DNA from: a virus
Direction: 5' to 3' (one strand)
Length of the DNA: 64,000 bases
Virus record (IMG/VR): IMGVR_UViG_3300042908_001045
Location: 1-64,000 of that record
In this document: piece by piece, positions 1 through 64,000 of the stretch
How positions within the stretch are numbered: position 1 is the first letter of the stretch
Layout: each line of letters opens with the position of its first letter
The notes under the pieces: generated by a model
The model's input: the letters and a program-made list of their open reading frames with translations, nothing else
What the model was told of the DNA's origin: nothing
Databases searched by the model: none
Position numbers and translations under genes: made by a program

Positions 1-17
1 CTCTCAACTACTCCTTT

Positions 18-53
18 ATCATAAACTACTTTTATTTTACCGTCAAGTAGTTT
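18..53 (-). promoter_or_regulatory. sigma70-type early promoter (TTGACG-17-TATGAT) with AAACTAC/GTAGTTT inverted repeat; drives a gene left of the window
   Basis: Minus strand TTGACG 46-41, TATGAT 23-18, AGGAG RBS at 15-11. Confidence 0.7.
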
Positions 54-148
54 AGAGAAAAAAGTTTTGGATACAAAAGTGCTTTACAGCTAATCCAAAT
101 TACAACTTTTAACTCTTAAACTTCTTGAAAAATCAACAAAAGAGTGCT

Positions 149-499
149 TTATAGCAAAACTCTCCACTCTCTACACCAGTTTTCAAACTCTGGTGATTGC
201 ATATTCACATTGTGCGGCAACACATATCTTGCCTCTATCTCGGTTTTGTACAAGTGTCTCCCATTAACAGCTTTAGCAGCTGCTAATCCAGCTCTCGTGG
301 CTGGAAAATATCTATTCTGTTCTTCTAGCTCGTCATCTCCTAAAACAACGACAGAAACACAGTAGCACGCTATTAGTCTGTCTTTGAAGACAGACAATCT
401 ATTCGCATGCCACTGTACTGGACGTTCTAATGCTTTTGTCATACTTCTCCTGTGGGTGTAAACAGCTTCCCACGACTGCCTTTCGGCAGTTTCGTCCAT
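149..499 (-). CDS. hypothetical protein
   Basis: 116-aa ORF, co-oriented downstream of 527..1690. Confidence 0.55.
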   Translation of the reverse strand: MDETAERQSWEAVYTHRRSMTKALERPVQWHANRLSVFKDRLIACYCVSVVVLGDDELEEQNRYFPATRAGLAAAKAVNGRHLYKTEIEARYVLPHNVNMQSPEFENWCREWRVLL

Positions 500-526
500 T
501 GCTAATGGACTCGTCAGGTGGGTGGA

Positions 527-1690
527 TTATTTTGCTGCCCATTTTTCAAAGCTCTTAACAGGCAACGAGCGTTTTTGCCTGTCAAGCACGTATGCCTCAT
601 AGGCGTTTAGAATACTCGTTTTAGCAGCCATCTTAGCCTCTTTCTCGCCAAGTCTTAGTTCAATCTGTGCTAAAACAGCAGCTTCATCACTGCCTAGCTC
701 TTTGGATTTATAGCGATCAACGGCATTCAGTCCGTTCCGGCGATCGTCCATTGATTCCACTACTTGCCCTATCTCTGGATTCCAAAAATAAGAAATAATA
801 TAATCTTCTCCTACCCAAAAACGCTGCTTACTAGCGTTTCTTTTTATTTTCTCAAACCAGTCGGGTACTGGTACTGCTGCTGCTTTTTTGACAGCTTCAG
901 CTTTCCTTTGTAAATCATACTGTTCATTGAGCATTCTTTGATGCTCAATTGACTTGATAAATTCATCCCATGTCATATTCTCCCGTTGGAGAAATTCATA
1001 CATCCATTTTTGGATATACTTTAATACTTGCTCTTCACTCCAAACGTGAGTAAAGTCTCCGCCTGCCCAGACGGTAGTGCCGTCTGCATGACGGTATTCA
1101 TAACGAATGTCGTAATCGTTATGAATATAAGTGTTATCACGCATACCATCTCCCTCCATTAAAGATGGTATGGAGACTTCTTTAATTCTCCCTGTTGGAG
1201 AGAATCTTTCTCCCCAGTATTTTTTGGGAAGATTATGTGTTACCGAACCAACTGCCTCCTCTAGTGAGGAAGCAGCAATAATAGCTGCTTTGTGTCCTGG
1301 ACACGCGTACTTATCCCAGTCGGATAAGCACGCAAAGTTTTTCTCTACTTCTTTCAGAGGATTTTCTTTATCTTCATCTTCCCAGCTAATCAACTGGGAA
1401 ATTCTATCAGCATCAGTATCTATGCTGCCATAAATACTGATTTCAATTTGTTCCCAGTTTATATCTTCTGGGTTTTGGGATACTAGCAATACCCCATTTA
1501 CTAGCTTCCCATTCAAATGGAAAGCTAGTTGTTTTTGGATGTCTATGTGTAACTCATTACATTTTATCTTGAACATGTTTGCCTCCAATAACTTTTCAGC
1601 GTCCAGTAGCTGGATAATGTACTTCCGGCATCCAGCTTTCACTAGGGTGGTGAATTTTGCTATTTGTCTCTGAATTGCCGTTGTATTCAT
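527..1690 (-). CDS. hypothetical early phage protein
   Basis: 387-aa ORF with AGGAG RBS and upstream consensus promoter; no recognisable motif. Confidence 0.7.
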   Translation of the reverse strand: MNTTAIQRQIAKFTTLVKAGCRKYIIQLLDAEKLLEANMFKIKCNELHIDIQKQLAFHLNGKLVNGVLLVSQNPEDINWEQIEISIYGSIDTDADRISQLISWEDEDKENPLKEVEKNFACLSDWDKYACPGHKAAIIAASSLEEAVGSVTHNLPKKYWGERFSPTGRIKEVSIPSLMEGDGMRDNTYIHNDYDIRYEYRHADGTTVWAGGDFTHVWSEEQVLKYIQKWMYEFLQRENMTWDEFIKSIEHQRMLNEQYDLQRKAEAVKKAAAVPVPDWFEKIKRNASKQRFWVGEDYIISYFWNPEIGQVVESMDDRRNGLNAVDRYKSKELGSDEAAVLAQIELRLGEKEAKMAAKTSILNAYEAYVLDRQKRSLPVKSFEKWAAK

Positions 1691-1719
1691 CTTCCTACTC
1701 CTGAATCGTTTACTCTTTT

Positions 1720-1755
1720 AATATAAACCACTTTATTTTACCTGTCAAGTGGTTT
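1720..1755 (-). promoter_or_regulatory. sigma70-type early promoter (TTGACA-17-TATATT) with AAACCAC/GTGGTTT inverted repeat
   Basis: tgtcaa 1743-1748, aatata 1720-1725. Confidence 0.75.
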
Positions 1756-1763
1756 GGAAAAAT

Positions 1764-2360
1764 CTAATCTCTATCGTCCCAATAGCTCACTCTTGTCTCT
1801 TTTTTGGGTTTTATCCACTCCATTGACTGGATTTCTTCTAACTCTAAAAACTGATTACGCCACTTTGTTAACTCTCTCTCATCCACCATCTCCGCATCAG
1901 CAGAGTTGATTGACATTATCATCTCTCTCACTGTCATGTACTCACAGACAACAATCTCTACACTTTTGTCATACTTCACTATCCCTATGTCCGGTCCGTC
2001 TCTTAACACCATCCTGATTTTGAGTTTGTATGCTAATACTTCACTCAAAAACTCCCTGGCACCAAACCGGAAATTCACATACGCCGCTAAAGCAATGATT
2101 TGCCCCCTATTCGGGGAGAGTTCTCCCGCCACAACAGGCAGTTCTTCAGCTTCCTCTACTGTGTCTAGAACGTATTCTAGAGATGGTACATAACATTCCT
2201 CTACTTGCTCAAAACTGAGGCGCTTACCGTCGTAAGTCATTCTTACCGCATATTGCTTCATCGCTATGACTGCGCATAGCTTGTAGAATGGAGTGTTCTC
2301 CCCACTAAGGGAGAATTTTTTAACCAGCTGTTGAGATTGCTTGTAACTTAATGTCTTCAT
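1764..2360 (-). CDS. hypothetical protein
   Basis: 198-aa ORF, GGAGAGG RBS, upstream promoter. Confidence 0.7.
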   Translation of the reverse strand: MKTLSYKQSQQLVKKFSLSGENTPFYKLCAVIAMKQYAVRMTYDGKRLSFEQVEECYVPSLEYVLDTVEEAEELPVVAGELSPNRGQIIALAAYVNFRFGAREFLSEVLAYKLKIRMVLRDGPDIGIVKYDKSVEIVVCEYMTVREMIMSINSADAEMVDERELTKWRNQFLELEEIQSMEWIKPKKETRVSYWDDRD

Positions 2361-2388
2361 TGTTCCTCTCCTAAAATATTTCTCTCTT

Positions 2389-2425
2389 AAAATAAACTAC
2401 TTTTTATTATAATGTCAAGTACTTT
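2389..2425 (-). promoter_or_regulatory. early promoter, same family
   Basis: TTGACA 2418-2413; GTAGTT-TATTTT at -10. Confidence 0.6.
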
Positions 2426-2433
2426 AGAAACTT

Positions 2434-2463
2434 TTTACACCAAAAACTAATATTTGTTATAAT
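2434..2463 (+). promoter_or_regulatory. promoter TTTACA-18-TATAAT with extended -10 (TGnTATAAT)
   Basis: Direct motif match; no + strand ORF follows, only a structured non-coding stretch. Confidence 0.6.
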
Positions 2464-2469
2464 ATGTAT

Positions 2470-2560
2470 ACCCTGCTGCTTGCGAAGTCTCAGGTTTCAC
2501 CTAAGATACGCCTAAACGCAATCTGTTGATATGCTACAGGCATAGCAAGAGCGGGGTTTT
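2470..2560 (+). ncRNA. candidate ~90-nt structured small RNA
   Basis: 5' ACCCUGCU-G-CUUGC pairs with 3' GCAAG-AGCGGGGU, followed by a U tract; internal hairpins; dedicated promoter; GC-rich in AT-rich context. Confidence 0.5.
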
Positions 2561-2810
2561 AATTAGACAGTAACATTCGGTATTGCAATTCTCTGTTAAG
2601 CCAAAAGCTAGATGTACTACCAAGCACTTGTTCTAGTCTAGCCGCCACATCTTTATCGATTAACGCTTCACCACCAATTAATTGATTTGTATATTCAATT
2701 GTGTAATTTAACTGCTGTGACAACTGCTCTATTGTCCAGCCGCGCTCTTCTGCTATATCTAATATTGTGTCCCCTGGGGGAGAAATCCAGCCATTAATAG
2801 CCATTTGCAT
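2559..2810 (-). CDS. HigA-like XRE helix-turn-helix (antitoxin-type) protein
   Basis: SPPGDTI..EERGWT..L...L...ALID..VA.RLE.VLG....FWLNRE..Y pattern. Confidence 0.75.
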   Translation of the reverse strand: MQMAINGWISPPGDTILDIAEERGWTIEQLSQQLNYTIEYTNQLIGGEALIDKDVAARLEQVLGSTSSFWLNRELQYRMLLSN

Positions 2811-2891
2811 AATTAATTACTTGTGTAAGCAAAACTCTCCTAAGAAAGTTTTGCTATAATAGTAAAATCCACCCTTTTTGGAGTTACTATC

Positions 2892-3653
2892 ATGAAATCT
2901 ATTATAGCACAGATTGATCTTGGTTTTGCAACAATTGAAGGATTAATGTTGCCAGACGGAACTTATGCTGTTTCTGTCCCTCAGATTGCTAAATTGTTTT
3001 CATTGGGATCTTCGCATGCTGCTAGAGACATCAAAACTTTAGTCAAAAAAAGTACTTTAGTTAATCTTTCTAACCAAGAGCAAGAAAATCAAATTGATTT
3101 TGATTGCAGTAACTTTATTTCTCAAACCCAAATAGAAGGGCAAAGACATAAAATTAATGTAATTTACTTGGAATATTTTCCGTTGGTTATACATGAATTG
3201 CATAAAAAAGGTAATAAATTAGCACGTGCTTTTGCAGACGCATTATTTCTAGAAGGACTGGAAAGACGATTTGACGAAGTGTTTAAAGTCAAGAAAACAG
3301 AAGAAGTAAGAAATTTAATGGCTCAAAACAGAATACAGCATTATTTAGAAGAAGCAGAAAAAGAAGAAATGTGCAAAAAAGGGTTTGTATATCTTATTAA
3401 ATGTGGAGAATTTTACAAGATTGGAAAAACAACAAATCTAGAAAAAAGAATTAAACAGCTTACAACTGGCAACCCTTATCCTTTGGTATTGGTAAATAGT
3501 ATATATAGCTTAGATATTGACTCTCTTGAAAAGTCTTTTCATAGTTATTACAGGCAAAAAAGAATAATAGGAGAGTGGTTTAAACTAAACTTTGAAGAAG
3601 TATTAGAATTTACTAATGTAGCATCTATGGCTGAAATGTCTTTCTGTAAATAA
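2892..3653 (+). CDS. GIY-YIG/T5orf172-domain protein with N-terminal phage DNA-binding-like domain
   Basis: GFVYLIKCGEFYKIGKTTNLEKRIKQLTTGNPYPL...GEWF. Confidence 0.8.
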   Translation: MKSIIAQIDLGFATIEGLMLPDGTYAVSVPQIAKLFSLGSSHAARDIKTLVKKSTLVNLSNQEQENQIDFDCSNFISQTQIEGQRHKINVIYLEYFPLVIHELHKKGNKLARAFADALFLEGLERRFDEVFKVKKTEEVRNLMAQNRIQHYLEEAEKEEMCKKGFVYLIKCGEFYKIGKTTNLEKRIKQLTTGNPYPLVLVNSIYSLDIDSLEKSFHSYYRQKRIIGEWFKLNFEEVLEFTNVASMAEMSFCK

Positions 3654-3656
3654 TCA

Positions 3657-3682
3657 AAAGCCTAGGACGTATCCTAGGCTTT
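3657..3682. terminator. bidirectional intrinsic terminator
   Basis: AAAGCCTAGGA-cgta-TCCTAGGCTTT between convergent genes. Confidence 0.8.
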
Positions 3683-3687
3683 GTTCG

Positions 3688-4209
3688 TTAACCGTTAACT
3701 ATCTTTTCCCATTTCTTTAAGTCATCAAAATGAATTTCATCAAACGCCTGGTATTTGTCTTCATAAACATAGTATTTCCAGTCATTCAGAGTCTTAGTTG
3801 TTTCTTCTGAGTTGTTTTTAATTGCCAAGACATACACTTTATCTGGCAAGACTTTATGGAACAAAAAGTCTTGTATGTAGACTCCAGGATGCCAATGTTT
3901 AACAGCATTTCTGACATCTTCTGATAATGTTTTGGAACAAGATTCAATAACAATTGATCTGTTTGTGTGACAGATTAACCAATTGTTTTTGTCGTCTGGA
4001 TTAATGTTAAAGATGTTCTCAGCCACATCGGATTGGCTAACACCATTAAAATATAAGTCAACTTTCTGTTCTTTCTTAAAAATCACTTGCAAAGGTTTTT
4101 CGCCTTTTGCTTTGTGCTCCCAAACCTGATAGTCACCGCAATTGATTTTACGGCACTCGTAATGGGTTAATGTTTTCACTGTTCCAGCGCTGTTGATATA
4201 TACAAACAT
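3688..4209 (-). CDS. hypothetical protein
   Basis: 173-aa ORF, AGGAGG RBS, TTGACA/TATAAT promoter at ~4237-4264. Confidence 0.7.
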   Translation of the reverse strand: MFVYINSAGTVKTLTHYECRKINCGDYQVWEHKAKGEKPLQVIFKKEQKVDLYFNGVSQSDVAENIFNINPDDKNNWLICHTNRSIVIESCSKTLSEDVRNAVKHWHPGVYIQDFLFHKVLPDKVYVLAIKNNSEETTKTLNDWKYYVYEDKYQAFDEIHFDDLKKWEKIVNG

Positions 4210-4276
4210 TGTGTTACCTCCTAAATATTACTTAAATTATAATATTAAAAAGAAAAACTGTCAATAGATTTATGAT

Positions 4277-4303
4277 AAAAACCTCCTAAAAAAGGAGGTT
4301 TTT
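4277..4303 (-). terminator. intrinsic terminator
   Basis: AAAAACCTCCT-aaaaa-AGGAGGTTTTT just after the pentapeptide gene stop. Confidence 0.7.
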
Positions 4304-4305
4304 AC

Positions 4306-4731
4306 TTAGTTCCAAAATCTTGTTTTATTAAAACTTGCATTATCCAAATTAGTTTTTTGGATAGTGCAACGTCTTAAATCTGCTTTTTTAAGATTAGCGT
4401 TCTTGAATATTGTCCCATTTAAATCAGAGTAAGACAAAACTGCTTCCTCTAAATTAGCGTCTGTGAAATTAGCATTTTTTAAATCAGCGCCTTTTAATAT
4501 AGCGCCATTTAATTTAGCATTTACTAAAATGGCGTTACTTAAAACAGCTCCCGTTAAATTAGCTTTTGTTAAATCAGCGTTTGTCAAATCAGCGCTTGTT
4601 AAATTAGCACCTATCAAATTAGTATTTGATAGGTCGTGTCCTTTTAAGTCAGCGTAACTTAAATCGGTATATTCAAGACTTTCCATATTTTTTTCAGTTA
4701 AAAGTACTTTGTTTATTTTATCAACAAACAT
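4306..4731 (-). CDS. pentapeptide repeat protein
   Basis: Tandem A(D/N)LXX repeats. Confidence 0.9.
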   Translation of the reverse strand: MFVDKINKVLLTEKNMESLEYTDLSYADLKGHDLSNTNLIGANLTSADLTNADLTKANLTGAVLSNAILVNAKLNGAILKGADLKNANFTDANLEEAVLSYSDLNGTIFKNANLKKADLRRCTIQKTNLDNASFNKTRFWN

Positions 4732-4806
4732 CGATAATTTTATGTTAAATAATTGTAAATTACTTTAGTTTTTGTTAATATTTTAATTAATTTTGAGGCA
4801 ACAAAT

Positions 4807-5082
4807 ATGTTTATTCAACAAGGCAACAAACTGCGTGACTTAGGACTTGAACAAAGAAGTCAAGGTAATCCAGAATTTATGGATCAATACAATGCAGCAT
4901 TGTCTTCCTATGATTCTGCTATACAAGAGTCAGAATCATGGGAAGCGTATTACAACAAGGCAGTAGCTTTATTTGATGTTAAAGACCTGTCTGGTGCCAT
5001 AGAATGCGCCAATAAAGCTTTTGTCTTAAATCCCAAACATAAGCCTATTTCAGTTCTTAGGGATTATTTACTATCCCTTTAG
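4807..5082 (+). CDS. small TPR protein
   Basis: WEAYYNKAVALFDVKDLSGAIECANKAFVLNP. Confidence 0.8.
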   Translation: MFIQQGNKLRDLGLEQRSQGNPEFMDQYNAALSSYDSAIQESESWEAYYNKAVALFDVKDLSGAIECANKAFVLNPKHKPISVLRDYLLSL

Positions 5083-5434
5083 TCCTGGGTCTACCTTTGG
5101 CTTTTGCTCTTATATTTCGCGTAAAAAACTCAACGCGATACTGAGCGTAAAAATCTAGCAAAGTTTTAATTGTCAGTGGGTCTCCTACTGACAAATATTT
5201 TTTTATGTTCCGATTATCGATTTTTTTCTCTGAGGTCCATCTTGGTCTAATCGATGTTCCAGATTTCAAAAACCTCATTCTAAAATTAAAATCTTCCCCA
5301 ACAACGAGAAACGATTTGTTAGATAGAGCCTTGTTTAAAGCTCTATTAAATACTATTTTATTAGTAGCGTCTACTCGTTCATTTTCGTTAACAACCAACG
5401 TTCTGGTTTTTAATTCTACATATGGAAATTCCAT
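5057..5434 (-). CDS. hypothetical basic protein
   Basis: 125-aa ORF with promoter TTGACC-17-TATAAT at 5499-5471. Confidence 0.6.
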   Translation of the reverse strand: MEFPYVELKTRTLVVNENERVDATNKIVFNRALNKALSNKSFLVVGEDFNFRMRFLKSGTSIRPRWTSEKKIDNRNIKKYLSVGDPLTIKTLLDFYAQYRVEFFTRNIRAKAKGRPRTKGIVNNP

Positions 5435-5470
5435 AGCAACACCTTTTAGCCTAAATGTTTACACCAAATT

Positions 5471-5533
5471 ATTATAAACTACTTTGTTTTTGTGGTCAAT
5501 AGATTTGACAATTTAATGTTAAATTCATATATT
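5471..5533. promoter_or_regulatory. divergent sigma70 promoter pair
   Basis: Minus TTGACC/TATAAT (5499-5471); plus TTGACA/TATATT (5505-5533); both with 17-bp spacers. Confidence 0.7.
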
Positions 5534-5550
5534 AAAAGTAGTTATATACC

Positions 5551-5988
5551 ATGAATAAAATGGATAAATTCAGTACTAAAAAAGGTATATTATGGGCTGA
5601 GGTTGCCCAAGAGTTTCCGGCTCCTCTTGTTTTTGATCGTAGTAATCCAAGTCATATAACGCTAGAATACAGTGCTGAATATGATAAATCTAGGAAATAT
5701 TTGGGGCGAGAATATTTTGTTGATTTAAAGACTAAACTTTGGAATCACAAGATTGAGATAGTCTTGGTTGATTTGCCATCTAAAATGCCGTTTAAAGAGA
5801 AACAACCATTCATATTACTGTCTTGGCGAGAAGGGACTAAGCCAACTGTAAAGGATGGAATAGACTTAATTAATTCATGGAAAAACAAAGAACCAGTTTT
5901 TTGCCAAGATGTTAGTCATTTTGGTAAAATAAGAACAGTAATCGCTTTTTATAAATGGAGTCAACAATGGGACAGCACACAGGATTAG
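5551..5988 (+). CDS. hypothetical protein
   Basis: 145-aa ORF downstream of a promoter. Confidence 0.6.
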   Translation: MNKMDKFSTKKGILWAEVAQEFPAPLVFDRSNPSHITLEYSAEYDKSRKYLGREYFVDLKTKLWNHKIEIVLVDLPSKMPFKEKQPFILLSWREGTKPTVKDGIDLINSWKNKEPVFCQDVSHFGKIRTVIAFYKWSQQWDSTQD

Positions 5989-6263
5989 GACTAGCACTTG
6001 CAATAGCCGTGTTTGCAAGTAATTCTATTTCATCGCAAACACAAGCACAAAGTAATGAATCATTGTTAATTCATAAATATAGTGAATTAATAGATAAAAA
6101 TCCACGAGACATAAACAGCTTATTAACCCGTGGTCTGCTATACCGAAAATTATATTTTTATGATGAGGCAATAGCTGACTTTAAAGCTGTGTTAAGAATT
6201 AACCCTAAGAATATCGAAGCAAAGAGAGAGCTAGATATCACTTACAAAGCTAAAAGAGGTTGA
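5955..6263 (+). CDS. TPR protein with N-terminal signal/TM segment
   Basis: GLGLALAIAVFAS then LLTRGLLYRKLYFYDEAIADFKAVLRINP. Confidence 0.75.
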   Translation: MESTMGQHTGLGLALAIAVFASNSISSQTQAQSNESLLIHKYSELIDKNPRDINSLLTRGLLYRKLYFYDEAIADFKAVLRINPKNIEAKRELDITYKAKRG

Positions 6264-6901
6264 TTGATTTTACTAAGAGCCATTACGTATTCATTTACGT
6301 AATGGTTTTTGATTTTAGACCTTAACCCAAAAACAGAAAATTTATTGATGACTCCAATTGGATAAGCTGGGCAAACATGATGATAATCTCCTTGCCACCA
6401 TCTTGGCAGGCTTGGGACAATATCACTTGAATTAACTATTCTATACGTTGGTATTTCTAAGTCAGAGTATAACTGGGCAAAACATTTGTTTCCTGGTTTG
6501 GGAGATCCAAAAGTAACACAAGTAAGATTAGTGTTGTAGTAAAAAATTTTAATACTAAGAGCAGCTAATGTCGCTATAGCGCCTCCTAAGCTATGCCCTG
6601 TTAAAAATATTGGACGTGGGTCATCTTTTATTAATTTAAATATTTGGTGTTTAACGGATAAAAAACATTCTAAAAATCCAGAATGAACTTTAGCATTCCC
6701 AGCTAATGGAAATGGTTCTAGTTTTAAATCAATGTTTTGTCTCCAGTCTGTGATTGATTCACTGCCAGTAAACGCTATAATAATTTTGTCAGGTTGCTCA
6801 TTTATTAGAACTTCGGTATCTGTTGAAGTTCCAATAATAGTTTTAGTCTCATAAGCTCTTGCACAATGCTGACACAGATCTAAAATATCACGGTAATTCA
6901 T
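6242..6901 (-). CDS. class 3 lipase (alpha/beta hydrolase)
   Basis: VHSGF, TGHSLGGAIATL, TFGSPKPGN, DIVPSLP motifs. Confidence 0.9.
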   Translation of the reverse strand: MNYRDILDLCQHCARAYETKTIIGTSTDTEVLINEQPDKIIIAFTGSESITDWRQNIDLKLEPFPLAGNAKVHSGFLECFLSVKHQIFKLIKDDPRPIFLTGHSLGGAIATLAALSIKIFYYNTNLTCVTFGSPKPGNKCFAQLYSDLEIPTYRIVNSSDIVPSLPRWWQGDYHHVCPAYPIGVINKFSVFGLRSKIKNHYVNEYVMALSKINQPLLAL

Positions 6902-6910
6902 ATCATAATT

Positions 6911-7534
6911 ATGTTCTCTAATGTTAAAATAGTTGCCTCTTTGGTTAATCCTATTGCATTAAACGATAACTGGACCCCTAGCTTTGATGGGATTTTGTCA
7001 TATCAAATTTTGTTTAACGCTAGAATGCTTAAACAAAATCCTAGCATCGACCAAGTAAAGTCGGGATTAGCAATAGTAAAAGAGAATATCCCATTAGAAA
7101 TTGGGTATTTATCCAACGAAAAAACAAGTTGGTATTATAAAGCTAGTAGTCCGCACTATGTATTAAACAAAAAGCACAATCTTGGTACTGGAGCTACAAA
7201 ACCATGGAGAGTAACTTCTGAACTTACATGGTACTGTCGTGCTGATTTAGAAAAAATAGAAGAACTACTAGAGGCTATTCAATCGATAGGCAAATACAGA
7301 ACGCTATCTTATTCTGGTGTTAAAAGCTGGTTAGTACAAGAATTAGTAGAAGATTGTCATGTTTGGAAAGACAATAGACTTAGTCGTCCGGTCCCTTGTA
7401 TTTATTTGCAAGATGACAAGCGTGTACTCATGTGTGATTACAGGATAAAAGAGTGGGGATGGAGATGTCCCCCGTATTTGCCAGATAATCAAGCACAATG
7501 TTATATGCCTTTACACAATATTTCCAATGAGTAA
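6911..7534 (+). CDS. csf3: Csf3 (Cas5, type IV-B)-like RAMP paralog, degenerate
   Basis: Colinear similarity to 13496..14194 (PIA..D...PS.DG.L.Y; WY...SSPHY; L.RP.P; CY.P.HN). Confidence 0.75.
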   Translation: MFSNVKIVASLVNPIALNDNWTPSFDGILSYQILFNARMLKQNPSIDQVKSGLAIVKENIPLEIGYLSNEKTSWYYKASSPHYVLNKKHNLGTGATKPWRVTSELTWYCRADLEKIEELLEAIQSIGKYRTLSYSGVKSWLVQELVEDCHVWKDNRLSRPVPCIYLQDDKRVLMCDYRIKEWGWRCPPYLPDNQAQCYMPLHNISNE

Positions 7535-8930
7535 CAACATTGCCATAGCAACAGGCTGGACAATTGCTTCTACCGTTTCTAAACACTTAGATCCAAGCAG
7601 TTATTTTGTCATAAAAGAGTTATATTCTTGTACTCCGGGAATTAATTTATTAGTTCGTAATTTACTAGCTAACACAACTATTCGTTATTTATTTTTGTTG
7701 AAAGCCAGTAAATATGATTTAAACTCTGGCTCTATAGATTGTGTCTTGGATTTTTTTGCTAAAGGAGTTCAACTGGGAAAGACAAATGGTGGGAGAACAG
7801 CATGGATAGTAGATTCAAAATACACGGCTTATATTGATGCTGAAATACCAAGTATTGCACTTGATAGTTTACGTATGTCTGTTCAAGTGTATGAATTTCA
7901 AGACATTTCCTCACTAGTAGAAAAAGTTAAATCTTTTAGTGATAAAACATCTAATCCTTGGGCTTCTCCAATGATATTTCCAGAACATAAGCCAGTTAAT
8001 CTAATAACTCCTGGGCAGTTAAATGGGCATAGAATAGAGTCAAGATTTATCCATGAAGCATGGGTCAAAATATTGCATAGAGTAAGAAGTAATGGCAAAA
8101 TTAGTGTAAGTTCTAGCGATATTTTATGGCAGGAGCTACTAAACGTTATTACTGTTATTACAGATGAGCCAGAAGATTTGATATTTCCAGAGCCTAACTA
8201 TTTGCCCATAGATAATTTTTTTATTGAAAAATATGTTTATCAAATGTTAAACGGTGGAGATAATTCTAGTAGTTATGGAACTAGAATGATTAGTCATTTT
8301 GGCATTAATCAAGTTGAATCTGTTGTTAATAATCTAAAAAACAACAGAATTTCTAACAGACTTGTAATTAATCTATGGGATGTTCAAAGTGATATAAAAT
8401 CACCGTCTCCACCATGCTTAAATCATGTTTGGGTTAAAATATATGACAATCAATTGTACATGACTGCAACTTTTCGCAGTAACGATATGTTTTCTGCATG
8501 GACTTCTAATGCCATGGGATTAAGAAAACTGCAATACCATATTTTCAATCAAATCAAAGAGCATTATTTAGATGTTAAAATGGGTTCTTTGTCTATTATT
8601 AGTGAAAGCGCTCACATTTATGAAGACTCTTGGACTGCTGCTGATGATATTATTCAGTGTCATTATCAACGTATTGTTAATAGGAAAGTTTTTGAAGACC
8701 CTGTTGGAAACTTTGTTATTCGCATTGATGATAATGCCATTTTAGTCACTCACGTAACTAAAGATGGTGAACAAGTAGCTAAATACACTGGCAAGTCAGC
8801 TACTTTGATTTGTAACAAAATTGTAGCTAACAATCCATCTATATTACCAGGACATGCGGCTTATCTTGGAATAGAATTAAATAGAGCTGAGAATAGCTTA
8901 CTCTTCGGCAAAACCTACTCTCAGTTCTAA
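7527..8930 (+). CDS. thyA: thymidylate synthase, cyanobacterial type (MtrA-like N-terminus, DUF4346 C-terminus)
   Basis: PPCL, FRSNDMFSAW.SN, SAHIYE; C-terminal DPVGNF...HAAYLGIEL. Confidence 0.85.
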   Translation: MSNNIAIATGWTIASTVSKHLDPSSYFVIKELYSCTPGINLLVRNLLANTTIRYLFLLKASKYDLNSGSIDCVLDFFAKGVQLGKTNGGRTAWIVDSKYTAYIDAEIPSIALDSLRMSVQVYEFQDISSLVEKVKSFSDKTSNPWASPMIFPEHKPVNLITPGQLNGHRIESRFIHEAWVKILHRVRSNGKISVSSSDILWQELLNVITVITDEPEDLIFPEPNYLPIDNFFIEKYVYQMLNGGDNSSSYGTRMISHFGINQVESVVNNLKNNRISNRLVINLWDVQSDIKSPSPPCLNHVWVKIYDNQLYMTATFRSNDMFSAWTSNAMGLRKLQYHIFNQIKEHYLDVKMGSLSIISESAHIYEDSWTAADDIIQCHYQRIVNRKVFEDPVGNFVIRIDDNAILVTHVTKDGEQVAKYTGKSATLICNKIVANNPSILPGHAAYLGIELNRAENSLLFGKTYSQF

Positions 8931-8956
8931 TGTCTCTGTATTGTTGTCTCCTCTTT

Positions 8957-8976
8957 AGCCATCTGAAAAGATGGCT
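8957..8976. terminator. bidirectional terminator
   Basis: AGCCATCT-gaaa-AGATGGCT plus T tract. Confidence 0.7.
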
Positions 8977-8981
8977 TTTAT

Positions 8982-9251
8982 TTATAATTCACTTTTCCAG
9001 TAATTATTAAAAACTCTAATACCACCAGGACTAAAAGACAGTATGGCTATGGTTAATGCCAACTTATTAAATATTTCAGCAGCAGCGCCTTTTTTCTCTC
9101 TTTTATCAGCAAAAAGTAGCGTGTCACCATGAGACGCGATTAATTCTTGTATGCCATCTGGAATAGCCGGTAAATAGCCTAGCTTTTTTATCTGAAGCAC
9201 ATGCAAAGGTACTGCGCACTCTAAAGACGGTATTAATACGTGATTTTCCAT
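8982..9251 (-). CDS. hypothetical phage protein
   Basis: 89-aa ORF (GDTLLF...FNKLALTIAILSFSPGG). Confidence 0.65.
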   Translation of the reverse strand: MENHVLIPSLECAVPLHVLQIKKLGYLPAIPDGIQELIASHGDTLLFADKREKKGAAAEIFNKLALTIAILSFSPGGIRVFNNYWKSEL

Positions 9252-9325
9252 TGTTTTCAGTGATTACATTACTAGTATTTTACCTTAGATTGTTGAGTGG
9301 TAAGCGTTGTATGAATTTAAAATAT

Positions 9326-9368
9326 TTTTCAGAAAACACTTGACACTAAAATAAAAGTAGTTTATATT
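9326..9368 (+). promoter_or_regulatory. early promoter TTGACA-17-TATATT, same family
   Basis: TTGACA 9340-9345, GTAGTT before -10. Confidence 0.75.
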
Positions 9369-9394
9369 GAGTAGCGAGTAATCAAGGAGATATT

Positions 9395-9886
9395 ATGAAC
9401 ATTCAAGAAAAAATAGATAACATTCAAATGAACAATTTAGCTAATTACCTGCGTGTGCAGGGTGTTAGCTCGTTGGAAGAATACAAGCAAAGCAAAAAAC
9501 AAGAGTTTCTGGAGTGTGCGGATACTCCAGAAGAAGGAGAGGATGATTACAAAAAGTGGCTCGCCACTTTAGACAAAGTCCTGTCTAAAGTGACAAATGG
9601 CGGCTCCTACCCCATAGATCTCCGTTATTGGGAGATGGTGGAGGAAAAACAGTTATTTCCACAAGACGTTGTGGAGTACTTCAATGCCAATGATGGCAAA
9701 GAAGTATTAATGCCAGTAGAATACTTCTGCTCAGGACAGGAGTTGGCTGCACTCCAAGAAGCAGCACACTGGACAAAAGATACTGTTCAGGTTGAGATTG
9801 CTGGACAAATTCTAGGAAATATTCCAGAACGTCAGCCGGACCCGGCAAACAATCCACCAGCTAATAGTGGATGGGATAGCTGGTAA
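9395..9886 (+). CDS. hypothetical acidic protein
   Basis: 163-aa ORF, AGGAG RBS. Confidence 0.7.
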   Translation: MNIQEKIDNIQMNNLANYLRVQGVSSLEEYKQSKKQEFLECADTPEEGEDDYKKWLATLDKVLSKVTNGGSYPIDLRYWEMVEEKQLFPQDVVEYFNANDGKEVLMPVEYFCSGQELAALQEAAHWTKDTVQVEIAGQILGNIPERQPDPANNPPANSGWDSW

Positions 9887-9899
9887 TAGCATTGCTTTT

Positions 9900-9933
9900 T
9901 AAATTATACTTTTTGCCTTAAAAGTATAATTTA
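9900..9933. repeat. perfect 14-bp AT-rich inverted repeat (terminator or binding site)
   Basis: TAAATTATACTTTT-tgcctt-AAAAGTATAATTTA. Confidence 0.6.
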
Positions 9934-10130
9934 GTCAAATAGAATTGTACTTGAATATTAATTCAGGGAAAATCCTATGGTAGTTACTTTTTACTGAAAA
10001 TAGGGCATTGCATAATAAAGTATGAGTTTAAGCAAGAGAGATGAAATGTCCAAAGTGTAATGTTTTTTATTTATATTGCCATTGACAACATAATTTGGTA
10101 ATATAGAATCAGGAGTTACAACAAAAATAA

Positions 10131-10451
10131 ATGAATGTTATCGTATTGACAGGAATAGCGTTGAAGCCAAAACAAATTGAATTGCCTTGGGGAAAACCAG
10201 GTATTGAATTTGTGATAAAAGTTCAGCCTACAAAGCCAGGAGAACTTGATTATTTCTTTAAAGTAATTGCATCTGAAGCTAGCAGCTTTAAGGAGCAAGA
10301 TACTGTCTTGATAGAAGGTTATCTTGATATAAATCAAGAGGAATTACCAAATGGCAATAAAAATAAAAAAGCCGTTATTTACGGCAAAAAAATTGAGGTG
10401 ATAAACACCAGCTACAAAGCAGAAAGTAGCTTAGATAGTATGCCATTTTAA
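10131..10451 (+). CDS. ssb: single-stranded DNA-binding protein-like (OB fold, acidic DSMPF tip)
   Basis: MNVIVLTG...VLIEGYL...C-terminal DSMPF. Confidence 0.65.
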   Translation: MNVIVLTGIALKPKQIELPWGKPGIEFVIKVQPTKPGELDYFFKVIASEASSFKEQDTVLIEGYLDINQEELPNGNKNKKAVIYGKKIEVINTSYKAESSLDSMPF

Positions 10452-10454
10452 AGC

Positions 10455-10485
10455 AATAACCTCCGAATTATACTCGGAGGTTATT
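10455..10485. terminator. bidirectional terminator ending the csf operon
   Basis: AATAACCTCCGA-attatac-TCGGAGGTTATT. Confidence 0.8.
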
Positions 10486-10490
10486 TTATT

Positions 10491-11627
10491 TTATTCCAGA
10501 AAGCTAGAAGTATTGGTTTTGCTTAAAAAATCAGATAAAGCGGTTAATTTAGTTTTTGCTCTATCAGACAAGATAGATGAATTCTCAGTAATTGTTAGAT
10601 ATTGACCTGCTTCTTGTCCAGAGCGATAGTAAACATCAACAGAAACCAATCCACATCCAGTGTTTCCTTTACCTCCTAGATAAGGTGCCAAAGCAAATTC
10701 AGACAGAGCATTAACGATAAAACCTTCCTCTACAGAAGTTATATCACTATCCCACCGGCTAAGAAGAGTGGAGCCTTTTTGGAGTAGCCAATCACCCATA
10801 ATCATCTGTTGGCTCTTAGATTCTTTTTTGTCTTTCTTTTTATCACTTGCTCCGAATAAAGATATCTGTCCTTGGTTTTCCTGTTCTAAATGTTTTGCAA
10901 GTTCAGAATCTTTTAAGCTATCTTGTCTGGTTTGCTGCCTATACGTTAAATATTGCGTATAAGGCTTTAGATCATTTTCTAAATTTGGCATCCATTTTTC
11001 AATAGCATTTCTGTATTTTTCTGTGCTAACAACTGAATTAATGTTGTTTAACCAGTTTTCAACTCGTGATTTTTCTAGTTCGTTTTTAGCTTCTACAATC
11101 TCTTTAACTGCTTCTAAACAATTGTAAGGAATAGCAGCAGGAAGAGTGTTGTAGATATATTCAGCTGTTTCTAAACAAACTAAATATGCTCCACCCACAT
11201 TGATGCGCCCTGGAATCATCTGTGATTCTTTAGAGCCAAATAGTCCAGTTGGCTTAGCAGTTCCCAGTAAAGAAATGCCAGGAAGATATGTTCTAATCTT
11301 TTTGTCTAGCTCTAAATCGTTGCCTGTAGAGCCGTCGATAAAACCGCCAGCAAACATAGTTTGATGGGTAGTAGGATTTACAGAATATCCACCTTCCTTG
11401 AGTTTATTTAAGAAAGAACTATTACCTATTCTTCTTAATATTTTGCCTCTTAAAGCATTGCCAGAATAGACAAATACTTCTGCACTATTGTTCTCTAAAT
11501 CTCTGACCTTTTCAACTCTTAAATTGCTCTGATTCCCAATAGCTTCACCAATATGCGATAAAGGTGATAATAACTTGATTACCAAATAAAACGTTATTTT
11601 ACTTCTATTTTCGTATGGATTATACAT
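10491..11627 (-). CDS. csf2: type IV CRISPR Cas7-family backbone Csf2
   Basis: LLSPLSHIGE, YSGNALRGKILRRIG, FAGG, LP.ISLLG, G-rich loop LGGKGNTGCG. Confidence 0.85.
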   Translation of the reverse strand: MYNPYENRSKITFYLVIKLLSPLSHIGEAIGNQSNLRVEKVRDLENNSAEVFVYSGNALRGKILRRIGNSSFLNKLKEGGYSVNPTTHQTMFAGGFIDGSTGNDLELDKKIRTYLPGISLLGTAKPTGLFGSKESQMIPGRINVGGAYLVCLETAEYIYNTLPAAIPYNCLEAVKEIVEAKNELEKSRVENWLNNINSVVSTEKYRNAIEKWMPNLENDLKPYTQYLTYRQQTRQDSLKDSELAKHLEQENQGQISLFGASDKKKDKKESKSQQMIMGDWLLQKGSTLLSRWDSDITSVEEGFIVNALSEFALAPYLGGKGNTGCGLVSVDVYYRSGQEAGQYLTITENSSILSDRAKTKLTALSDFLSKTNTSSFLE

Positions 11628-12117
11628 TATTTTCTTCCTCTTCTGTAAGTTTCAATTCTTTTTCTTCTTCATGTCTTAGCCTAACTAATGCAGCAATTAG
11701 ATGGGGACAATCTTTAATTTGTTTTAAGATATGTCTATCAGTAACTCCTTGCATCTTTAAAGAATGTAAAATCTCTTCCCATCCCATCCATTGAAGTTTT
11801 ACATTCTCTTGATCTTGCTTCAACTCAACAATTTCGTCTTTGTTGTTAATCCTAAGTATTTTTTGTTGTGGGTTTAGTATTCTAGAAAAAACTGATGGAT
11901 TTAAATGATTTACCACTAGTTTTTTGGAGAAATTTTCTATGAAATCTGATACACTCCCACTAGGAATAACAGCATTAGACAGAGATGATTGAAAATATTC
12001 CCATGTCTTGATTCCCATTGCAGGAGACTTGTCTTTGTCCCTGCATAAAAAGCACCAGTAACTTAATGCACTGGCTAATCCTATTTTTGAATCATGCGTC
12101 TGAAATCCGTGCCACAT
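11620..12117 (-). CDS. cas11: type IV-B small subunit (Cas11-like)
   Basis: Small helical protein between csf1 and csf2, overlapping both. Confidence 0.65.
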   Translation of the reverse strand: MWHGFQTHDSKIGLASALSYWCFLCRDKDKSPAMGIKTWEYFQSSLSNAVIPSGSVSDFIENFSKKLVVNHLNPSVFSRILNPQQKILRINNKDEIVELKQDQENVKLQWMGWEEILHSLKMQGVTDRHILKQIKDCPHLIAALVRLRHEEEKELKLTEEEENNV

Positions 12118-12751
12118 ATCCTAACAGCGCTCCATAAGAAGTTGCTCTTGTCTCTTTTATTTTAGACTCTAATTGAGTCCATTCGTCAATACATTTCATT
12201 AATCTATCTGATCTATATTCCCCTGACATAATTTCTGTTTTTGAAAAACCAAGTTGCATAAGTTTTTCAAAATAATTCAAAGACTCAATAAAGTCTAGTC
12301 TATTTAGCCAAACAATTTCCTCTTCTAGTAAAACTGGAAAGAAATTTCTGTCATAAGCTACATGTCTAAATGGATAAGTATGCTTTTGTCCAGAAGTTGC
12401 TAAACAAATAGAGAATGGTGGTTCTGGTGGATCTATTATCCATTTTTTAATTAATTCTCTAGTTGGAATTTTGGTCGCAACTGGCAAATTATCACCATGG
12501 GGAGATTCACCAAAAGTAAAGACGGGATATCTCTCGGTTGTAGATTCAAGCCAACTCCAACATCTAGCAAATACTTTACTCCATGCTTGTTTAGATTCAT
12601 TGTAATACCATGCAGAAGTAGTGATAGCAAAATTACACTTATCGCAAATTAAGTTAGAAAAAGGATTTTTAGCCCTAGATCTCGCGGTAAATTTGTCTCC
12701 TAGTACTAATTTTTTACTAGCAGATTCTCCACAGAAAAAACAAGTTGTCAT
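12092..12751 (-). CDS. csf1: type IV large subunit Csf1 (Cas8-like)
   Basis: CxxC...CxxC Zn finger and PPEPPF....SGQKH motif. Confidence 0.8.
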   Translation of the reverse strand: MTTCFFCGESASKKLVLGDKFTARSRAKNPFSNLICDKCNFAITTSAWYYNESKQAWSKVFARCWSWLESTTERYPVFTFGESPHGDNLPVATKIPTRELIKKWIIDPPEPPFSICLATSGQKHTYPFRHVAYDRNFFPVLLEEEIVWLNRLDFIESLNYFEKLMQLGFSKTEIMSGEYRSDRLMKCIDEWTQLESKIKETRATSYGALLGYVARISDA

Positions 12752-13494
12752 GTATACCTCCTAATCTCTGGAAACATTAATGCAAACGCTTCATATTTAT
12801 CAGGAAAATGTAATCTCAGATTAGCTATTCGCCCCCAATTAATACCGGTTGTTCCAATTGGTGGTCCATTTCTAACAGTCATTCTATCTATGTCATACAT
12901 AGCAGGATATTTCAAACTAAAGTTATCAATATATTGCCAAATAGCTTCAGTTCTCCAAAATCCAACAGGACTGCAAACGACTAAATCAGCTTTAGTTTTA
13001 TAAACTAATCCATGTTTTTTCAAGTACAATGCTCTTCCTTTACTTTCTTGAGATCTAATGCCCCAAGCATATCCTTTGATATTGTTGTTTTCTGTGTACT
13101 CATCAAGTGGATCATACATCAACTTTTGATTAATAATTTTGTCCAGCTTAGTATTCATTTTACCGTCTAACGGAATGCCGTAATCTACATAAAGATTAAG
13201 TAAAGAACGAACTGGACAAAGTTCAACAACGTTTAATCCTTGCTCTTTATAATCTTCAATTAACTCTATACAATCTTCCCATTCAGCTAAGTGTCCTTGA
13301 TTGACCCAAACTAATGGGCATTGTGGATAGACAGTCGTAATCAAATGTGCGGCAACTAGACTGTCTTTGCCACCGGAGATTGAGCAGTAAACTTGAAAAT
13401 CGCACTCTATTAGCCACTGCTCAATAACTGTTTTAGCTTTACTAATAACAGATTTTAACCATGGTGCTTTAACGCCAGTTCCGGTAGATAACAT
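12748..13494 (-). CDS. cysH: CysH-like PAPS-reductase-family protein (type IV-B associated)
   Basis: PP-loop SISGGKDS, GIRSQES..R, SP...W...IWQYI...L.YP.MYD; no ECGLH motif. Confidence 0.85.
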   Translation of the reverse strand: MLSTGTGVKAPWLKSVISKAKTVIEQWLIECDFQVYCSISGGKDSLVAAHLITTVYPQCPLVWVNQGHLAEWEDCIELIEDYKEQGLNVVELCPVRSLLNLYVDYGIPLDGKMNTKLDKIINQKLMYDPLDEYTENNNIKGYAWGIRSQESKGRALYLKKHGLVYKTKADLVVCSPVGFWRTEAIWQYIDNFSLKYPAMYDIDRMTVRNGPPIGTTGINWGRIANLRLHFPDKYEAFALMFPEIRRYT

Positions 13495-13495
13495 T

Positions 13496-14194
13496 TTATA
13501 TTTTTACCGTATTATGCTTGGGCAAATAACACATTCTGCGGTTAGATAATAGCCAACCAGGTGGTTTAATACTCCAAACCAATTTTGGACAATCAACAAA
13601 TCTTGATGATACATTTTCATAAAATTCTTGTGCGTATTCTACAGGAATAGGGCGAGCTAATTTGTCTTTTCTGAAAAGATGATAATCCTGGTCTATAAAA
13701 CAAACTTCCCATTGAGAAACCTGCCCATATCCGTAGCTAGTTTTTTTCCCTAGTGCTTTACACGAAGTAATAATTTCCATAATTTCTTTGGCATTACCTA
13801 CCGCAAACCAATCAATTCTAGAAACTGTTTTAACTGGTAATGGTAAATCGTAAGATTTAGTATGTCCTACCGAAACATCTACTTTAGCTTTCTTTTTACC
13901 CCAATTACAGTTAGACTCCTGATAATCCCATCTTTTCCTGTATTTAGCTATTACAGCTTCAGAATATTGGTAATGAGGTGAACTGACAGCCCAATACCAA
14001 TCATCATTGCTTAGTTTAATTTTTAGTAATGGCAAATCAACATCAATTAAATCCGCTTCAGTTGGATTGGGATTAATAGGTATTCCCTGTTTTAACAAAA
14101 AAAAGTACTGCAATAATCCATCTAATGATGGACTATAGTTATCGTAAACAGCGATAGGCGACTGCAAATGTGCCGTTATTTGTAAATTTTCCAT
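13496..14194 (-). CDS. csf3: type IV CRISPR Cas5-family Csf3
   Basis: LQITAHLQSPIA, LDGLL, KRWD, KSYDLP, WFAVGN, LGKKTSYGYGQV.W, RPIP. Confidence 0.85.
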   Translation of the reverse strand: MENLQITAHLQSPIAVYDNYSPSLDGLLQYFFLLKQGIPINPNPTEADLIDVDLPLLKIKLSNDDWYWAVSSPHYQYSEAVIAKYRKRWDYQESNCNWGKKKAKVDVSVGHTKSYDLPLPVKTVSRIDWFAVGNAKEIMEIITSCKALGKKTSYGYGQVSQWEVCFIDQDYHLFRKDKLARPIPVEYAQEFYENVSSRFVDCPKLVWSIKPPGWLLSNRRMCYLPKHNTVKI

Positions 14195-14297
14195 GTTCTT
14201 TAATTATTTTTTTAACTAAAACATATTTTAACCAAAAAGTCAATATATGTCTTAATACTGGTTGCTAAAATTAGCTGCAAAATGCAATAAATAAGTC

Positions 14298-14334
14298 TAA
14301 GCACTATAGAACATTTTTTATTCTATAGTGCTTA
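14298..14334. terminator. 14-bp perfect hairpin upstream of csf3, probable terminator of 14338..14664
   Basis: TAAGCACTATAGAA...TTCTATAGTGCTTA. Confidence 0.65.
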
Positions 14335-14337
14335 TAA

Positions 14338-14664
14338 TCAGGTGCTAGCTTGTACTTTTTTAGATTCTTTACTTCTTTGTTTCCATTCTTTATTTACCAT
14401 TTCTAAATAATCTGGCAGCACGCTAGTCCACAAAATACCATATATAGCAAAACCTATCATTGCAGCAGTAGTTGAGTAGTCTTGATTGATTGGAATATGG
14501 GTTCTTATTCCTATGGATTTGTTATGGACTTGTATACCATTTTCGTCTAAAGACAATTCATCAAATATATCTAGTAATTGATTCATAATCTTTAGTTGCT
14601 CAAATATTTCCTCAATTGGTTTGAACGTCAAATCACACAAATATTTTGATATTTCTACTGACAT
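14338..14664 (-). CDS. hypothetical protein
   Basis: 108-aa ORF, GGAGAG RBS. Confidence 0.6.
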   Translation of the reverse strand: MSVEISKYLCDLTFKPIEEIFEQLKIMNQLLDIFDELSLDENGIQVHNKSIGIRTHIPINQDYSTTAAMIGFAIYGILWTSVLPDYLEMVNKEWKQRSKESKKVQAST

Positions 14665-14673
14665 GTTTCTCTC

Positions 14674-14877
14674 CTATTCAAATAACTCAATTATTGCATG
14701 TTTTGCTTGTTTGTAGTTTTTCCCTAGAAATTCTCCGTTATCACCAAAAAAACGAGGTTCACAAGGAGATACCCACCAGCCAGATTTTCCTCTGTATTCT
14801 GCTATCCAATCTCCAATTTCTGGGCGCTCTTTCTGTATGTCGTCTATCATCTGTTGAAGTATGTCCGTTTTATTCAT
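14674..14877 (-). CDS. hypothetical protein
   Basis: 67-aa ORF in an operon with 14338..14664. Confidence 0.6.
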   Translation of the reverse strand: MNKTDILQQMIDDIQKERPEIGDWIAEYRGKSGWWVSPCEPRFFGDNGEFLGKNYKQAKHAIIELFE

Positions 14878-14917
14878 GTATGTTAATCTGTTAATGTAAA
14901 TAACTTGTCTATTTTAT

Positions 14918-15505
14918 ATGAAAAAAATAACAATATCAGCCATAGAGACGTGGGATGTTAAACGTCCTATTCCTTACGATAAGAACGCAAAATTACATCC
15001 TGACTCACAAGTAGAGCAAATAGCTAATAGCATTACTGAGTTTGAATTCTTAGACCCAATTGCTGTTGATGAGAAAGGAGTAATTTTAGAAGGACATGGA
15101 CGATTATTAGCTGCTCAAAAATTAAATTTAGCTACAGTTCCTGTTATTATCATTTCTGGACTGTCTAAAGAGCAAAAAATAGCGTATAGACTTGCTCATA
15201 ATAAAATCTCACATAATTCCGGATTTAACCCAGAATTACTTCAAGATGAGTTATCTTTTCTAGATGACAATAATTTTGACATTGAACTAACAGGCTTTAC
15301 TTTAGACGATTTGAACTTTGGAGAGGACCTATTGGATTGGGAAGAGCCATTTAAACAAGAATCTATTGAGCCAGAAGAAACAGTACTTAAATTAAAAATT
15401 GCAACGGAGTACAAACAACCATTGCTAGATGCATTAGACATAACAAAACCCAATCCATCTGCAAATGAATTGGGTGATGCTTTAATTAATTACTTGCAAC
15501 TTTAG
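14918..15505 (+). CDS. ParB/Srx N-terminal domain protein
   Basis: PYDKNAKLH..QVEQIANSI.EF.F.DPI.VD...ILEGHGRLLAA. Confidence 0.85.
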   Translation: MKKITISAIETWDVKRPIPYDKNAKLHPDSQVEQIANSITEFEFLDPIAVDEKGVILEGHGRLLAAQKLNLATVPVIIISGLSKEQKIAYRLAHNKISHNSGFNPELLQDELSFLDDNNFDIELTGFTLDDLNFGEDLLDWEEPFKQESIEPEETVLKLKIATEYKQPLLDALDITKPNPSANELGDALINYLQL

Positions 15506-15774
15506 CGTTTAGCCTCCTTGTATAGTCTGGCTACATCGGCGATAGTCCATTGCCGATGCCCAGGAGATGCAATCTCTAGTTGATTGGCTTTGGTCCAACA
15601 GGACTTACTAGATAGCATTTTCATCAATGGATCGACCATTGGATCTGCCTCTAGCTGAAAGGTTTGGTCCTTTGAGCTAAATCCAACTATCTTGTAAATA
15701 GCAGGGTCAGGATTGGACTCTTTTGATTTTATATGTACATAGTCGTACATTTTAAAAATTGGTTTTTTATTCAT
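15502..15774 (-). CDS. hypothetical protein
   Basis: 90-aa ORF coupled to ssb. Confidence 0.6.
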   Translation of the reverse strand: MNKKPIFKMYDYVHIKSKESNPDPAIYKIVGFSSKDQTFQLEADPMVDPLMKMLSSKSCWTKANQLEIASPGHRQWTIADVARLYKEAKR

Positions 15775-16087
15775 TTACCCCATCCTTTTTACTTGAGATA
15801 AGATTCACACTTTCAGCAACGATAACTGGCTTTTCTCTCCTTTCACCAGTTTTAGTGTCATTCCAAGAGTCTATCTTGAGACTCCCAGAGACAGCTAGCT
15901 TCGTTCCTTTTGGAGCATAGTTAACAATAATGTCTCCGGTCTTACCCCATGCTTCAATATCAAACCATGTAGTTTTTTTGTCCCTACCTCTCACTGCAAG
16001 AGTGATAGTGACTTTTGACGCACCGGACTCAAAATATTTCACTACTGGGTCTTGTCCTGTGTTACCGACCAAAATTACAGTGTTCAT
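15767..16087 (-). CDS. ssb: single-stranded DNA-binding protein (cyanobacterial type, no acidic tail)
   Basis: MNTVILVGNTGQDP.VKYFESG...WFDIEAWGKT...G.LKIDSW; start at 16087 supported by RBS. Confidence 0.9.
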   Translation of the reverse strand: MNTVILVGNTGQDPVVKYFESGASKVTITLAVRGRDKKTTWFDIEAWGKTGDIIVNYAPKGTKLAVSGSLKIDSWNDTKTGERREKPVIVAESVNLISSKKDGVNE

Positions 16088-16097
16088 GTCGTCTCTC

Positions 16098-16544
16098 CTA
16101 ATAAATTTCTTCAAACAACTTTATACTAGACTCTCTGTCTAATACAATAGTTTTTACGCAAAGTTTTAAGAATTTGCGTTGCCTATCTATTGATAGGTTG
16201 TTAAATTTTACTCCATTCAAGGAGTTTATTCTAGACAACTTTGTCAAGGTCAATTTACCTAAAACAAAGTTGTTTAGAGTGGTAACAAAATCAATACTAG
16301 AATTTAAGTCTAGTACCTTTTTAGTATTGATTTCCTTTAGCATAAATATTGCCTGTATAGGCACACCCAGAAACATGCTTTCAATGGATTGAGATTGTTT
16401 TAGAACATCCCATCTCCATTTAGTTGAATCGTAAAATGTAATTTCTTTGTTCTTAATTCCATAAACTAAACTCTCTACAGTATATTCCGTAGTATTATAA
16501 AGAGCTTGCCTGGCTTTAATCTTGATTTCTTCTTCTATTTCCAT
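16098..16544 (-). CDS. degenerate DUF262 (GmrS-like) domain protein
   Basis: YNTTEYTVESLV, W...QS.SIES.FLGVPI..IF, LNG.KF.NL...QRKF; YQR and DGxQR motifs missing. Confidence 0.65.
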   Translation of the reverse strand: MEIEEEIKIKARQALYNTTEYTVESLVYGIKNKEITFYDSTKWRWDVLKQSQSIESMFLGVPIQAIFMLKEINTKKVLDLNSSIDFVTTLNNFVLGKLTLTKLSRINSLNGVKFNNLSIDRQRKFLKLCVKTIVLDRESSIKLFEEIY

Positions 16545-16685
16545 GTTTATTTATGTAAATGCTCATATTAAAATATCACATTTTCACTGTTTTGTCAATA
16601 TATATCTAAAATAAATTTTACTTTACAATCCACCAAATTAAGTATCACTTGAGTTACAGTAAGAAAACCGTTTACCAGAAAAAAT

Positions 16686-19600
16686 ATGTTTAACGCAGCT
16701 ACCGCTAATCCAGTATTTTACAGAACATATTCTCGCCATACAGAGTATGGACGCGAATCATGGGAACAAGTTTGTTCTAGAACGTTAAAAGCGTTGGAAA
16801 AACTAGGTAAATTAAACACAGAAGAAATTGCATTAATTACTAAAATGCAAAGCAGTATGAAATCATTACCTAGTGGTAGATGGCTTTGGGTTGGCGGCAC
16901 AAAATGGCTGGAAAAGCCAGCTAACTACTCTGGAGCCTATAACTGCACGTCAACTAACTTAACCAGCTGGAACGCCTTTGCTTTAATGATGGATCTAGCT
17001 ATGATGGGCTGCGGAACAGGAGCAGTCATTGAGGAAAAATACTTTAGCAGATTACCGAAAATTACTAACAGTATTAACATCGATGTTTTTGGTGAACCAG
17101 GAGATGTATCACCAGAAGAAAGACAAGAAGAAACGTCCTGGACTGCCGCAGGTAACGGAAAATTTGTTATGTATGTTGGTGACAGTCGCAACGGATGGGT
17201 TGAAGCATATAAATTATTACTGGAAGCGGCTTCTAATACTATGTATCAAGGAGAGATAAGCATAAGTGTTTGTTTATCTCATGTTCGTCCAAATGGTGAA
17301 CCACTAAAATCATTTGGTGGAGTTGCTAACCCTGTTAAAATTAAAGACCTATTTGTGCGTTGCTCTGCAATACTTAATAAAGCAGTTGGTAGGCAGCTGT
17401 CATCCATAGAATGTTGTTTGCTAATTGATGAAGCAGCAAGCACTATAGTGGCTGGAAATATTAGGCGGTGTTTACCTGGCAATGCGTTAGTGCATACAGA
17501 GTCAGGCTTAGTACCTATCGCTAAGATAAGAATAGGAGATCGTGTTCTTACCAGCAAAGGATTTTACCCTGTAACTAACTTCTTTGATCAAGGTGAGCAA
17601 TCTCTTTGCAGAATCAAAACTCAAGACGGTAGTTTTGAGTGTACAGCAGAACACAAGATTGCTGTGTTAACAGATGTCTATGGCAACTACAAAATGGTTA
17701 AAGCCAAAGACTTGAAGCAAGGTGATAGATTGATACGTGTTCTAGAAGCCACAGAATTAATACCAGTTAAATTTGTGGACATTGAGTTTGATGTACGAAC
17801 TGCTCCCACTTACGACATAGAAGTTGCCACTGTGCATGAATTTGTGTGCGAAGGCATCTTAGTTTCAAATAGCGCCGGCATGCGCCAGTTCACTTCTAGT
17901 GATAACGTAGCTGCTAACGCTAAAGCAAATCTATGGGAGCAAACACCAACTGGAGAGTGGAGAATAGATCCAGAGAAAGATGCTTTGCGCATGGCAAATC
18001 ACACCAGAGTTTTTCACCAAAAGCCTACTTATAAGGAGGTGTTTGATTCAGTAACAAGTCAATATTGGAGTGGTGAAGGAGCAATTCAATGGGCTGGTGA
18101 AGCTGTCGCCAGAGCAAATGCAGATTTATTGATTACCCAAAAGTTAAAAGCAGAGTTCTTGAATGCTTATGAGAATGGTGGAGCCAAGGAATGGATAAGA
18201 AAAAATTATCCAAGCATGCCACATGCGGAGATAGAACATAGAGTAAGTACATATGGATTAAATCCGTGTGTTACTGCTGATACATGGATTCACACAGAAA
18301 AAGGAGCGAGGCAAGTTAAAGACTTGATAGGCAAACAAACCAGTGTTTACGTTGATGGAGAATTATTTAGCACCACACCCGAAGGTTTTTGGCTAACAGG
18401 AATCAAGCCTGTGCTAAAAGTGATTACTCAAGAAGGATATGAGTTGCGTTTAACTGACAATCATCAGCTACTCAAAGTTACTGCCCAGACTCAACGTAAA
18501 CAATATTCTGAGTGGACTGAAGCTAAAGATTTAAGTCCAGGACATTATATTTCAGTCCATAACCATCGTGAAGCACAGCATTGGGACAGTTTTGGAACTT
18601 TTGACGAAGGCTGGTTAATTGGCAATTTAATTGGCAATGGCAGCATCTCGTCAACACAGTGGGGGAAAACAGCACTTTTGCGATACTGGGAAGATTCTCA
18701 AGATGAGATGGGAAGACATGCTGTTGCTCTACTTGAAAAAACTGTTGATTATGCTGGAACTACAGAATCTGGACATTACTATGAACAGCAGAATTATCGA
18801 GTAGTCCAATCAACAGGATTAGCTAGATTAGCTGCTAGTTATGACGTTACGCTAGAGAACAAAATGCCAACAGGTAAAATCGAAGAAGCAAGTTATGAAT
18901 TTTACCGTGGTTTTTTACGTGGCTTATTTGATGCTGATGGGAGCGTGCAAGGAAATCAACAAAAAGGCATTAGCATCAGATTGTCACAAAGCAATCTAGA
19001 GACTTTGAAAATAGTCCAAAGAATGCTGGCGAGATTAGGTATTATCTCAACAATTTATCAAAAAGCACAACATGAACTTGTTATCAGTAATGATAATATC
19101 TGTGTCTTTCAAAACATTATTGGATTCCAAAAACCTGACAAAGCTAATCGCTTGAATGAATTAATTACCAGATATGAGCCAAAATTAAATCGTGAGCGAT
19201 TTGTAGTTAAAATCAAAGAGATTATACCCGATGGAGTAGAAGCAGTTTTTGACTGTACTGTTCCGGGAGTTTCTCGATTTGATGGTAATGGAATTGTCGC
19301 CCATAATTGTGGTGAAATTATTGGTAGCAATTTCCATTGTGTTAGTGGTGACACGCTACTAATTACCAAAGATGGATTACACGCAATCAAAGATGTTGTA
19401 GGATGCGATGTTGAGATTTGGAATGGTAGGAATTGGAGTCAAGTACAGCCATTTAAAACTGGCAGTTCTCGCGTTCTTTATCGTGTACGATTTGCGGATG
19501 GTACGTATTTAGATGCTACCGAATATCATAGATTCTTTGTTAAGGATAGGTTTGGCAAAGAATACAAAGAAGTACAGACAAAAGACTTAATGGATGCAAG

Positions 19601-22487
19601 TAAGTATCGTATTCACACCAAGCCATTTACTATTCAGTATGATGATGGATTGGATATTGATACTAATTATGCTTATGTCTTGGGGGTAGCCGTAGGAGAT
19701 GGCACCACAGACAAAGACGACAACGCAAAAATAAGATTGTATGGCAAAAAAATTGCCTTGTCTGTGGCAGGTAATAAGTCTCCCATTAGGGAATATGAAT
19801 ACGTTACAAACTTCACTGATGTTACAAATTTAAGCTTTTCTGGGGAATTTCTGAAGAGTCTCAAAACCAAACCAGAAGCATTAAACATCATAGCAAGTTG
19901 GAATCGTGAAGCAATTTTGCATTTTATTGCTGGTTTAGCAGATACAGATGGAACAAATAGTAGTGGCAATGGTATTAGAATCTACATCTCTGATTATGAC
20001 AGAGCGTATAGAATACAATTGTTGCTAATTAAGTGTGGCATTCGCTCTTCTGTCAATCTTTGTGCTTATAAAGGAGCAGTTACAAACTATGGAGTTAGAA
20101 GTAAAGATTTGTACTGTGTACAAGTAACTGATTGTAGTAAAATCCCTTGTCAGCGATTAGACGTAAGCCAAGGTAGAGTACCTAAATTTAAAGGTAAATG
20201 GCAAGTTATCAGGAGTGTGGAGCAATTACCGGGATTGCATGACACTTACTGTTTTAATGAACCACAATATCATGAAGGTGTATTTGGAAACACATTGACT
20301 GGGAATTGTAATTTGTCAGAAATACACTTGAATCAGCTCAATCCTACTGACTATAAAGAACAAGAAGATGCTTTTAAAGCAGCTTCACTCTCAGTAGCTG
20401 CATTGCTTCACCATAGATTCACCGAGCCTATTTATCAAGAATCTAGAGAGTTAGATCCTATTGTTGGTGTTTCCTTCACCGGATTATTTGACTTTTTTGT
20501 TCATGCTTTTGGAGCAGAATGGCTTCACTGGTGGCAACAAGAGAGAGAAGACAATGAGCAAGGCAGGATATTTAAACAAAAAGAACAAGAGTATTTATCT
20601 AGATGGAAAGACATAGTACATCAAACTGTTTGGGAATATTGCGATAAACACAATCTCAAACGTCCTAATCGTTGTACTACTGTTCAGCCCAGTGGGTGTT
20701 TAGATCGCACTGCATTAAGAATTTTTGATCAAGGCTTACTTTATGCGGATGAATTGATAGCACCTGGCAGTGGTGAAACTACTAATTTGAAACTAAGTGT
20801 TCGTGAAGGAGTGTCTGTTACCACAGGAATTGCTAATCAACCATTGCAATTGATTAAAGTCACATTACAGAATGGACGTATTTTACGTATGACTCCAAAC
20901 CATCGTCTTTCTATTGATGGAAACTGGATTTATGCGTCTGACATGACTCCTGGAATGAAGATTGATTTTAGTCTTGGGGAATATCAAAACACCCAAGAAA
21001 CTCCATTACTTGATATAGATCAATTTAGCTATACAAGAGAAGCGAGGCAATTAGAAGCTGGACATAATCGTGGCATCACAGCAACTATCATTAAAATGCC
21101 TAAAACAATGTCGCCTGACTTAGCTTATTTTATTGGAGCATTGTTTGGGAATGGATGTTTAAGTATATCCGGACATCGTATTAGGTTTTCTAGTAATAGT
21201 TATAAATTACTAGAAAGACTACAACAAATAGCACAAAATCTGTTTGTTGTAGATGGGAAAATCAATAAATACTCTGACAGAGCAGCCTATGAACTAAGCA
21301 TTTCTAGTGTTCAGCTTTATAATTGGTTGCAATTGACTGGAATAGCTAAAACGGAAAAAAGTTTAAATCTTGACAGAATACCATTAGCTATTCGTTGTTC
21401 CTCCAAACAAAGCATTTTATCGTTTTTCTGTGGATTAATTGACACTGATGGATGTATTAGGTCTAACGGTTCAATGTCGATTGATAGCGCCAGTGAAGAT
21501 TTCATTAGAAATCTTCAGCAAATTGGTGAAGCTGTGGGATTATGCTTTTCTATATTCCATAACACTCAAGGAAAGAACAACCAAGCACAGAAAAGTATGT
21601 GGGGTTTATGTTTAAGCCGCATGTTATCCAAACCTGATGCTTTAGATTATTTAAACAAGAATAGTCAAAAAGCTGAGATTCGTCCTATTCCTTCACTCAA
21701 GAGAAACTATAAGTTTGATCCATATCTCATTGAATCTGTGGAATGGGAAGAAACTCCTGATTATAGCTACGACTTTGCAGTTCAGGGAGAGGACGACAAT
21801 GATTCATGGTATTGGCAAGGAGCGATTAAATCACACAACACAAAGTCTTTGTTAACTGGCGCTTCTCCTGGTTGGCATCCTCCCAAAGCACAACAATTTA
21901 TCCGTCGGATTACTTTCCGTAAAAATGATCCAGTAGCATTGGCATGTATAGACTTTGGCTATAGTGTAGTTCCATCACAATCAGATAAAGATGAAAATGG
22001 TAACTTATTAGACAACCCATTTGATGAACGTTGTACAGAATGGTTAGTGGAAATACCAGTAGCTGTATCTTGGGCAAATCTACCAGGAGTTGATGTTGAT
22101 ATTTCCAAATTCTCCGTGTTGGCACAGTTTGATTTTTATATGCAAGTGCAGAAGTATTACACAACTCACAATACTTCAGCCACACTTGAACTACGCCAGA
22201 ACGAAATTGGTGCTTTAAGTAGAGCTATATATGACTCAATCGAAAACAATGACGGGTATATTTCTGCTGCTATTCTTAGCCGTTTTGACGATTTCCAGTC
22301 TTATCCTAGATTGCCTTTTGAGCCTATTAGCAAGGACAAATACTTGCAGTTAGTAAAAGAGGTAAATCAAAGAAAAACTAATGACGATTTCTTAAATGCT
22401 TTACACAAGTATGATAATGGATTTGATGACCAATCAGGACCTGCTCCATGTGATTCAGATAAATGTCTTTTACCGGAGTCAAAGTGA
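16686..22487 (+). CDS. nrdJ: class II (B12-dependent) ribonucleotide reductase with four inteins
   Basis: ANPVFYRTYSR, AYNC, NP/CGEI, CNLSE, TTVQPSG/TKS, C-terminal CDSDKC. Confidence 0.95.
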   Translation: MFNAATANPVFYRTYSRHTEYGRESWEQVCSRTLKALEKLGKLNTEEIALITKMQSSMKSLPSGRWLWVGGTKWLEKPANYSGAYNCTSTNLTSWNAFALMMDLAMMGCGTGAVIEEKYFSRLPKITNSINIDVFGEPGDVSPEERQEETSWTAAGNGKFVMYVGDSRNGWVEAYKLLLEAASNTMYQGEISISVCLSHVRPNGEPLKSFGGVANPVKIKDLFVRCSAILNKAVGRQLSSIECCLLIDEAASTIVAGNIRRCLPGNALVHTESGLVPIAKIRIGDRVLTSKGFYPVTNFFDQGEQSLCRIKTQDGSFECTAEHKIAVLTDVYGNYKMVKAKDLKQGDRLIRVLEATELIPVKFVDIEFDVRTAPTYDIEVATVHEFVCEGILVSNSAGMRQFTSSDNVAANAKANLWEQTPTGEWRIDPEKDALRMANHTRVFHQKPTYKEVFDSVTSQYWSGEGAIQWAGEAVARANADLLITQKLKAEFLNAYENGGAKEWIRKNYPSMPHAEIEHRVSTYGLNPCVTADTWIHTEKGARQVKDLIGKQTSVYVDGELFSTTPEGFWLTGIKPVLKVITQEGYELRLTDNHQLLKVTAQTQRKQYSEWTEAKDLSPGHYISVHNHREAQHWDSFGTFDEGWLIGNLIGNGSISSTQWGKTALLRYWEDSQDEMGRHAVALLEKTVDYAGTTESGHYYEQQNYRVVQSTGLARLAASYDVTLENKMPTGKIEEASYEFYRGFLRGLFDADGSVQGNQQKGISIRLSQSNLETLKIVQRMLARLGIISTIYQKAQHELVISNDNICVFQNIIGFQKPDKANRLNELITRYEPKLNRERFVVKIKEIIPDGVEAVFDCTVPGVSRFDGNGIVAHNCGEIIGSNFHCVSGDTLLITKDGLHAIKDVVGCDVEIWNGRNWSQVQPFKTGSSRVLYRVRFADGTYLDATEYHRFFVKDRFGKEYKEVQTKDLMDASKYRIHTKPFTIQYDDGLDIDTNYAYVLGVAVGDGTTDKDDNAKIRLYGKKIALSVAGNKSPIREYEYVTNFTDVTNLSFSGEFLKSLKTKPEALNIIASWNREAILHFIAGLADTDGTNSSGNGIRIYISDYDRAYRIQLLLIKCGIRSSVNLCAYKGAVTNYGVRSKDLYCVQVTDCSKIPCQRLDVSQGRVPKFKGKWQVIRSVEQLPGLHDTYCFNEPQYHEGVFGNTLTGNCNLSEIHLNQLNPTDYKEQEDAFKAASLSVAALLHHRFTEPIYQESRELDPIVGVSFTGLFDFFVHAFGAEWLHWWQQEREDNEQGRIFKQKEQEYLSRWKDIVHQTVWEYCDKHNLKRPNRCTTVQPSGCLDRTALRIFDQGLLYADELIAPGSGETTNLKLSVREGVSVTTGIANQPLQLIKVTLQNGRILRMTPNHRLSIDGNWIYASDMTPGMKIDFSLGEYQNTQETPLLDIDQFSYTREARQLEAGHNRGITATIIKMPKTMSPDLAYFIGALFGNGCLSISGHRIRFSSNSYKLLERLQQIAQNLFVVDGKINKYSDRAAYELSISSVQLYNWLQLTGIAKTEKSLNLDRIPLAIRCSSKQSILSFFCGLIDTDGCIRSNGSMSIDSASEDFIRNLQQIGEAVGLCFSIFHNTQGKNNQAQKSMWGLCLSRMLSKPDALDYLNKNSQKAEIRPIPSLKRNYKFDPYLIESVEWEETPDYSYDFAVQGEDDNDSWYWQGAIKSHNTKSLLTGASPGWHPPKAQQFIRRITFRKNDPVALACIDFGYSVVPSQSDKDENGNLLDNPFDERCTEWLVEIPVAVSWANLPGVDVDISKFSVLAQFDFYMQVQKYYTTHNTSATLELRQNEIGALSRAIYDSIENNDGYISAAILSRFDDFQSYPRLPFEPISKDKYLQLVKEVNQRKTNDDFLNALHKYDNGFDDQSGPAPCDSDKCLLPESK
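17469..17870 (+). mobile_element. intein 1 (134-aa mini-intein)
   Basis: RR|CLPG...ILVSN|SAG; no endonuclease domain. Confidence 0.85.
18267..19307 (+). mobile_element. intein 2 (347 aa, LAGLIDADG)
   Basis: NP|CVTAD...FLRGLFDADGS...VAHN|CGE. Confidence 0.9.
19338..20306 (+). mobile_element. intein 3 (323 aa, LAGLIDADG)
   Basis: FH|CVSGD...FIAGLADTDG...LTGN|CNL. Confidence 0.9.
20697..21839 (+). mobile_element. intein 4 (381 aa, LAGLIDADG)
   Basis: PSG|CLDR...FFCGLIDTDG...KSHN|TKS. Confidence 0.9.
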
Positions 22488-23029
22488 AAAATAACAGCAG
22501 ACAATTAGCAGCTTTGGCGGCTCATAATGGAGACCACAAAACTGCTATTAAACATTATTCCGAAGCACTTGTTATTGAGAAAAGTGCTTCTTTATTCCGT
22601 CAAAGAGCAAAGTCTTATATTGCTTTAAAGAAGTTAGATAATGCAATCAAAGATTATACTTCAGCTATTAACATTGAAGTAGATAATTCAGAATGCTATT
22701 GTGAAAGAGCGGAGGCTTTTATTAAAAAAACTGATTACAAAGCTGGGTTAGCTGATTGCAACGACGCTTTGGAGGTCAATCCTAGTTCTCCAACCGCTTT
22801 GCTTCTTAAAGGAATAATATTAGCTAAACTAGGTGATATCAATGCTGGCATAAACTCCATTAACAGTTGCTTAAAAATTAACAAATGGTATGCCAGAGCG
22901 TATTACGAAAGAGCAATATTAATGGAATCAATTGACAAAGAAAAAGCTAAACTTGATTACTACCAGGCAGCGCATATAGGATATCTAGATGCCCTTGAAA
23001 AGTATCGAAAATTAGCAAAAATTACGTAA
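22484..23029 (+). CDS. TPR repeat protein
   Basis: Several TPR units; GTG start overlapping nrdJ stop (the ORF track starts it at 22463). Confidence 0.85.
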   Translation: MKNNSRQLAALAAHNGDHKTAIKHYSEALVIEKSASLFRQRAKSYIALKKLDNAIKDYTSAINIEVDNSECYCERAEAFIKKTDYKAGLADCNDALEVNPSSPTALLLKGIILAKLGDINAGINSINSCLKINKWYARAYYERAILMESIDKEKAKLDYYQAAHIGYLDALEKYRKLAKIT

Positions 23030-23071
23030 CTTTATTTATGTTGTCTTTTAAAATTATAATAAAATAAAATT

Positions 23072-23770
23072 ATGATATTAAGAGACAACAAAATGAATGT
23101 ATTAATAGTAGACACAGAGACTACAGGGCTAGAAGAGTCTAGTCTTGTTATAGAGGTAGCAGCTATTTTATATAGCGTTAAGACTAAGTCTATACTTAGT
23201 CAAGTCAGTTCTTTGATAAATTGGGAGAACGCTGATAATCCAGCAAAAGGGATTAACAAAATTAGCACAGAAATGCTTAGAGAAGGTGCTGCTCAAGAAT
23301 TGGCTTTAGAAATGATTTATCAAATGTCTCAAAACGTACAGTATATCTTAGGGCATAATATTGAATTTGATAAAAAACAACTGCATAAAATCATTGGTAC
23401 TGGATTTGGGAAAAACAACACTTGGGTAGATACTCAAGATATTACTTATCCTAATTCTGAGTATTGCAAATCCACTGCATTGGCTAATTTAGCTTATGCT
23501 CATAGTATTCCAGTTATTGATTGTCATAGAGCGCTAGATGACTGCCGGACTCTAGTTAGATTACTCACTGTAGTACCAGAATTAGAAGCAGAAATCATTA
23601 AAGCAGCACGCCCTAAGTTTCTTTACCGTAGTTTAGAGCCAAAGCCAGGCACATTAAGCAAGCAAGCTGGATTTAGATGGAATACTTTAATTCAAAACGC
23701 TTGGGCTAAGAAAATGTCAGCAGAAGATGCTACTAAACTGCCATTTGAAACAGTTTTAATACAAGAATGA
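23072..23770 (+). CDS. DEDDh 3'-5' exonuclease (DnaQ-like)
   Basis: VDTETTGL, GHNIEFD, HRALDD. Confidence 0.9.
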   Translation: MILRDNKMNVLIVDTETTGLEESSLVIEVAAILYSVKTKSILSQVSSLINWENADNPAKGINKISTEMLREGAAQELALEMIYQMSQNVQYILGHNIEFDKKQLHKIIGTGFGKNNTWVDTQDITYPNSEYCKSTALANLAYAHSIPVIDCHRALDDCRTLVRLLTVVPELEAEIIKAARPKFLYRSLEPKPGTLSKQAGFRWNTLIQNAWAKKMSAEDATKLPFETVLIQE

Positions 23771-23780
23771 AAACAAATAA

Positions 23781-23823
23781 TTTTCAGAAATCACTTGACA
23801 CGCTATTGTCAATGGATTATACT
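23781..23823 (+). promoter_or_regulatory. early promoter TTGACA-17-TATACT
   Basis: TTGACA 23795-23800, part of palindrome TTGACA-cgctat-TGTCAA. Confidence 0.7.
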
Positions 23824-23848
23824 GAATTTGTACTTTTAAGGTAAGAAA

Positions 23849-24070
23849 GTGTACTATTTTGCAAAAGTAGAAAGAATCAAAGGCAAATGCCATTTAACTG
23901 ACTCTAACTACAGTATCAGTCAAGATGCTGCGTTAGCGGTGTTGAGTTTAGGATTAGTTGGAGCTATTCCAGATGCTGTTGTGTTTAGAGAAATACTTGA
24001 TGCTGACACCATCAAGTATCGTGTAGAGGCTCCTCAAGAAGAATGGGATAAATGGAGGGAAGATAAATGA
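23849..24070 (+). CDS. hypothetical protein (paralog of N-terminus of 25307..25861)
   Basis: Sequence similarity by eye. Confidence 0.55.
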   Translation: MYYFAKVERIKGKCHLTDSNYSISQDAALAVLSLGLVGAIPDAVVFREILDADTIKYRVEAPQEEWDKWREDK

Positions 24071-24492
24071 ATTACGTTGTTAATTATGATGATCCATACC
24101 TTAAAAATTGGCTAAATGCTAATCCTGATGTGTGGGAACAATTCATAAAGAAACACAAAAATGGAAAGTTTTTCATAGCGCTCAAAGACAGATTTGATGC
24201 GTGTGTTTTTTATGAAACTAAAGATCATTGGGGAGAATTTATCTATGGAGTCCAACTTCATCCTCCTTTAGAGAAAGAAGAATTTGGTTTTCTAGATATT
24301 GAACAAATAGAAAATCGTTTCCACTGTCATTGCTTAATGCTTATAGGGAAAGCAGCAGATCCTGTTTCCAAAGAGCAACAAAGGCAGGAATACATCTCTT
24401 ACATAGAGTTGTACGGAGTTGAAAAACTCGTACAAGTGGTTGGAGAAAGCAAAGCTAAAGAAGTCTTAGGAGATTATGCAATTTATTGCTGA
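24067..24492 (+). CDS. hypothetical protein
   Basis: WLNANPDVWEQFIK motif shared with the next gene. Confidence 0.65.
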   Translation: MNYVVNYDDPYLKNWLNANPDVWEQFIKKHKNGKFFIALKDRFDACVFYETKDHWGEFIYGVQLHPPLEKEEFGFLDIEQIENRFHCHCLMLIGKAADPVSKEQQRQEYISYIELYGVEKLVQVVGESKAKEVLGDYAIYC

Positions 24493-24736
24493 CGATGAAA
24501 AAATTCAGGATTGGCTAAACGCTAATCCTGACGTGTGGGAACAATTTATTAAAGAACATCCAGAATATTCTTACACGACTTTTGATAAAGCTATTTTCTT
24601 TACAGAAGAAATGCCAGAAAATAGCGATTATTCAATAGCAACGTTTGTCAAATTTGAGCCAAGAGTCAAATCATCTGATGCATGGTTCTTGTCTGATTGT
24701 TTCTTAGATTTTTGTAAAAGGAGGTGGAATGTTTAA
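24476..24736 (+). CDS. hypothetical protein
   Basis: WLNANPDVWEQFIK motif shared with the previous gene. Confidence 0.65.
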   Translation: MQFIADDEKIQDWLNANPDVWEQFIKEHPEYSYTTFDKAIFFTEEMPENSDYSIATFVKFEPRVKSSDAWFLSDCFLDFCKRRWNV

Positions 24737-25328
24737 AGTAGATTGTTTTGGGACTGAATTAGTCGTTGATATTCTTATGGAAAAGAATCAAATGGCAATA
24801 TTAAATCTTTCTCCATTAGAAGATTATATCTGGGCAAAAATATTTTACGAATTTGGATGGAATGTGCCAGATCCATCCAATATAGCAAAGTCTTGTTTTG
24901 CTTTTTCAATGGATAAAAAAGAAAAAAGTCATGTACTCTTTTTGGAGTACAAAGAGAATTGCCTCAAACATGTTTACAATCAACTACAAAGCAAAATGAA
25001 ACTCTATCTAGAGGACAATCCAAATGAGTTTAGATGGGATTTGCCATACGTCAAAGGAACGTATGACTACCATTATTTTAGATTGCTAGAAACTCCAGTT
25101 AGCATGTATGTTGATGTAAATTACTACAGAGGCTGGGAAACTCAAATATGGTATGAGCTGTTAACCAAAAACAGTAATAAAACAAAAGAACAATTTTTCA
25201 AAGAGGAAAAAGAAAAACTAAAACAGTTTTTTTATAAACTTGCTTCAGACAGGCTAAATATTGACTTGTCTAAATACACATATATTGACAACACAAACAC
25301 TTTGGTATGGACATTATGTACGCAGTAA
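24729..25328 (+). CDS. hypothetical protein
   Basis: 199-aa ORF in operon. Confidence 0.65.
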   Translation: MFKVDCFGTELVVDILMEKNQMAILNLSPLEDYIWAKIFYEFGWNVPDPSNIAKSCFAFSMDKKEKSHVLFLEYKENCLKHVYNQLQSKMKLYLEDNPNEFRWDLPYVKGTYDYHYFRLLETPVSMYVDVNYYRGWETQIWYELLTKNSNKTKEQFFKEEKEKLKQFFYKLASDRLNIDLSKYTYIDNTNTLVWTLCTQ

Positions 25329-25861
25329 TTGATGAAAATAAACAGCTTAAAGAAGCTAGTCCTGGTATTACCAGAGATTTAGCTATGGTTGCTTTAGCTT
25401 TGGCAAAAGCAGGTAAACTCCCAAACGTTTCTTTTAAGAAGCAAAAAAATTTATATTTTATCGAGGCATCTGAAGCTTCGTGGGAAAAAGCAAACCGCAG
25501 GCTTAAACGATTTGATGATTTGACAATTTACTCAATTAAATACCCAGCTTACTTGCTGGGTTTTGCTTTAATTATGCAAAAATATGTTGAAATAACAGCT
25601 AATGGTGAGATAGTAAATGGCACGCTTAAATTAAATGAAATAGCTGCTAAAACACTACTAGAATTAATCAAAAACGAAGGCAACTCCAACTTACACACAG
25701 AGTATGGAGTATTTTCTATATTTCAAACAGCTTTTATTAGACAAGACATCTTGTATACGGAAAACAATAAAATTTGTATGCATGATGCAGTACTAAGCTA
25801 TTTTGTTTTAGCCAATGATAAAACATGGGACAATCTATTAGCAACAGGTGAAAATATATGA
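25307..25861 (+). CDS. hypothetical protein
   Basis: 184-aa ORF in operon. Confidence 0.65.
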   Translation: MDIMYAVIDENKQLKEASPGITRDLAMVALALAKAGKLPNVSFKKQKNLYFIEASEASWEKANRRLKRFDDLTIYSIKYPAYLLGFALIMQKYVEITANGEIVNGTLKLNEIAAKTLLELIKNEGNSNLHTEYGVFSIFQTAFIRQDILYTENNKICMHDAVLSYFVLANDKTWDNLLATGENI

Positions 25862-26050
25862 CCGCACAAGAATACTACCAATTAGGACAAATAATCTCTA
25901 AACGTATAATTGGTAGAAATGGCTAGAAGTTAGCAGACAAGCAAGCAGCTGTTAGAGCCTTTGGGTCCAGTATCTTGTTAGATTTAAATTTGCTGTTGCC
26001 TATTCAGCAATAGGCAACGTCTACTACCCAACCGGAGATTTTATACTAGC

Positions 26051-26956
26051 CTAAGTATTAAGTCTCCATAAAAGGGACGCAAAAGACGAAATTTCAGTCA
26101 CAGTCAAACTACCATTCATGTTCTGTTCAGCATATACTTGATTAGGCAATAATAAGTTATTCATTTCCAGAATTGGTTTTAGTTTAGTAGTGACCGTCTT
26201 TTCTATTTCTTTTATCCAAGTTTGAAATGCTCTGGCTTCTTTGCCTCTGATAATTCCATAGTTTTGCACTATAGTTCCTAAAAATTTCAACTTAAACCCT
26301 GGAAATGGATAAGCAGCTTCTTTTAGAATAGGATTTTTGCTTGCTTTCTTTGCCCAATCACACCATTTTGGTAATATTCTAGCTAAAGAATCTATGGCCA
26401 TTACTGAAAAGAAATCAGCAGTTGTAGGTACTAAGAAAAAATCACTAATCATTAATAAATTTTGATTGATTGCTCCTAAACTGGGACTCATATCAATTAA
26501 AATGTAGTCAGCATTAAATTTATTAGCTGTCTTTTCTAAAAGATCAGAAATCGCACCTGGTAAATTTTTTAGTGCATGAATTGAACCACTCAGTTCTTGT
26601 GCAATACCTAACGTTACTTCATATTCAGCAAAACCAACATGTCCAGGTAATAAAAACAGTCCTTCTTGTCCTTCTATGGGAATACAATCTACTGCTTGAA
26701 TAGCTCTTGGCTGAGATTCAAAAGCAGGAGCTAAGCCAGTTTTAATATTAGAAGAATTTTGATAAATGCTTTCTATTCTGGCTTCATCTTCTTCTGTTTC
26801 TTCTTTTAATGCCATGCCTGTAAGATTACACTGAGGATCAGCATCTACCAAAATTACTCTTTTCCCTTTTTCAGCAAGCATCCAACCTAAGTTGAATGTA
26901 GTAGTGGTTTTGCCCACACCACCTTTATGATTAAATAAGGCAATTTTTTGAACCAT
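26051..26956 (-). CDS. parA: ParA/AAA_31-family ATPase, probably C-terminally truncated
   Basis: FNHKGGVGKTT, VDADPQCNLT, IDMSPSLG; last residues encoded by the repeat. Confidence 0.85.
   Translation of the reverse strand: MVQKIALFNHKGGVGKTTTTFNLGWMLAEKGKRVILVDADPQCNLTGMALKEETEEDEARIESIYQNSSNIKTGLAPAFESQPRAIQAVDCIPIEGQEGLFLLPGHVGFAEYEVTLGIAQELSGSIHALKNLPGAISDLLEKTANKFNADYILIDMSPSLGAINQNLLMISDFFLVPTTADFFSVMAIDSLARILPKWCDWAKKASKNPILKEAAYPFPGFKLKFLGTIVQNYGIIRGKEARAFQTWIKEIEKTVTTKLKPILEMNNLLLPNQVYAEQNMNGSLTVTEISSFASLLWRLNT
26054..26085. repeat. 32-bp direct repeat, copy 1
   Basis: AGTATTAAGTCTCCATAAAAGGGACGCAAAAG. Confidence 0.85.
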
Positions 26957-27177
26957 TGTTACGCACCATTTTAATTTTAATGATCAAACTTATTGATTAA
27001 TCATTTGTATGAATTATACCATATTTTCCCAGAAATGTTGAATGTCGTTACGCAAGTTTGCATATTCAGTTATAGTAGTCCTATTAAGAGTGAAAATGTT
27101 AACATCTCATGATATTTGGATATAGATTCCGCAACTTTAGTAATTTTAGATTACGTAGTTTATTAAATTGGCACTTC

Positions 27178-27209
27178 AGTATTAATTCTCCATAAAAAGG
27201 ACGCAAAAG
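27178..27209. repeat. 32-bp direct repeat, copy 2 (30/32 identical)
   Basis: AGTATTAATTCTCCATAAAAAGGACGCAAAAG. Confidence 0.85.
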
Positions 27210-27343
27210 CCAATTATCGCAAAGCTGTTAAATTAAAGCCAAATAGCCTAGTTAACCGTGCTGTTTTATTCAATTTACTCAAAAAACAAGGAAGAATTAA
27301 TGAAGTAAGCGGTTTAATTTGATTAATAACATAACTAGTGGGT

Positions 27344-27375
27344 AAAAGCATTTAACTGTATAATTAAATGCTTTT
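27344..27375 (+). terminator. hairpin terminator after the TPR pseudogene
   Basis: AAAAGCATTTAA-ctgtataa-TTAAATGCTTTT. Confidence 0.6.
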
Positions 27376-27482
27376 TATCACGGAAGGTGGTAAAAAATTT
27401 CTAAAAAAAAATAACAAAACCAGATCTTTCCGCTACTGGCTCTGTTATGATAGATTTATTATTCATCATGGATCTATTATAA

Positions 27483-28694
27483 ATGAGTTTTGTTTTTCCG
27501 GGGAGAGTAATCGCATATTCTCCAGAGGTATCAAAAAAACTAGGGTCTGTCACCGCTGCCATCCTAGTAGGACAATTAGAGTTTTGGTTCAGCAAATATA
27601 AGACATTTTGGAAGTTCTTAGAACCAAACAACTCTGAGAATTATAGAGAAGGCGACTCTTGGACAGAAGAACTAGCGTTTTCCAAAGCAGAGTTCAAGAC
27701 TGCTTTTAACAAAGTAGGGATAAAGTACGCCTCCCAAAAAGAGTATGAAGATGCAGAGAATAAGTTCGTCAAGGACGGTAAAGAATATCTTTACTGTTCT
27801 TATACGAATAAGATGACGCATATTACCTGGTATGAGCGCAACGATGCCAAGGTAGAGAAATTTTGGATAGACACATTTTTTGTGGATAGAAGCACTCTTA
27901 AAGAACGTCCGTTTCCATCTAATGAACTACAAGATAAGAAAGGCACAAGACCGCTGACACCCGTACTTGGTATTAGACGAGATTTACCACAATCACAATC
28001 TTACTTTCCCGAAAGCAAGAAAGTTGATCTCGATTCATATACAGATATCAATGCAAAGAAAAAAAATAAATATGTCAAGAAAGATGTTGTGGACAAGACT
28101 CAGAATAAGTCTGAGGAGAAGCCAGAAGTCCAAGAAGTAAAAAGTCTTTCTTTAGTAAAAACTCAAGAAGATAAGAATGTTGAAAGATTATCCGTTGATC
28201 AATATAAACAAGTGCCGCCCGCGCCCGCGTCTTGTCAAGGCAAGGATGGTCTTGGATTAAGCAATGATTATTATACGCGTCCAACACATCATATAAAAAA
28301 GACATCTATGAGCATTGCAACAGATGCTTGGATGGCTGAAAGCAAGCAAAATGTTAAAGCTTCGTTTGCTGAATGGGTGTATAATGAGCGGCGAAAAAGC
28401 AATTCTAATACTAATTTGGTTGATATTGTTGCTGAGATTAAAAACAATGCCGACGGCGCTGCTATTTGGTGGAAACAGTATCTTAAATACCAAGAAGAAC
28501 AAGCCAAGCTAGAACAGCTGCAACAAGAGAAGTTAAAAGAGAAGGCATTGGCTGAAGCCAAAGAAAAGCAAGCGCAATGGGAGATAGAACAAGAAGCTGA
28601 ATCTTATGGCATGACTACTCAAGAGTACATTCTCTATAAGAACAGAAAAGCTAAAGAGGACTTAAAAGCTAAATTCAATGAGTGGGGTTCCTAA
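27483..28694 (+). CDS. phage replication initiator / replisome organizer
   Basis: IAY.P...LGSVTAAIL..QL.FW...SW.EEL N-terminal wHTH; directly upstream of DnaB. Confidence 0.7.
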   Translation: MSFVFPGRVIAYSPEVSKKLGSVTAAILVGQLEFWFSKYKTFWKFLEPNNSENYREGDSWTEELAFSKAEFKTAFNKVGIKYASQKEYEDAENKFVKDGKEYLYCSYTNKMTHITWYERNDAKVEKFWIDTFFVDRSTLKERPFPSNELQDKKGTRPLTPVLGIRRDLPQSQSYFPESKKVDLDSYTDINAKKKNKYVKKDVVDKTQNKSEEKPEVQEVKSLSLVKTQEDKNVERLSVDQYKQVPPAPASCQGKDGLGLSNDYYTRPTHHIKKTSMSIATDAWMAESKQNVKASFAEWVYNERRKSNSNTNLVDIVAEIKNNADGAAIWWKQYLKYQEEQAKLEQLQQEKLKEKALAEAKEKQAQWEIEQEAESYGMTTQEYILYKNRKAKEDLKAKFNEWGS

Positions 28695-28756
28695 TTTTAT
28701 TGACAGTGTGTTTTTATTGTGTTAGATTGCTGGTGGTGTTTACTTAGTAGTGGTTC

Positions 28757-30061
28757 ATGGATATTACAATAATTGATTCTCCGGAGTCGGAGAGAGAGCT
28801 TCTAAGCTATGTGTTAGTGCATAGTAGTTTGGATATAGTTGAAAAATACGAGATACAGGAAGAAGATTTTTCTGTATTGGATTACAAAAAGCTATTTAAA
28901 GTATTTAAGGCTTTAAATAGTCAAGGCAAGCGCATTGACTTAATGGAAGTCACTAATTTTTTGACTACAAACTCTGTCAAGTTAGTGGCAGAGCCAAAAG
29001 CATTGATAGCATCTATCCTGGATAGTGCATATTACAATCCAGAGTCAGCAGCATCTATTATTAAAGACAAAACGCTCAGGAGGCGAATTATGTCAGCTGC
29101 TGAATTTGCAAAAAAGGAGTCTAACAACTTGCTTATTGAGCCACAGGACTTATTGGCATCTATGCAAGAGGAGTTACTAAAAGTCGAAAGGCAAGTTCAT
29201 GGGGACAGATATCAGCTGTTCTCTGCTAATAAGCTGGCTATGTCCGTTTTTGATTATCTTACTTCAGAACATCAGAAATTGCCTAATTTAGGCTGGTATT
29301 CACTTGATAATATACTAGAAGGCATTCGTCCATGTGTGTACCTTGTAGCTGGCGGTACAGGCATGGGGAAAACGTCTTTTATGTTAGCCATGGCAATGCA
29401 ATTAATGAAGCTGCATGGATTGCCTGCATTGTACTTTACTCCTGAGATGACACAGGAGCAGTTTGCAACAAGAGTTTTGTCAAACATCACTGGAATAAAT
29501 TCTAGTGATTTGTTGCAGATTGGCAGAAATGAGCAACATCACAAGTGGGATACAATGAGTCAGGGTATTGCTCAATTGGGAGAATTGCCATTGTATGTGA
29601 ACGATAATAGTTCACCGAGCATGGCAATCATTGAGTCAGATATCAGGAAAGTGATAGCTCAGCGTGGTGAGAAGATGGCTGTATTTGTGGATTATTTACA
29701 GCAATTGCCACCTGTATCTAAAGATGGTGATTCTGCATCTGAGCTAGGACGACGGATGCAACTACTTGATAATATTTCTAAGAAATATCAAGTACCGTTA
29801 TTCGTTGGTTGTCAGATTAATCGTAGTAACGCTACTACACAAGACAAACGTCCTGATTTGTTTAGTATTCGTGGTAGTGGAGAGATCGCGGAAAAGGCAG
29901 CTGTTATTCTAGGATTGTTTCGTTCTGCTTATTATAGTAAAGATCCAGGAGATTATAGCTTTGAAGTTTTAGTGTTAAAAAATCGATGGGGAAGGATGGG
30001 CGAGACTGCTTATCTTCAATGCGATCTCGGTACATCTACGTTCAAGGACACAACAGTATAA
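28757..30061 (+). CDS. dnaB: DnaB-like replicative helicase
   Basis: GGTGMGKT, VFVDYLQ, QINR, KRPDL..IRGSG.I, KNR.G. Confidence 0.9.
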   Translation: MDITIIDSPESERELLSYVLVHSSLDIVEKYEIQEEDFSVLDYKKLFKVFKALNSQGKRIDLMEVTNFLTTNSVKLVAEPKALIASILDSAYYNPESAASIIKDKTLRRRIMSAAEFAKKESNNLLIEPQDLLASMQEELLKVERQVHGDRYQLFSANKLAMSVFDYLTSEHQKLPNLGWYSLDNILEGIRPCVYLVAGGTGMGKTSFMLAMAMQLMKLHGLPALYFTPEMTQEQFATRVLSNITGINSSDLLQIGRNEQHHKWDTMSQGIAQLGELPLYVNDNSSPSMAIIESDIRKVIAQRGEKMAVFVDYLQQLPPVSKDGDSASELGRRMQLLDNISKKYQVPLFVGCQINRSNATTQDKRPDLFSIRGSGEIAEKAAVILGLFRSAYYSKDPGDYSFEVLVLKNRWGRMGETAYLQCDLGTSTFKDTTV

Positions 30062-30438
30062 TGCAACCTATTATGGTGGCTTTCACCCCAAGTTTTGTCA
30101 GAAAAATTTTACTACGGGAGAAGACGATAGAGCTACGCAAGTTTTCTCCAGTTTCAAACAAGTTAATTATTTTTGAAAAAAGACCAATGATGGCTATTGT
30201 AGCCAAATGCAAAATTAAACAAATAGTTTCTGGAAATGCGGATTATTGGTGTAATTATTCCAATAAACTTTGCATGTCTACAAAAGAAATTAAAGATTAC
30301 TTAGGAGAGTCTGATGGCTATGGTTGGTACTTGTCTGATATTCAAAGAACTAAACAAGTACCATTTAACATGTTGGGATTGTCTTGTATTCCAAGTAAAT
30401 TTATTTACACTCCTTATGACTGGTTTTACAACTTATAA
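30061..30438 (+). CDS. ASCH/PUA-like domain protein
   Basis: P.FV.KIL..EKTIELRK...IFEKRP..AIV; start at 30061 coupled to dnaB stop. Confidence 0.75.
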   Translation: MQPIMVAFTPSFVRKILLREKTIELRKFSPVSNKLIIFEKRPMMAIVAKCKIKQIVSGNADYWCNYSNKLCMSTKEIKDYLGESDGYGWYLSDIQRTKQVPFNMLGLSCIPSKFIYTPYDWFYNL

Positions 30439-30499
30439 GGAATTGCAAGTTTTTGTAACTTACTTTAGAATATTGTCAAGATATTTATTGAGTTAAGTT

Positions 30500-30751
30500 A
30501 TGACTAACATAGAATCAAGGAAAAAATCTCAAAAAAATTATTACCTAAGAATAAAGGCGGGATATAAAACTATCGCTTGTTCTCTTTGTGGAGCGCGATT
30601 AAAAGTAGATTCCCGCCATTCTCCAATATGCTGGGGCTGTTGGTATAAAACTGAAGAAGGAAGATTGTATCTGAAAGAAAAACAACAAAAAAGCAGAGCT
30701 AAGAAAAAGAAAATAATAGAAATACTGAAAAATTTAGAAAATAAATTCTAA
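30500..30751 (+). CDS. small basic Zn-ribbon protein
   Basis: CSLC...CWGC. Confidence 0.6.
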   Translation: MTNIESRKKSQKNYYLRIKAGYKTIACSLCGARLKVDSRHSPICWGCWYKTEEGRLYLKEKQQKSRAKKKKIIEILKNLENKF

Positions 30752-30785
30752 ACCACTTGACAAGATAGTTCTGATAAGTTATATT
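30750..30785 (+). promoter_or_regulatory. early promoter AAACCAC-TTGACA-17-TATATT
   Basis: Direct motif match. Confidence 0.7.
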
Positions 30786-30814
30786 TGTAGTATTGAACAA
30801 TACAGGACAATAGT

Positions 30815-31444
30815 ATGAAAAACGTAATTGCAGCTTTAACAAAAGCTAAACTTCAATTTAAACCACTTAAAAAGAGTGGGTTTAATAAATTCCTGAATTA
30901 TGAATATTCGACCTTGTCGGATGTTCACGCTGCTGTTGATGTAGGTTTAGCCCAAAATGGGCTTGCTTGTGTTTTTACGTTTGAAGATGAAAAATTGACT
31001 TTGACTCTTTGGCACGAGTCAGGAGAAAGTTTATCGTCGTCCACTACACTACTTGTCGAAAGGACCAAAGGCAGGGACGGCAAAGAACAATCCTACTGCC
31101 ACGCGTGGGGCAGTGTGATTACGTACACGAGAAGATATTTGTTAGAATCTCTTCTAGGCCTTTCGGCTGAGGAAGATGATGATGCGCAAGAATCAGTACT
31201 ATTAGACAAAAAAGAAACTATTAGTGCTAGTGTCAGTAGGTTATCAGATGAGCAAGTCAACAAATTGATGGATGTTGCTCGTCAAAGCAATCTATTGGAC
31301 TCTAATGGAGACATTGGGGATAAAGTAAAAATTGCCATAACGGCAAAAACTGGACTAAAGTCTAAAATTAAATCTTTTGGGGAAATTCCCCCGGAGAAAT
31401 ACGAGCTAATTATAGCTTGGCTGCCAACTGTTAAGTTAGAATAG
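30815..31444 (+). CDS. erf: ERF-family single-strand annealing protein
   Basis: N.F.NY.Y.TL.D, GSVITYTRRY.L..LLGL..EEDDD. Confidence 0.85.
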   Translation: MKNVIAALTKAKLQFKPLKKSGFNKFLNYEYSTLSDVHAAVDVGLAQNGLACVFTFEDEKLTLTLWHESGESLSSSTTLLVERTKGRDGKEQSYCHAWGSVITYTRRYLLESLLGLSAEEDDDAQESVLLDKKETISASVSRLSDEQVNKLMDVARQSNLLDSNGDIGDKVKIAITAKTGLKSKIKSFGEIPPEKYELIIAWLPTVKLE

Positions 31445-31458
31445 AAAATTAGATACTT

Positions 31459-31496
31459 TAAAATACCCCGCATCCAGTTAGGAGCGGGGTATTTTA
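31459..31496. terminator. bidirectional terminator
   Basis: TAAAATACCCCGC...GCGGGGTATTTTA. Confidence 0.85.
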
Positions 31497-31504
31497 TTGA
31501 TTAG

Positions 31505-32608
31505 TTATTGTCTCAACTGAATAGGCATTAGTAATCTTAAATTATCTGGATCTCCCATTTTAGACAAGATAACCGGTGTTAGTTCTTGATTCATTTGAAG
31601 TCTCACCTCTTCTCCATTAAGAGATTTTAATGCTTCTAAGATGTATTTTGCATTAAAACAAATTACAATTGGGCTTCCGGAGAAATCACAATTTAATGTG
31701 TCAATAGCGCTGCCAACGCCTTGATTTTCAGTTGTTAATTCTACTTTTTGTTCATCTGGCACAAAAGTCATTTTCACAATATTATTTTTTGAGTCAGACA
31801 TAATATTAACCCGTTCCAGTGTTTCTATTAGCTGCTTTCTAGAAATACAACATTCTCTCTCAAATTGTCTTGGTATTAATTGAGAATAGTTTGGATAATT
31901 TCCCTGTAATGTTCTGAAGACAACAGTAGTGTTGTCTGATTGAATTTTGGCTATTGACTCTGAAAATGTTAACTGAAATACGCTATAAGGCTTTACAATT
32001 TTAATTATTTCATGTAAAACCTTTGCTGGAATAGTGCATGCGTTTATAGTTTCTTTGCTTTCGTAAGAAAATACTGATAGCCTGTGTCCATCGGTTGTGG
32101 CTAAGCACATTTTTTCGTTTTTATACTGAAAATTTACTCCAGTTAATACTTGTTTAGTTTCATCACTAGAAGCAGAGAAAAGAACGGATTTTAATCCTTC
32201 TAGCAACTTTTCAGCAGATAGCGATATTTCTTCACTTTCCTCTAAAGATGGAAAAGTTGCATACTCTGCTGAGGAAACACCATTAATTTTGAATTTACCA
32301 GTTTTGTGCTTAATGTTTAATGTTGTCTCGTCTGTGTTTACTTTAATCTCTAAATCACAGTTAGGTATTTTGTTGATGCTGTCTACTAACGCTCTAGCGG
32401 AAACACAGATAGAGCCTTCTTCTATTATTTCTGCTGCAATTTCTGTTTTAATCCATATAGATAAATCAGACCCTGTTATAATTAAATTGTCTTCCTTAGC
32501 TTCTACTAAGAAACAACCTAAGATAGGGTGGGTAGGACGAGCTGAAATTGCTCTAGCGACCTGATTTATTGCATTAGAAAAACTAGCTTGGTTTACGAAA
32601 AATTTCAT
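31505..32608 (-). CDS. dnaN: DNA polymerase III beta sliding clamp
   Basis: ISARPTHPIL, ATTDGHRL, GNYPNY.QLIP, FNAKY, LLMPIQLR. Confidence 0.95.
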   Translation of the reverse strand: MKFFVNQASFSNAINQVARAISARPTHPILGCFLVEAKEDNLIITGSDLSIWIKTEIAAEIIEEGSICVSARALVDSINKIPNCDLEIKVNTDETTLNIKHKTGKFKINGVSSAEYATFPSLEESEEISLSAEKLLEGLKSVLFSASSDETKQVLTGVNFQYKNEKMCLATTDGHRLSVFSYESKETINACTIPAKVLHEIIKIVKPYSVFQLTFSESIAKIQSDNTTVVFRTLQGNYPNYSQLIPRQFERECCISRKQLIETLERVNIMSDSKNNIVKMTFVPDEQKVELTTENQGVGSAIDTLNCDFSGSPIVICFNAKYILEALKSLNGEEVRLQMNQELTPVILSKMGDPDNLRLLMPIQLRQ

Positions 32609-32640
32609 GATTAACTACTCTGTATTGCCAATTTAATTAT

Positions 32641-34146
32641 ATGATAGAAATTCAATTAAATCCAAGATTTAAAACAAAAATTAAACAAAGAACAATTGAC
32701 TTTTTAACACAAAACGGACGCGCTCAGTCGCTAGATAACTTTTATCAAGTTCCGTCTAATTATAGTGAGTTTTTGCAAGAGTGTTGTCGAATTAGATCTG
32801 GTAATAAATTTATTCCTTTTGCTCCGTTTGAATATCAAAAAATTGTTAGTGATTTAATAGATAAATATCGCGGTATAATGATTTTCAAAACAAGACAATT
32901 AGGTTTAACTGAATGTATTTCTGCTAAGTTTTTACATAAAGCATTGTTAAACCCTGCCTACGCTGCGGCTGTATTGTCTTTAGGACAAAAAGAATCTTCT
33001 AATATTGCAGTGCGTATTCAATCCATGCCTGCTAATATCAAAGACCTTAGATTTTTAACTAAATCTAAAACGGAGATCCACTTTCAGAATGCTGGTAAAA
33101 TATGGTTTCGCCCTGCTACAGATAATGCTACACGGTCACTAGAATCTGTTAGTGATATTTTTTATGATGAGGCTGCATTTCCTCCTAATTTTAGTGAGAT
33201 TTATGCATCGTCAACACCATCACAAGAAGCGGTAGGGGAAAATGCCAGAACTATAATGGCTACAACAATGTCTCAACTAGGAAAATTGTCGACTTTTTGG
33301 CAAATGTTTGATTCAGCTAATCCAGTAAATGCAGAGGAATTGATAGAAAAAATTAAAGCAGGTAAAGAAGAGCCGTGCTATTGGTGGGTGGACAACAATG
33401 GCTGGGCAAAAGTAATTATTCATTGGAAGGCTCATCCAGTATATAGCAATGTTCCTGACTTTTTGCAAAAGACTAAAGAAAAACATAAATTAACAGATGA
33501 TGCACTTAATAGAGAATACAATCTTGGCATTCCTGATTCAGGTGGTGCTTTATTTAGTTCTGAGAATGTTTTTAAATGTGCTGTTGGTAGTTGGGCATTA
33601 CCAAATAAAGAAAGACATTATATGGCAGCATTAGATCCAAATTTTGGAGGTACAGACTATTGGGAGTATTTAATAATTGACATTACTGATTATCCATATC
33701 AAGTAGTAGCTGAGTACAGAGAAAACGATAGACAATCTTTGTTCTGTATAGACAAAACATTACAATTATCAGATGCTTACAATCCTGTTTTAACTGTAAT
33801 AGAACACAACTCTGGTGGTGCTATTATTGCAGCTGAAATTGTTAAACAGCGTCCTGGTTTAGCAATTGACACAGTAGCCACTACTAACACTTCTAAAGTT
33901 GTTAACACAGACCGATTGGCATTAGCATTAGAAAAAAGAGAGATTATATTTCCAGCTAATTGGGCAGGGTTAACAGAATTTAAAAGTTTTTCTCTTCAAA
34001 CTAGAAATGCAATGTATGGACATGATGATTGTATTATGTGTTTAAGCATTGCTTTTGCTAGATTAGAAACAGCGTTAAGAAGACGCGGAGGAGCGTTAGC
34101 AGCAGATCTGGGAACTGTGTCTAGAGCAAAATCTAGGTTTAGATAA
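32641..34146 (+). CDS. terL: terminase large subunit
   Basis: KTRQLGLT, DEAAF, ALDP..G.D, HDD.IM. Confidence 0.9.
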   Translation: MIEIQLNPRFKTKIKQRTIDFLTQNGRAQSLDNFYQVPSNYSEFLQECCRIRSGNKFIPFAPFEYQKIVSDLIDKYRGIMIFKTRQLGLTECISAKFLHKALLNPAYAAAVLSLGQKESSNIAVRIQSMPANIKDLRFLTKSKTEIHFQNAGKIWFRPATDNATRSLESVSDIFYDEAAFPPNFSEIYASSTPSQEAVGENARTIMATTMSQLGKLSTFWQMFDSANPVNAEELIEKIKAGKEEPCYWWVDNNGWAKVIIHWKAHPVYSNVPDFLQKTKEKHKLTDDALNREYNLGIPDSGGALFSSENVFKCAVGSWALPNKERHYMAALDPNFGGTDYWEYLIIDITDYPYQVVAEYRENDRQSLFCIDKTLQLSDAYNPVLTVIEHNSGGAIIAAEIVKQRPGLAIDTVATTNTSKVVNTDRLALALEKREIIFPANWAGLTEFKSFSLQTRNAMYGHDDCIMCLSIAFARLETALRRRGGALAADLGTVSRAKSRFR

Positions 34147-34153
34147 ATAATTT

Positions 34154-34178
34154 GCCAGCTTATTGAAGCGAAGCTGGC
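34154..34178 (+). terminator. hairpin after terL
   Basis: GCCAGCTT...AAGCTGGC. Confidence 0.5.
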
Positions 34179-34281
34179 TTAGGTAGGAGAGGCTACCATA
34201 AAAAATAGTATCACAAGTTTATCAATTTATGCTTTAAAAAATATTAAGATTTAAAATAAAGTATAAGTTAATTTATTTTTT

Positions 34282-35571
34282 ATGCCAAATTACGGGAAAA
34301 TCTTTAACAAAATATGGCAATTTTTTAGACGTTCTAGTTCCTCAGATCTAGAAGGGTATAGGCAATCTGTTATTTACCCAGCTATTCAGTTTAAAGCTAA
34401 TTATGATTTACCAGAAACTCCAATACGTCCAGTACATGGTGATTTAAATATTTCTTATGATTTATTGGAGATGTATTATTGGAGTTATGAATATCGTCAT
34501 GCCATAGACACTATAGCATCAGATTGCTTTCAAGAAGTCGAGGGACAAGTATCTAGTTGGTATGTTTCTGACACATTAATAGATGGAAGTTCTGTTGCTC
34601 CAGAAGTATTAGAAATAGCCAAAGAATTATCTACTGCTCGTTGCGGAAAAGATTTAATTTTAGGTGGTGATTTTTTAATACGAGCTGCTGTAGAAGCGTT
34701 GGCTTTTGGAGATAGTTTTGTGGAACTTGGTATTGGTAAAACTGGGTTAAGTAAAGATGATTGGGATATTACTGCTAGTCAATATTTACCAACTTTTTCT
34801 ATATTTGTAGAGAAAACTGCTAATAATGAAACTCTCAAATATATACAACGAACTAAGTTAATGTCTTCTGATGATGACTTAGAGTTTAATCCAGTTAAAA
34901 TACTTCATTTTAAGTACAAATCTCGCGGTCTTTATGGCAATTCTATTGGTTTTCCTTCGATAGAAACATGGCGCAAATTTAAAGATTGTTCCGTAGCTTT
35001 AGAAACCGCAGCACGAGATGTGGGCATTACTCCTTGGCTTCATATTTTACCAGAAGACAAAACAGAACAAGACAGAATTGATTATATGCAACGTCATGAA
35101 AGCATGGCGGCATCTGGCATTATCACAAACTTGTATTTAATGTCTGGTTCTGATGTCCGTAAAGCAGCTAGCACATCCGGAGATGCGTTAACTCCATTAG
35201 TCGATTACTGGTTAAAATTGCGATATCAATGCATTCCACCAAGAGTGCCAGCATGGATATTCCCCGGCTTAGCTGATACAGCAAGTGGAGCCAAGGACAT
35301 TCATGGACAACCAGCATTAACATACAGCAGATTAATTGGGGAAGTACGTTCATTGATTGGAGAACAAGTGCGGTGGGCAATTTGCGTTAAAATGGTTCTT
35401 AGATATGGCTATGATTTCTACTTAAATAATCGAGCTTTTGACGTTAAGTGGCCTAAATGGGTATTAACTCCAAATTCTGAATACACTCAAGTTATGAGTG
35501 AGTTTACTCATCAAGATTCTACTCCTCCACCACAAGATTTACAACTAGAAAAATACTATGCTAGAAACTAA
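34282..35571 (+). CDS. portal protein
   Basis: Position after terL, size, L.FGDSFVEL, ILHFKY...YG.S. Confidence 0.75.
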   Translation: MPNYGKIFNKIWQFFRRSSSSDLEGYRQSVIYPAIQFKANYDLPETPIRPVHGDLNISYDLLEMYYWSYEYRHAIDTIASDCFQEVEGQVSSWYVSDTLIDGSSVAPEVLEIAKELSTARCGKDLILGGDFLIRAAVEALAFGDSFVELGIGKTGLSKDDWDITASQYLPTFSIFVEKTANNETLKYIQRTKLMSSDDDLEFNPVKILHFKYKSRGLYGNSIGFPSIETWRKFKDCSVALETAARDVGITPWLHILPEDKTEQDRIDYMQRHESMAASGIITNLYLMSGSDVRKAASTSGDALTPLVDYWLKLRYQCIPPRVPAWIFPGLADTASGAKDIHGQPALTYSRLIGEVRSLIGEQVRWAICVKMVLRYGYDFYLNNRAFDVKWPKWVLTPNSEYTQVMSEFTHQDSTPPPQDLQLEKYYARN

Positions 35572-35728
35572 GTTTGTACCTGAAAAATCAGATCTAATCC
35601 CATTAGATGAATTACTTAAAACAGCATTAATTACTGATGATGATGTTAATAACTATATTAAAGATTGGGACAAAAACAATGTTGAATATGCTGGTTTACT
35701 AAAAGCTGAAATTGTGGCTGAGGAGTAA
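35558..35728 (+). CDS. small hypothetical protein (56 aa, below ORF-track cutoff)
   Basis: MLETKFVPEK...EIVAEE fills the gap between portal and the next gene. Confidence 0.6.
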   Translation: MLETKFVPEKSDLIPLDELLKTALITDDDVNNYIKDWDKNNVEYAGLLKAEIVAEE

Positions 35729-35730
35729 CA

Positions 35731-36426
35731 ATGGCAGATTTCTCCTTTGACACTAAAACTCAAAGATTCCGCTATACTTCTGGTATTTTTGCTGGTAGAT
35801 TTGTATCTAGAGCAGACATACAAGAAGTGATAGAAAATAATATTAATAGGCTAAAAGGAGATATTAAAACTACTACTCAATTGCTATTAGATAAAAAAAT
35901 AACTGTAGCAACATGGGAACAAACTATGCGGGAGATTATTAAAAAAGGTAATACTCAATCTTACCTAGCAGGTAAAGGAGGTAATTATCAATTCAAAGCT
36001 AGGGATAAAGGAGTAGTAGGCAATAGTTTAGTTGATGAATATGCTTACCTACGACGTTTTTCTCAGGAAATTAATAGCGGTAATTTATCTCCTGCTCAAA
36101 TATTAGACAGGTCCAGTAAATATGGAGATTCTTTCTATAAATTCTATGAAAGAGGAAGGTCAGAAGCACATAAAGAAGCTGGATTTAAATGGGAAAAATG
36201 GGTAATTGGAGCATACAACAACGTTTGCCCTGACTGCATTTCTTATTCAATGAATGGCTGGCAAATAATTGGATATTTTCCACCAATTGCTGTTGCCACG
36301 GCTTGTAAAATGCGCTGTAGATGTCACAAAGATTATTCTAACAGTGTTACTAAACCAATTGTAGATTTATTAAATTCAAAACAAGGATGGATTAATTATG
36401 GAAGTTATGCTACAAAAGCCAGTTAA
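35731..36426 (+). CDS. minor head morphogenesis protein (Mu gpF/SPP1 gp7-like)
   Basis: EKW...CPDC...C..RCRC; position. Confidence 0.7.
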   Translation: MADFSFDTKTQRFRYTSGIFAGRFVSRADIQEVIENNINRLKGDIKTTTQLLLDKKITVATWEQTMREIIKKGNTQSYLAGKGGNYQFKARDKGVVGNSLVDEYAYLRRFSQEINSGNLSPAQILDRSSKYGDSFYKFYERGRSEAHKEAGFKWEKWVIGAYNNVCPDCISYSMNGWQIIGYFPPIAVATACKMRCRCHKDYSNSVTKPIVDLLNSKQGWINYGSYATKAS

Positions 36427-37105
36427 ACGTACTTTATACATGGGTTCTCCTACACCAGAAGATTTAGATAAAATCAAATTTTATACTAAAGAAGATTGGG
36501 AGTATGACGAATGGTATGTTGTTCCGCTGCGTGCTTCAGACAATTTAGTTAGTAGAAGCTATAAAGTGTGGCATGATGACGTTCTACAACAAATGCCTAA
36601 AGAATTGATTGGTAAAAATTTAATATACAACCACGAATGGAGTGAAGCCGAGGAATCAATTGGTTTTATATTAGATGCTTTTTTAGTGTCTGAACCAAGT
36701 TATGACAACGCAATTGACAGCGGCGACAGATACACTAAAAACATGTCTATTGTAAAAAATAAAGGGTATAAATGCGTTTATTGTCTAGCTGCTATTCATG
36801 CATCAAAAGCTGAAGACATAATGAATATTAAGACAATGCGCGTTAATAAATGCTCTACTGGTGGTGTATTATCTCAAGTAGATATTATTTGTCCTAATTG
36901 CTCTGCTGAATACGGGAGAGAAGTCAGCTTCTTTGAATTAGATTCTATGGGTAAATACATCTGTCCTCACCAAATACCAGGAGGATATGAATACGACGAA
37001 GACGACGAGATAGCTGATTATGCAATTTGGAATGGCATATTTGAGGGTGTTGAGCTATCTTTAGTCGTTTGCGGAAATTTACCCAATGCTGAAATTTTAA
37101 GATAG
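36398..37105 (+). CDS. prohead protease
   Basis: GK.LI.NHEW...IG.I.DA, CSTG, ELSLV. Confidence 0.7.
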   Translation: MEVMLQKPVKRTLYMGSPTPEDLDKIKFYTKEDWEYDEWYVVPLRASDNLVSRSYKVWHDDVLQQMPKELIGKNLIYNHEWSEAEESIGFILDAFLVSEPSYDNAIDSGDRYTKNMSIVKNKGYKCVYCLAAIHASKAEDIMNIKTMRVNKCSTGGVLSQVDIICPNCSAEYGREVSFFELDSMGKYICPHQIPGGYEYDEDDEIADYAIWNGIFEGVELSLVVCGNLPNAEILR

Positions 37106-37133
37106 AATAGTTTAGCACCTTAAACAACAAATC

Positions 37134-37165
37134 AAAGTGCTGTCTGTGGCAATTGGCAGCACTTT
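37134..37165. terminator. bidirectional terminator
   Basis: AAAGTGCTGTC...GGCAGCACTTT. Confidence 0.75.
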
Positions 37166-37170
37166 TTACT

Positions 37171-37515
37171 TTATGCTTCGTAACTACTATTTAGCCACTC
37201 AACAAACTTATCCAAGAGCAAATACAGTGTTTGCTCATTGGCTTGTCTTTGCCAAAATTCTTCTCTACTCATCTTTCCTTCTACAGGAAACATGAGTTCT
37301 TTAAATTTAAGATCCATCCAAGGCTTTATTTGTCTTGATTGACAATCGCCGTCCGGGTGGATCTCAACTACAACATTTTCTACAATGTCGTTCCACAGAA
37401 CATTATCAAATGTTTTGTCGCATGCAAACACAAACCGCTCCCACGCGTTGACTTGGATTGCGTATTCAGTTAATTCCCACGCACGAGAATTTCCTGGGTC
37501 TCTTACATATCTCAT
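37171..37515 (-). CDS. hypothetical protein
   Basis: GGAGG RBS and family promoter TTGACA-17-TATTAT (37569-37541). Confidence 0.7.
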   Translation of the reverse strand: MRYVRDPGNSRAWELTEYAIQVNAWERFVFACDKTFDNVLWNDIVENVVVEIHPDGDCQSRQIKPWMDLKFKELMFPVEGKMSREEFWQRQANEQTLYLLLDKFVEWLNSSYEA

Positions 37516-37573
37516 ATACAGTCCCTCCTATTCAATAGTTATAATAAACCACAAATATATAGTTGTCAATAAT

Positions 37574-37933
37574 TTATTTATGTAATTTTCGATAATTTCT
37601 TTGCAGTGTTTTAACAAACGCCGGAGTATTTTTGTTTTTCCAAACTGGGTCTGTTTTGCTTATAATCCAATTCTCTGAGGAATGACATACGTTTTTATGA
37701 CAGTACTTACATACTGGGAAGAAGTTAACTCCATATTTATCCCCAGATTTTCTATAACTGCTATGATGCACTTCTTCACTTTTGTTTATGCCACAACAGC
37801 AGCATTTGCCGTTAGTTCTTCTGTGTGCAGCAGACAACTTTTTTTTAGTTACTTTTTTATATCGTTGGCTGTAATCGTAGTTCATGCCTGGTTTTGGCAT
37901 ATCTTGAAATAACCATTGAAGTATATTAAACAT
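37574..37933 (-). CDS. HNH endonuclease
   Basis: CCCG...EVHHSSY...N.FPVCKYCH...H. Confidence 0.8.
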   Translation of the reverse strand: MFNILQWLFQDMPKPGMNYDYSQRYKKVTKKKLSAAHRRTNGKCCCCGINKSEEVHHSSYRKSGDKYGVNFFPVCKYCHKNVCHSSENWIISKTDPVWKNKNTPAFVKTLQRNYRKLHK

Positions 37934-37949
37934 AGTTGCCTCCTTTTAT

Positions 37950-37976
37950 AGCTATTACGGATTTACCGCAATAGCT
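37950..37976 (-). terminator. hairpin terminator
   Basis: AGCUAUUGCGG-uaaau-CCGUAAUAGCU on the minus strand. Confidence 0.55.
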
Positions 37977-37985
37977 TGTAATTTA

Positions 37986-38387
37986 TTAAGATTTATGTCT
38001 CCCAATCCACGATTGAGCAATTTTTATTTGCATTTCTACTTCCAATTCATAAGCAGCGCTACATTCATTTTTCGCTCTTTCTTCAAAAGTTTCTATGTAT
38101 TTTAACGCAGCTGCTGAATTATAAGAAAATAATTCCCAAGTAAATTTAACAGCAGATTCTTGTATTTGTTTTTTCTTTAAAATACAGTTGTAGATCTTCT
38201 CCGCTATATCATATTTACCATTTACTATTCGTAAAGCAGCTAGGGGACAGTGGTCAAAAACTTCCCAAATAAAACTGTTATCATCAATCTCAGAGTCATT
38301 AATTAAACGACATTTTATTTCTTCTGGGGTAATCTTAACCGTAACTTCATCTAAATTATTACGAATTTTGGCAATTTGTCTTGTCAT
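37986..38387 (-). CDS. hypothetical protein
   Basis: 133-aa ORF. Confidence 0.6.
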   Translation of the reverse strand: MTRQIAKIRNNLDEVTVKITPEEIKCRLINDSEIDDNSFIWEVFDHCPLAALRIVNGKYDIAEKIYNCILKKKQIQESAVKFTWELFSYNSAAALKYIETFEERAKNECSAAYELEVEMQIKIAQSWIGRHKS

Positions 38388-38523
38388 TTTACTTTTCGGT
38401 ATTTTGTCTTTTACATTTTACTTAATATTGGTTTTGTTGTCAATAACAATCTGTAAGATATGTATTGACACTTATCCTTATTTCTGATATAAAAATAATT
38501 GATAAAACTAAGTAATTGTTACT

Positions 38524-40233
38524 ATGCTCAGACAGTATCAACAAAACGTAATTAAAGACGTGTACTCTTTGTATAAAAAAGGAATTAAATCAGTTTTGGT
38601 TTATGCTCCGACTGGTAGTGGAAAGACGTTTATCGCGTCTCAAATTATAGCTGATGCATTGAATAAGGGGCGAAAAGTTCTTTTTTTAGTTCACAGGACA
38701 AGGTTAATAGAGCAAACGATCAAAACACTGAGAGAAAAATATAGTATTTCCCAATTTGATATTGGAGTGATTTCACCAGAATACTCTCCTGCCTATCATT
38801 GTCCAATTCAAATAGCAATGGTACAAACGATAGCCAGGAGGCAATTGCCATCAGATATTGGTTTAGTGATTGTTGATGAGGCGCATACACTTGCTTACTT
38901 TGAAGTGTATTCTAGAATAGTAAATCATTACTCTGGTGGCGTATTAGCTTGTTCTAATTGCTTTTTCCTTGGATTATCCGCTTCTCCATGGAGAACTAAA
39001 GCTAAAGAAGGATTTTGTCAGTATTTCCAAGCTATTGTGCGCGCTCCATATCCAGCCGAATTAATTAGAGAAAAACATTTAGCGTCTGCACGTCATTTTG
39101 GATGGGGTGGGTTAATAGATTACAGGAAGCTGGATTCTGCTAATGGAGATTTCACGTCAGTTAGTTTAGAGTTAGTTTGTAATAGCGAGTATAATGCTAT
39201 TGTTGTTGATAAATTTAAAGATTTATGCCCTAATAGAAAAACTATAGCTTTTTGTGCTAGTGTTAAACAGGCTGAAGACTTAGCGGAAAAATTTAATCAA
39301 TTGAATATTATTTCTGAAGTAATAAAAGCAGAAACTGATAATAGTGAAAGAAATGCTATTTACAATAGATTTAAGCACGGCATTACACAAATGTTGGTTA
39401 GTGTTTCCGTTTTATGCGAAGGTTTTGATGAGCCAAGTTGTGATGCTGCGATAATTGCTAGACCAACAAAATCTAAAGCATTGTGGGTTCAGATGTGCGG
39501 TAGAGCATTACGAATTTTCCCTGGTAAAGAAAATGCTTATTTACTAGATTTTGGTGACAATACTAAAAGATTTGGATTATCAACAGAAGGCTATCAAACG
39601 CCATTGTGTCCAGTATTTAAGAAAAATCATGAAATGCCAGTTAAAGAATGCCCTAACTGTGCTGCTGTGTTACCTATTTTTGCTCAAATATGTCCTCATT
39701 GCGGTTTTGAATTTATTGGAGAAGAAGATAAAGAAATTCCTGATGTTTTACCAGAGTTTGGTGAGATTTTTTCAAAAGAACAGCAGAAACAAATTGGATA
39801 TTTAAGAGGACAGCTACTTCGTGCTTACAAAGCTGGTAGGAATATTGCGAGAGTAACTTGGCTGTTTACAGAACAATATGGATTTGCGCCAGAACAACAT
39901 TGGTATAAAGATGCAATTTTTAGACGCGGTAAATCATGTCATCCGCTTGTTAGAAAAGCAGATCAAGCTAGACTTCTTAAAGTGCTAAAAAAGGCTAATC
40001 CTAAAGCGACATTGGGTTGGTTAGGAGAACAATTCCGCAGAGAATTTGGACCTGGATATTACAATTTTGAAAATGTTATTACTTGGTATGATGCACTGGG
40101 AATACCATCTAGCAGTTGTTGGAAAGAAATTAAACAAGCCTACCAAAAGTTAATAATAGATGCATCTCCAGAGTATGCGGAAGTTCTTAATTTCTGCTTA
40201 GAAGATGCTAAAAGTATAAAACTTGGGAAATAA
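38524..40233 (+). CDS. SF2 DEAH-box helicase with Zn ribbon and J-domain-like C-terminus
   Basis: APTGSGKT, DEAH, SASP, EGFD.P, QM.GR.LR, CPNC/CPHC. Confidence 0.9.
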   Translation: MLRQYQQNVIKDVYSLYKKGIKSVLVYAPTGSGKTFIASQIIADALNKGRKVLFLVHRTRLIEQTIKTLREKYSISQFDIGVISPEYSPAYHCPIQIAMVQTIARRQLPSDIGLVIVDEAHTLAYFEVYSRIVNHYSGGVLACSNCFFLGLSASPWRTKAKEGFCQYFQAIVRAPYPAELIREKHLASARHFGWGGLIDYRKLDSANGDFTSVSLELVCNSEYNAIVVDKFKDLCPNRKTIAFCASVKQAEDLAEKFNQLNIISEVIKAETDNSERNAIYNRFKHGITQMLVSVSVLCEGFDEPSCDAAIIARPTKSKALWVQMCGRALRIFPGKENAYLLDFGDNTKRFGLSTEGYQTPLCPVFKKNHEMPVKECPNCAAVLPIFAQICPHCGFEFIGEEDKEIPDVLPEFGEIFSKEQQKQIGYLRGQLLRAYKAGRNIARVTWLFTEQYGFAPEQHWYKDAIFRRGKSCHPLVRKADQARLLKVLKKANPKATLGWLGEQFRREFGPGYYNFENVITWYDALGIPSSSCWKEIKQAYQKLIIDASPEYAEVLNFCLEDAKSIKLGK

Positions 40234-40656
40234 TTAATCAATTATGTTGTAGACAAAAAATGATTTAAACCAATCAAAAATAAGTTGTATTTTGTTCCGA
40301 AAAAAAAATAACATTAAAGCGTTTATTCTCACAAAAGTTTCTTTAATATTGACTTTTATTTTTTTAATTTGAAACATTACTATTCTAGATGGTGTTTCAC
40401 TAGAAACTAGAATTACTGTCTTAATTCGCTCAGATTTAAATGTAGGAGTGTCCATTTTCTTAGATCTTAAAAAAGATATAAATTCCGTATAATATTCGGC
40501 TAACAATAGCCAAGTCTCATCCTGACAGCTTACAAACATGTCTAAATTATTTGTGTTGCTATTATTATCTGTGTTGCTACTATTATTTGATTCTATAAAT
40601 GTTATTGAACAGTAGCTTAGTATTTCTTCTATAGGAGTTTTAATTATTTCAGCCAT
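40234..40656 (-). CDS. hypothetical protein (paralog of 55431..55820)
   Basis: IL.YCSI..IE...DMFVSC.DE. Confidence 0.6.
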   Translation of the reverse strand: MAEIIKTPIEEILSYCSITFIESNNSSNTDNNSNTNNLDMFVSCQDETWLLLAEYYTEFISFLRSKKMDTPTFKSERIKTVILVSSETPSRIVMFQIKKIKVNIKETFVRINALMLFFFRNKIQLIFDWFKSFFVYNIID

Positions 40657-40883
40657 GGGTTTTTTGGATTAACTACGCTTTCATCTAAATTTAGCAAAGT
40701 GACAGGGTTTATCTCCAGTGCGCGAGCTAACTTAATTAATAATGGAACTGTCTTAATTCCTCTTTGCTCAGCGCGAATAACTGTCATTCTACTAAGATTT
40801 GCACAAATAGCTAATCTTTGGTGACTGAATCCTTTCTCTATTCGAACTTCTCGTAAGTAACTACCTTGTTTTGATGGTTTCAT
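40644..40883 (-). CDS. XRE-family HTH regulator
   Basis: LREVRIEKGFSHQRLA....LSR.TV.RAE. Confidence 0.85.
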   Translation of the reverse strand: MKPSKQGSYLREVRIEKGFSHQRLAICANLSRMTVIRAEQRGIKTVPLLIKLARALEINPVTLLNLDESVVNPKNPWLK

Positions 40884-40977
40884 ATTTTGTACCGTATTAG
40901 ATACATCTATTCAGATTATTGCCATTTTAGTTGGTATTTTTATTTTAAAGTAATAAGTATAATCTAGCCAAAATTGT

Positions 40978-42738
40978 ATGCCAAGAAAAGTTATAAGAGA
41001 ACTGCTATCAGAACAAGTCATAGATTCATTCAATGAGCAAAAACGCAGTAGGGTGAATTTAAAGCAACCCAAAGGCTTTGTTATTAACAGTTCTTTAAAA
41101 GTTCAAGATAGTGTTGACAGTCCAGATGAAACACAAGAAGTAGTAGAGCCTACACCTGTTGTGTCCACTGAATCTGTGGATATGACCACTGCTCCCAATG
41201 TTTCTTTGGAACAGGTAAAACAGCTAATCGAAAGTCAAGTTTCTCATTTACAGCAATCTCTAATGAAAGAGACTCAGTCAAGAATTGAATTAGAGTCTGC
41301 CTTAAATAAAGAACGTCTTGAGAAAGCTGAGTTAGAATCTCAGTTGCAATCTGCTAAAAAAGCAGAAACAATTTTAGACGAACTTGGTAAAATAAGCAAA
41401 ACTCCAATTACAATGCCAACTCCTAGCGTAAATAGAGTGCTTAGCTCTAAGTCCGACAGCCCGCAAGGCGCATTAAAAGACTGGTTTAATATTTACGAAA
41501 ACTCCAATAAAGTAGTTAAAGTACGTGCTAATGGCTCTCAGTACAGATCTCAAGACAACCGGGAATTAAACCAATTTGTTAAAGAGAACAAATCTCAAGT
41601 AATTAAAGATTTAGAATCTTGGGGCAAAGCTAATGGAATGCTTCGTGGTTCGTCTTTAGTTAGTAAAGATTCTGCAACTATTGGTACCGATATTGTTGGT
41701 GGGTTTCTCCAAGTACTATCTTCAATTATGCGTACTAACAACCGCCAAGGATTTGTGTTCTGGCAATTTGCTAATACTGTAATTGATTTTGGAAAAGGAT
41801 TGGGAGATACAATTAAAATCCCTAGAGCTGCTTACCAACCGGCTCCTGGCACTCCTGAGGACAGATTACTTTCAAGTGCTGGTGCATATACTCGAATTGA
41901 CTCTGGCAACCAAAATTTGTCTACTGGAGTTGTAACAGCTGAACTGCAAGAATGGGGTCTAGGTCGCAATTCTCAATATCCTCCCGTGACTTTAGTTAGC
42001 TTTGTTACCGCTTATTCAATGATTGAACTGTTGTCAATCTTGAATAGAAATTTAATGCGAGATTACTACGCATGGGAAGATCTAAAAATTAGAAGTTTAT
42101 GGACTGGCACAACTCGTGTTGTTTACAACGATAAAAACGCTGTTGCCACAAGTGCCACTTCTGTCACATCCGGAGACGATGGTACTTTAACACGTCGTTT
42201 TCTAGCTTCTTTATATGGATACATGAAGGAGATTCAGATTCCTCCCTTTGCTGGAAATAAATACGGTTTGGTAGTTAACAGCACAGCTTTAACTCAATTA
42301 AAGATTAGCTACGACAGCTTGTGGCACGCAGCTACTCCCGGTGAATTACAAACTTTAACAGAATTCTTGAATCCTGTTTTAATTGCGCCTGGAGAGACGG
42401 ATAAGCTAAGTGGATATTGTGGAGACTTTGAGAACTTTATGATTTTCGAAACTAATGCTTATGGCGTTGGTGCAAGTGGTTCTCCTGGCGTTCAAACAGA
42501 AGATAGTAAAGTTACTCATACTAGCTTCGCTTTTGGTTCAGACACTATTGGACGTGGTATTGGAACTGAAATGGAAGTTCGTTTTGATGACGACACTGAT
42601 TTTGGACGCGCTACTAGAGCTATCTGGCGCTCTGAAGAATCATTCGTTCAAATGGATGTTGATGGAGCTGGAGATAATAGTGCTGTTCCACAACAACTTA
42701 GAGTTATTAAAGTTAACACGCTGAAAAATGCGATTTAA
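40978..42738 (+). CDS. major capsid protein with N-terminal scaffold/coiled-coil domain
   Basis: 586 aa, coiled-coil N-terminus, GDTIKIP, position upstream of neck genes. Confidence 0.75.
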   Translation: MPRKVIRELLSEQVIDSFNEQKRSRVNLKQPKGFVINSSLKVQDSVDSPDETQEVVEPTPVVSTESVDMTTAPNVSLEQVKQLIESQVSHLQQSLMKETQSRIELESALNKERLEKAELESQLQSAKKAETILDELGKISKTPITMPTPSVNRVLSSKSDSPQGALKDWFNIYENSNKVVKVRANGSQYRSQDNRELNQFVKENKSQVIKDLESWGKANGMLRGSSLVSKDSATIGTDIVGGFLQVLSSIMRTNNRQGFVFWQFANTVIDFGKGLGDTIKIPRAAYQPAPGTPEDRLLSSAGAYTRIDSGNQNLSTGVVTAELQEWGLGRNSQYPPVTLVSFVTAYSMIELLSILNRNLMRDYYAWEDLKIRSLWTGTTRVVYNDKNAVATSATSVTSGDDGTLTRRFLASLYGYMKEIQIPPFAGNKYGLVVNSTALTQLKISYDSLWHAATPGELQTLTEFLNPVLIAPGETDKLSGYCGDFENFMIFETNAYGVGASGSPGVQTEDSKVTHTSFAFGSDTIGRGIGTEMEVRFDDDTDFGRATRAIWRSEESFVQMDVDGAGDNSAVPQQLRVIKVNTLKNAI

Positions 42739-42752
42739 TATTGATATTTCCT

Positions 42753-42968
42753 ATGACAGAACAAGATGAAAACAAGGAAATAGTCAAAGAGGTAAAAGAG
42801 CCAAAGAAAAAAACATCTGCGGCTCCTACCCCAGCTTTGCAGCATCCTGGCTTTGACACTCAATCAAAATGTTTGTTGTGTGGACAATTTAGAACCAACT
42901 TAGTTGGTCAAATATTTTGTCCAGAGTATTTAATAGAATGCCCTAGATTTGTGGAGGATAGATTGTAA
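42753..42968 (+). CDS. small Cys-rich hypothetical protein
   Basis: CLLCG...CPE..ECP; ATG at 42753. Confidence 0.55.
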   Translation: MTEQDENKEIVKEVKEPKKKTSAAPTPALQHPGFDTQSKCLLCGQFRTNLVGQIFCPEYLIECPRFVEDRL

Positions 42969-43384
42969 TGCCTAAATTGAATACAATACCAGCCAGAGTT
43001 CAGTCTGACTCTGTTGGTGGAATTGCTAAAGTCGTTTACGATGTTGCTGACTTAGGTGGTAAAATAGGAAACATTTCATTGGAATTAGCTTTACCATCAG
43101 GAGCAATTATTCACCGTGGCTTTATTGATGTTGTTACTCCTCTTGCTAGTGGAGGCTCTGCAACTGTAACATTAAGTTTTATAGGTAGTTCCACCCAATC
43201 TCTTCTTGCCGCTCCCTCTAATTATGATGCTCTTACTTCAGTGCATGCTTTAGCTGTTAACACAACTGCTGTTAAATTATCTAGTACAAATGCAACTAAA
43301 ACATCTGTGCTTAATGTTGTTATCGCAGGAGCTGATTTAACAGCAGGTAGATTTAACGTTTATTTACAGTATTTTGGAGTGTAG
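42968..43384 (+). CDS. putative capsid decoration protein
   Basis: Beta-rich; LPSGAII, LTAGR..VY.QY; position. Confidence 0.55.
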   Translation: MPKLNTIPARVQSDSVGGIAKVVYDVADLGGKIGNISLELALPSGAIIHRGFIDVVTPLASGGSATVTLSFIGSSTQSLLAAPSNYDALTSVHALAVNTTAVKLSSTNATKTSVLNVVIAGADLTAGRFNVYLQYFGV

Positions 43385-43386
43385 TT

Positions 43387-44100
43387 ATGCCGTGGCTTTC
43401 TAATCAAGAATGCTTGCAGTATGCTCCGGGCATTACTTTGACTGGAGAGCCATTAACTACTGCTATTGCTTTAGCACAATCACTAGCTGAGGGCGTTAAT
43501 GGAGCAAATCGCCCATTGGAAATAGCTCAATATAAGAAAATATTGACAATCCCAAACACAGGTAGAGTTATTGTCCCAATTCGTCCAATGCTATCAAATC
43601 CAACTCCTATTGTTGAATTAAGAGGAAGTGATACACCTCCAAGATTTGGAGTTTACTCTATTCAGGAATGGGAGCCACTTATTTTAGACAAAGATTATAA
43701 GATTGATTATGATAATAACGAGATTAGTTTACTAGCACTTAGCAGGGTATTACAACACGAATATTATTATCACACTGGCTTCAGAAGATATAGTCGCAAT
43801 CCAACTGTACCAAGGGTAAAGAAGCAGCTTAAAATAACTTATTCTAGCGGTATTAATTTTGCCGCTACATCAGAGTCTGTAGTTAATTTAAAGCGTAGTT
43901 TAGCCGCTATTGTTGCTTTGCGGAATTCTCCTCAATCGCAAGGAGTCAAATCAGTAGATGTATCTGATGAAAAATATGTTATAGAATACGCGTCTCAATC
44001 AGACTATCTTGGTATTAGTGGTAACAAAACTAATGGTAGTCCAATAAATGAGTTGTTATCAATATTTCGTAAATATCGTCCAAGCGAGTATACATCATGA
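43387..44100 (+). CDS. head-tail adaptor
   Basis: LKITYSSG, VKS..V, LL..FR.Y; position. Confidence 0.6.
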   Translation: MPWLSNQECLQYAPGITLTGEPLTTAIALAQSLAEGVNGANRPLEIAQYKKILTIPNTGRVIVPIRPMLSNPTPIVELRGSDTPPRFGVYSIQEWEPLILDKDYKIDYDNNEISLLALSRVLQHEYYYHTGFRRYSRNPTVPRVKKQLKITYSSGINFAATSESVVNLKRSLAAIVALRNSPQSQGVKSVDVSDEKYVIEYASQSDYLGISGNKTNGSPINELLSIFRKYRPSEYTS

Positions 44101-44537
44101 ATATTGAACAAATTGTTGGTGGGGCATTGCAGCATTTACCTGACAAATATTTTAGTACTGTTAACTTGGAACTAACTTTTAATATTGGCAGTGGAGCATT
44201 TACCGTAGATCCAGAAACTGGAAATTACATTCAATCTTCAGTGCCTTTGATATTGCTGGCATCTGCTACAGAATATAAAGACCCAAGAATATTGCAATCT
44301 CCTGGCAGCTACGGCACAAGCATAATTCAAGTCCAAGGTAGATTAGATAATCCAAAATTAATGCCTACTACAGTTGGAGTTCAGTCTATTGGCACAGCTA
44401 AACTCACTAACAACGATGGTACTATTTTTACAGGTGTCTGGAAATTTACTGCTATAACTCAAAATAGAATTAATGCATATACGTCTAAGCGAGGTACGCT
44501 AATAAGAGGGACTATAACTCTACCCACAGCTGTTTAA
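44097..44537 (+). CDS. head closure/stopper protein
   Basis: DPETGN motif; position. Confidence 0.55.
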   Translation: MNIEQIVGGALQHLPDKYFSTVNLELTFNIGSGAFTVDPETGNYIQSSVPLILLASATEYKDPRILQSPGSYGTSIIQVQGRLDNPKLMPTTVGVQSIGTAKLTNNDGTIFTGVWKFTAITQNRINAYTSKRGTLIRGTITLPTAV

Positions 44538-44558
44538 AATAAATATTTCAGATATCAC

Positions 44559-44587
44559 TTGACATTACAAAAATAATAAGTTATTCT
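44559..44587 (+). promoter_or_regulatory. promoter TTGACA-17-TATTCT
   Basis: Same upstream TTTCAG..nCAC context as the other family members. Confidence 0.6.
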
Positions 44588-44694
44588 AGAAAAAATTCTG
44601 AGGGCAAGAAAATGAAAGATGTAGATTATCCTGAAAGACCTAGATAAAATATAGTAGTAGTAGTTTTTAGCTTCCCCTTGGAAGCTATTGTTTT

Positions 44695-44898
44695 ATGAGT
44701 AATATTGAACACCCAAAACATTATCAGCAAGCAGATATTGAGTGCATTGACGCAATTAAAGCAGCATTGTCTTCTGAAGAGCTAAAAGGCTTTATAAAAG
44801 GGAATATCATAAAGTACACTTGGCGAAGTGACCATAAAAACGGATTAGAAGATCTCCAAAAAGCTCAATGGTACTTAAATTGGTATTTGAATTTATAG
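44695..44898 (+). CDS. DUF3310 protein
   Basis: HPKHY....IECIDAI...GF.KGN.IKY.WR...KNG.EDL.KA.WYL. Confidence 0.9.
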   Translation: MSNIEHPKHYQQADIECIDAIKAALSSEELKGFIKGNIIKYTWRSDHKNGLEDLQKAQWYLNWYLNL

Positions 44899-45828
44899 CT
44901 TAATTAGCTTATTGCCTATAACTTTGTATTGCTTCAACCAGTTATAGGCAGTAGTTTTAGAAATATGTAAATAAGTTTTACACCAAGCAAATGATTTTCC
45001 TTGATTCAAAGCATTGATTACAGCAATTTTCAATTCTGTGCTATAGCCAGGTCTTCCTAGTGCGCCAGGGTTTTCCACAAATTGATATTTACAGTTTTTA
45101 CATAAATATTGTTGTTTTTGTTTTCTTTTCCCGTTTTTAACAATATTTTTACTCAAACAAAGAGGACAAAACAAAATGTTGTTTACAATATTTTTAAGTA
45201 ATTCTATACCTTGTTTTTCTATCTGCTTAATCTGATATACAGATAATCCATACATATTTTTTATTTCTTGTATTTTAAAATCATGTATATGTATTAACCT
45301 AATTATTTGAGCATGTATATCAGGAATTTTTTCTAAAATAATCTCTAATTCCTGTATAGAAGAATTATCGTAATAACTAATTTCTGGTAAATCTAAACAA
45401 GTTTTTTGGTATGCTTTACTAATTTCTTCAACTTTTTCTGGAGTTATATTTAAAAGTTTTACTGCACATTCATATGACATGTTGTTCTTACGTGCATAAC
45501 GTTTAATTGTCTGATGCGTTTCTTGTATTGCCCTAGGAATTTTTATTATTTTATCTTTATCTCGCAAGTACATCAAAATAGATCCGTTAATAAACGGTAG
45601 CGCAAAACTAGACAACTTTTCTGATTTATTTGGATTATATCTTTCTATGGCTTGAATTAATCCCATACTGCCAATCTGAATTAAATCGTCTAAAGGAGTA
45701 GAACATGTTTTTTGCATTTTGCTAGCGACAGAATACACTAATCCCATGTTTTGCTCTACTAATTTATTTCTAGTAGTTATGTTTTTGTCTTTAAAATATT
45801 TTATTAACAGCTGTTGGTTGTCATACAT
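44893..45828 (-). CDS. SigF-like sigma factor fused to an IS1 InsA-like Zn-ribbon/HTH domain
   Basis: N.GLV..VA, DDLIQIG.MGLI.AIERY.P, SSFA.P.I.G.I..YLRD; C-terminal CPLC..KNG...Q.YLCK.C.YQF...ISKTT.YNW. Confidence 0.85.
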   Translation of the reverse strand: MYDNQQLLIKYFKDKNITTRNKLVEQNMGLVYSVASKMQKTCSTPLDDLIQIGSMGLIQAIERYNPNKSEKLSSFALPFINGSILMYLRDKDKIIKIPRAIQETHQTIKRYARKNNMSYECAVKLLNITPEKVEEISKAYQKTCLDLPEISYYDNSSIQELEIILEKIPDIHAQIIRLIHIHDFKIQEIKNMYGLSVYQIKQIEKQGIELLKNIVNNILFCPLCLSKNIVKNGKRKQKQQYLCKNCKYQFVENPGALGRPGYSTELKIAVINALNQGKSFAWCKTYLHISKTTAYNWLKQYKVIGNKLIKL

Positions 45829-45908
45829 ATCAATAACAAAAAAGTTGCACTTTTATATTAGCAATTTAAATCAATCGCCGCAGTAAAAGTGCTTATTTGT
45901 TAGTTTAA

Positions 45909-46868
45909 TTATTGTGCTTGCAAAGCAGTTTCTAAAAGTTCTACACGCACAGTTAGCTCTTGTATAGCTTTGACTAAAATTGGGATAAGTCTAGCTGGTG
46001 CAATTAGCTTTTGGTCTGTAACAATGTTTTCGTCAGTTTCTGGGTCTGTGTAATCAATATCGTAAGTTGACACAATACCCGGCACAGCGTATACACTTGA
46101 TTGAACAGACTCAACTTCTTGCGCTATAAACCCTATTTCCGTAATGTCCTTTTTGGTGCCAACGCATTTGCGCATGTTCCAAGTAAATTTTCTAGGAATA
46201 AGTGCATTTATGTAAGCTAGTCCACTGAAATTTAATGCTTCAATGTCTTTTTTGTCACGGGCATCTGAATGCCCAGATATTGAAGTATCAGCACATATTA
46301 AATTTGTGACTTCACTGTTTCCAAGAACAAAATGGTTGTTTTGAGTAGTTATATTTACGCCATAGACTCCAGCACTTTGTCCTATCGCCACGTTATTGAA
46401 TCCAGTGGTGTTAGAAGAAAGCGCACTTGTCCCTATCGCCGTGTTGGCATAACCAATGGTGTTAAAATAAAGCGCATCTCGTCCTATCGCCGTGTTGGCA
46501 TAACCAGCGGTGTTAGAAAAAAGCGCACCTTGCCCTATCGCCACGGTATTTACTCCAGTGGTGTTAGAATAAAGCGCATCTCGTCCTATCGCCGTGTTGG
46601 CATAACCAGTGGTGTTAGACTGAAGCGCATTTATCCCTAACGCTGCGTTATCTCCTGCTGAAAGCAAATAAGGAGTCCAAGTCGTTCCTAAATATATTTT
46701 TACTCTACTGTTATTTGTGTCAAACCAGAATTGTTGTTGTTGTGGATTACTTGGCGCTGTAGCTCCAGAGGACATGGTAGCAACTTGTTTTAATGCTTCA
46801 TTAACATACTGCCTGTAATTAGCGCCAGATACGTTTTGGATGTCTAATCCTTGAGTTCCTTGTGACAT
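45909..46868 (-). CDS. tail fibre with 14-aa repeats and peptidase S74 intramolecular chaperone
   Basis: NTAIG..AL.SNTTG repeats; SDARDKKDI, GFIAQEV, LIP.LVKAIQEL. Confidence 0.85.
   Translation of the reverse strand: MSQGTQGLDIQNVSGANYRQYVNEALKQVATMSSGATAPSNPQQQQFWFDTNNSRVKIYLGTTWTPYLLSAGDNAALGINALQSNTTGYANTAIGRDALYSNTTGVNTVAIGQGALFSNTAGYANTAIGRDALYFNTIGYANTAIGTSALSSNTTGFNNVAIGQSAGVYGVNITTQNNHFVLGNSEVTNLICADTSISGHSDARDKKDIEALNFSGLAYINALIPRKFTWNMRKCVGTKKDITEIGFIAQEVESVQSSVYAVPGIVSTYDIDYTDPETDENIVTDQKLIAPARLIPILVKAIQELTVRVELLETALQAQ
46370..46640 (-). repeat. tandem 42-bp repeats in the tail fibre
   Basis: Repeated cctatcgcc...gtgttaga units; boundaries approximate. Confidence 0.8.
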
Positions 46869-46921
46869 AATATTTAAATCAATGTTAAACTATAGTTGTA
46901 ATTATAGTATATCTTGAAAAG

Positions 46922-47299
46922 ATGAAAATTAATTGGAACAATATTCAAATACCAGCTAATGCTAAATCTACTTTAACGTGGTCAGTAGATTATGCAAGCA
47001 TTGTTCATGAAGGTACTGGGGCTAATTATCCGCCTCGTCCATGGGTAGATGAAGCTAGAAGACATTTCCAGAATGAATTTAACAATTATGCTACAAACGC
47101 TTTAAATTCTGCTGATTATAAGCAAGCATTTTACAGTATTACTAAAGATTTTGGGCAATTGTGCCAAGATAAAATAGAAGAATCAATTTATCCTTGGCCG
47201 GGTGAGACTAAAAGGAAAAGTGGCGATATAGTTACTTCTCCTCGAAATATTGTTGATACAAAAAAGTTATACAATTCTTACTTAATTACTCACGAATGA
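46922..47299 (+). CDS. neck/tail-completion protein (HK97 gp10-like)
   Basis: YA..VHEGT...PPRPW, RNIVDT..L.NS. Confidence 0.65.
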   Translation: MKINWNNIQIPANAKSTLTWSVDYASIVHEGTGANYPPRPWVDEARRHFQNEFNNYATNALNSADYKQAFYSITKDFGQLCQDKIEESIYPWPGETKRKSGDIVTSPRNIVDTKKLYNSYLITHE

Positions 47300-47673
47300 A
47301 CTTAGTAGAACTAAACACTAAATTACGCGCGTTGTTAACTCCAGAGTTAGGTACGTATAGTAATGGCGCGCTATCTATTTGGGCTTATGGATCTAGTAAT
47401 CCACCTCCTTCTGTTAGTAATGGATTAGAATGCTTGATTAGGCAAGTGCCTCTTGGGTATGCAAAGTCGTCTAGTGCTGGGCAAAAATACAAAATTCAAG
47501 AATGGGAGATATATTTAAAAAACTACAAAAAAGATTTAAATTTATCTAAAGCAATAATTAAGATAGAAAAAAGTTTTTCAGTTATACAAGTAGTCCATAT
47601 GCCTTATAGTTTAGATACAATTGAACAAGCAAGAATACTTATTAAGGATCCAATAGTTTTTCAGTCTTTCTAA
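47296..47673 (+). CDS. putative tail terminator
   Basis: Size and position before the tube genes. Confidence 0.5.
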   Translation: MNLVELNTKLRALLTPELGTYSNGALSIWAYGSSNPPPSVSNGLECLIRQVPLGYAKSSSAGQKYKIQEWEIYLKNYKKDLNLSKAIIKIEKSFSVIQVVHMPYSLDTIEQARILIKDPIVFQSF

Positions 47674-47715
47674 TAAAATGGCAATTATAAGTTAATAAAG
47701 GATTAAAAGAAGCTC

Positions 47716-48747
47716 ATGCCATTAGCCACAGCATCTGTTGTTTTACAAAGTTATACACTTGATTTAATGCTTTTGGGACTTAATGTTTTTGGCGCTTCAA
47801 ACAGATTTGTAGCCAAAGATATTTTAACAGTCCAGAATAATGCTGCGGTTTATGACAAAAGTATTATTTTAAAAAGTAACTCAAGTACTGGAACTTATTT
47901 AAGAGCTGGAACAGGAATTAGTTTTAGTGGTGTTAATTACAGAAATCAAGTAGTAGTAGCAGAAGACATTACTGTAACTGGATCTAGTGGTTCTGTTACA
48001 TCAGTAAAAGTAGAGCCATTGTTAAAACCATTGTCTAGTGGAGTAACTGGGACTGTTTTAGCTCCTGTTAGAATGATTCTTAATTCAGTTGACACAACTA
48101 ATAATATTGACACTTGGCGATTTGTAGATTCAATGACAACAATTGAAGGGTTAAGCCCATTTACTAGAGCAGTGATAAGTATTGTTAATCCCGTGGCTGG
48201 CTCTTCTCCTATAATGATACCTCAAAATGCTAATCTTGATTTTGGTTCTTTAACTCCAATTAATCCTGATGTTGTTTTTTTAAATTCAACATCCAGCTCA
48301 GTTATTTATTTTAATGGTAGCCCAAATACACTAAATATTTCTGCTGGTTCACAAGCAAGTTATTTAACTGGTTCTATTCCATTGTGTGGTATTCAAACAA
48401 TGGATTTAAGTAATCAAGATACTCAAATAGATATTACAACGTTTCAATCTGGACTTGGGACAGATTCTAACACAGTAAGATATTCTCGCTCGTATTCAAT
48501 TTCTGGCATTTCATTGTCTGGGGATGAGGCACTTGAAAAAATAGTTAAACCAGCTGCTGGACTAAAATCTATATCTAATGGGAAAGAAGTGTATGCAATA
48601 GCTACTTTTCCTGATGGAGAAAGAATAGAAGGAGTTGCTGTAATAAACAATTTGAATTTACCTACCAATCAAAATGAAGTTAAGAAATATTCATTTACTT
48701 TAACTTTTCTTGGTAAAAATTTTAATTGGGATTCTCCTATAATTTAA
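47716..48747 (+). CDS. tail tube-like protein, paralog 1 (one inserted domain)
   Basis: Shared N-terminus MPLATA and C-terminal GIQT.DLSNQ...NQNEVKKYSFTLTF. Confidence 0.65.
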   Translation: MPLATASVVLQSYTLDLMLLGLNVFGASNRFVAKDILTVQNNAAVYDKSIILKSNSSTGTYLRAGTGISFSGVNYRNQVVVAEDITVTGSSGSVTSVKVEPLLKPLSSGVTGTVLAPVRMILNSVDTTNNIDTWRFVDSMTTIEGLSPFTRAVISIVNPVAGSSPIMIPQNANLDFGSLTPINPDVVFLNSTSSSVIYFNGSPNTLNISAGSQASYLTGSIPLCGIQTMDLSNQDTQIDITTFQSGLGTDSNTVRYSRSYSISGISLSGDEALEKIVKPAAGLKSISNGKEVYAIATFPDGERIEGVAVINNLNLPTNQNEVKKYSFTLTFLGKNFNWDSPII

Positions 48748-48805
48748 TAAAGCTAAAGTTGGATATATCTGGCAAGTATAAAGTAAGAAAAGGATTAAAA
48801 GTCTT

Positions 48806-51800
48806 ATGCCATTAGCCACAGCATCTGTTATTTTACAAAATTACACACTTGATTTGATGCTTTTAGGGACTAGTGCGTCTGGAGCGTCTAATAGATTTGT
48901 GGCTAAAGATATTTTAACAGTTCAGAGCAACGCAGCTATTTACGATAAAGATATTGTATTAAGAACTAGTTCAACTAGTGGAACGTATTTAAGAGCTGGG
49001 CTTGGAATTAGTTTTGACGAATCTGGCTATAAAAATCAAGTAGTAATCGCACAAGATGTTACAATTGCCAGTAATGTAAATACTAACGTCAAAGTAGAGC
49101 CGTTATTAAAACCATTATCTAGTGGAGTAACCGGTACTGTCTTGGCTCCCATTAGATTACAATTAACTTCAGTTGACACTACCAATAATATTGATAGCTG
49201 GTATTTTATAGATTTAATGCCAAAAATTCAAGGAAACAGTCCTTTTACTCAGGCAAAAATAAAAACTACTAATTTACCTGCTGATTCTCCTTCTGTAATG
49301 GTAAAAGAATCAAAACTTGCTTTTGGTAATACTGTTTTAACAATTGCAAATACTGATGTTATAAAAACTCCAATAAATTTATTTAATACGTTTGTTCGAG
49401 TTCATATAGCGTCGGTAGATTCTACTAATTTTGTTGATAGCTGGCGTTATATAGATTTTATGCCAACTATACAGGGAGAAAGTCCATTTACTCAATCAAA
49501 GTTAAGAGTTAGTAATTTAGACCGCAACACACAATCAGTAGTAGCTCCATATTCAAGTCTTGTTTTTGAAAATATTAATGTAAGTTTAACGGTATCTCCT
49601 GAAATATTTATTAGCTTTCTTGATACAATTAATGATGGTAATAGCTTATTTACTCAAGCTGTTATAGAGATGAGAAAACTACCTTTTGATTACAGCTCAA
49701 TAACAGTACCTGATTCAACTTTTGTTTTTAATAATGTTCCATTAGCCACAGAAGTCAGTATTAGACCGCAAATTACTTGGGTTGACGAAGGCGTTGATGT
49801 TTACATACATTCAATTAACACAAATAATAATATCGATACTTGGCGTTACATAGATTTTATCTCAAATATTGATAATGGAATTAGTCCATTTACTCAAGTA
49901 AATTTAGGAGTTAATAGATTACCATCTAACGCTCCATTTGTACAAATTCCGGATTCGGTACTTATTTTTAATGGAATTAGTACAAGTAAAAGCGTGCCTC
50001 CTGAGTTGTATGTTAGCTCTGTTGATACAAATAACAATGGAAATATTCTATATACCAAAGTTGTTGTAAAAACAAGAAAGATACCTTTTGATTTTTCATC
50101 AATAACAATACCTGATTCAGCATTTACTTTTGGAAATGTTCAGCCAACTGCAAACGTTAATGCTGAAGCACGATTATCTTGGGTTGATGAAGGCGTTGAT
50201 GTTTATATAGATTCAATTAATACAAGCAATATTAATACTTGGCGTTATATAGACTTTGTCTCAGATATTGACAATGGAACTAGCCCATTTACCCAGGCAA
50301 GCATAAAAGTTAGTAGATTGCCATCTAACGCTCCATTTGTGCAAATTCCGGATTCAGTACTTACTTTTGATGGAATTAGCACAAGTAAAAGTGTACCTCC
50401 TGAGTTGTATGTTAGTTTTGTTGGTACAAATAATTTTATTGATACTTGGCGATTTATTGATTCAATGCCAACAATTCAAGGTAGTAGTCCATTTACACAA
50501 GTTATTTTAAAGACAAGAAAAATACCTTTTGATACTTCTTCAATAGCTATACCTGATTCAGCTTTTACTTTTGCAGGTATTCAGCCAAGTACAGATGTGT
50601 CTAGCATTAAAAACATTTTTTTATCTGGTGGTGATACTGCAACAGTTTATTATGCTGGTAGCCCAGATACTTCATTAATTTCTGTTGGATTGTTCAATAC
50701 ATTTACAGCTTTTGTCCCTACTTCTCCTGGGTACAATGGAGTTATAATTAACCAAAATTCTGCATCAATAGTTTATTTTGATGGCGCTCCCAATCAAGTA
50801 TCTGTTGCTGTTGGATCATTGTTTTCTTACGTTACCAATTTTATTGATACATGGCGTTTCATTGATTTAATGCCAACAGTTGAATCAATTAGTCCGTTTA
50901 CACAAGCTAAAATAACAGTTACAGAAACGCCAGTAGAATACAATTTCGTAACAATACTTCAGTCTAGTCTTGTTTTTAATAATATTAGTGCAATTGAATC
51001 TAGCGTTGTAGTCAATAGAAACTCAGAAGCAATAATTTATTTTAATGGTAATCCACGTACCTTGCCTATTTCTATTGGATTGTCGTCTAATCCTTTTCCA
51101 GTATCAGTGCCTTCGTTAAATGACGTTAGAAATACTCTATTATCTGGTAACGATACTGCAACAATTTATTTTAATGGCATTCCAGGTACATTGCCTATTT
51201 CAGTAGGTTTATTTAACACATTTACAGCTTTTGTCCCTACTTCTCCTGGGTACAATGGAGTTATAGTTAACCAAAATTCTACATCAATAGCTTATTTTGA
51301 TGGCGCTCCTGGCACGGTACCTATTTCAGTAGGTCTCTTTAATTCTTACGTTACCAACTTTATTGATACATGGCGTTTCATTGATTCAATGCCAACAGTT
51401 GAATCAATTAGTCCGTTTACGCAATCTAAAATAAAAGTTACAAAAACGCCAGTAGAATATGCCTCAGTGACTGTACCTCAATCTAGTCTTACTTTTAATG
51501 GGCTTACTGCACTCGAAAGTAGTGCTATAGTTAACAGAAACTCAGAAGCAATAATTTATTTTAATGGCAGCCCACGGACTTTACCGATTTCTGCTGGGTT
51601 AACATCTAGTTCTTTCCGTGTAACTGTTCCTCCATTGTCTGAAATTAAAAATACTGTTCTATCTGGCAATAATATAAAGAGAACAGTTTACTTTGATGGA
51701 CTCCCAGGTACGTTGCCTATATCTACTGGATTGTTTAACACATTCACTGCTTTTGTTCCTCCAACACCTGGATATAATGGAGTTTTCATTGCTAGAAATT

Positions 51801-52411
51801 CCAGGACTACAGTTTACTTTGATGGTGAGCCAAATACATTGCCTATTTCTACAGAATCATCTAATACTTATGTAACAGGAATTTTCCCTTTTTCTGCTGC
51901 ACAAGAAATGGATTTAGATGAACAGGAAATACAGTTTTATGGAACAGATCCTGGTATTACTGAAATTTATTTTAACGGCAGTCCAAATACATTGCCTATT
52001 TCAGCTGGATCCCAGACAAACTATTTAACTGGTCCTATTCCTCTTTGTGGTATTCAGGCAATGGATTTAAGTAATCAAGATACTCAAATAGATACAACAA
52101 CATTTCAATCTGGTGTTAAAACAGATGCTAGTGTTGTACGTTCTGCACGGTCTTATAATGTATCTGGGATTGCTTTAGTTGGGGATGAAGCATTGGAGAA
52201 AATAGTCAAAAAAGCAAATGGGCTAACTCCAACTTCATTTGAATTTGTAGGAGATGAAGTGTATGCTGTAGCCACATTTCCAGATGGAGAAAAGATAGAA
52301 GGCGCTGCTTTGATAACCAATCTAAGTCTACCTGGCAACCAAAACGAAGTTAAAAAGTATTCTTTTACTTTAACTTTTCTTGGTAAAAAAATGTCTCAAA
52401 TTTTACTTTAA
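48806..52411 (+). CDS. tail tube-like protein, paralog 2 (nine nested inserted domains)
   Basis: Same termini plus internal repeats. Confidence 0.65.
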   Translation: MPLATASVILQNYTLDLMLLGTSASGASNRFVAKDILTVQSNAAIYDKDIVLRTSSTSGTYLRAGLGISFDESGYKNQVVIAQDVTIASNVNTNVKVEPLLKPLSSGVTGTVLAPIRLQLTSVDTTNNIDSWYFIDLMPKIQGNSPFTQAKIKTTNLPADSPSVMVKESKLAFGNTVLTIANTDVIKTPINLFNTFVRVHIASVDSTNFVDSWRYIDFMPTIQGESPFTQSKLRVSNLDRNTQSVVAPYSSLVFENINVSLTVSPEIFISFLDTINDGNSLFTQAVIEMRKLPFDYSSITVPDSTFVFNNVPLATEVSIRPQITWVDEGVDVYIHSINTNNNIDTWRYIDFISNIDNGISPFTQVNLGVNRLPSNAPFVQIPDSVLIFNGISTSKSVPPELYVSSVDTNNNGNILYTKVVVKTRKIPFDFSSITIPDSAFTFGNVQPTANVNAEARLSWVDEGVDVYIDSINTSNINTWRYIDFVSDIDNGTSPFTQASIKVSRLPSNAPFVQIPDSVLTFDGISTSKSVPPELYVSFVGTNNFIDTWRFIDSMPTIQGSSPFTQVILKTRKIPFDTSSIAIPDSAFTFAGIQPSTDVSSIKNIFLSGGDTATVYYAGSPDTSLISVGLFNTFTAFVPTSPGYNGVIINQNSASIVYFDGAPNQVSVAVGSLFSYVTNFIDTWRFIDLMPTVESISPFTQAKITVTETPVEYNFVTILQSSLVFNNISAIESSVVVNRNSEAIIYFNGNPRTLPISIGLSSNPFPVSVPSLNDVRNTLLSGNDTATIYFNGIPGTLPISVGLFNTFTAFVPTSPGYNGVIVNQNSTSIAYFDGAPGTVPISVGLFNSYVTNFIDTWRFIDSMPTVESISPFTQSKIKVTKTPVEYASVTVPQSSLTFNGLTALESSAIVNRNSEAIIYFNGSPRTLPISAGLTSSSFRVTVPPLSEIKNTVLSGNNIKRTVYFDGLPGTLPISTGLFNTFTAFVPPTPGYNGVFIARNSRTTVYFDGEPNTLPISTESSNTYVTGIFPFSAAQEMDLDEQEIQFYGTDPGITEIYFNGSPNTLPISAGSQTNYLTGPIPLCGIQAMDLSNQDTQIDTTTFQSGVKTDASVVRSARSYNVSGIALVGDEALEKIVKKANGLTPTSFEFVGDEVYAVATFPDGEKIEGAALITNLSLPGNQNEVKKYSFTLTFLGKKMSQILL

Positions 52412-52427
52412 CAAATAAGGAGAAATT

Positions 52428-53225
52428 ATGCCTTTAGCTACCGCTCCAGTTATTTTACAAGATTATTCTTTAGAAGTAATGCTATTGCCTTTGGTTACAA
52501 GTGGGTTTGCTGCTGGAACTTCTGATAGAAACATTAGTTCGTTAAGACGTGTTCTTACTTGTACTACTCAAGTTGCACCTCCTACCAGCGGTGGTGTAGC
52601 TACACTTGCATTGACCACTGATGAAGGTAGTAGTTCTTCTCCAACAATCATTAAGGAAGGCACTGGATTATCGTTTATAGAACCACTTGCGCAAAATGCC
52701 CCAGCTGGAACTGTTAGAACTAGAATTCAAGTAATGGCTGCTGAAGATAAAAGTATTGCGCATGGCGCTAGTGCTACTGATTTGAAAGTAATTGGACTAG
52801 ACAGAACTATTGCTGCAAATAGCACGGCTGCATTAATTGAGGGTTTACTCCCATTAAGCGGTATTCAAACACTAGATTTGAGTAATCAAGAAACTCAAGT
52901 TGATACCACTTCTTTCCAATCTGGATCCGGAACAGAAATGGCAATGATTCGCGTGGCTCGTGCCTATTCCGTGTCTGGTATTGCATTGGCTGGAGATGAG
53001 GCGCTCGAAAGAGTAGTTAAACCAGTTGCTGGATTTCAGGGAGAATTTTTTGGTAGAGAAATTTATGCTGTAGCTACATTCCCAGACGGTGAAAGATTGG
53101 CAGGTGCTGCTAAAGTAACTGCGTTTAACTTTCCAGCCAACCAAAACGAAGTTAAAAAGTACAGTTTTACGCTAACATTTATGGGTAAATCCTTTGAATG
53201 GAATCCTCCATATTCTATTAGCTAA
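52428..53225 (+). CDS. tail tube protein, paralog 3 (probable major tube)
   Basis: Strong AAGGAG RBS; same termini. Confidence 0.7.
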   Translation: MPLATAPVILQDYSLEVMLLPLVTSGFAAGTSDRNISSLRRVLTCTTQVAPPTSGGVATLALTTDEGSSSSPTIIKEGTGLSFIEPLAQNAPAGTVRTRIQVMAAEDKSIAHGASATDLKVIGLDRTIAANSTAALIEGLLPLSGIQTLDLSNQETQVDTTSFQSGSGTEMAMIRVARAYSVSGIALAGDEALERVVKPVAGFQGEFFGREIYAVATFPDGERLAGAAKVTAFNFPANQNEVKKYSFTLTFMGKSFEWNPPYSIS

Positions 53226-53227
53226 AT

Positions 53228-53953
53228 ATGTCTTTTTCCCAACCACTTTGCAACAGCTCTCTTGACGTAATGCTGCTTCCCAGCAACAGTGCGGGAAGCA
53301 CTATTACTGACGTTACGAAGGTGACAGCTTTAATTGCTCAAACTGCTAACATTGGGTCTTCTCAAATCTATTTGCAAGTCGTCGGTGGATCTTACTTTGT
53401 TCCCGCCGGCATTGCTTTGTCTTTTGCGGGAACTTCTGTTAGTGGCGTAGCGTCTAGGCGAAGACAAGTTGTAATATCTCAAGATGTTGTGTTAACAACA
53501 AGTCCACTATTAGTTCCGGTAGAGCCTTTACAATATCCGGTACTGCAAACTGATAGCGCAGTCGTTGTACCTGGATTACTCCCAATTAATGGTATTACGA
53601 CTTTAGATATTTCAGCTCAAGAAACTTCTGTTGACACAACTAATGCTTCATCTCGTAAAGGAGTGAATAGCGTTTTCATACGCAGGGCGATCAGCTGCAA
53701 TGTTAGCGGCATTGCGTTGGCTGGAGACAAGGCGTTGGAGACAGTAATTAAGCCAGCTGGAATATTCTCTAATAGTTTGTATGGTAGAGATATTTATGCT
53801 GTAATTACTTTACCTAATGGAGAGAGAATTGTTGGAGTGGCTAAAGTTGGTGGCATATCTTTCCCAGCTAATCAAAACGAAGTTATGAAATATTCGTTTA
53901 ACTTAATATTCCAAGGAGATTTACTTGAGTGGACTTCTGCTTTTAGTTTTTGA
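53228..53953 (+). CDS. tail tube-like protein, paralog 4
   Basis: GITTLD...GIALAGD.ALE...NQNEV.KYSF. Confidence 0.65.
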   Translation: MSFSQPLCNSSLDVMLLPSNSAGSTITDVTKVTALIAQTANIGSSQIYLQVVGGSYFVPAGIALSFAGTSVSGVASRRRQVVISQDVVLTTSPLLVPVEPLQYPVLQTDSAVVVPGLLPINGITTLDISAQETSVDTTNASSRKGVNSVFIRRAISCNVSGIALAGDKALETVIKPAGIFSNSLYGRDIYAVITLPNGERIVGVAKVGGISFPANQNEVMKYSFNLIFQGDLLEWTSAFSF

Positions 53954-54010
53954 GTTATTATTTTAAAAATAACCTTAATGGTTTATTGACCACCACCACA
54001 TCAAGTAACA

Positions 54011-54244
54011 ATGAAGATTTTAACAGACAGTACTCAGCTCCTTGCCGTATTAATTAATTGCACCAGAGAAGGAAAATCCTTGTATTGTGGTGCTGCTATT
54101 TTTAAAGGGGGATTATCAGGAACTATTAATGTTTCTGATAAATTTAGTTCGTATACAATTAAAGTTCCAGAATCAGTTGCTAAAACTGCTACTAAAGAAT
54201 GTTATATTGATGAGTATGATTCTTTAGAATTTGAGATTGTGTAA
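54011..54244 (+). CDS. hypothetical protein
   Basis: 77-aa ORF in operon. Confidence 0.6.
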   Translation: MKILTDSTQLLAVLINCTREGKSLYCGAAIFKGGLSGTINVSDKFSSYTIKVPESVAKTATKECYIDEYDSLEFEIV

Positions 54245-54245
54245 A

Positions 54246-55076
54246 ATGCTTGGATTTATCACTGGCAATCCTAAAACTAATTTTATAAAAGTAGGAGATG
54301 TGCTTTTCTTTCCCAAGAAAGACGGTATTACTGTTGGGGAAAGAAGACAACTAGCCGAAACAGAACAAAGTAGGCAGCATGCTTCTTTGAAGATTCGTCG
54401 ATTAGTTGGAAAAATTGCGCAACAAAAAGGGATTTCACTAGAAGAAGCTACAAAACTTTTAACTGGTGGTATGACCGAACAAGATGGTGTTGAGGTCATT
54501 GACAACACTGAAGTTGTATTAGAATATGCTGATGATTTAGCTGATATCAATGCTTATACATCTAGCATGGAACTTAACCTAAAATCTGTTGTAGCAACAA
54601 TGCTTATTAAAGAGCGTGTTGCACATATTATTAGTGTTGTTGTAGATGCTAATAAAGATGACAAAAAGTTGGTAATTGAGCCTTTGCCAGCAGATTTTTT
54701 ACTAGAAAAAGGCACTAAAATTAGATTTGGGGAGAGTTACGAAAATTCATTCATTGTAACAGTAGAAGATAATTATAGCGAAAATGCAGAACAAATTAGA
54801 GTTTCTGCATTACCTAAAAATATTACTGCTGGAACAGTTGGATTTTTACATAGAGGAAAAATTCCTTTACTTGGTTATCCTAGTTGGAATTTAGAAAAGA
54901 CCTATTCTTTAGATGAGACTTTGGTAGATGAAATTTACGATTTTTATCTTAATGAGTCTAGCAGATGGAAAAAAATAGAAGAAACTGAAACGCAGGGGGA
55001 GGATCAACTGGAGAGTCGGAAATTCCCAGAATTGACTGGGAAGGACTCTACTGGAGAATTCAGTCTTACAGAATAG
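54246..55076 (+). CDS. tail assembly chaperone (gpG-like)
   Basis: After tube genes; followed by a -1 frame extension. Confidence 0.6.
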   Translation: MLGFITGNPKTNFIKVGDVLFFPKKDGITVGERRQLAETEQSRQHASLKIRRLVGKIAQQKGISLEEATKLLTGGMTEQDGVEVIDNTEVVLEYADDLADINAYTSSMELNLKSVVATMLIKERVAHIISVVVDANKDDKKLVIEPLPADFLLEKGTKIRFGESYENSFIVTVEDNYSENAEQIRVSALPKNITAGTVGFLHRGKIPLLGYPSWNLEKTYSLDETLVDEIYDFYLNESSRWKKIEETETQGEDQLESRKFPELTGKDSTGEFSLTE

Positions 55077-55411
55077 CTGATCCCAGATTTACTAGCTGGG
55101 AATCATATTTAGAGCAACTTGATTACGTAGTTTTTAATTGCATTAATCAAATGGAGAAGCTACGCCAACAAGAACTAAATATGCAAGCTAGAGTTCATGC
55201 TATTGGCTGGGCAGGACTATTTAATGGATTTAAAGGTAAAGACGATCCATCTATTAAATACACTGATTTACTGCCATTCCCAGACAGAAGCAAATCTGAA
55301 GGAAATGGCGTATTAAGTCCAAAAACTAAAACTATTATTGAGGACGCTATTAAAAAACGGGAATTGCCAATACAAACATTAACTTCTTTGGCAATGCTTC
55401 TGGAAAAATAA
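54995..55411 (+). CDS. gpT-like -1 frameshift extension (slippery G GGG GAG at 54995-55001)
   Basis: -1 frame open from 54989 to 55411, in frame with ORF 55151..55411. Confidence 0.65.
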   Translation, partial: GGGSTGESEIPRIDWEGLYWRIQSYRIADPRFTSWESYLEQLDYVVFNCINQMEKLRQQELNMQARVHAIGWAGLFNGFKGKDDPSIKYTDLLPFPDRSKSEGNGVLSPKTKTIIEDAIKKRELPIQTLTSLAMLLEK

Positions 55412-55430
55412 TTAAAAGGCATGTAGTAAT

Positions 55431-55820
55431 CTATATGCCTTTTATAGCGTCTTTAGCAGCTTTTAGTATTGTTTTTATAGTTTGATATGTTTGAATAAAT
55501 AATGTTTTTAAGCTAGAAGTAAATATTTGTAAACACTGAAAGATTAACACAACAGTCATTATAAGTATGGTTTGTTTGTTCAAATCATCTTCTAGCGAAC
55601 AAAGCTCAAATGTGGCTTTGTATGAACTATTAGTAGATTTAAACATTACTAAGTTTACATTTTTAACTTTATTTTTAATATAAGACAAAACTGCATCTTG
55701 ATTTTCTTCTATCTTCTGGCATATATCATCTTCACAACTTATGAAAATGTCAGTATGCCCATTGCGCTCTAAACAAGATATAGAACAGTTATTTAAAATA
55801 TCAAGAACAATTTGGCTCAT
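55431..55820 (-). CDS. hypothetical protein (paralog of 40234..40656)
   Basis: ILNNCSISCLE...DIFISCEDD; C-terminal hydrophobic segment. Confidence 0.6.
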   Translation of the reverse strand: MSQIVLDILNNCSISCLERNGHTDIFISCEDDICQKIEENQDAVLSYIKNKVKNVNLVMFKSTNSSYKATFELCSLEDDLNKQTILIMTVVLIFQCLQIFTSSLKTLFIQTYQTIKTILKAAKDAIKGI

Positions 55821-56605
55821 TCTAATAATTGATGTCTACATCTGTATTTTGTCACTCTATCCCAGTAACTTCCACCATAGACAAATAATTCACTAACTCT
55901 ATCTCCTCCTAAGTTATGCAGTCCTGTTTTTTTTGCAGTATCTATAATTATTGCTACATGATGTGGTTGTACACCACTAAGAGTCATAACAATAACGTCA
56001 TTGTTTTTTAAAAGTTCATCATCCTCTAATTTTCTAAAATTTGCTTTGGAAAAATTTTCGTCCAATAAATTCCATGATGCATTAGTTGTTTCTTCAAGTG
56101 AAAATCCTCTTGGAAAGTCTGGTAATGTTATATCTAGCATTCCTTTATAGTAGGCTCTAAGTAAACTAAAACAATCAGAACGGTTGTAAACAAACGGCCA
56201 TTTTAGATAATAATCTATTTCCTTAAGAGAATAAATATTAAAATTGTCAAAGCAAGGAAATGGATTAATTATGTTGTTTGGATCAAACAAATCCCAGCAA
56301 TCAAACTCACTGTGATATAAGCAATACGCCAACTTATTAGACTTAGCATTACAAATGTCAGGAGGGCTTAAATATCCAGGCTGACTATCGTTCCAATGCG
56401 TGTGATAAACCATTTGAATCTTTCCATGAGATTCTATTAATCCATCAATTTCATCTGGATTAATTACAAACGCCTCATTTTTGTTCTCAGCAATGTTAGA
56501 ACATTTGTATGGCTTGTCATTGATTACAACACCACAAACTTCTTGTTTTGGAAACTGCTTAGAATGTTTAATAATATGTTCTTTAATATGTTGTGATAAT
56601 AGCAT
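55817..56605 (-). CDS. tail tip assembly protein K (JAB/Mov34 + NlpC/P60)
   Basis: P.QEVCG, YHTH...LS..D, DCFSL.R.YY, PHHVAI. Confidence 0.85.
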   Translation of the reverse strand: MLLSQHIKEHIIKHSKQFPKQEVCGVVINDKPYKCSNIAENKNEAFVINPDEIDGLIESHGKIQMVYHTHWNDSQPGYLSPPDICNAKSNKLAYCLYHSEFDCWDLFDPNNIINPFPCFDNFNIYSLKEIDYYLKWPFVYNRSDCFSLLRAYYKGMLDITLPDFPRGFSLEETTNASWNLLDENFSKANFRKLEDDELLKNNDVIVMTLSGVQPHHVAIIIDTAKKTGLHNLGGDRVSELFVYGGSYWDRVTKYRCRHQLLE

Positions 56606-56973
56606 TACATTACAATACCTAAGTTACTAGGAATATTAGATCTGACTTGACTAGCAGTGATTTTATTACTTATAACATATTGGTTTTCTCCAATTAAAGA
56701 TAAAACCCATTCTCCGCAAACACATTCTTTAAGATTTTGTCCTGTAGGACTCCAAAGAAACGACTTGTCAGCATATTGTCGTAACACGTTCAAAATATCG
56801 TTTACTTCGGATTCTGAGTAGACTGGGCTGCGAACATCCCATTCTACAATAGGAAATATTCCCTGAGTTAAAACTTGACTATAATTATCTCCTAGTCTAG
56901 TTTTAGCTGTAGGAATAAGAGTCTTTTGGCTTGTTTGCCAAGTAGGAGTAAGATAAAGAATTGGTAACGTCAT
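56605..56973 (-). CDS. minor tail protein M-like (distal tail)
   Basis: LGDNYSQ...GI, SFLWSP, VC.EW. Confidence 0.7.
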   Translation of the reverse strand: MTLPILYLTPTWQTSQKTLIPTAKTRLGDNYSQVLTQGIFPIVEWDVRSPVYSESEVNDILNVLRQYADKSFLWSPTGQNLKECVCGEWVLSLIGENQYVISNKITASQVRSNIPSNLGIVM

Positions 56974-59900
56974 GATGCTATAAAATAACCAATTGTGTAA
57001 TTAAAAGTGGATGCAGCAGAAGATACAATATTTAGTGCTGTGTTTGGAGATAAGCGTATTTCTCTGTTTTGCGCTAAATTAGCCTCTCCTTCCATTCCTT
57101 GGGAAGACAAGAAAAATCTAGCAACATTATCAGCACCATTTCTAATTGTAACTGTTTGTGCAGCAGTTCCTTCTAATTGTACTCTAATATATGATACATA
57201 AATTCTATTACCAGTTGGGACAGGAGCGCCAACAACAGTAGTTGTGGTAGCAGTAGTGATAGTATTTGTGATGAACACCATAGTTCTATCACTAATCGAC
57301 TGCTGAGTAAGTGTAATTAATATTTTCAACAATCCAATCAAACTTGTTGTGTTTGCATTGTAGTCAATGCTTGCCCAGCTATCTATAAACGATATACTAT
57401 CAATATTTATAATTGGAGCATCTGAAATAGCACCAATAGACACAATATTATTAGCTTCTGTAAGAAGTCTTTTGGTTAAAGAGATTAAACTAGCAGTACC
57501 CGTGTCAGTGGCTGCCGAACTATCTGTCGTCGTACCAATAGATGTAATTACTCCTTTTAAAAGTGCAACTAAACTGGCTGTTCCTGTAGTGGCTGCTGTA
57601 TCTGTTGTTGTTCCAATAGACGCAATATTATCTGTTTCTTGTAATAGTTTTTTGATTAAAGATATTAAAGTAGCAGTACCTGTGTCTGTTGTTGCTGCCG
57701 CATCTGTTGTTGTTCCTAAAACTGCACTAACATTACCAATTTGCTGGTTAATAGCAGTAACTGTGTTATCTCCATCGGTGCTTAATAGCCTTTTAAGTAA
57801 TGATATTAAGCTGGTATTTTGAGTGTCTGTAGTAGCTGCACTATCTGATGTGGTGCCAATTGAACTAATTAGTCCTTTCAATAATGAAACAACACTAGCG
57901 TTGCCAGAAGTGACTGCTGCATCAGATGTTGCTCCAATAGAAGCAACATTGTCTGTTTCTACTAACAACCGTTTTAATAAAGCTATAACAGTAAAAGTAC
58001 CTGTATCTGTTGTTGCTACTGCATCTGTTGTTGTTCCTAATGATGCAGTAACATTGTTTATTTGTTGATTGATAGCAGTAACTGTGTTATCTCCATCGGT
58101 ACTTAACAATCTTTTAAGTAGTGATATCAAACTAGTGTTTTGAGTGTCTGTCGTAGCTGCCGTATCAGAGGTAGATCCAATAGAGGCATTTAAGCCTTTA
58201 ATTAAAGACACTAAACTAGCAGAACCACTATTTGCCGCTGCATCTGAAGTTGTCCCAATAGAAGCAATGTTGTCAGTTTCTTGTAGTAATCTTTTGAATA
58301 AAGCAATTAAGCTAAACGTCCCGCTATCCGTTGTTGCCGCTGCATCTGCTCTAGTTCCAAGTAAAGTGTATATATCACTTAATTGTTGATTAGTGCCTGC
58401 CACACCGTCTGTTTCAAGTAGTCGTTTAATTAAAGATATTAAACTTGCATTGGCAGTGTCTGAAGTGGCCGAATTGTCAGTAATAGACCCTATTGCATTA
58501 TTTAATCCTTTAATTAAAGCTACTAAACTAGCGTCGCCTGATGCTGCTGCAACATCTGAAATGCTTCCAATTGATGCAATATTGTTAGTTTCTGATAACA
58601 ACCGTTTTAGCAACGCTATGACAGTAAAAGTACCTGCATCTGTCGTTGCCGCTGCATCTGATGTTGTTCCTAGCGCTGTAGTAACGTTACTTATTTGTTG
58701 ATTAATAGCAGTAACTGTATTATCTCCATCAGTTGCTAACAATCTTTTAAGTAACGATATTAAACTTGCATTTTCAGTATCTGTAGTGGCTGCACTATCT
58801 GATGTAGTGCCAATTGAAGTATTTAATCCTTTAACTAACGACACTAAGCTAGCAGAGCCACTGTTTGCCGACGCGTCTGAAGTAGTTCCAATAGAGGTAA
58901 TATTGTCAGTTTCTTGTAATAATCTTTTAATTAAAGATATTAAAGTAGCAGCACCTGTATCTGTCGTTGCTGCCGAGTCAGAATTAGTTCCAATAGATTG
59001 ATTTAATCCTTTGATTAAAGAGATTAAACTAACATTACCGGATATAGCAGCTAAATCACTGGTAGTTCCAATTGAAGATATGTTGTTAGTTTCACTTAAT
59101 AATCGCTTAAACAGTGATATTAACGTAAATACTCCATCATCTGAAGTAGCTAATGAATCATTGGTAGTTCCAATTGAAGCAAGTATATTAGATAAATGCT
59201 GATTAATACTGTTTATGTTACTGCTATCCCCATCAGTACTTAACAATCTTTTGAGTAGAGAAATTAAAGTAGCTGAGTCAGTATCTGAAGTTGCTGGTGT
59301 GTCTGATGTTGCCCCAATAGTTAAATTAAGTCCTTTAAGTAAACTAACTACACTAGCATTACCAGATGTAGCAGCTGTATCCGACACTTCTCCAATTGAT
59401 GCAATATTATTTGTTTCTTGTAATAATTTTTTAAGTAAAGAAATTATGCTAAATGTTCCTGTATCGTTAGTTGCGACTGCATCTGTTGTGTTTCCTAAAG
59501 TTGTGGTGACATTACCAATTTGCTGATTAATAGCAGTAACTGTATTATCTCCATCACTTGCTAATAGTCTTTTAAGCAATGATATCAAACTAGAATTTTG
59601 GTCATCTGCTGTAGCTGCTGCATCAGAAGTAGATCCAATGGAAATGTTCAAACCTTTAATTAAAGATATTAAACTAGCATTCCCAGAGTTTGCCGACGCG
59701 TCTGAAGTTGCCCCAATCGAAGCAATATTATTAGTTTCAGTTAATAGTTTTTTAATTAAAGATATTAAACTAAATTGTCCATCATCTGCTGTAGCTGGAC
59801 TATCAATTGAAGTTCCGATAGAATTGTAAATATTAGCAAGTTGTTGATTAATGCCTTGGATATTGCCGCTATCGCCATCTGTACTTAATAGTCTTTTTAG

Positions 59901-60290
59901 CAAAGATATTACGCTAGCATTGGCTGTGTCTGATGTAGCAGGACTATCATTTATACTGCCAACAGAAGTTTCAACTTTATTATTTAGTTCAACACACTCT
60001 AATACAGACCTTTGCCCAAAGTCTATTAGTCTTTTTGTTAAAGCTATTAAAGTTCCATCACTAACGCTATAGTCAATTTGTGTTAAATCATCGGGAACTG
60101 TTATGTTATCGAGATCAGTAATAGTGTCCAGCAATTTGACGGTATCTATAGTTTTAGACGCAAAATCACTAATATCACCAACATCAGCTGAGGAAAATTC
60201 TGGAATATGTGGGTTAGCTTCTGTTCCCGCTCCTGATACTTTCCTGTATTTTACAGCACCAGCTCCATCAATATATCTAGCAGAACTCAT
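56970..60290 (-). CDS. long repetitive fibre-like virion protein
   Basis: Dozens of IG.T.D.AA..D....SLISL.K.L units. Confidence 0.7.
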   Translation of the reverse strand: MSSARYIDGAGAVKYRKVSGAGTEANPHIPEFSSADVGDISDFASKTIDTVKLLDTITDLDNITVPDDLTQIDYSVSDGTLIALTKRLIDFGQRSVLECVELNNKVETSVGSINDSPATSDTANASVISLLKRLLSTDGDSGNIQGINQQLANIYNSIGTSIDSPATADDGQFSLISLIKKLLTETNNIASIGATSDASANSGNASLISLIKGLNISIGSTSDAAATADDQNSSLISLLKRLLASDGDNTVTAINQQIGNVTTTLGNTTDAVATNDTGTFSIISLLKKLLQETNNIASIGEVSDTAATSGNASVVSLLKGLNLTIGATSDTPATSDTDSATLISLLKRLLSTDGDSSNINSINQHLSNILASIGTTNDSLATSDDGVFTLISLFKRLLSETNNISSIGTTSDLAAISGNVSLISLIKGLNQSIGTNSDSAATTDTGAATLISLIKRLLQETDNITSIGTTSDASANSGSASLVSLVKGLNTSIGTTSDSAATTDTENASLISLLKRLLATDGDNTVTAINQQISNVTTALGTTSDAAATTDAGTFTVIALLKRLLSETNNIASIGSISDVAAASGDASLVALIKGLNNAIGSITDNSATSDTANASLISLIKRLLETDGVAGTNQQLSDIYTLLGTRADAAATTDSGTFSLIALFKRLLQETDNIASIGTTSDAAANSGSASLVSLIKGLNASIGSTSDTAATTDTQNTSLISLLKRLLSTDGDNTVTAINQQINNVTASLGTTTDAVATTDTGTFTVIALLKRLLVETDNVASIGATSDAAVTSGNASVVSLLKGLISSIGTTSDSAATTDTQNTSLISLLKRLLSTDGDNTVTAINQQIGNVSAVLGTTTDAAATTDTGTATLISLIKKLLQETDNIASIGTTTDTAATTGTASLVALLKGVITSIGTTTDSSAATDTGTASLISLTKRLLTEANNIVSIGAISDAPIINIDSISFIDSWASIDYNANTTSLIGLLKILITLTQQSISDRTMVFITNTITTATTTTVVGAPVPTGNRIYVSYIRVQLEGTAAQTVTIRNGADNVARFFLSSQGMEGEANLAQNREIRLSPNTALNIVSSAASTFNYTIGYFIAS

Positions 60291-60292
60291 GA

Positions 60293-60730
60293 TTAAAACT
60301 CTAAAGCAATGAATGAATTTATTTTAGCAGTAAAATCTAATACTGAATTACTATAGAATAATTCAACTGGTAAAACTGACTCCTCCCAGTCAGAAAACAA
60401 ATTAGTTAAAAAATTAGCTCGAACTCTAGTGTAGTAAGTATCTACTGGTAAATTATAGAAAACTGTTGTTAAATCAAAAACCGTTCTAGATTGTTGCCAA
60501 AAATTTTCGTCTTTTCGTTTTATTTCAGCAGTGTAGCTGGTAGCCCAAGGAGAATTAATATCTTCTTGAAGTGGTTGCTGCCAAGAAACGTAAATATTAA
60601 ATAAATCAGCATTAATAGAAGATAATTGAGTTGCTGGAATCAAAGAACTTGACATTACTATATTTCTTGGTTTTTGCCCAACAACTGGAAGTACCGTTTT
60701 AGATGGTAAATCGTCAAATTCCCATGTCAT
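60293..60730 (-). CDS. fibronectin type III module protein (tail tip)
   Basis: PRNI...VSWQQP...Y..EIK...Y.TRVRA...SDW. Confidence 0.75.
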   Translation of the reverse strand: MTWEFDDLPSKTVLPVVGQKPRNIVMSSSLIPATQLSSINADLFNIYVSWQQPLQEDINSPWATSYTAEIKRKDENFWQQSRTVFDLTTVFYNLPVDTYYTRVRANFLTNLFSDWEESVLPVELFYSNSVLDFTAKINSFIALEF

Positions 60731-61077
60731 TATACGGACTCCGTCCAGTCAGATAAGCTGTTGTCAAAGAATATTGCTCTAACTCTTACGTAATAATTAC
60801 CTGGTTGTATATTTTCGAAAGTAGTAAACAAATCTGTAGTTGTTCTAGTTTGCTCCCAAATTCCTTCTTGTCCTTTTTTGATTTCTGCTACATAGCCTAT
60901 TACCCAAGGAGATACAGCATTATCTAATAATGGTTGTTGCCAAGACGCAAAAACGTTAAATAAATCAACTTCTACAATCGTAGGAATTCGTATACTAGAT
61001 AAACTTATGTTTCTTGGACTAGCATTAGCGTTTGGAAGTGCTGTCTTAACTGGTAAATTATCAAATTCCCAAGTCAT
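60730..61077 (-). CDS. fibronectin type III module protein (paralog of the previous gene)
   Basis: Same MTWEFD.LP.KT.LP start and FN3 motifs. Confidence 0.75.
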   Translation of the reverse strand: MTWEFDNLPVKTALPNANASPRNISLSSIRIPTIVEVDLFNVFASWQQPLLDNAVSPWVIGYVAEIKKGQEGIWEQTRTTTDLFTTFENIQPGNYYVRVRAIFFDNSLSDWTESV

Positions 61078-63014
61078 ACCATTCTCATCTCATCAATAAA
61101 AGTATATTTACTATCATCATACTCTGCTGCTGTAATTTCATGCATACCTTCTATTGTTTCAGTTACAGGAACTCTGTTAATTACTCTGTATTTTTTAGGT
61201 TTAACGCTAGTTCCGGATAATATCCAGTTAGACTCAGGAAGTGGAATCATAGGAAAATTTGAAGATACTACAATCGTTGATATATCGCTTCCTGCCCCAG
61301 TAACTACAGTTCTTTCCACCGCTGTTCCATTGCTTAAAGTAACACTGATTTTGTAAGACTCTCCTGAAATTAACGTTACTGGACTATCTAGCGTAACAGT
61401 GTTTTCTGTGGCTGCTTTGATTAATCCTCCATATCTCATCTCTACTCTTTGTGAATCTAAAATATTAATTACGTCTCCTGGTTTAATAAATGCAGCGTAA
61501 GCCCTAGCTTTAAAAATAACTGTTTCTTGTTCTAGTCTATCTCCCATTAAAATAGCTACTCCAGCTCGCCTTGCTTGTCCTCTAGAAGTACATGCAATTG
61601 CTTCTACTTCTAGTTCTTTAATACCCCATTTCTGAATGCCGATAGGGTCTTCTACTACTTCTACTGTTTTCCTATAAAAATCATTTGGGTTAAGCCAGCT
61701 AACTAATGCTATTGTTTTTTTACTTTTTAATCCAGTTCTAGCATAAGTAAACAAGCCTTCTTCTACATCAGCTTGCGTAAATTGATATGAAACATTTGTT
61801 GGCTTGTCAGCGACGAATGTTATCGCACCAGATTGCCAATAGCTAAATCCTCTAAAAATTGTTATTAAAGATTGCAATACTTGGTACGCTTCTGTTTTAC
61901 TCTGTAAAGCTATATTGCATTGAAATCTATGTTCTGTACCACCGTATCCATCTGGTACTAATCCATTGCAATACTGGCTAATCTCATATAATCCCCACTT
62001 ATCTATTTGCCCAATATCAATATAGTCTCCAAGCCCATATCTTGTGTTTGTTAGTAAATCATAAAGAATCCATGCTGGATCAGAAACAGCAAGAGTTGAG
62101 TAAATAAAACTTCCGTTCCAAGTTCCACTGTATGTTAATCCTCTTTGCGCTGTGACAGTAGCATTACTGGGTATTCTAATAAGCATGCCAAAAACTTTAA
62201 AAGCAGCTGTAGGAATAGATGAAAAGCCACTAGTATTAAATCCAAACGCAGCTATAGCAGTGTTGGGATAACGTAAAGTAGTTGAATTTATTTTTGTGTA
62301 TCCAATCCATTGCATTTGACGTTGATAACCTTGCTGCTGGGTTTCTTCATTGTCTACTGTAAAATTTTGCACTCTTAATGTTAAAGAAGATAATGTATTT
62401 GCAGGGACAGGAATTGCGTAGTCAAACTCAGTAGGAGACGGAAATCTACCACCTATCGTAGTAGATAAAACAGTCACAAAAGCATTGTTATCTTGTTTTA
62501 ATGAAATTGCAAAACTTAAATCTGCGCCAGTGGTATCTCCATTATCTGGATTAATTCGTTGTAGTTGAAAAGAAAACTTAAAAATTATTAAATTTAGTAA
62601 AGTTTCACCTGGTTGAATAAATATGGTTTTATTAACACCATTTGGAATTGATTGTAAAACTTGAGCTGAGACTGATTCTGGAGAAGCAACCTGATCAAAT
62701 CCTGGAATTTCTGTTATAGCTGCTTGTGTTTGAGTGCCAGTTCTATATCCAAATTGAAAATCTTTAAAGTTTAAACTTCCATCATTGTTTTCTATAGGAG
62801 TTTCATCAAGAAAAACATTTCGTAAAGGATTTGAGCCTAATCCTTCTATAGTGCCTTCACAAATAGCTCCAAGAATATAAGCAGAAGCAACACTTCTTCC
62901 AGTTGGTTTTTGAATGCTTGGTTTACCACCGCCTTTACCGCCGCCTTTACCGCCGCCTCCACCGCCGCCTCCACCTTGCCCAAATATTTTAATTTCTTTC
63001 TTTTTTTTAACCAT
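61074..63014 (-). CDS. tail tip protein J (central fibre/hub), lacking FN3 C-terminus
   Basis: ICEG.IEGL, VFLDETPI, LRYPNTA, DPAWILYDLLTNTRYGLG, CTSRGQARR. Confidence 0.9.
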   Translation of the reverse strand: MVKKKKEIKIFGQGGGGGGGGGKGGGKGGGKPSIQKPTGRSVASAYILGAICEGTIEGLGSNPLRNVFLDETPIENNDGSLNFKDFQFGYRTGTQTQAAITEIPGFDQVASPESVSAQVLQSIPNGVNKTIFIQPGETLLNLIIFKFSFQLQRINPDNGDTTGADLSFAISLKQDNNAFVTVLSTTIGGRFPSPTEFDYAIPVPANTLSSLTLRVQNFTVDNEETQQQGYQRQMQWIGYTKINSTTLRYPNTAIAAFGFNTSGFSSIPTAAFKVFGMLIRIPSNATVTAQRGLTYSGTWNGSFIYSTLAVSDPAWILYDLLTNTRYGLGDYIDIGQIDKWGLYEISQYCNGLVPDGYGGTEHRFQCNIALQSKTEAYQVLQSLITIFRGFSYWQSGAITFVADKPTNVSYQFTQADVEEGLFTYARTGLKSKKTIALVSWLNPNDFYRKTVEVVEDPIGIQKWGIKELEVEAIACTSRGQARRAGVAILMGDRLEQETVIFKARAYAAFIKPGDVINILDSQRVEMRYGGLIKAATENTVTLDSPVTLISGESYKISVTLSNGTAVERTVVTGAGSDISTIVVSSNFPMIPLPESNWILSGTSVKPKKYRVINRVPVTETIEGMHEITAAEYDDSKYTFIDEMRMV

Positions 63015-63044
63015 TTGTTTTATTTTTTAAACAAAAAAACTAGA

Positions 63045-63623
63045 TTATGCTGGAATATAAGCACTACTTATTTTAGCCGAAATAACATAAAAACCAGAAA
63101 TCATGATACCGTAAATGATTGGTACTCTACCGCCTTCCTGTGTGTTAGACTGTATTCCACCAAAAGTTTCACTACTTTTTTCCGGCTCTTCTTTGGCTGG
63201 TTTGAACAAAGATGCAATACCTGCAAACAGTAACACGGCTCCCATCAAAATCGTCCAACTAGAAGTAAAAAACTTAGTTCCCCAAATTAGAACTCCACCT
63301 GGCGCAACTATTGCTAGAGTAAACAGTGCTGCTGCGCCTACCCACATCCACCAGTTATCTCCACTTCCGGAAATCACGGGAATAATTCTAATACTACGCA
63401 CTTTTTTTGAAATAGGACAATATAGTTTTTCTCCATGAACATCTTCATACCCAACTACTATTCTATACATCACTCCACGTTTTTCGGCTTGTTGTAAATA
63501 ATTTAAAAAATTGCTAAAATTGGCTTTTAAAGCTCGCATTAATTCGGCAATAGATTGTATAGCCAGTTCAATTTTATCTGTAAAAATATCGGCTAATTCA
63601 CCTTCTAGAGAGACTGTAATCAT
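63045..63623 (-). CDS. tail assembly protein I (ubiquitin-like N-terminus)
   Basis: V.LEGEL..F, IIPVISGSG, F.G...NT.EG..VPIIYG. Confidence 0.85.
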   Translation of the reverse strand: MITVSLEGELADIFTDKIELAIQSIAELMRALKANFSNFLNYLQQAEKRGVMYRIVVGYEDVHGEKLYCPISKKVRSIRIIPVISGSGDNWWMWVGAAALFTLAIVAPGGVLIWGTKFFTSSWTILMGAVLLFAGIASLFKPAKEEPEKSSETFGGIQSNTQEGGRVPIIYGIMISGFYVISAKISSAYIPA

Positions 63624-63954
63624 GAGTTATCCAACCATTCCTTTTATTCCCAGCTGGGATAATACAAAAACAGAACAATCAAATTTGATTGTAACTAAGT
63701 TTTTGCCTAATGCTGTTGAAGCAAGGGCATTTAAGACCAAAATTAATACCACAAATGTTACTTTCGCCGTGTCTGGAAATATTACAAATGCAACTGAAGT
63801 GGACAATTTTCTAAGACAGCGTAATGGGAAAGCATTTAAAATAGAAGGTAGCGACGAACTATATCATTGCACAGAATGGACAGTGCAAATATTAGCAGAT
63901 AATGTAAATGCGTTTTCTGCAACATTTGAACAAGTAAGGAGTTTTGCAACATGA
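63622..63954 (+). CDS. minor tail protein M-like, second copy
   Basis: P.IP.IPSW, VDNFLRQRNGKAF, C.EW, SATFEQV; ATG at 63622 preferred. Confidence 0.7.
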   Translation: MSYPTIPFIPSWDNTKTEQSNLIVTKFLPNAVEARAFKTKINTTNVTFAVSGNITNATEVDNFLRQRNGKAFKIEGSDELYHCTEWTVQILADNVNAFSATFEQVRSFAT

Positions 63955-64000
63955 TTCCAAATTTAATGACATTAAACCCTGATGCTTTTATAGAATTATA
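63951..64000 (+). CDS. minor tail protein L, 5' end (runs off window)
   Basis: ATGA-coupled to gpM; MIPNLMTLNPDAFIEL resembles gpL N-termini. Confidence 0.55.
   Translation, partial: MIPNLMTLNPDAFIEL

What the first reader, a model, noticed from the sequence alone, without database searches (positions are those of the whole stretch)
6911..8930. Second, 'thumbless' Csf3 paralog translationally coupled to thymidylate synthase
Seen: 6911..7534 aligns end to end with Csf3 (13496..14194) but lacks the central ~30-aa segment (KRWD...GHTKSYDLP). Its G-rich loop is eroded (GKYRTLSYSGV vs GKKTSYGYGQV). Its stop overlaps the thyA start (ATGAGTAA), and it lies ~3 kb from the operon on the other strand. 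Inference: a repurposed Cas5 acting as an alternative cap subunit, a dominant-negative regulator, or a link between the IV-B complex and nucleotide metabolism. I do not know of a described duplicated Cas5-ThyA coupling.
Basis: partly seen in the sequence, partly recalled or inferred. Interest (0 to 1): 0.75.

Follow-up and report, generated by a model that had tools for sequence, protein, structure and literature searches.

The report
Thumbless solo Csf3 beside phage thymidylate synthase
A lake cyanophage that already carries a complete type IV-B CRISPR-like operon also keeps a second, well-conserved Cas5 (Csf3) protein that has lost its nucleic-acid-gripping thumb; this copy belongs to an old phage-only lineage that mostly lives without any CRISPR operon, usually just upstream of a host-type thymidylate synthase, and its function is untested.

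Summary

It lacks the ~36-41-aa thumb and two glycines of the G-rich loop that are 98% conserved in canonical Csf3. Its stop overlaps the downstream start (ATGAGTAA).

The interpretation needs revision:
- It is not a recent duplicate. It belongs to a strongly supported, phage-restricted "thumbless" clade under purifying selection (dN/dS ~0.10-0.15).
- This clade occurs without any type IV-B genes in related phages, including isolates Cr-LKS4 and CrV-01T. Fifteen phage records with IV-B lack it, so it is not an obligate IV-B subunit.
- The "thyA" is a cyanobacterial-type three-domain thymidylate synthase. The pair is conserved in two deep thumbless lineages (37-39% identity) with different flanks. 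Each gene also occurs without the other.

Best reading, inferred only: a palm-only Cas5 acting as a cap mimic or decoy for type IV complexes, co-expressed with nucleotide-metabolism genes.

This scan noted the same kind of gene earlier on another genome (e1-6028625). A 2025 paper reported the CrV-01T homolog.

The parts
6911..7534 (+). Thumbless Csf3-like (type IV Cas5) gene, 207 aa
7166..7204 (+). Short loop (about residues 86-98) standing where canonical Csf3 has the 36-41-aa thumb
   Evidence: The segment is 10-14 aa in the thumbless clade and mostly 35-41 aa (29-41) in about 130 other Csf3 representatives. This is the lowest-confidence block of the model, pLDDT 64. In type IV-A3 the homologous segment holds R102-K119, which is needed for interference.
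7289..7321 (+). Altered G-rich loop (GKYRTLSYSGV)
   Evidence: Positions 133 and 135 are Gly in 98% of canonical family members and are replaced in the thumbless clade. G111 of the VGD motif (91% Gly) is also replaced. The altered form is conserved among orthologs.
7527..8930 (+). Cyanobacterial-type three-domain thymidylate synthase (N-terminal domain + archaeal-type TS core + DUF4346 pterin-binding domain), 467 aa
   Evidence: Pfam PF00303 and PF14251. NCBIfam TIGR03283 E 2.7e-40. It is 45-48% identical over its full length to chromosomal TS of Nostocales and other cyanobacteria. Catalytic C297, the R317-S318-N319-D320 motif and N328 are invariant.
7527..7534 (+). 8-nt stop/start overlap ATGAGTAA
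   Evidence: Read directly from the sequence. ATGAGTAA or ATGAATAA is conserved in L005, L006 and L007, and ATGA in L008 and in the P0039-type loci L062-L064.
8957..8986 (+). Intrinsic-terminator-like hairpin plus T run closing the two-gene unit
   Evidence: 8-bp stem with 4 GC pairs, followed by TTTATTTATA.
6242..6901 (-). Divergent class-3 lipase gene whose start lies 9 bp from the csf3-like start (context)
   Evidence: Pfam Lipase_3 5.7e-29. It is a conserved neighbour only in the 207-aa lineage.
13496..14194 (-). Canonical, thumb-bearing Csf3 of the resident type IV-B operon
   Evidence: PADLOC Csf3_0_IV 3.8e-42 over the full length. TIGR03116 matches the full length at 49 bits. Its nearest relative is P0041, at 47% identity.
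10491..13494 (-). Rest of the type IV-B operon: cysH (12748..13494), csf1 (12092..12751), cas11 (11620..12117), csf2 (10491..11627)
   Evidence: Pfam PAPS_reduct. PADLOC Csf1_0_IV 1.9e-23, type IV Cas11 4.2e-10 and Csf2_0_IV 1.6e-39. No CRISPR array anywhere in the genome.

Best explanation
Shown:
- Gene 6911..7534 encodes an intact, selected member of a phage-restricted clade of 'thumbless' Csf3 (type IV Cas5) proteins.
- The clade branches inside the Csf3 of phage-borne type IV-B cassettes. It has lost the thumb, two near-universal glycines of the G-rich loop and the Gly of the VGD motif. It keeps the palm and the C-terminal core motifs.
- It is a stand-alone gene. In most lineages there is no csf1, csf2, cas11 or cysH in the genome. 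In this phage it sits at the head of a two-gene, terminator-closed unit with a host-type thymidylate synthase, about 3 kb from a complete IV-B operon that has its own canonical Csf3.

Inferred mechanism:
- It is a palm-only Cas5 that can probably still dock on Csf1/Csf2-type partners but can no longer grip guide or target nucleic acid through the thumb.
- It would therefore act as a cap mimic or decoy that blocks or modulates type IV (IV-B) ribonucleoprotein complexes. These could be the phage's own or those of the many competing phages that carry IV-B cassettes.
- Its tie to the synthase is co-expression within the nucleotide-metabolism module, not a catalytic requirement.
For: Identity as Csf3:
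- BLASTP E 3e-29 to the operon's Csf3, and PADLOC Csf3_0_IV 3e-26.
- The family profile matches PDB Csf3 7xfz_B at 3e-23.

Thumb and glycine loss:
- They are confined to 10 of about 140 family representatives, 9 of which form one clade with SH-aLRT 99.

Role of the thumb:
- In type IV-A the Cas5 thumb contacts the PAM DNA, the first guide-target pair and Cas7.1. Its arginines are required for interference (PMC11519345).

Selection:
- dN/dS is 0.10-0.15, like the neighbouring synthase at 0.10-0.23.
- 82 columns are invariant across orthologs at 55-98% identity.

Independence from IV-B:
- G002 (90% complete), G001, G003 and the isolate Cr-LKS4 have one thumbless gene and no Csf2, CysH or canonical Csf3. 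The positive control for Csf2 worked on the own genome.
- Thirty-nine IMG/VR loci carry IV-B cassettes. Fifteen such records, 5 of them at least 95% complete, have no thumbless copy.

The synthase is host-type and does not need Csf3:
- It is 45-48% identical to chromosomal cyanobacterial TS.
- The same TS type in IV-B-only phages follows a dUTPase-like gene or an RNR small subunit.
Against: - No binding was tested.
- The phage carries both the putative decoy and its own IV-B operon, which is awkward for a pure inhibitor.
- The function of IV-B itself is unknown, and the role of Csf3 in IV-B complexes is unresolved (PMC7937560).
- The csf3-TS pair is kept in two deep lineages despite changed flanks, with overlapping stop and start. 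This hints at more than chance co-expression.
- No anti-CRISPR-associated regulator was looked for or seen beside the gene.
Confidence: 0.42

Rival explanations
1. Partner or adaptor of the thymidylate synthase. The thumbless Csf3 binds the enzyme made from the overlapping downstream gene. It would tether or regulate it, for example within a phage dNTP-synthesis or replication assembly, or on nucleic acid.
For: - The stop/start overlap is conserved in every locus of the 207-aa lineage (ATGAGTAA, ATGAATAA or ATGA).
- The P0039 lineage (37-39% identical) has the same arrangement, although its flanking genes differ.
- The linked synthases form one clade, separated from host enzymes by a long branch with SH-aLRT 99. 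The pair has therefore co-diverged for a long time.
- In 39 IV-B cassettes, canonical csf3 is likewise followed directly by an enzyme gene, cysH.
- All three thumbless lineages lie within 1-7 kb of ribonucleotide reductase.
Against: - Cyanobacterial hosts, and three IV-B-only phages, use the same synthase type without any Csf3 neighbour.
- Cr-LKS4/CrV-01T-type phages have the thumbless gene but no synthase.
- Overlapping starts and stops are the rule for co-directional genes in this genome, for example within the IV-B operon.
- The synthase keeps all residues that are invariant in host enzymes, so no new chemistry is indicated.
Confidence: 0.2
2. One reading: an alternative cap subunit that swaps with the canonical Csf3 in this phage's own IV-B complex and gives it a second mode.
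For: - Both genes are present and intact in this genome and in near-identical independent assemblies, for example L067 at 98-100% identity.
- Core Csf3 motifs are retained.
Against: - The thumbless clade is found mostly without IV-B, and IV-B mostly without it.
- The two proteins are only 29% identical and are not sister lineages.
- The gene is on the other strand, in a different transcription unit.
Confidence: 0.1
3. Stand-alone RNA-binding protein. It would be a RAMP-fold regulator or processing factor for a phage or host RNA, or a handle-binding protein for CRISPR-like RNAs. CrV-01T has a CRISPR array, and the authors of PMC12481020 proposed its Csf3 homolog as the array's missing Cas protein.
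For: - The RAMP/Cas5 fold is retained.
- Solo Cas5/Cas6-type RAMPs that bind RNA alone are known (established knowledge).
- CrV-01T combines a solo Csf3 homolog with a CRISPR array.
Against: - The elements most tied to nucleic-acid contact in Cas5, the thumb and the G-rich loop glycines, are the ones that were lost.
- No CRISPR-like array exists in this 86-kb genome.
- In CrV-01T no array lies within 20 kb of the gene.
Confidence: 0.15
4. Decaying relic of a former IV-B cassette with no present function.
For: Two hallmark elements of Cas5 have been lost.
Against: - The frame is intact in all orthologs, at 207-209 aa.
- dN/dS is 0.10-0.15 with synonymous sites near saturation.
- The clade persists across three deep lineages.
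- The predicted fold is confident and compact.
Confidence: 0.02

Closest known systems
Csf3 (type IV Cas5), e.g. PDB 8RC3_F and 7XG1_B (type IV-A1) and 8RC2_F (type IV-A3)
   Same: - Profile-level sequence homology.
- Shared N-terminal strand, SSP.Y motif, GK motif and C-terminal N...C.MP motif.
   Different: - No thumb, and no arginine- or lysine-rich thumb loop.
- Two of the three G-rich-loop glycines and the Gly of the VGD motif are replaced.
- It is encoded alone, not in a csf1-csf2-csf3 operon.
- It scores 26.8 bits on TIGR03116, far below the curated cut-off of 140.
Canonical Csf3 of phage-borne type IV-B cassettes (this window's 13496..14194; 39 IMG/VR loci)
   Same: It is the closest sequence relative outside its own clade, and the thumbless clade nests among these proteins. 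Both are carried by freshwater phages.
   Different: The canonical forms always keep the KRWD...WGKRKAK...KSYDLPL thumb. They sit next to cysH, csf1, cas11 and csf2.
CrV-01T ORF58 / Cr-LKS4 g60, published as a 'Csf3 structural homolog' (PMC12481020, 2025)
   Same: It is a member of the same thumbless clade, 32.7% identical. It is also a solo gene in a cyanophage, near ribonucleotide reductase.
   Different: - About 240 aa, with a C-terminal insertion and a residual YR.YWD stub of the thumb.
- No synthase gene in those genomes.
- The paper did not report the thumb loss, the clade, or the link to the synthase.
Anti-CRISPR proteins that mimic Cas subunits or their surfaces (e.g. AcrIF3-type mimicry; recalled from general knowledge and from the title of bioRxiv 10.1101/453720)
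   Same: The proposed logic is the same: a mobile-element protein resembling a complex subunit that competes for a binding site.
   Different: This one is a true homolog of the subunit, not a convergent mimic. No inhibitory activity has been shown.
Cyanobacterial DUF4346-type thymidylate synthase (for the downstream gene)
   Same: Same three-domain architecture, 45-48% identity, and all invariant residues kept.
   Different: It is about 30-40 aa shorter than host enzymes. It sits on a long separate branch with the other Csf3-linked phage copies.

Membership tests
Csf3 / type IV Cas5 | Significant match to family sequence models | tested here: met
   PADLOC Csf3_0_IV E 3e-26, in two stretches either side of the missing thumb. 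The family profile containing it matches PDB Csf3 at 3e-23. BLASTP to the operon's Csf3 gives 3e-29.
Csf3 / type IV Cas5 | Reaches NCBIfam TIGR03116 curated (equivalog) cut-off | tested here: not met
   It scores 26.8 bits against a cut-off of 140. The resident canonical Csf3 also fails, at 49.3 bits, so the model fits this phage branch poorly.
Csf3 / type IV Cas5 | Cas5 RAMP palm fold like solved Csf3 | tested here: met
   [not shown]
Csf3 / type IV Cas5 | Thumb hairpin or loop | tested here: not met
   The segment is 10 aa here, against mostly 35-41 aa (29-41) in about 130 representatives.
Csf3 / type IV Cas5 | Glycine-rich loop (G-K-K-x-x-x-G-x-G) | tested here: not met
   The first Gly and the Lys are kept. 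The Gly at positions 133 and 135, 98% conserved in the family, are replaced.
Csf3 / type IV Cas5 | Encoded in an operon with csf1 and csf2 | tested here: not met
   The gene lies on the other strand in a two-gene unit with the synthase. Relatives lack csf2 and cysH altogether.
Csf3 / type IV Cas5 | Caps a Csf ribonucleoprotein and binds the 5' end of its RNA | not testable with these tools
This needs biochemistry.
Type IV-B CRISPR-Cas system (the neighbouring operon) | csf1, csf2, csf3, cas11 and cysH present; no array, cas6 or dinG | tested here: met
   HMM hits for all five genes. No CRISPR-like repeats in the whole genome. dinG and cas6 were not seen among ORFs of the region but were not searched genome-wide.
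Anti-CRISPR / Cas-subunit decoy | Inhibits a CRISPR-Cas complex | not testable with these tools
The reading is inference from the lost and retained parts.
Anti-CRISPR / Cas-subunit decoy | Adjacent aca-type HTH regulator | not tested
   The neighbours are a lipase and the synthase. No dedicated search for aca genes was made.
Thymidylate synthase, cyanobacterial DUF4346 type (downstream gene) | TS core with catalytic Cys and the R-S-x-D motif, plus a C-terminal DUF4346 domain | tested here: met
   PF00303 1.3e-13 and PF14251 2.6e-18. C297, R317-S318-N319-D320 and N328 are invariant with 47 homologs. It aligns over its full length at 45-48% identity with annotated cyanobacterial TS.

The most novel reading that the evidence does not exclude
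Csf3 may be an enzyme-recruiting adaptor, not merely a guide-RNA cap.
- In 39 phage IV-B cassettes, csf3 is directly followed by cysH, a nucleotide-activating enzyme.
- In two deep thumbless lineages, csf3 is directly followed by, and overlaps, a thymidylate synthase. That synthase has co-diverged with it, away from host enzymes.

If the thumbless Csf3 physically holds the synthase, the ancestral job of type IV-B Cas5 would be to dock a nucleotide-modifying enzyme. That would give a direct handle on the unknown function of type IV-B systems.
Probability: 0.12. Interest if true: 0.8.

Novelty: new variant of a known kind. Interest (0 to 1): 0.5.

Why it matters
Type IV-B systems are widespread on mobile elements, and their function is still unknown. 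The role of their Cas5 (Csf3) is also unresolved: it was not visible in the only IV-B structure (PMC7937560).

The thumbless clade is a natural, conserved separation-of-function variant. It keeps the palm but lacks the thumb and the G-rich loop glycines. It occurs with the cassette in this phage and without it in relatives, which gives a ready-made tool for two questions:
- which partners the Csf3 palm binds;
- whether phages use Cas-subunit homologs against each other's type IV systems.

The conserved pairing with thymidylate synthase is the only recurring functional neighbour and can be tested at the bench. The finding also shows that IV-B cassettes are common in freshwater phage contigs: one scan returned 39 loci.

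Tried and rejected
Tools unavailable:
Genomic contexts were obtained with the search for related loci instead.
No test of binding to the synthase, Csf1 or Csf2 could be made.

Searches and runs that gave nothing useful:
- The first structure run, with a 7-sequence alignment, gave an unusable model of pLDDT 55. It was replaced by a run with 142 sequences.
- Megablast of 6000-16000 against the phage collection found no match.
- Single-sequence pattern scans of viral contigs for the window protein and for P0039 found nothing. Alignment-based scans worked.
- No CRISPR array was found in the window or in the rest of the genome. All repeats lie inside coding repeats. None was found within 20 kb of the CrV-01T homolog.
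- The 145-aa gene at 5551..5988 is not related to the same-length 'seahorse' ORF upstream of the CrV/Cr-LKS4 homolog.
- The gene upstream of the synthase in the IV-B-only phage G010 is dUTPase-like, not a hidden Csf3 (hhalign probability 0.1).

RNA libraries:
- Two freshwater metatranscriptome runs from one study each hold one contig over part of the gene (7039-7500 and 7179-7401).
- These are contigs, DNA carry-over cannot be excluded, and the rest of the stretch is uncovered. This does not show transcription or transcript limits.

Readings considered and rejected:
- Recent in-genome duplication: rejected on 29% identity and non-sister placement in the tree.
- Pseudogene or relic: rejected on the dN/dS values.
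- An exotic function for the synthase: rejected because it is full-length host-type with all invariant residues.
Full report
**What is there**

The window is the first 64 kb of an 86,305-bp virus record with inverted terminal repeats, rated 100% complete. ORF 6911..7534 (+, 207 aa) is followed by ORF 7527..8930 (+, 467 aa). The stop of the first overlaps the start of the second as ATGAGTAA. A hairpin plus T run at 8957-8986 closes the pair. A class-3 lipase gene runs divergently, and its start codon lies only 9 bp from the start of the 207-aa gene.

About 3 kb downstream, on the other strand, lies csf3-cysH-csf1-cas11-csf2 (10491..14194). PADLOC models identify the members: Csf3_0_IV 3.8e-42, Csf1_0_IV 1.9e-23, type IV Cas11 4.2e-10 and Csf2_0_IV 1.6e-39. 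Pfam finds PAPS_reduct in the cysH product. No CRISPR-like array exists anywhere in the genome. This is an array-less type IV-B cassette.

- The 207-aa protein aligns end to end with the operon's 232-aa Csf3: 68/237 identical, E 3e-29. One large gap falls opposite KYRKRWD...KSYDLPL.
- These are the only two Csf3-like genes in the genome.

**It is a real Csf3**

- PADLOC Csf3_0_IV matches at 3e-26, in two stretches that flank the missing segment.
- A profile of the family with this protein as first row matches solved Csf3 (7xfz_B) at 3e-23 over the full length.
- With a 142-sequence alignment, AlphaFold2 gives pLDDT 93.6 and pTM 0.90. An earlier 7-sequence run was unusable.
- Foldseek's top three hits are the Csf3 chains of type IV-A complexes, at E about 1e-10 and probability 1.00.
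- The curated NCBIfam equivalog cut-off is not reached (26.8 against 140 bits). The resident canonical Csf3 also misses it (49.3 bits), so that model fits this branch poorly.

**What is missing, and how unusual that is**

A whole-library profile search found 642 cluster representatives of the family at E up to 1e-3. About 140 near-full-length ones were examined.

- The thumb segment is mostly 35-41 aa (29-41) and carries a conserved K/R-R-[FW]-D ... G-x-[YF]-K motif.
- It shrinks to 10-15 aa in only ten sequences. These are the 207-209-aa group to which the window protein belongs, a second 209-aa group (P0039), the roughly 240-aa Cr-LKS4/CrV-01T group (P0042), and one unrelated 199-aa sequence (P0089).
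- The first three groups have also lost the two loop glycines that are Gly in 98% of canonical members, and the Gly of the VGD motif (91%). They keep the N-terminal strand, SSP.Y, the GK motif, W.V, D.HL, RP.P and the C-terminal N...C.MP motif.
- In type IV-A complexes the Cas5 thumb contacts the PAM duplex together with Cas8. It also holds the first guide-target pair and stacks on Cas7.1. Mutating its arginines (R102-R110 in IV-A3) abolishes interference (PMC11519345).
- The profile alignment places those residues in the segment that is deleted here.

**It is not a recent duplicate**

In a maximum-likelihood tree of 64 sequences, nine thumbless proteins form one clade (SH-aLRT 99) on a long stem. 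The clade is nested among the thumb-bearing Csf3 of phage IV-B cassettes. The resident canonical Csf3 pairs instead with P0041, at 47% identity.

Orthologs of the short gene at 55-98% identity are all 207-209 aa, with 82 invariant columns. Pairwise dN/dS is 0.10-0.15, comparable to the synthase (0.10-0.23) and lower than or equal to the lipase (0.16-0.26). Synonymous sites are near saturation, so these ratios are approximate. The altered loop is therefore a conserved derived state, not erosion.

**It does not depend on the type IV-B operon**

- Related virus records G001, G002 (90% complete, 93.6 kb) and G003, and the isolate Cr-LKS4, each have one thumbless gene. They have no canonical Csf3, no CysH and no Csf2. 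The Csf2 model did find the window's own gene, at 1.2e-38.
- Conversely, a pattern scan returned 39 IMG/VR loci with thumb-bearing Csf3. All have csf2, nearly all have cas11, and most also have cysH and csf1, with cysH directly following csf3 wherever it is found.
- Fifteen of those records, five of them at least 95% complete, contain no thumbless copy.
- The window's phage and near-identical independent assemblies, such as contig L067 at 98-100% identity, carry both.

So there are three states: cassette only, thumbless only, and both. The 'both' state seen here is the exception.

**The synthase and the coupling**

The 467-aa protein has three parts. The N-terminal ~165 aa are weakly MtrA-like. 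Residues 170-370 are an archaeal-type TS core (TIGR03283, 2.7e-40). Residues 390-466 are a DUF4346 pterin-binding domain.

It is 45-48% identical over its full length to the chromosomal enzyme annotated as thymidylate synthase in Nostocales and other cyanobacteria. It keeps every residue that is invariant among them, including C297, R317-S318-N319-D320 and N328. It is thus a host-type nucleotide-metabolism gene, not an exotic enzyme.

For a functional link:
- The pair, with overlapping stop and start, is conserved in all loci of the 207-aa lineage.
- More tellingly, it is also conserved in the P0039 lineage, where the Csf3-like protein is only 37-39% identical and the synthase 47%. There the flanking genes differ: an FGE-sulfatase-family gene, a sliding clamp, and RNR about 5 kb away.
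- The Csf3-linked synthases form one group, split from 43 cyanobacterial enzymes by a long branch with SH-aLRT 99. The pair has therefore been inherited together for a long time.

Against a functional link:
- The Cr-LKS4/CrV-01T lineage has the thumbless gene but no synthase.
- Three IV-B-only phages have this synthase type far from their cassette. In them it follows a dUTPase-like gene or an RNR small subunit.
- Overlapping starts and stops are routine in this genome.

One common thread is that all three thumbless lineages lie within 1-7 kb of ribonucleotide reductase.

**Mechanism**

What is shown is the anatomy: a palm-only Csf3 that is conserved, solo and phage-restricted, co-transcribed with nucleotide-metabolism genes. 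What it does is inferred.

- I favour a cap mimic or decoy for type IV complexes (confidence about 0.4). The parts lost are those that engage nucleic acid and Cas7.1, while the palm and C-terminal motifs are kept. In type IV-A these parts form clefts with Cas8. IV-B cassettes are common in the same phage pool, and type IV systems are thought to act in competition between mobile elements (bioRxiv 10.1101/780106, title and abstract).
- Co-residence with the phage's own cassette is a difficulty for this reading. It leaves room for a regulatory role.
- The adaptor-for-synthase reading (about 0.2) rests on the deep conservation of the pair and on the parallel with csf3-cysH adjacency.
- A solo RNA-binding role (about 0.15) and a lineage-specific alternative cap (about 0.1) are not excluded.
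- A relic is excluded by selection.

**Prior knowledge**

This scan had already noted a thumbless orphan Csf3 coupled to thyA on another genome (e1-6028625). My independent tests agree with that note. The present window adds the co-residence with a complete IV-B operon.

**Limits**

- RNA-library contigs cover only part of the gene and do not prove transcription.
- Several related virus records are incomplete. Absences in G001 and G003 therefore weigh less than those in G002 and Cr-LKS4.

Noticed in passing
L023-L061 (39 IMG/VR loci): Array-less type IV-B cassettes are common on freshwater viral contigs. Their usual gene order is cas11-csf2-csf3-cysH-csf1, a circular permutation of the window's csf3-cysH-csf1-cas11-csf2. 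In several loci the cysH-position gene is only 22-28% identical to the window's, or csf1 is not detected nearby.
   Followed up: partly
window 16686..22487: The 1933-aa ribonucleotide reductase matches the Cr-LKS4 B12-dependent RNR in four separate blocks (residues 2-280, 393-528, 1199-1337, 1714-1933). This implies three inserted segments of roughly 110, 670 and 375 aa, presumably inteins.
   Followed up: no
L006 12065..20620, L007 5416..13971, L008 3474..11990: In the relatives that lack the IV-B cassette, the synthase is followed by a giant ORF of more than 2,840 aa. It is not the RNR, and its first 1,500 aa have no Pfam match.
   Followed up: partly
L078 2434..2988 and L077 1669..2694: In IV-B-only phages the same synthase type is preceded by a dUTPase/dCTP-deaminase-like gene (overlapping it) or by an RNR small subunit. 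The thumbless Csf3 therefore occupies the slot of a nucleotide-metabolism gene.
   Followed up: yes
window 6901..6911: The start codons of the divergent lipase and Csf3-like genes are 9 bp apart (similarly close in L005, L006; 23 bp in L008). Each promoter must therefore lie inside the other gene or further upstream.
   Followed up: no
protein P0089 (199 aa, JGI metagenome): This is a second, apparently independent thumb-reduced Csf3 (15-aa segment) in a different branch of the family, next to thumb-bearing P0099 (SH-aLRT 93).
   Followed up: no
window 6200..9300 in public runs: The stretch is held nearly complete (95-100% of sampled words) in lake-water metagenomes of 2017-2025 from many studies. 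This phage lineage is persistent and widespread in lakes.
   Followed up: partly
L080 23858..25864 (CrV-01T gp061) and L004 12967..14973: An IS605 OrfB (TnpB-type) transposase gene sits directly beside the RNR in the Cylindrospermopsis phages, a few kb from their thumbless Csf3 homolog.
   Followed up: no

What the first reader, a model, noticed from the sequence alone, without database searches (positions are those of the whole stretch)
10491..14194. Array-less type IV-B CRISPR effector operon carried by a cyanophage
Seen: five tightly overlapping genes, csf3-cysH-csf1-cas11-csf2, bounded by hairpins at 10455-10485 and 14298-14334. No cas1/2, cas6, dinG or repeat array appears in the window. 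Established: this gene set defines subtype IV-B, which occurs on mobile elements and whose guide RNA and function are unresolved. Inference: the phage uses a Cascade-like ribonucleoprotein for something other than adaptive immunity. Options include sequestering host crRNAs (anti-CRISPR), binding a phage-encoded RNA (candidate at 2470-2560), or delivering the CysH-like adenylating enzyme to a nucleic-acid target.
Basis: partly seen in the sequence, partly recalled or inferred. Interest (0 to 1): 0.85.

Follow-up and report, generated by a model that had tools for sequence, protein, structure and literature searches.

The report
Array-less type IV-B operon, cyanophage
A complete 86-kb lake phage, probably of filamentous cyanobacteria, carries a real type IV-B CRISPR-like protein complex with no CRISPR array; this kind of system is already known but its function is not, and a conserved sliding-clamp-docking-like peptide gives a concrete way to test it.

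Summary
On the minus strand, 14194-10491 encodes csf3, a cysH-like PP-loop enzyme, csf1, cas11 and csf2. The operon is bounded by two hairpin terminators. All five proteins match type IV profiles. The complete 86,305-bp phage genome has no CRISPR array, mini-array, cas6 or cas1.

"Cyanophage" is an inference from 69% terminase identity to Cylindrospermopsis phages.

The module is not unique. At least 61 IMG/VR viral contigs carry relatives, usually in the order cas11-csf2-csf3-cysH-csf1. They sit in otherwise mostly unrelated phage genomes. About a third add a Cas6 and a few have arrays. This scan has also noted phage-borne IV-B many times on other DNA.

The proposed guide RNA at 2467-2560 is an Rfam DUF3800-VIII motif. 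It is absent from five related genomes (four at least 90% complete), so it is not a conserved partner.

The most useful lead is QISLF in a predicted disordered loop of Csf2, which resembles the beta-clamp-binding consensus. Across relatives the motif sits either in that Csf2 loop or at the Csf1 C-terminus, almost never in both. The phage also encodes its own beta clamp.

Function remains unproven. This is a variant of a known kind, of moderate interest.

The parts
14298..14334 (-). Hairpin terminator of the upstream gene (14338-14664); marks the 5' boundary of the operon's transcription unit
   Evidence: 16-pair stem followed by a T-rich tail
14195..14297 (-). Intergenic leader with weak sigma-70-like promoter matches (AAGACA..TAAAAT at 14253-14225)
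   Evidence: 9 of 12 matches; promoter matches are not enriched over shuffles, so this is weak. No conserved counterpart in related loci
13496..14194 (-). csf3 (Cas5 of type IV), 232 aa
   Evidence: PADLOC Csf3_0_IV 3.8e-42, full length; TIGR03116 4.8e-13, below its cut-off
12748..13494 (-). cysH-like PP-loop enzyme (CasCysH), 248 aa; the SGGKDS motif is encoded at 13360-13377
   Evidence: Pfam PAPS_reduct 1.6e-12. AF2 model with pLDDT 88; best PDB matches are PAPS reductases at TM 0.64-0.70. SGGKDS is invariant in 15 class-A homologues. No cysteine after residue 174 (sequence)
12092..12751 (-). csf1 (small Cas8-like large subunit), 219 aa, with an N-terminal four-cysteine zinc-ribbon-like motif
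   Evidence: PADLOC Csf1_0_IV 1.9e-23. C4, C7, C36 and C39 are invariant in 20 sequences. No C-terminal QLSLF tail, unlike some relatives
11620..12117 (-). cas11 (type IV small subunit), 165 aa
   Evidence: PADLOC typeIV_Cas11 4.2e-10 and 3.8e-9; homologue adjacent to csf2 in 59 loci
10491..11627 (-). csf2 (Cas7 backbone), 378 aa; invariant D43 in the loop that aligns with the putative catalytic loop of JS623 Csf2
   Evidence: PADLOC Csf2_0_IV 1.6e-39. AF2 model best matches type IV-A Csf2 chains 8s35/8rc2 (E 1e-12), then Csm3. The profile matches 7jhy Csf2 at 2.7e-5. Invariant residues are listed
10854..10868 (-). Codons for QISLF (Csf2 residues 254-258), a beta-clamp-binding-like short motif in a predicted disordered loop
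   Evidence: Translation. The loop 249-276 has pLDDT below 50. The motif is present at the same place in 60 of 119 homologues against 1.2% of shuffles. It is near mutually exclusive with a Csf1 C-terminal QLSLF
10455..10485 (.). Bidirectional hairpin terminator between csf2 and the convergent SSB-like gene 10131-10451
   Evidence: 12-pair stem with T-runs on both sides
6911..7534 (+). Second, unlinked Csf3/Cas5 paralogue (207 aa); it overlaps by 8 nt the start of a thymidylate-synthase-like gene with a pterin-binding domain (7527-8930)
   Evidence: PADLOC Csf3_0_IV 3e-26. 29% identity to the operon's Csf3, E 3e-29. Retained at 55-98% identity in 7 clusters. Neighbour's Pfam matches
31505..32608 (-). 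Phage-encoded beta sliding clamp (DnaN homologue, 367 aa); a candidate docking partner, inferred only
   Evidence: Three PF00712 matches in one 369-aa frame, best 1.1e-26. Homologues in two other IV-B-bearing phage genomes

Best explanation
What it is (near certain, about 0.95): a complete, intact subtype IV-B CRISPR-Cas effector module made of Csf3, a CysH-like PP-loop enzyme, Csf1, Cas11 and Csf2. It is transcribed as one unit inside the DNA-replication and nucleotide-metabolism region of a complete 86-kb tailed phage with inverted terminal repeats. The phage is related to Cylindrospermopsis and Nodularia cyanophages, and its genome holds no array, Cas6 or adaptation genes.

How it most likely works (inferred, about 0.35-0.4):
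1. Csf2 and Cas11 form a filament on an RNA that does not come from a phage CRISPR array. The filament is capped by Csf3 and Csf1.
2. The complex is tethered to a beta sliding clamp on replicating DNA through the QISLF peptide in the disordered Csf2 loop. The clamp could be the phage's own DnaN (31505-32608) or the host's.
3. There the CysH-like enzyme uses ATP to adenylate a nucleic acid or a nucleotide-linked substrate. It has an intact PP-loop and lacks the C-terminal catalytic cysteine of PAPS reductases.

The net effect would be a modification or marking activity, or a blocking activity, at replication forks that helps the phage against host defence or competitors. It would not be spacer-based immunity.

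Shown: gene identities, folds, motif conservation, absence of array, Cas6 and Cas1, and presence of a phage clamp. Inferred: RNP assembly, clamp docking, CysH chemistry and the benefit to the phage.
For: Identity:
- PADLOC type IV profiles match all four Csf/Cas11 proteins, and Pfam PAPS_reduct matches the fifth.
- The Csf2 model matches solved type IV-A Csf2 and then Csm3. The CysH-like model matches PAPS reductases, then the PP-loop enzymes TtuA/NcsA and GMP synthetase ATPPase.

Phage and completeness:
- The record is a virus record, 100% complete, with inverted terminal repeats.
- It encodes a terminase, major tail protein, tail protein J and DnaB.
- TerL is 69% identical to Cylindrospermopsis phages.

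No array, Cas6 or Cas1 in the genome.

Evidence of selection:
- The five families are the only ones co-located throughout 61 viral loci at 40-60% identity.
- They sit in otherwise mostly unrelated genomes. Four of five compared genomes share only 9-11 ORFs with this one, and 5-6 of those are the IV-B genes.

PP-loop: SGGKDS is invariant.

Clamp lead:
- QISLF lies in a loop with pLDDT below 50.
- Q.[SD]LF sits at the same position in 60 of 119 homologues, against 1.2% of shuffles.
- Placement is complementary: Csf2 loop only in 17 loci, Csf1 C-terminus only in 10, both in 1, neither in 4. Fisher p = 1.4e-4, not corrected for phylogeny.
- The consensus QLxLF is taken from PMC4549789.
- The phage encodes a DnaN.

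Context:
- Neighbours are SSB-like genes, a ParB-like protein, a ThyA-like gene and a ribonucleotide reductase.
- Published biochemistry shows that a IV-B Csf2-Cas11 filament assembles on heterogeneous non-CRISPR RNA (PMC7937560).
Against: - No experiment or complex prediction supports clamp binding.
- QISLF has I, not L, at position 2, and the motif is internal rather than C-terminal in this phage.
- Only 3 of 6 fully examined IV-B phages encode their own clamp.
- The loop could instead contact Cas11, a neighbouring Csf2 subunit or RNA.
- The mutual-exclusion count is partly phylogenetically structured. The Csf1-tail group is largely one clade in the quick tree.
- About a third of related loci carry a Cas6 and a few carry arrays. 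This argues that at least some relatives do use repeat-derived RNAs.
- The substrate of the CysH-like enzyme is unknown. Koonin and co-workers describe it as an inactivated PAPS-reductase derivative (PMC11656645).
Confidence: 0.4

Rival explanations
1. crRNA sponge (anti-CRISPR). The Csf complex soaks up host crRNAs, or small RNAs generally. This starves the CRISPR-rich cyanobacterial host's type I and type III effectors during infection.
For: There is no array or Cas6 in the phage. 20 of 61 related phage loci carry a Cas6, and no array was found in most of them within the sequence held. Such a Cas6 could act on host pre-crRNA. Phage arrays in relatives have repeats ending in GTTGAAAC. The idea has been proposed in print for IV-B (PMC7038947, PMC7937560).
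Against: It explains neither the universal CysH-like partner with its invariant PP-loop nor the clamp-like motif that moves between Csf2 and Csf1. Pinilla-Redondo et al. themselves judged so complex an anti-CRISPR unlikely. The JS623 complex did not prefer co-expressed crRNAs.
Confidence: 0.2
2. Guide-dependent silencing with borrowed guides. The complex loads host-processed crRNAs, or crRNAs from a co-resident element. It then binds matching DNA or RNA to repress competitors, as type IV-A does, and the CysH-like protein replaces DinG as the effector.
For: Relatives have CRISPR arrays 1-5 kb from the module (L039-L042) and Cas6 genes inside it. Duplicated Csf3 caps could recognise different 5' handles. 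Type IV-A works by nuclease-free repression (PMC11656645).
Against: This genome has no array, mini-array, solitary repeat or Cas6. In L040-L042 the arrays adjoin a Cas12 V-U2/V-F-like gene and may belong to it. No conserved non-coding element flanks the operon.
Confidence: 0.2
3. Decaying or selfish passenger cassette with no function for the phage.
For: No function has been shown for any IV-B system. Gene order is shuffled among relatives.
Against: All five ORFs are intact and three of the four junctions overlap. Dozens of residues are invariant across 40-60% identical homologues. The set is retained in unrelated phage backbones. The exact protein recurs on 38 contigs, and at least 16 lake metagenome runs from many studies hold 90% or more of the stretch's sampled words.
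Confidence: 0.04

Closest known systems
Subtype IV-B CRISPR-Cas of Mycobacterium sp. JS623 megaplasmid (Csf complex, PDB 7JHY; PMC7937560)
   Same: It has the same five-component set (Csf1, Cas11, Csf2, Csf3, CysH-like) with no array, Cas6, helicase or adaptation genes. The Csf2 profile matches the 7jhy chain at 2.7e-5. An invariant Asp (D43) lies in the loop that aligns, within two residues, with the loop carrying the putative catalytic Asp42.
   Different: It is carried by a tailed phage rather than a plasmid. Sequence similarity is very low (single-sequence E 0.18). The gene order is csf3-cysH-csf1-cas11-csf2. It has an extra unlinked Csf3 paralogue and a QISLF motif in the Csf2 loop.
Type IV-B of Bathyarchaeia 'Fuxiviridae' viruses (PMC10848311)
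   Same: It is a virus-borne IV-B with CysH-like next to Csf3 and no adaptation module.
   Different: Fuxivirus has a mini-array of two repeats and is an archaeal virus. Here no mini-array exists and the host is probably a cyanobacterium.
Type IV-A CRISPR-Cas (Csf complex with DinG; PDB 8s35, 8rc2, 7xg1)
   Same: These are the best structural matches for the Csf2 model (E 1e-12). They share Csf1, Csf2 and Csf3 homology.
   Different: IV-A has DinG, Cas6/Csf5 and an array and lacks Cas11 and CysH. None of DinG, Cas6 or an array was found here.
PAPS reductase CysH and PP-loop ATP pyrophosphatases (TtuA/NcsA, GMP synthetase ATPPase)
   Same: The fold matches at TM 0.64-0.70 to 6vpu, 2o8v and 1sur. 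The G-x-R-x-x-E-S-x-x-R region and the SGGKDS PP-loop are present.
   Different: There is no cysteine after residue 174, so the C-terminal catalytic Cys of CysH is missing. The canonical SGGKDS motif resembles ATP pyrophosphatases more than PAPS reductases (PMC8175902). Four conserved cysteines (C59, C75, C93, C174) have no assigned role.
Beta-clamp-binding short motifs (consensus QLxLF/QLSLF) of polymerases, transposases and other clamp clients (PMC4549789)
   Same: QISLF matches positions 1, 3, 4 and 5 of QLSLF. It sits in a disordered segment, as such motifs do. Relatives end Csf1 in an exact QLSLF.
   Different: The motif is internal here rather than C-terminal, has I for L at position 2, and binding is untested.

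Membership tests
Subtype IV-B CRISPR-Cas | Csf2 (type IV Cas7 backbone) | tested here: met
   PADLOC Csf2_0_IV 1.6e-39 over residues 11-368; fold matches type IV Csf2 chains
Subtype IV-B CRISPR-Cas | Csf3 (type IV Cas5) | tested here: met
   PADLOC Csf3_0_IV 3.8e-42, full length
Subtype IV-B CRISPR-Cas | Csf1 (small large-subunit signature protein) | tested here: met
   PADLOC Csf1_0_IV 1.9e-23; four invariant N-terminal cysteines
Subtype IV-B CRISPR-Cas | Cas11-like small subunit | tested here: met
   PADLOC typeIV_Cas11 4.2e-10 and 3.8e-9
Subtype IV-B CRISPR-Cas | cysH-like gene associated with the cas genes | tested here: met
   It lies between csf3 and csf1 with a 1-nt gap and a 4-nt overlap; PAPS_reduct 1.6e-12; fold
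Subtype IV-B CRISPR-Cas | No DinG/RecD helicase in the locus, no Cas6, no adaptation module, no CRISPR array | tested here: met
   Locus content. Whole genome: no array, no Rfam CRISPR-DR, no Cas6 by three Pfam models or tblastn, no Cas1. Cas2 and DinG were not searched by profile
Subtype IV-B CRISPR-Cas | The proteins assemble into an RNA-containing Csf complex | not testable with these tools
NCBIfam equivalogs TIGR03114/03115/03116 (Csf1/Csf2/Csf3) | Score above the curated cut-off | tested here: not met
   36.2, 31.4 and 49.3 bits against cut-offs of 140, 130 and 140. The proteins lie outside these narrow curated families although they are significant homologues
Bona fide PAPS reductase (CysH) | C-terminal catalytic cysteine | tested here: not met
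   No cysteine after residue 174 of 248 (sequence). TIGR00434 scores 39.5 bits against a cut-off of 165
PP-loop ATP pyrophosphatase superfamily | SGGxDS PP-loop motif on an adenine nucleotide alpha-hydrolase fold | tested here: met
   SGGKDS at residues 40-45, invariant in 15 homologues; fold. ATP use itself is not testable here
Beta-clamp client proteins | QLxLF-type motif in a disordered, accessible segment | tested here: inconclusive
   QISLF at residues 254-258 in a loop with pLDDT below 50; conserved and complementary with Csf1 tails. I stands for L at position 2, and binding is untested

The most novel reading that the evidence does not exclude
Phage-borne type IV-B complexes are not guide-directed immune effectors. 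They are clamp-tethered replication-fork machines. The complex must carry one beta-clamp-docking peptide, either in the Csf2 thumb loop (as here) or on the Csf1 tail. It rides on the sliding clamp of replicating DNA and brings the CysH-like PP-loop enzyme to nascent nucleic acid for an ATP-dependent modification. This would give the first mechanistic handle on the function of subtype IV-B.
Probability: 0.3. Interest if true: 0.85.

Novelty: new variant of a known kind. Interest (0 to 1): 0.55.

Why it matters
Subtype IV-B is the one widespread CRISPR-Cas subtype with no known guide, target or activity (PMC7038947, PMC8175902, PMC11656645). This window shows a clean, complete example in a fully assembled phage that recurs in lake metagenomes. 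It belongs to a large phage-borne clade that offers natural experiments:
- modules with and without Cas6;
- modules with and without arrays;
- two classes of CysH-like enzyme;
- duplicated Cas5 caps;
- a clamp-binding-like peptide that switches between two subunits.

If the clamp link holds, IV-B would be tied to DNA replication rather than to surveillance. It would then become testable with simple binding and mutant assays. If it fails, the operon is still a well-defined new example of a known, unexplained system.

Tried and rejected
Tools not available:
- Complex prediction (Csf3 + Csf1 + CysH-like) was not available, so nothing was folded.

Searches that found nothing:
- blastn of the operon and tblastn of Csf2 against 50,697 deposited phage records gave no match. 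The tool notes that records of this genome or a near one may be left out.
- The guide-RNA candidate at 2467-2560 is an Rfam DUF3800-VIII motif just over threshold. It is followed by a T5orf172/GIY-YIG-like gene and is absent from five related IV-B phage genomes. It is rejected as a conserved partner.
- blastn of the operon's flanks against 61 related loci found no conserved non-coding element. There was only one 20-nt chance-level hit.
- No solitary repeat like the relatives' CRISPR repeats scored above a shuffled control. The only mini-array hits (at least 24 of 28 matches) fell inside large repetitive ORFs.
- No paper in the searchable library combines 'type IV-B' with 'cyanophage' or with 'sliding clamp'.

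Weak or incomplete results:
- Two freshwater metatranscriptome runs hold short near-identical contigs over csf2 and cas11 (10930-11216, 11364-11630, 11585-11766). Contigs cannot show transcription, strand or ends, and DNA carry-over is possible. Stretches without cover mean nothing.
- The careful tree did not finish, so a quick tree was used for orientation only.
- Host assignment by CRISPR spacers was not attempted.


Full report
**Observation.** ORF listing shows five consecutive minus-strand genes at exactly the reported coordinates: 14194-13496 (232 aa), 13494-12748 (248 aa), 12751-12092 (219 aa), 12117-11620 (165 aa) and 11627-10491 (378 aa). The junctions are a 1-nt gap followed by overlaps of 4, 26 and 8 nt.

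PADLOC type IV models identify the five genes as follows:
- Csf3/Cas5: 3.8e-42.
- Csf1: 1.9e-23.
- Cas11: 4.2e-10.
- Csf2/Cas7: 1.6e-39.

The second gene matches Pfam PAPS_reduct at 1.6e-12. The NCBIfam Csf equivalogs also hit, but far below their curated cut-offs, so the proteins are divergent members. Both hairpins are real and terminator-like. One is a 16-pair stem at 14334-14298, just after the upstream gene. The other is a 12-pair bidirectional stem at 10455-10485, between csf2 and a convergent SSB-like gene.

**The genome.** The window is the first 64 kb of an 86,305-bp IMG/VR virus record rated complete, with inverted terminal repeats. The repeats are about 880 bp at 87% identity and so are not an assembly echo. 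The genome encodes a large terminase, major tail protein, tail protein J, DnaB helicase and an FtsK-like protein. The terminase is 69% identical to those of Cylindrospermopsis raciborskii phages RM-2018a and Cr-LKS4. The next best matches are Nodularia phages at 31%. At least 16 lake-water metagenome runs from many studies hold 90% or more of the stretch's sampled words. "Cyanophage" is therefore a reasonable inference, not a demonstrated host.

**Is it really array-less?** Yes, for the whole genome.
- k-mer scans for spaced repeats found only tandem coding repeats.
- A mismatch-tolerant mini-array scan found only hits inside large repetitive ORFs.
- Rfam found no CRISPR-DR family.
- Nothing resembles the CRISPR repeats of related phages above a shuffled control.
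- Three Cas6 Pfam models, a tblastn with a relative's Cas6, and Cas1 all found nothing.

A second Csf3/Cas5 paralogue lies at 6911-7534 on the plus strand (PADLOC Csf3_0_IV 3e-26). It is 29% identical to the operon's Csf3 (E 3e-29). It overlaps by 8 nt the start of a thymidylate-synthase-like gene with a pterin-binding domain. It is retained at 55-98% identity in a handful of close relatives, so it is probably under selection.

**Relatives.** A homology search found 291 Csf2 relatives, many on contigs of 40-125 kb. A profile-guided scan of IMG/VR returned 61 viral loci.
- Their usual gene order is cas11-csf2-csf3-cysH-csf1. The window's order is a cyclic permutation of this.
- An unbiased clustering of all ORFs in these loci shows that the five IV-B families are the only ones co-located throughout.
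- Four of five compared genomes share only 9-11 ORFs with this phage, and 5-6 of those are the IV-B genes. The fifth is a distant backbone relative with 39 shared ORFs. The module therefore persists in, or moves between, otherwise mostly unrelated phages.
- Two classes of CysH-like gene occur. Class A (about 248 aa) has SGGKDS, as here. Class B (about 231 aa) has SWGKDS. The classes swap between nearly identical Csf2 backgrounds.
- 20 of 61 loci also encode a Cas6 (PF09559, 7e-51).
- A few loci have true CRISPR arrays of 37-nt repeats 1-5 kb away. In L040-L042 the arrays adjoin a Cas12 V-U2/V-F-like gene and may belong to it.

**The proposed phage RNA.** The segment 2467-2560 matches Rfam DUF3800-VIII just above threshold. 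The next gene is a T5orf172/GIY-YIG-like protein. The motif is absent from five genomes that carry related IV-B modules, four of them at least 90% complete. It is not a conserved partner of the module. No conserved non-coding element flanks the operon either.

**Proteins.**
- The CysH-like model (pLDDT 88) best matches PAPS reductases at TM 0.64-0.70. It then matches the tRNA thiolases TtuA/NcsA, GMP synthetase ATPPase and FAD synthase.
- Its SGGKDS PP-loop is invariant and no cysteine follows residue 174. This agrees with the published view that CasCysH looks like an ATP alpha-hydrolase rather than a sulfonucleotide reductase (PMC8175902).
- Four cysteines are conserved (C59, C75, C93, C174) and have no assigned role.
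- The Csf2 model (pLDDT 78) best matches type IV-A Csf2 chains and then Csm3.
- The Csf2 profile matches the solved IV-B Csf2 (7jhy) at 2.7e-5. An invariant Asp43 lies within two residues of the loop position that carries the putative catalytic Asp42.

**A functional lead.** Earlier notes of this scan reported a C-terminal QLSLF on Csf1 in other phage IV-B modules, so I tested this here.
- The window's Csf1 has no such tail. Its Csf2 carries QISLF at residues 254-258, inside a loop of 249-276 that the model leaves disordered.
- Q.[SD]LF occurs at this same position in 60 of 119 full-length homologues, against 1.2% of shuffled sequences.
- Among non-redundant loci with both proteins, the motif is in the Csf2 loop only in 17, at the Csf1 C-terminus only in 10, in both in 1, and in neither in 4. 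Three of those 4 are distant outgroup members. Fisher p is 1.4e-4, not corrected for shared ancestry.
- QLxLF/QLSLF is the established bacterial beta-clamp-binding consensus (PMC4549789).
- The phage encodes its own beta clamp at 31505-32608, as do two of five other IV-B phages examined. It has no family A or family B polymerase.
- The operon lies among SSB-like, ParB-like, ThyA-like and ribonucleotide reductase genes.
- No paper in the searchable library links type IV-B to the sliding clamp.

**Interpretation.** The identity of the module is secure. For mechanism, I favour (about 0.35-0.4) an RNA-scaffolded Csf filament that is not programmed by a phage array. It would dock on a sliding clamp on replicating DNA and bring the PP-loop enzyme to its substrate.

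The crRNA-sponge reading and the borrowed-guide reading each keep about 0.2. Cas6 and arrays in relatives show that parts of this clade do handle repeat-derived RNA. A functionless remnant is unlikely, given the intact genes, the overlapping junctions and the deep conservation. None of these readings has experimental support.

**Novelty.** Type IV systems on "some phages and prophages" and the array-less, CysH-associated IV-B are in print (PMC7038947, PMC11656645). A virus-borne IV-B has been described in archaeal viruses (PMC10848311). No paper in the searchable library pairs "type IV-B" with "cyanophage". This scan has noted phage-borne IV-B many times on other DNA.

The window is therefore a variant of a known kind. 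It differs in its phage-clade sequence divergence, permuted gene order, unlinked second Cas5 and clamp-like motif in Csf2. Its value lies in the testable lead and in the comparative series, not in rarity.

Noticed in passing
window 6911-7534 (+) and 7527-8930 (+): A second Csf3/Cas5 paralogue overlaps by 8 nt the start of a 467-aa thymidylate-synthase-like protein with a C-terminal PterinBD-DUF4346 domain. That protein could be a nucleotide hydroxymethylase-type modification enzyme. In the data examined, the pairing occurs only in this phage and its close relatives.
   Followed up: partly
window 2467-2560 (+): An Rfam DUF3800-VIII RNA motif (40.3 bits against a gathering score of 40.2) lies upstream of a T5orf172/MUG113 GIY-YIG-like gene rather than a DUF3800 gene. 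It is absent from five related IV-B phage genomes.
   Followed up: partly
window 31505-32608 (-): The phage encodes a bacterial-type beta sliding clamp (three DNA_pol3_beta domains). No family A or family B DNA polymerase was found in the genome, so it presumably works with a host polymerase or an unrecognised one.
   Followed up: partly
genome ends: 1-873 and the reverse complement of the last ~880 bases (beyond the window): The inverted terminal repeats are long (~880 bp) but only 87% identical, with 127 nt exact at the tips. Paralogous genes lie at the two ends (149-1690 against 85209-86144).
   Followed up: partly
window 16686-22487 (+): A 1933-aa ribonucleotide-reductase-like ORF appears to be interrupted by several intein-like insertions (Hint-type and homing-endonuclease-like stretches in the translation). 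This was not checked with profiles.
   Followed up: no
window 14918-15505 (+) and 16098-16544 (-): Just upstream of the operon lie two small stand-alone proteins. One is a ParB-N-like protein that matches the N-terminal part of a PADLOC type II methyltransferase model (1.7e-30). The other is a DUF262/NsnA-like protein (1.2e-13). Both are ParB/Srx-type domains without partner catalytic domains.
   Followed up: no
L041 12176-16000, L042 and L040 (related viral contigs): A 622-aa Cas12 V-U2/V-F-like gene (PADLOC Cas12u2 9e-58) is followed by one or two CRISPR arrays of 37-nt repeats (8 and 13-27 repeats). It lies 1-5 kb downstream of the IV-B module in a sub-clade of these phages.
   Followed up: partly
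L039 / G005 71478-71910 and 77864-78326: The closest backbone relative (39 shared ORFs) has a 7-repeat CRISPR array about 0.9 kb downstream of csf1 with no adjacent Cas12 or Cas6. It has a second small array 6 kb further on.
   Followed up: no
L007 11922-12506 and 19 other related loci: A PF09559-type Cas6 (7e-51) is embedded in or beside the IV-B module in 20 of 61 related phage loci. It is often next to a Coq4-like 230-255-aa protein, and no array was found in most of those loci within the sequence held.
   Followed up: partly
window 12748-13494 (-), residues C59, C75, C93, C174: Four cysteines are invariant or nearly invariant in class-A CysH-like proteins of the phage clade. They could form a metal, Fe-S or persulfide site, as in the TtuA/NcsA thiolases that are among the structural neighbours.
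   Followed up: no
window 6242-6901 (-): A class 3 lipase-domain protein (Pfam Lipase_3, 5.7e-29) is encoded in a phage genome, next to the Csf3 paralogue.
   Followed up: no

Follow-up and report, generated by a model that had tools for sequence, protein, structure and literature searches.

Probable recursive nesting of a small beta-barrel domain inside a tail-tube protein of a lake siphovirus

The window analysed here is the whole 64,000-nucleotide stretch, a metagenome-derived virus record (IMG/VR IMGVR_UViG_3300042908_001045, positions 1 to 64,000). The open reading frame at 48806..52411 on the plus strand encodes a protein of 1201 aa, which is a Phage_tail_2 tail-tube protein and one of four tail-tube paralogs in the genome. 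Pfam PF06199 (Phage_tail_2) matches residues 1080-1194 with 25.9 bits against a cut-off of 23.8, and the major tail protein families PHROG 820 and 1407 match the protein as well. The PF06199 threshold is also passed by the 343-aa and 265-aa paralogs, with the 241-aa paralog below it (19.6 bits); a phmmer search of the 265-aa paralog against PDB sequences gave no match. The gene sits in a tail module with the terminase upstream and gpK-like and J-like tail-tip genes nearby, and the paralogs are syntenic in Cylindrospermopsis phages (genes g25-g30 of Cr-LKS4). The source is a lambda-like siphovirus of lake water whose relatives infect filamentous cyanobacteria.

The tube domain is formed by residues 1-115 and 1077-1201 and is interrupted in one loop by an insert of about 960 residues. 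In a full-length AF2 model (aa 2-1201, 29-row alignment) the tube core was confident and the whole insert had a pLDDT of 25-45. The split core (aa 4 to ~100 plus ~1060-1200) superposed with Z scores of 10.7-12.0 (116-136 residues) on tail tubes of known structure; the confident model region matched monocin MttP (8qhs_A, Z 12.0, 125 aligned), Shigella phage Sf11 (9occ_B, 11.8), RcGTA (6tba_5A, 11.8), 80alpha (6v8i_EB, 11.5) and SPP1 (6yeg_A, 10.7). These proteins share the tube fold at 10-16% identity to the core, but their chains of 130-172 residues are too short to contain an insert hundreds of residues long. The insertion loop is permissive, since relatives carry unrelated domains at the same position (other domains occur there or at the C-terminus), and it presumably faces the outside of the tube.

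The insert is built from two kinds of segment, here called A and B halves. As a sequence-only reading had described, the 343-aa paralog has one A followed by one B, with core motifs SPFT at residue 147 and YFNG at residue 197. The features of the locus are given below, with levels, partners and side domains (S1, S2) as putatively assigned by bracket pairing of the halves.

47716..48747, plus strand: 343-aa paralog, minimal form with a single un-nested A+B domain (motif, HMM)
48806..49150, plus strand: tail-tube core, N-terminal part, aa 1-115 (AF2 pLDDT 83-96; tail-tube structures match it jointly with aa ~1060-1200)
49151..49393, plus strand: A1, aa 116-196, outgoing half of level 1, partner B9 (motif, HMM; keeps the TPIN motif of the A/B junction of the 343-aa paralog)
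49394..49597, plus strand: A2, aa 197-264, level 2, partner B8 (motif, HMM, pairing test)
49598..49792, plus strand: A3, aa 265-329, shortened RKLPFD type, level 3, partner B7, host of level 4 and side domain S2 (motif, HMM)
49793..49999, plus strand: A4, aa 330-398, level 4, partner B5, holding indel junction 1 (motif, variant alignment)
50000..50194, plus strand: A5, aa 399-463, shortened RKIPFD type, level 5, partner B4, host of level 6 and side domain S1 (motif, HMM)
50195..50398, plus strand: A6, aa 464-531, level 6, partner B2 (outer split domain of the AF2 two-layer model)
50399..50734, plus strand: A7+B1, aa 532-643, innermost contiguous domain, level 7 (model range 76..180 matches small beta-barrels)
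50735..50839, plus strand: B2, aa 644-678, return half of level 6 (motif, MAFFT, two-layer model)
50840..51130, plus strand: A8+B3, aa 679-775, contiguous side domain S1, second insert of level 5 (motif, HMM; E 1.5e-16 to the insert of the 343-aa paralog)
51131..51358, plus strand: B4 and B5, aa 776-851, return halves of levels 5 and 4, holding indel junction 2 (motif, variant alignment)
51359..51649, plus strand: A9+B6, aa 852-948, contiguous side domain S2, second insert of level 3 (motif, HMM; E 1.7e-20)
51650..51877, plus strand: B7 and B8, aa 949-1024, return halves of levels 3 and 2 (motif, HMM)
51878..51925, plus strand: relic duplicate of the opening strand of the C-terminal tube core, after B8, aa ~1021-1043 (local alignment)
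51926..52033, plus strand: B9, aa 1041-1076, return half of level 1 (motif; most similar to the 343-aa paralog's B half)
52034..52411, plus strand: tail-tube core, C-terminal part, aa 1077-1201, and stop codon (PF06199; AF2 pLDDT mostly 81-94 with two dips to ~49-65)
52428..53953, plus strand: two more tail-tube paralogs (265 and 241 aa) lacking the insert (ORF list, profile searches)

Motif and HMM scans agree on nine A and nine B halves in the order AAAAAAA BB A BBB A BBBB, which upholds the balanced bracket string, with two shortened A halves, that had been read from the letters. The A cores lie at residues 145, 226, 281, 360, 415, 493, 561, 696 and 869, and the B cores at 614, 656, 744, 787, 828, 917, 961, 1003 and 1054. 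A halves are 54-81 aa long and B halves 34-43 aa. The shortened halves are A3 and A5, both without the (N/D)xW(R)(Y/F)ID hairpin; this Trp/Arg/Asp hairpin is otherwise strongly conserved (seven of nine A halves) and may be a contact site. As a check independent of the HMMs, the 343-aa paralog was compared by tblastn with the genome that encodes it and matched eight internal stretches of the large open reading frame (E 1e-20 to 7e-4). Pfam and PHROG profiles matched nowhere in the insert. Searching the whole protein with phmmer against 1.84 billion representatives returned only 31 matches, and because the A/B domain was confined to the clusters of the 1201-aa protein and of the 343-aa type, no deep alignment could be built.

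The halves fall into sub-types that follow the bracket pairing. RK(I/L)PFD halves A3, A5 and A7 pair with LSG halves B7, B4 and B1, and A2, A4 and A6 pair with B8, B5 and B2, each preceded by GYNGV; these two classes, and the match of the outermost B9 to the 343-aa paralog, hold as first proposed. We found a third type, in which TPVEY halves A8 and A9 pair with NRNSEAIIYFNG halves B3 and B6. Distance matrices of A and B halves under bracket pairing gave a Mantel r of 0.63, reached by 11 of 20,000 random pairings; the longer variant described below gave 0.66 (1 of 20,000), against about -0.1 to -0.17 for same-order and simple-reverse pairings. The partners named by the brackets thus appear, from sequence comparison, to belong together. 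Bracket balance was rejected as stand-alone evidence: it is not significant by itself, because a string of nine A and nine B halves is balanced by chance with probability 1/(n+1), or 10%.

The Mantel signal derives largely from the periodic sub-type classes, and matched tandem arrays could yield the same.

Structure prediction was informative for part of the insert. The sequence-only reading had expected an AlphaFold model with domains formed from distant A/B pairs; the full-length model was uninformative on this point, and a two-layer construct (aa 455-684) gave matches to barrels across the split. This AF2 model had a mean pLDDT of 63 and a pTM of 0.51, with strands mostly at 65-86, and was tilted towards the nested solution because its input alignment contained single-domain rows spanning the gap. 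MAFFT, unprompted, aligned contiguous single domains to A6 and B2 and left the inner A7-B1 as an insertion. VIA-align matches of the model fell into two classes, one over range 76..180 (2fvg, 3kl9, 2gre) and one over the split ranges 9..221 or 5..228 (3isx, 1ylo, 5ds0, 2cf4), both to the barrel domain of M42/TET aminopeptidases and to translation-factor domain-II-type barrels. Single-domain PDB barrels thereby align over model range 9..221 (61-81 residues), skipping 76..180. The Z scores are weak, at 3.5-4.6 for the outer split and inner contiguous units, with 3.2-4.4 among small beta-barrel matches to range 76..180. Foldseek found nothing for the two-layer model in PDB and BFVD at E <= 0.001, and a single-domain search of the ESM Atlas scored 0.77-0.78, below the lead level, with no model of the domain in the Atlas. 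With moderate confidence, the model points to a domain formed from two distant segments that enclose another domain, as judged from the aligned ranges for two of the seven levels.

One other way to arrange the same halves is an out-and-back hairpin rod in which there are no discrete nested domains or the partners differ, as in a continuous two-layer beta structure or halves swapped between ring subunits. Low pLDDT in the full model, together with weak fold matches, allows for more than one exact packing, and the side-domain A halves A8 and A9 have no obvious first strand, a feature that the nested model does not explain and that hints at strands shared by neighbours. Nevertheless, bracket-paired A and B lengths are uniform, totalling 97-117 aa in all nine pairs, the inner contiguous and outer split units match the same single-domain folds, and the 343-aa paralog contains exactly one such unit. 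We consider such a rod improbable and prefer nested domains.

A natural variant supplied further evidence. A form of 1506 aa (P0005; loci L001-L005 and L042) reads 12 A and 12 B halves and is 97-100% identical to the 1201-aa form outside two in-frame indels: its outgoing arm is longer by 132 aa (two A halves) and its returning arm by 173 aa (A+3B), and the two combined make one added three-domain module. Junction 1 is a crossover between nt 49931 and 49951, inside A4, and junction 2 lies at nt 51319/51320. Comparing nest depth among relatives, as the initial reading had advised, thus gave nine levels against seven, reached through matched indels in both arms. Two depth variants are known: all full-length copies, a sample of one short form and about eight long-form contigs, are balanced, and scans of metagenomes, viruses and genomes showed no third depth and no unbalanced full-length copy in this same small sample. 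Since the difference is exactly one module, with its coding pieces ~1.3 kb apart in the short form, real nesting would imply selection for A/B balance.

Could the repeat-rich gene, or its 1201-aa form, be a mis-join or a repeat collapse? The record derives from a metagenome, and many public contigs end inside the gene (fragments P0036-P0049). The repeats, however, are only 60-86% identical in DNA, and both short-form junctions are bridged with 0 mismatches by Logan k=31 contigs of three runs (X1, X2, X3) from three studies, two of them from other lake samples and studies; a fourth run has the long form at junction 1. The long form was independently assembled in at least seven contigs, and both forms are in frame and balanced. 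Repeat collapse was rejected on the diverged repeats and the independently bridged junctions, and we regard an assembly artefact as very improbable.

The A and B segments might instead fold alone, as a tandem A array followed by a tandem B array that arose by ordinary duplication, with no long-range pairing. The DNA repeats with a period of about 399 nt along the first arm and 519 nt along the second, as ordinary tandem arrays might, the recent length change came from unequal crossover within each array, and full-length AF2 showed no confident long-range packing. Set against this are the short B halves, of only 34-43 aa, and an A:B ratio of exactly 1:1, 9:9 and 12:12 in three proteins, all balanced. 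The variant indels are matched in module content, the sub-type order of the second arm mirrors that of the first, and AF2 and VIA-align give a compact domain from both ends of the two-layer construct. In our judgement independent folding is unlikely, to about the same degree as the hairpin rod, and the nested reading is retained.

How the nesting arose is a separate matter. The nested architecture itself draws support from the congruence of sub-types and divergence, the variant indels, the MAFFT alignment and the AF2 two-layer model. The accompanying claim, that it came about by repeated self-insertion and not by tandem duplication, has partial support and is not established, since paired unequal crossovers, one per arm, produced the recent change in depth. 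The step between 1201 and 1506 aa, the only observable depth change, came about through two unequal-crossover-type indels, a tandem-style gain or loss within each array. The relic after B8 aligns locally with aa 1072-1094 at a score of 51, against 17.8 +/- 3.7 for shuffles (0 of 2000 reach it), and is compatible either with an inserted copy or with tandem duplication of a B half plus its flank.

Our analyses indicate, with good confidence, a tail-tube subunit with a self-nested beta-barrel insert of seven levels and two side domains, built on a three-domain repeat module. Sequence patterns show, and the moderate-confidence model supports, an insert made of one small beta-barrel family of ~100 aa nested in itself. 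In this architecture each next domain would be placed in the loop between the A and B halves of its host, and because each domain sits between the preceding halves, the chain would climb through A1-A7, turn at the contiguous A7-B1 and descend through the B halves, closing one domain per step. Levels 3 and 5, which have the shortened A halves, would each accommodate, in addition to the next level, another contiguous domain, and these are the predicted side domains. The repeat unit would be a three-domain module in two separated pieces, one of ~132 aa on the way out and one of 173 aa on the way back, and the rod would gain or lose one module through matched unequal crossovers in both arms. As the coding sequence of a module is split between two distant gene segments, rod length would change only via compensating pairs of crossovers. 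The four lines of evidence named above, independent of one another, support the proposed out-and-back path through seven stacked levels with two side domains; that these form a rod projecting from the tail tube is something we infer. The product would be a branched rod of roughly 20-30 nm pointing outward, which may act like other tail-tube decorations in weak, reversible adhesion to the host surface or to sheath polysaccharide. With somewhat less assurance, we favour the broader reading that a virion protein builds a branched rod of adjustable length by recursive self-insertion, seven levels deep and nine in a co-circulating variant, deeper than six levels, the reported record for any protein.

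To our knowledge, the tail-tube decorations described so far consist of one domain or of domains in tandem, and they are usually found at the C-terminus or appended through a frameshift. Ig-like, FN3 or CBM decorations, for example in lactococcal 936-group phages, are non-essential-looking beta domains displayed outside the tube, as we suppose here, but the present domain occupies a loop within the tube fold and would be nested up to nine deep. Likeness of the insert to Ig, FN3 or CBM domains was not found by Pfam, PHROG or Foldseek (PDB, BFVD, E <= 0.001), and its best VIA rows are small closed barrels rather than Ig-like sandwiches, with Z at most 4.6. Siphophage tail-tube decorations have been proposed to aid adsorption to cell-surface carbohydrate (PMC6669499).

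By analogy, the closest counterpart of the insert appears to be Si3 of the cyanobacterial RNA polymerase beta' subunit (RpoC2), which has nested sandwich-barrel hybrid motifs (SBHM), several of the domains being formed from distant segments (PMC10895346). Six-level recursive nesting with bifurcating hosts, in cyanobacterial RNA polymerase, is the most complex example given by a survey from 2026 that covered 2.7 million classified domains (PMC13114784). In both Si3 and the 1201-aa protein one small beta family would be inserted into itself to give an elongated multi-domain arm from one host loop. The host of Si3 is an enzyme, whereas the present host is a virion tail-tube protein, and the depth would be seven levels (nine in the variant), the host not counted, against six. 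Unlike Si3, the insert is regular and modular, with a three-domain period, and its depth is polymorphic between genomes 97-100% identical. No similarity to SBHM domains was detected by Pfam, and no RNA polymerase chain was among the best 50 VIA rows, all of which had Z < 5.

If the nesting is true, no known recursive domain insertion would be deeper or more regular, and this would be the first in a structural protein of a phage. The evolution of discontinuous domains could be followed here in a clean natural experiment, and the case would show a natural "bracket-balanced" protein evolving, seen as a polymorphism in lake populations. For protein design, the insert may serve as a template for rigid rods whose length can be programmed and whose start and end coincide. 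For the phages themselves, the architecture predicts a bristled, bottle-brush tail in freshwater phages related to Cylindrospermopsis phages, and it raises the question of how a single tube is shared among four tail-tube paralogs.

The virus record holding the window (86,305 bp, GC about 35%) has inverted terminal repeats and is rated complete by CheckV. The region is laid out as in a lambda-like siphovirus, with the following features:

32641, large terminase
38524, helicase
44893-45828, minus strand, sigma-factor-like ORF of 311 aa
45909-46868, minus strand, fibre or tailspike-like protein of 319 aa (PHROG 23837 and 4636)
47716-53953, four tandem paralogous tail-tube genes encoding 343, 1201, 265 and 241 aa
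55817, minus strand, gpK-like gene
56970-60290, minus strand, ORF of 1106 aa, between the gpK/gpL-like genes and the J-like gene
61074, minus strand, J-like gene

The 1106-aa ORF had no PHROG match and, judged by position, may encode a tape measure or fibre. The fibre or tailspike-like protein, on the minus strand between the head-tail and tail genes, carries short 'NT.GY.NTAIG'-type repeats. The 311-aa ORF, on the opposite strand within the structural module, has a Cys-rich Zn-ribbon/HTH-like tail at its C-terminus. The closest isolates, Cylindrospermopsis phages Cr-LKS4 and RM-2018a (45% identity), carry a syntenic set of three tail-tube paralogs with a minus-strand sigma factor gene upstream of them; the corresponding sigma factor in Cr-LKS4 is shorter than the 311-aa ORF. 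Public runs containing the 1201-aa gene come from lake and freshwater metagenomes.

Pfam PF06199 was found above cut-off in the C-terminal 115 or so residues of the 343-, 1201- and 265-aa proteins; the 241-aa paralog scored 19.6 bits, under the 23.8 cut-off. Four stand in tandem here and relatives have two or three, usually one plain and one with an insert, which hints that the tube is heteromeric or position-specific. The tube domain of the 1201-aa protein is split by its insert. In the full-length AF2 model the core is formed by aa 5-100 and approximately 1060-1190, both mostly confident, and superposes on solved tail tubes (8qhs_A, Z 12.0; 9occ_B, 6tba, 6v8i and 6yeg, Z 10.7-11.8).

The single insert of the 343-aa paralog consists of one A half followed by one B half. 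Motif search and HMM scan agreed on nine of each in the 1201-aa protein. Their order, AAAAAAA BB A BBB A BBBB, is balanced if each A opens a bracket and each B closes one. A tblastn search of the same viral genome with the 343-aa paralog as query found the internal copies independently (E 1e-20 to 7e-4). The halves stand in bracket order, as the sequence-only reading had described, and pair as follows:

Bracket pairs of the 1201-aa insert
Seven levels, innermost to outermost: A7-B1, A6-B2, A5-B4, A4-B5, A3-B7, A2-B8, A1-B9
Two side domains: A8-B3 and A9-B6

That reading's further observations also held. The two shortened A halves are A3 and A5, which lack the conserved Trp-containing hairpin; three sub-types, two of them described there, obey the bracket pairing exactly; and the B half of the 343-aa paralog finds its nearest match in B9, the outermost. 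Under this pairing the summed A+B length is 97-117 aa in all nine pairs. A8 (50840-51001) and A9 (51359-51520) start directly at the Trp hairpin, without the first strand of the other A halves; in the MAFFT alignment that position is taken by the final strand of the B half before it. A strand may be shared or missing.

Since a random string of nine A and nine B balances with a probability of 1/10, bracket balance by itself proves nothing. Distance matrices of A and B halves were congruent under bracket pairing (Mantel r = 0.63, equalled by 11 of 20000 random pairings; r = 0.66 and 1 of 20000 for a 12-pair variant, the 1506-aa protein), with r of about -0.1 to -0.17 for same-order and plain-reverse pairings. 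This signal is supportive rather than decisive, since it partly reflects periodic sub-type classes.

A search of 5.8 billion clustered proteins gave the 1506-aa protein as the sole close homologue, and this long form (1505-1506 aa) is present in six viral or metagenome contigs. Its order, AAAAAAAAA BB A BBB A BBB A BBBB, is a balanced 12A/12B. The two proteins are 97-100% identical outside two separate in-frame indels. That of the outgoing arm is 132 aa long and corresponds to two A halves; that of the returning arm is 173 aa long and corresponds to one A plus three B halves. Summed, these make exactly one three-domain module of two stacked levels and one side domain; modules are thus matched in two natural variants. 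In nucleotide sequence, the gene in the window recombines cleanly at each of the two sites, switching between nt 49931 and 49951 and at nt 51319/51320. A and B were balanced in every full-length copy seen, and 5'-truncated cluster fragments (P0036-P0049) are compatible with the long form. The short form could in principle reflect collapse of repeats during assembly, but this is unlikely because the repeats are just 60-86% identical and Logan contigs from three runs in three studies cross both short-form junctions with 0 mismatches; a fourth run has the long form at junction 1, the outgoing-arm site. Many public contigs stop inside the 1201-aa or 1506-aa gene (proteins P0036-P0049; loci L008-L010 and L041). 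Short-read assemblies break at its repeats, and full-length calls are therefore probably under-represented in databases. A 1039-bp contig in an 'Actinomycetales' MAG bin (L030, NBNH01000337.1) codes for a version of the 343-aa paralog with 80% identity and is most likely a mis-binned phage contig.

Structural modeling bore out the expected domains from distant A/B pairs in part. In the full-length AF2 model the insert was unmodelled (pLDDT 25-45), since no deep alignment exists: 31 homologues were found among 1.84 billion representatives, with the A/B domain confined to two clusters. The segment aa 455-684 (A6 A7 B1 B2) was folded from an alignment of paralogous units, in which MAFFT, unprompted, matched the contiguous single domains (those of the side branches and of the 343-aa paralog insert) to A6 and B2, so that A7-B1 fell in a gap. 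This two-layer model had a mean pLDDT of 63 (strands mostly 65-86) and pTM of 0.51. Its VIA-align matches fell into two classes, one spanning 76..180 and the other 9..221 or 5..228, the latter aligning over 61-81 residues with compact domains some 65-90 residues long. Both matched the M42/TET aminopeptidase barrel domain and translation-factor domain-II-type barrels, so the outer domain is predicted to enclose the inner one and to be built from the two ends of the construct. With Z at 3.5-4.6, the fold cannot be specified further than a small closed beta-barrel.

Overall, a nested architecture is likely. Our data support an arrangement in which each A/B pair would fold into a single barrel whose distal loop carries the next unit, and levels built on shortened A halves would each host two children, a side domain as well as the following level. 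The rod shape and projection proposed earlier are more conjectural: the insert may form a branched rod, about 20-30 nm in length, outside the tube, which by analogy with other tail-tube decorations (PMC6669499) could serve adhesion, with the conserved Trp-containing hairpin as a candidate contact site. Self-insertion rather than tandem duplication, as first suggested, is not established; the observable depth change amounts to two unequal crossovers, one per arm. B8 is followed by a relic copy of the tube core's first strand (score 51 versus 17.8 +/- 3.7, 0 of 2000 shuffles), indicating that an early duplication took the tube flank along; it could stem from insertion of a copy or from B and its flank having been duplicated in tandem.

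Among relatives (P0007, P0008, P0009, P0011 and P0022), unrelated domains are found in the same tube-fold loop, which is therefore a permissive site. A 'VEVGD'-type domain sits there singly in P0008 and as a tandem, un-nested pair in P0011; the extensions of P0009 and P0022 are instead C-terminal and Ig-like.

A known case of recursive insertion is the Si3 arm of RNA polymerase in cyanobacteria, where several sandwich-barrel hybrid motifs (SBHMs) are built from distant segments (PMC10895346). A 2026 survey of 2.7 million domains uses the six-level nesting of Si3 to illustrate the most complex case (PMC13114784). Searches of Pfam, PHROG, Foldseek and VIA-align gave no link of the tail-tube insert to SBHM, Ig, FN3 or CBM families. 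Compared with Si3, the insert is regular, still polymorphic and located in a virion protein and, if the nesting holds, as is probable, deeper, with seven levels and nine in the long variant.
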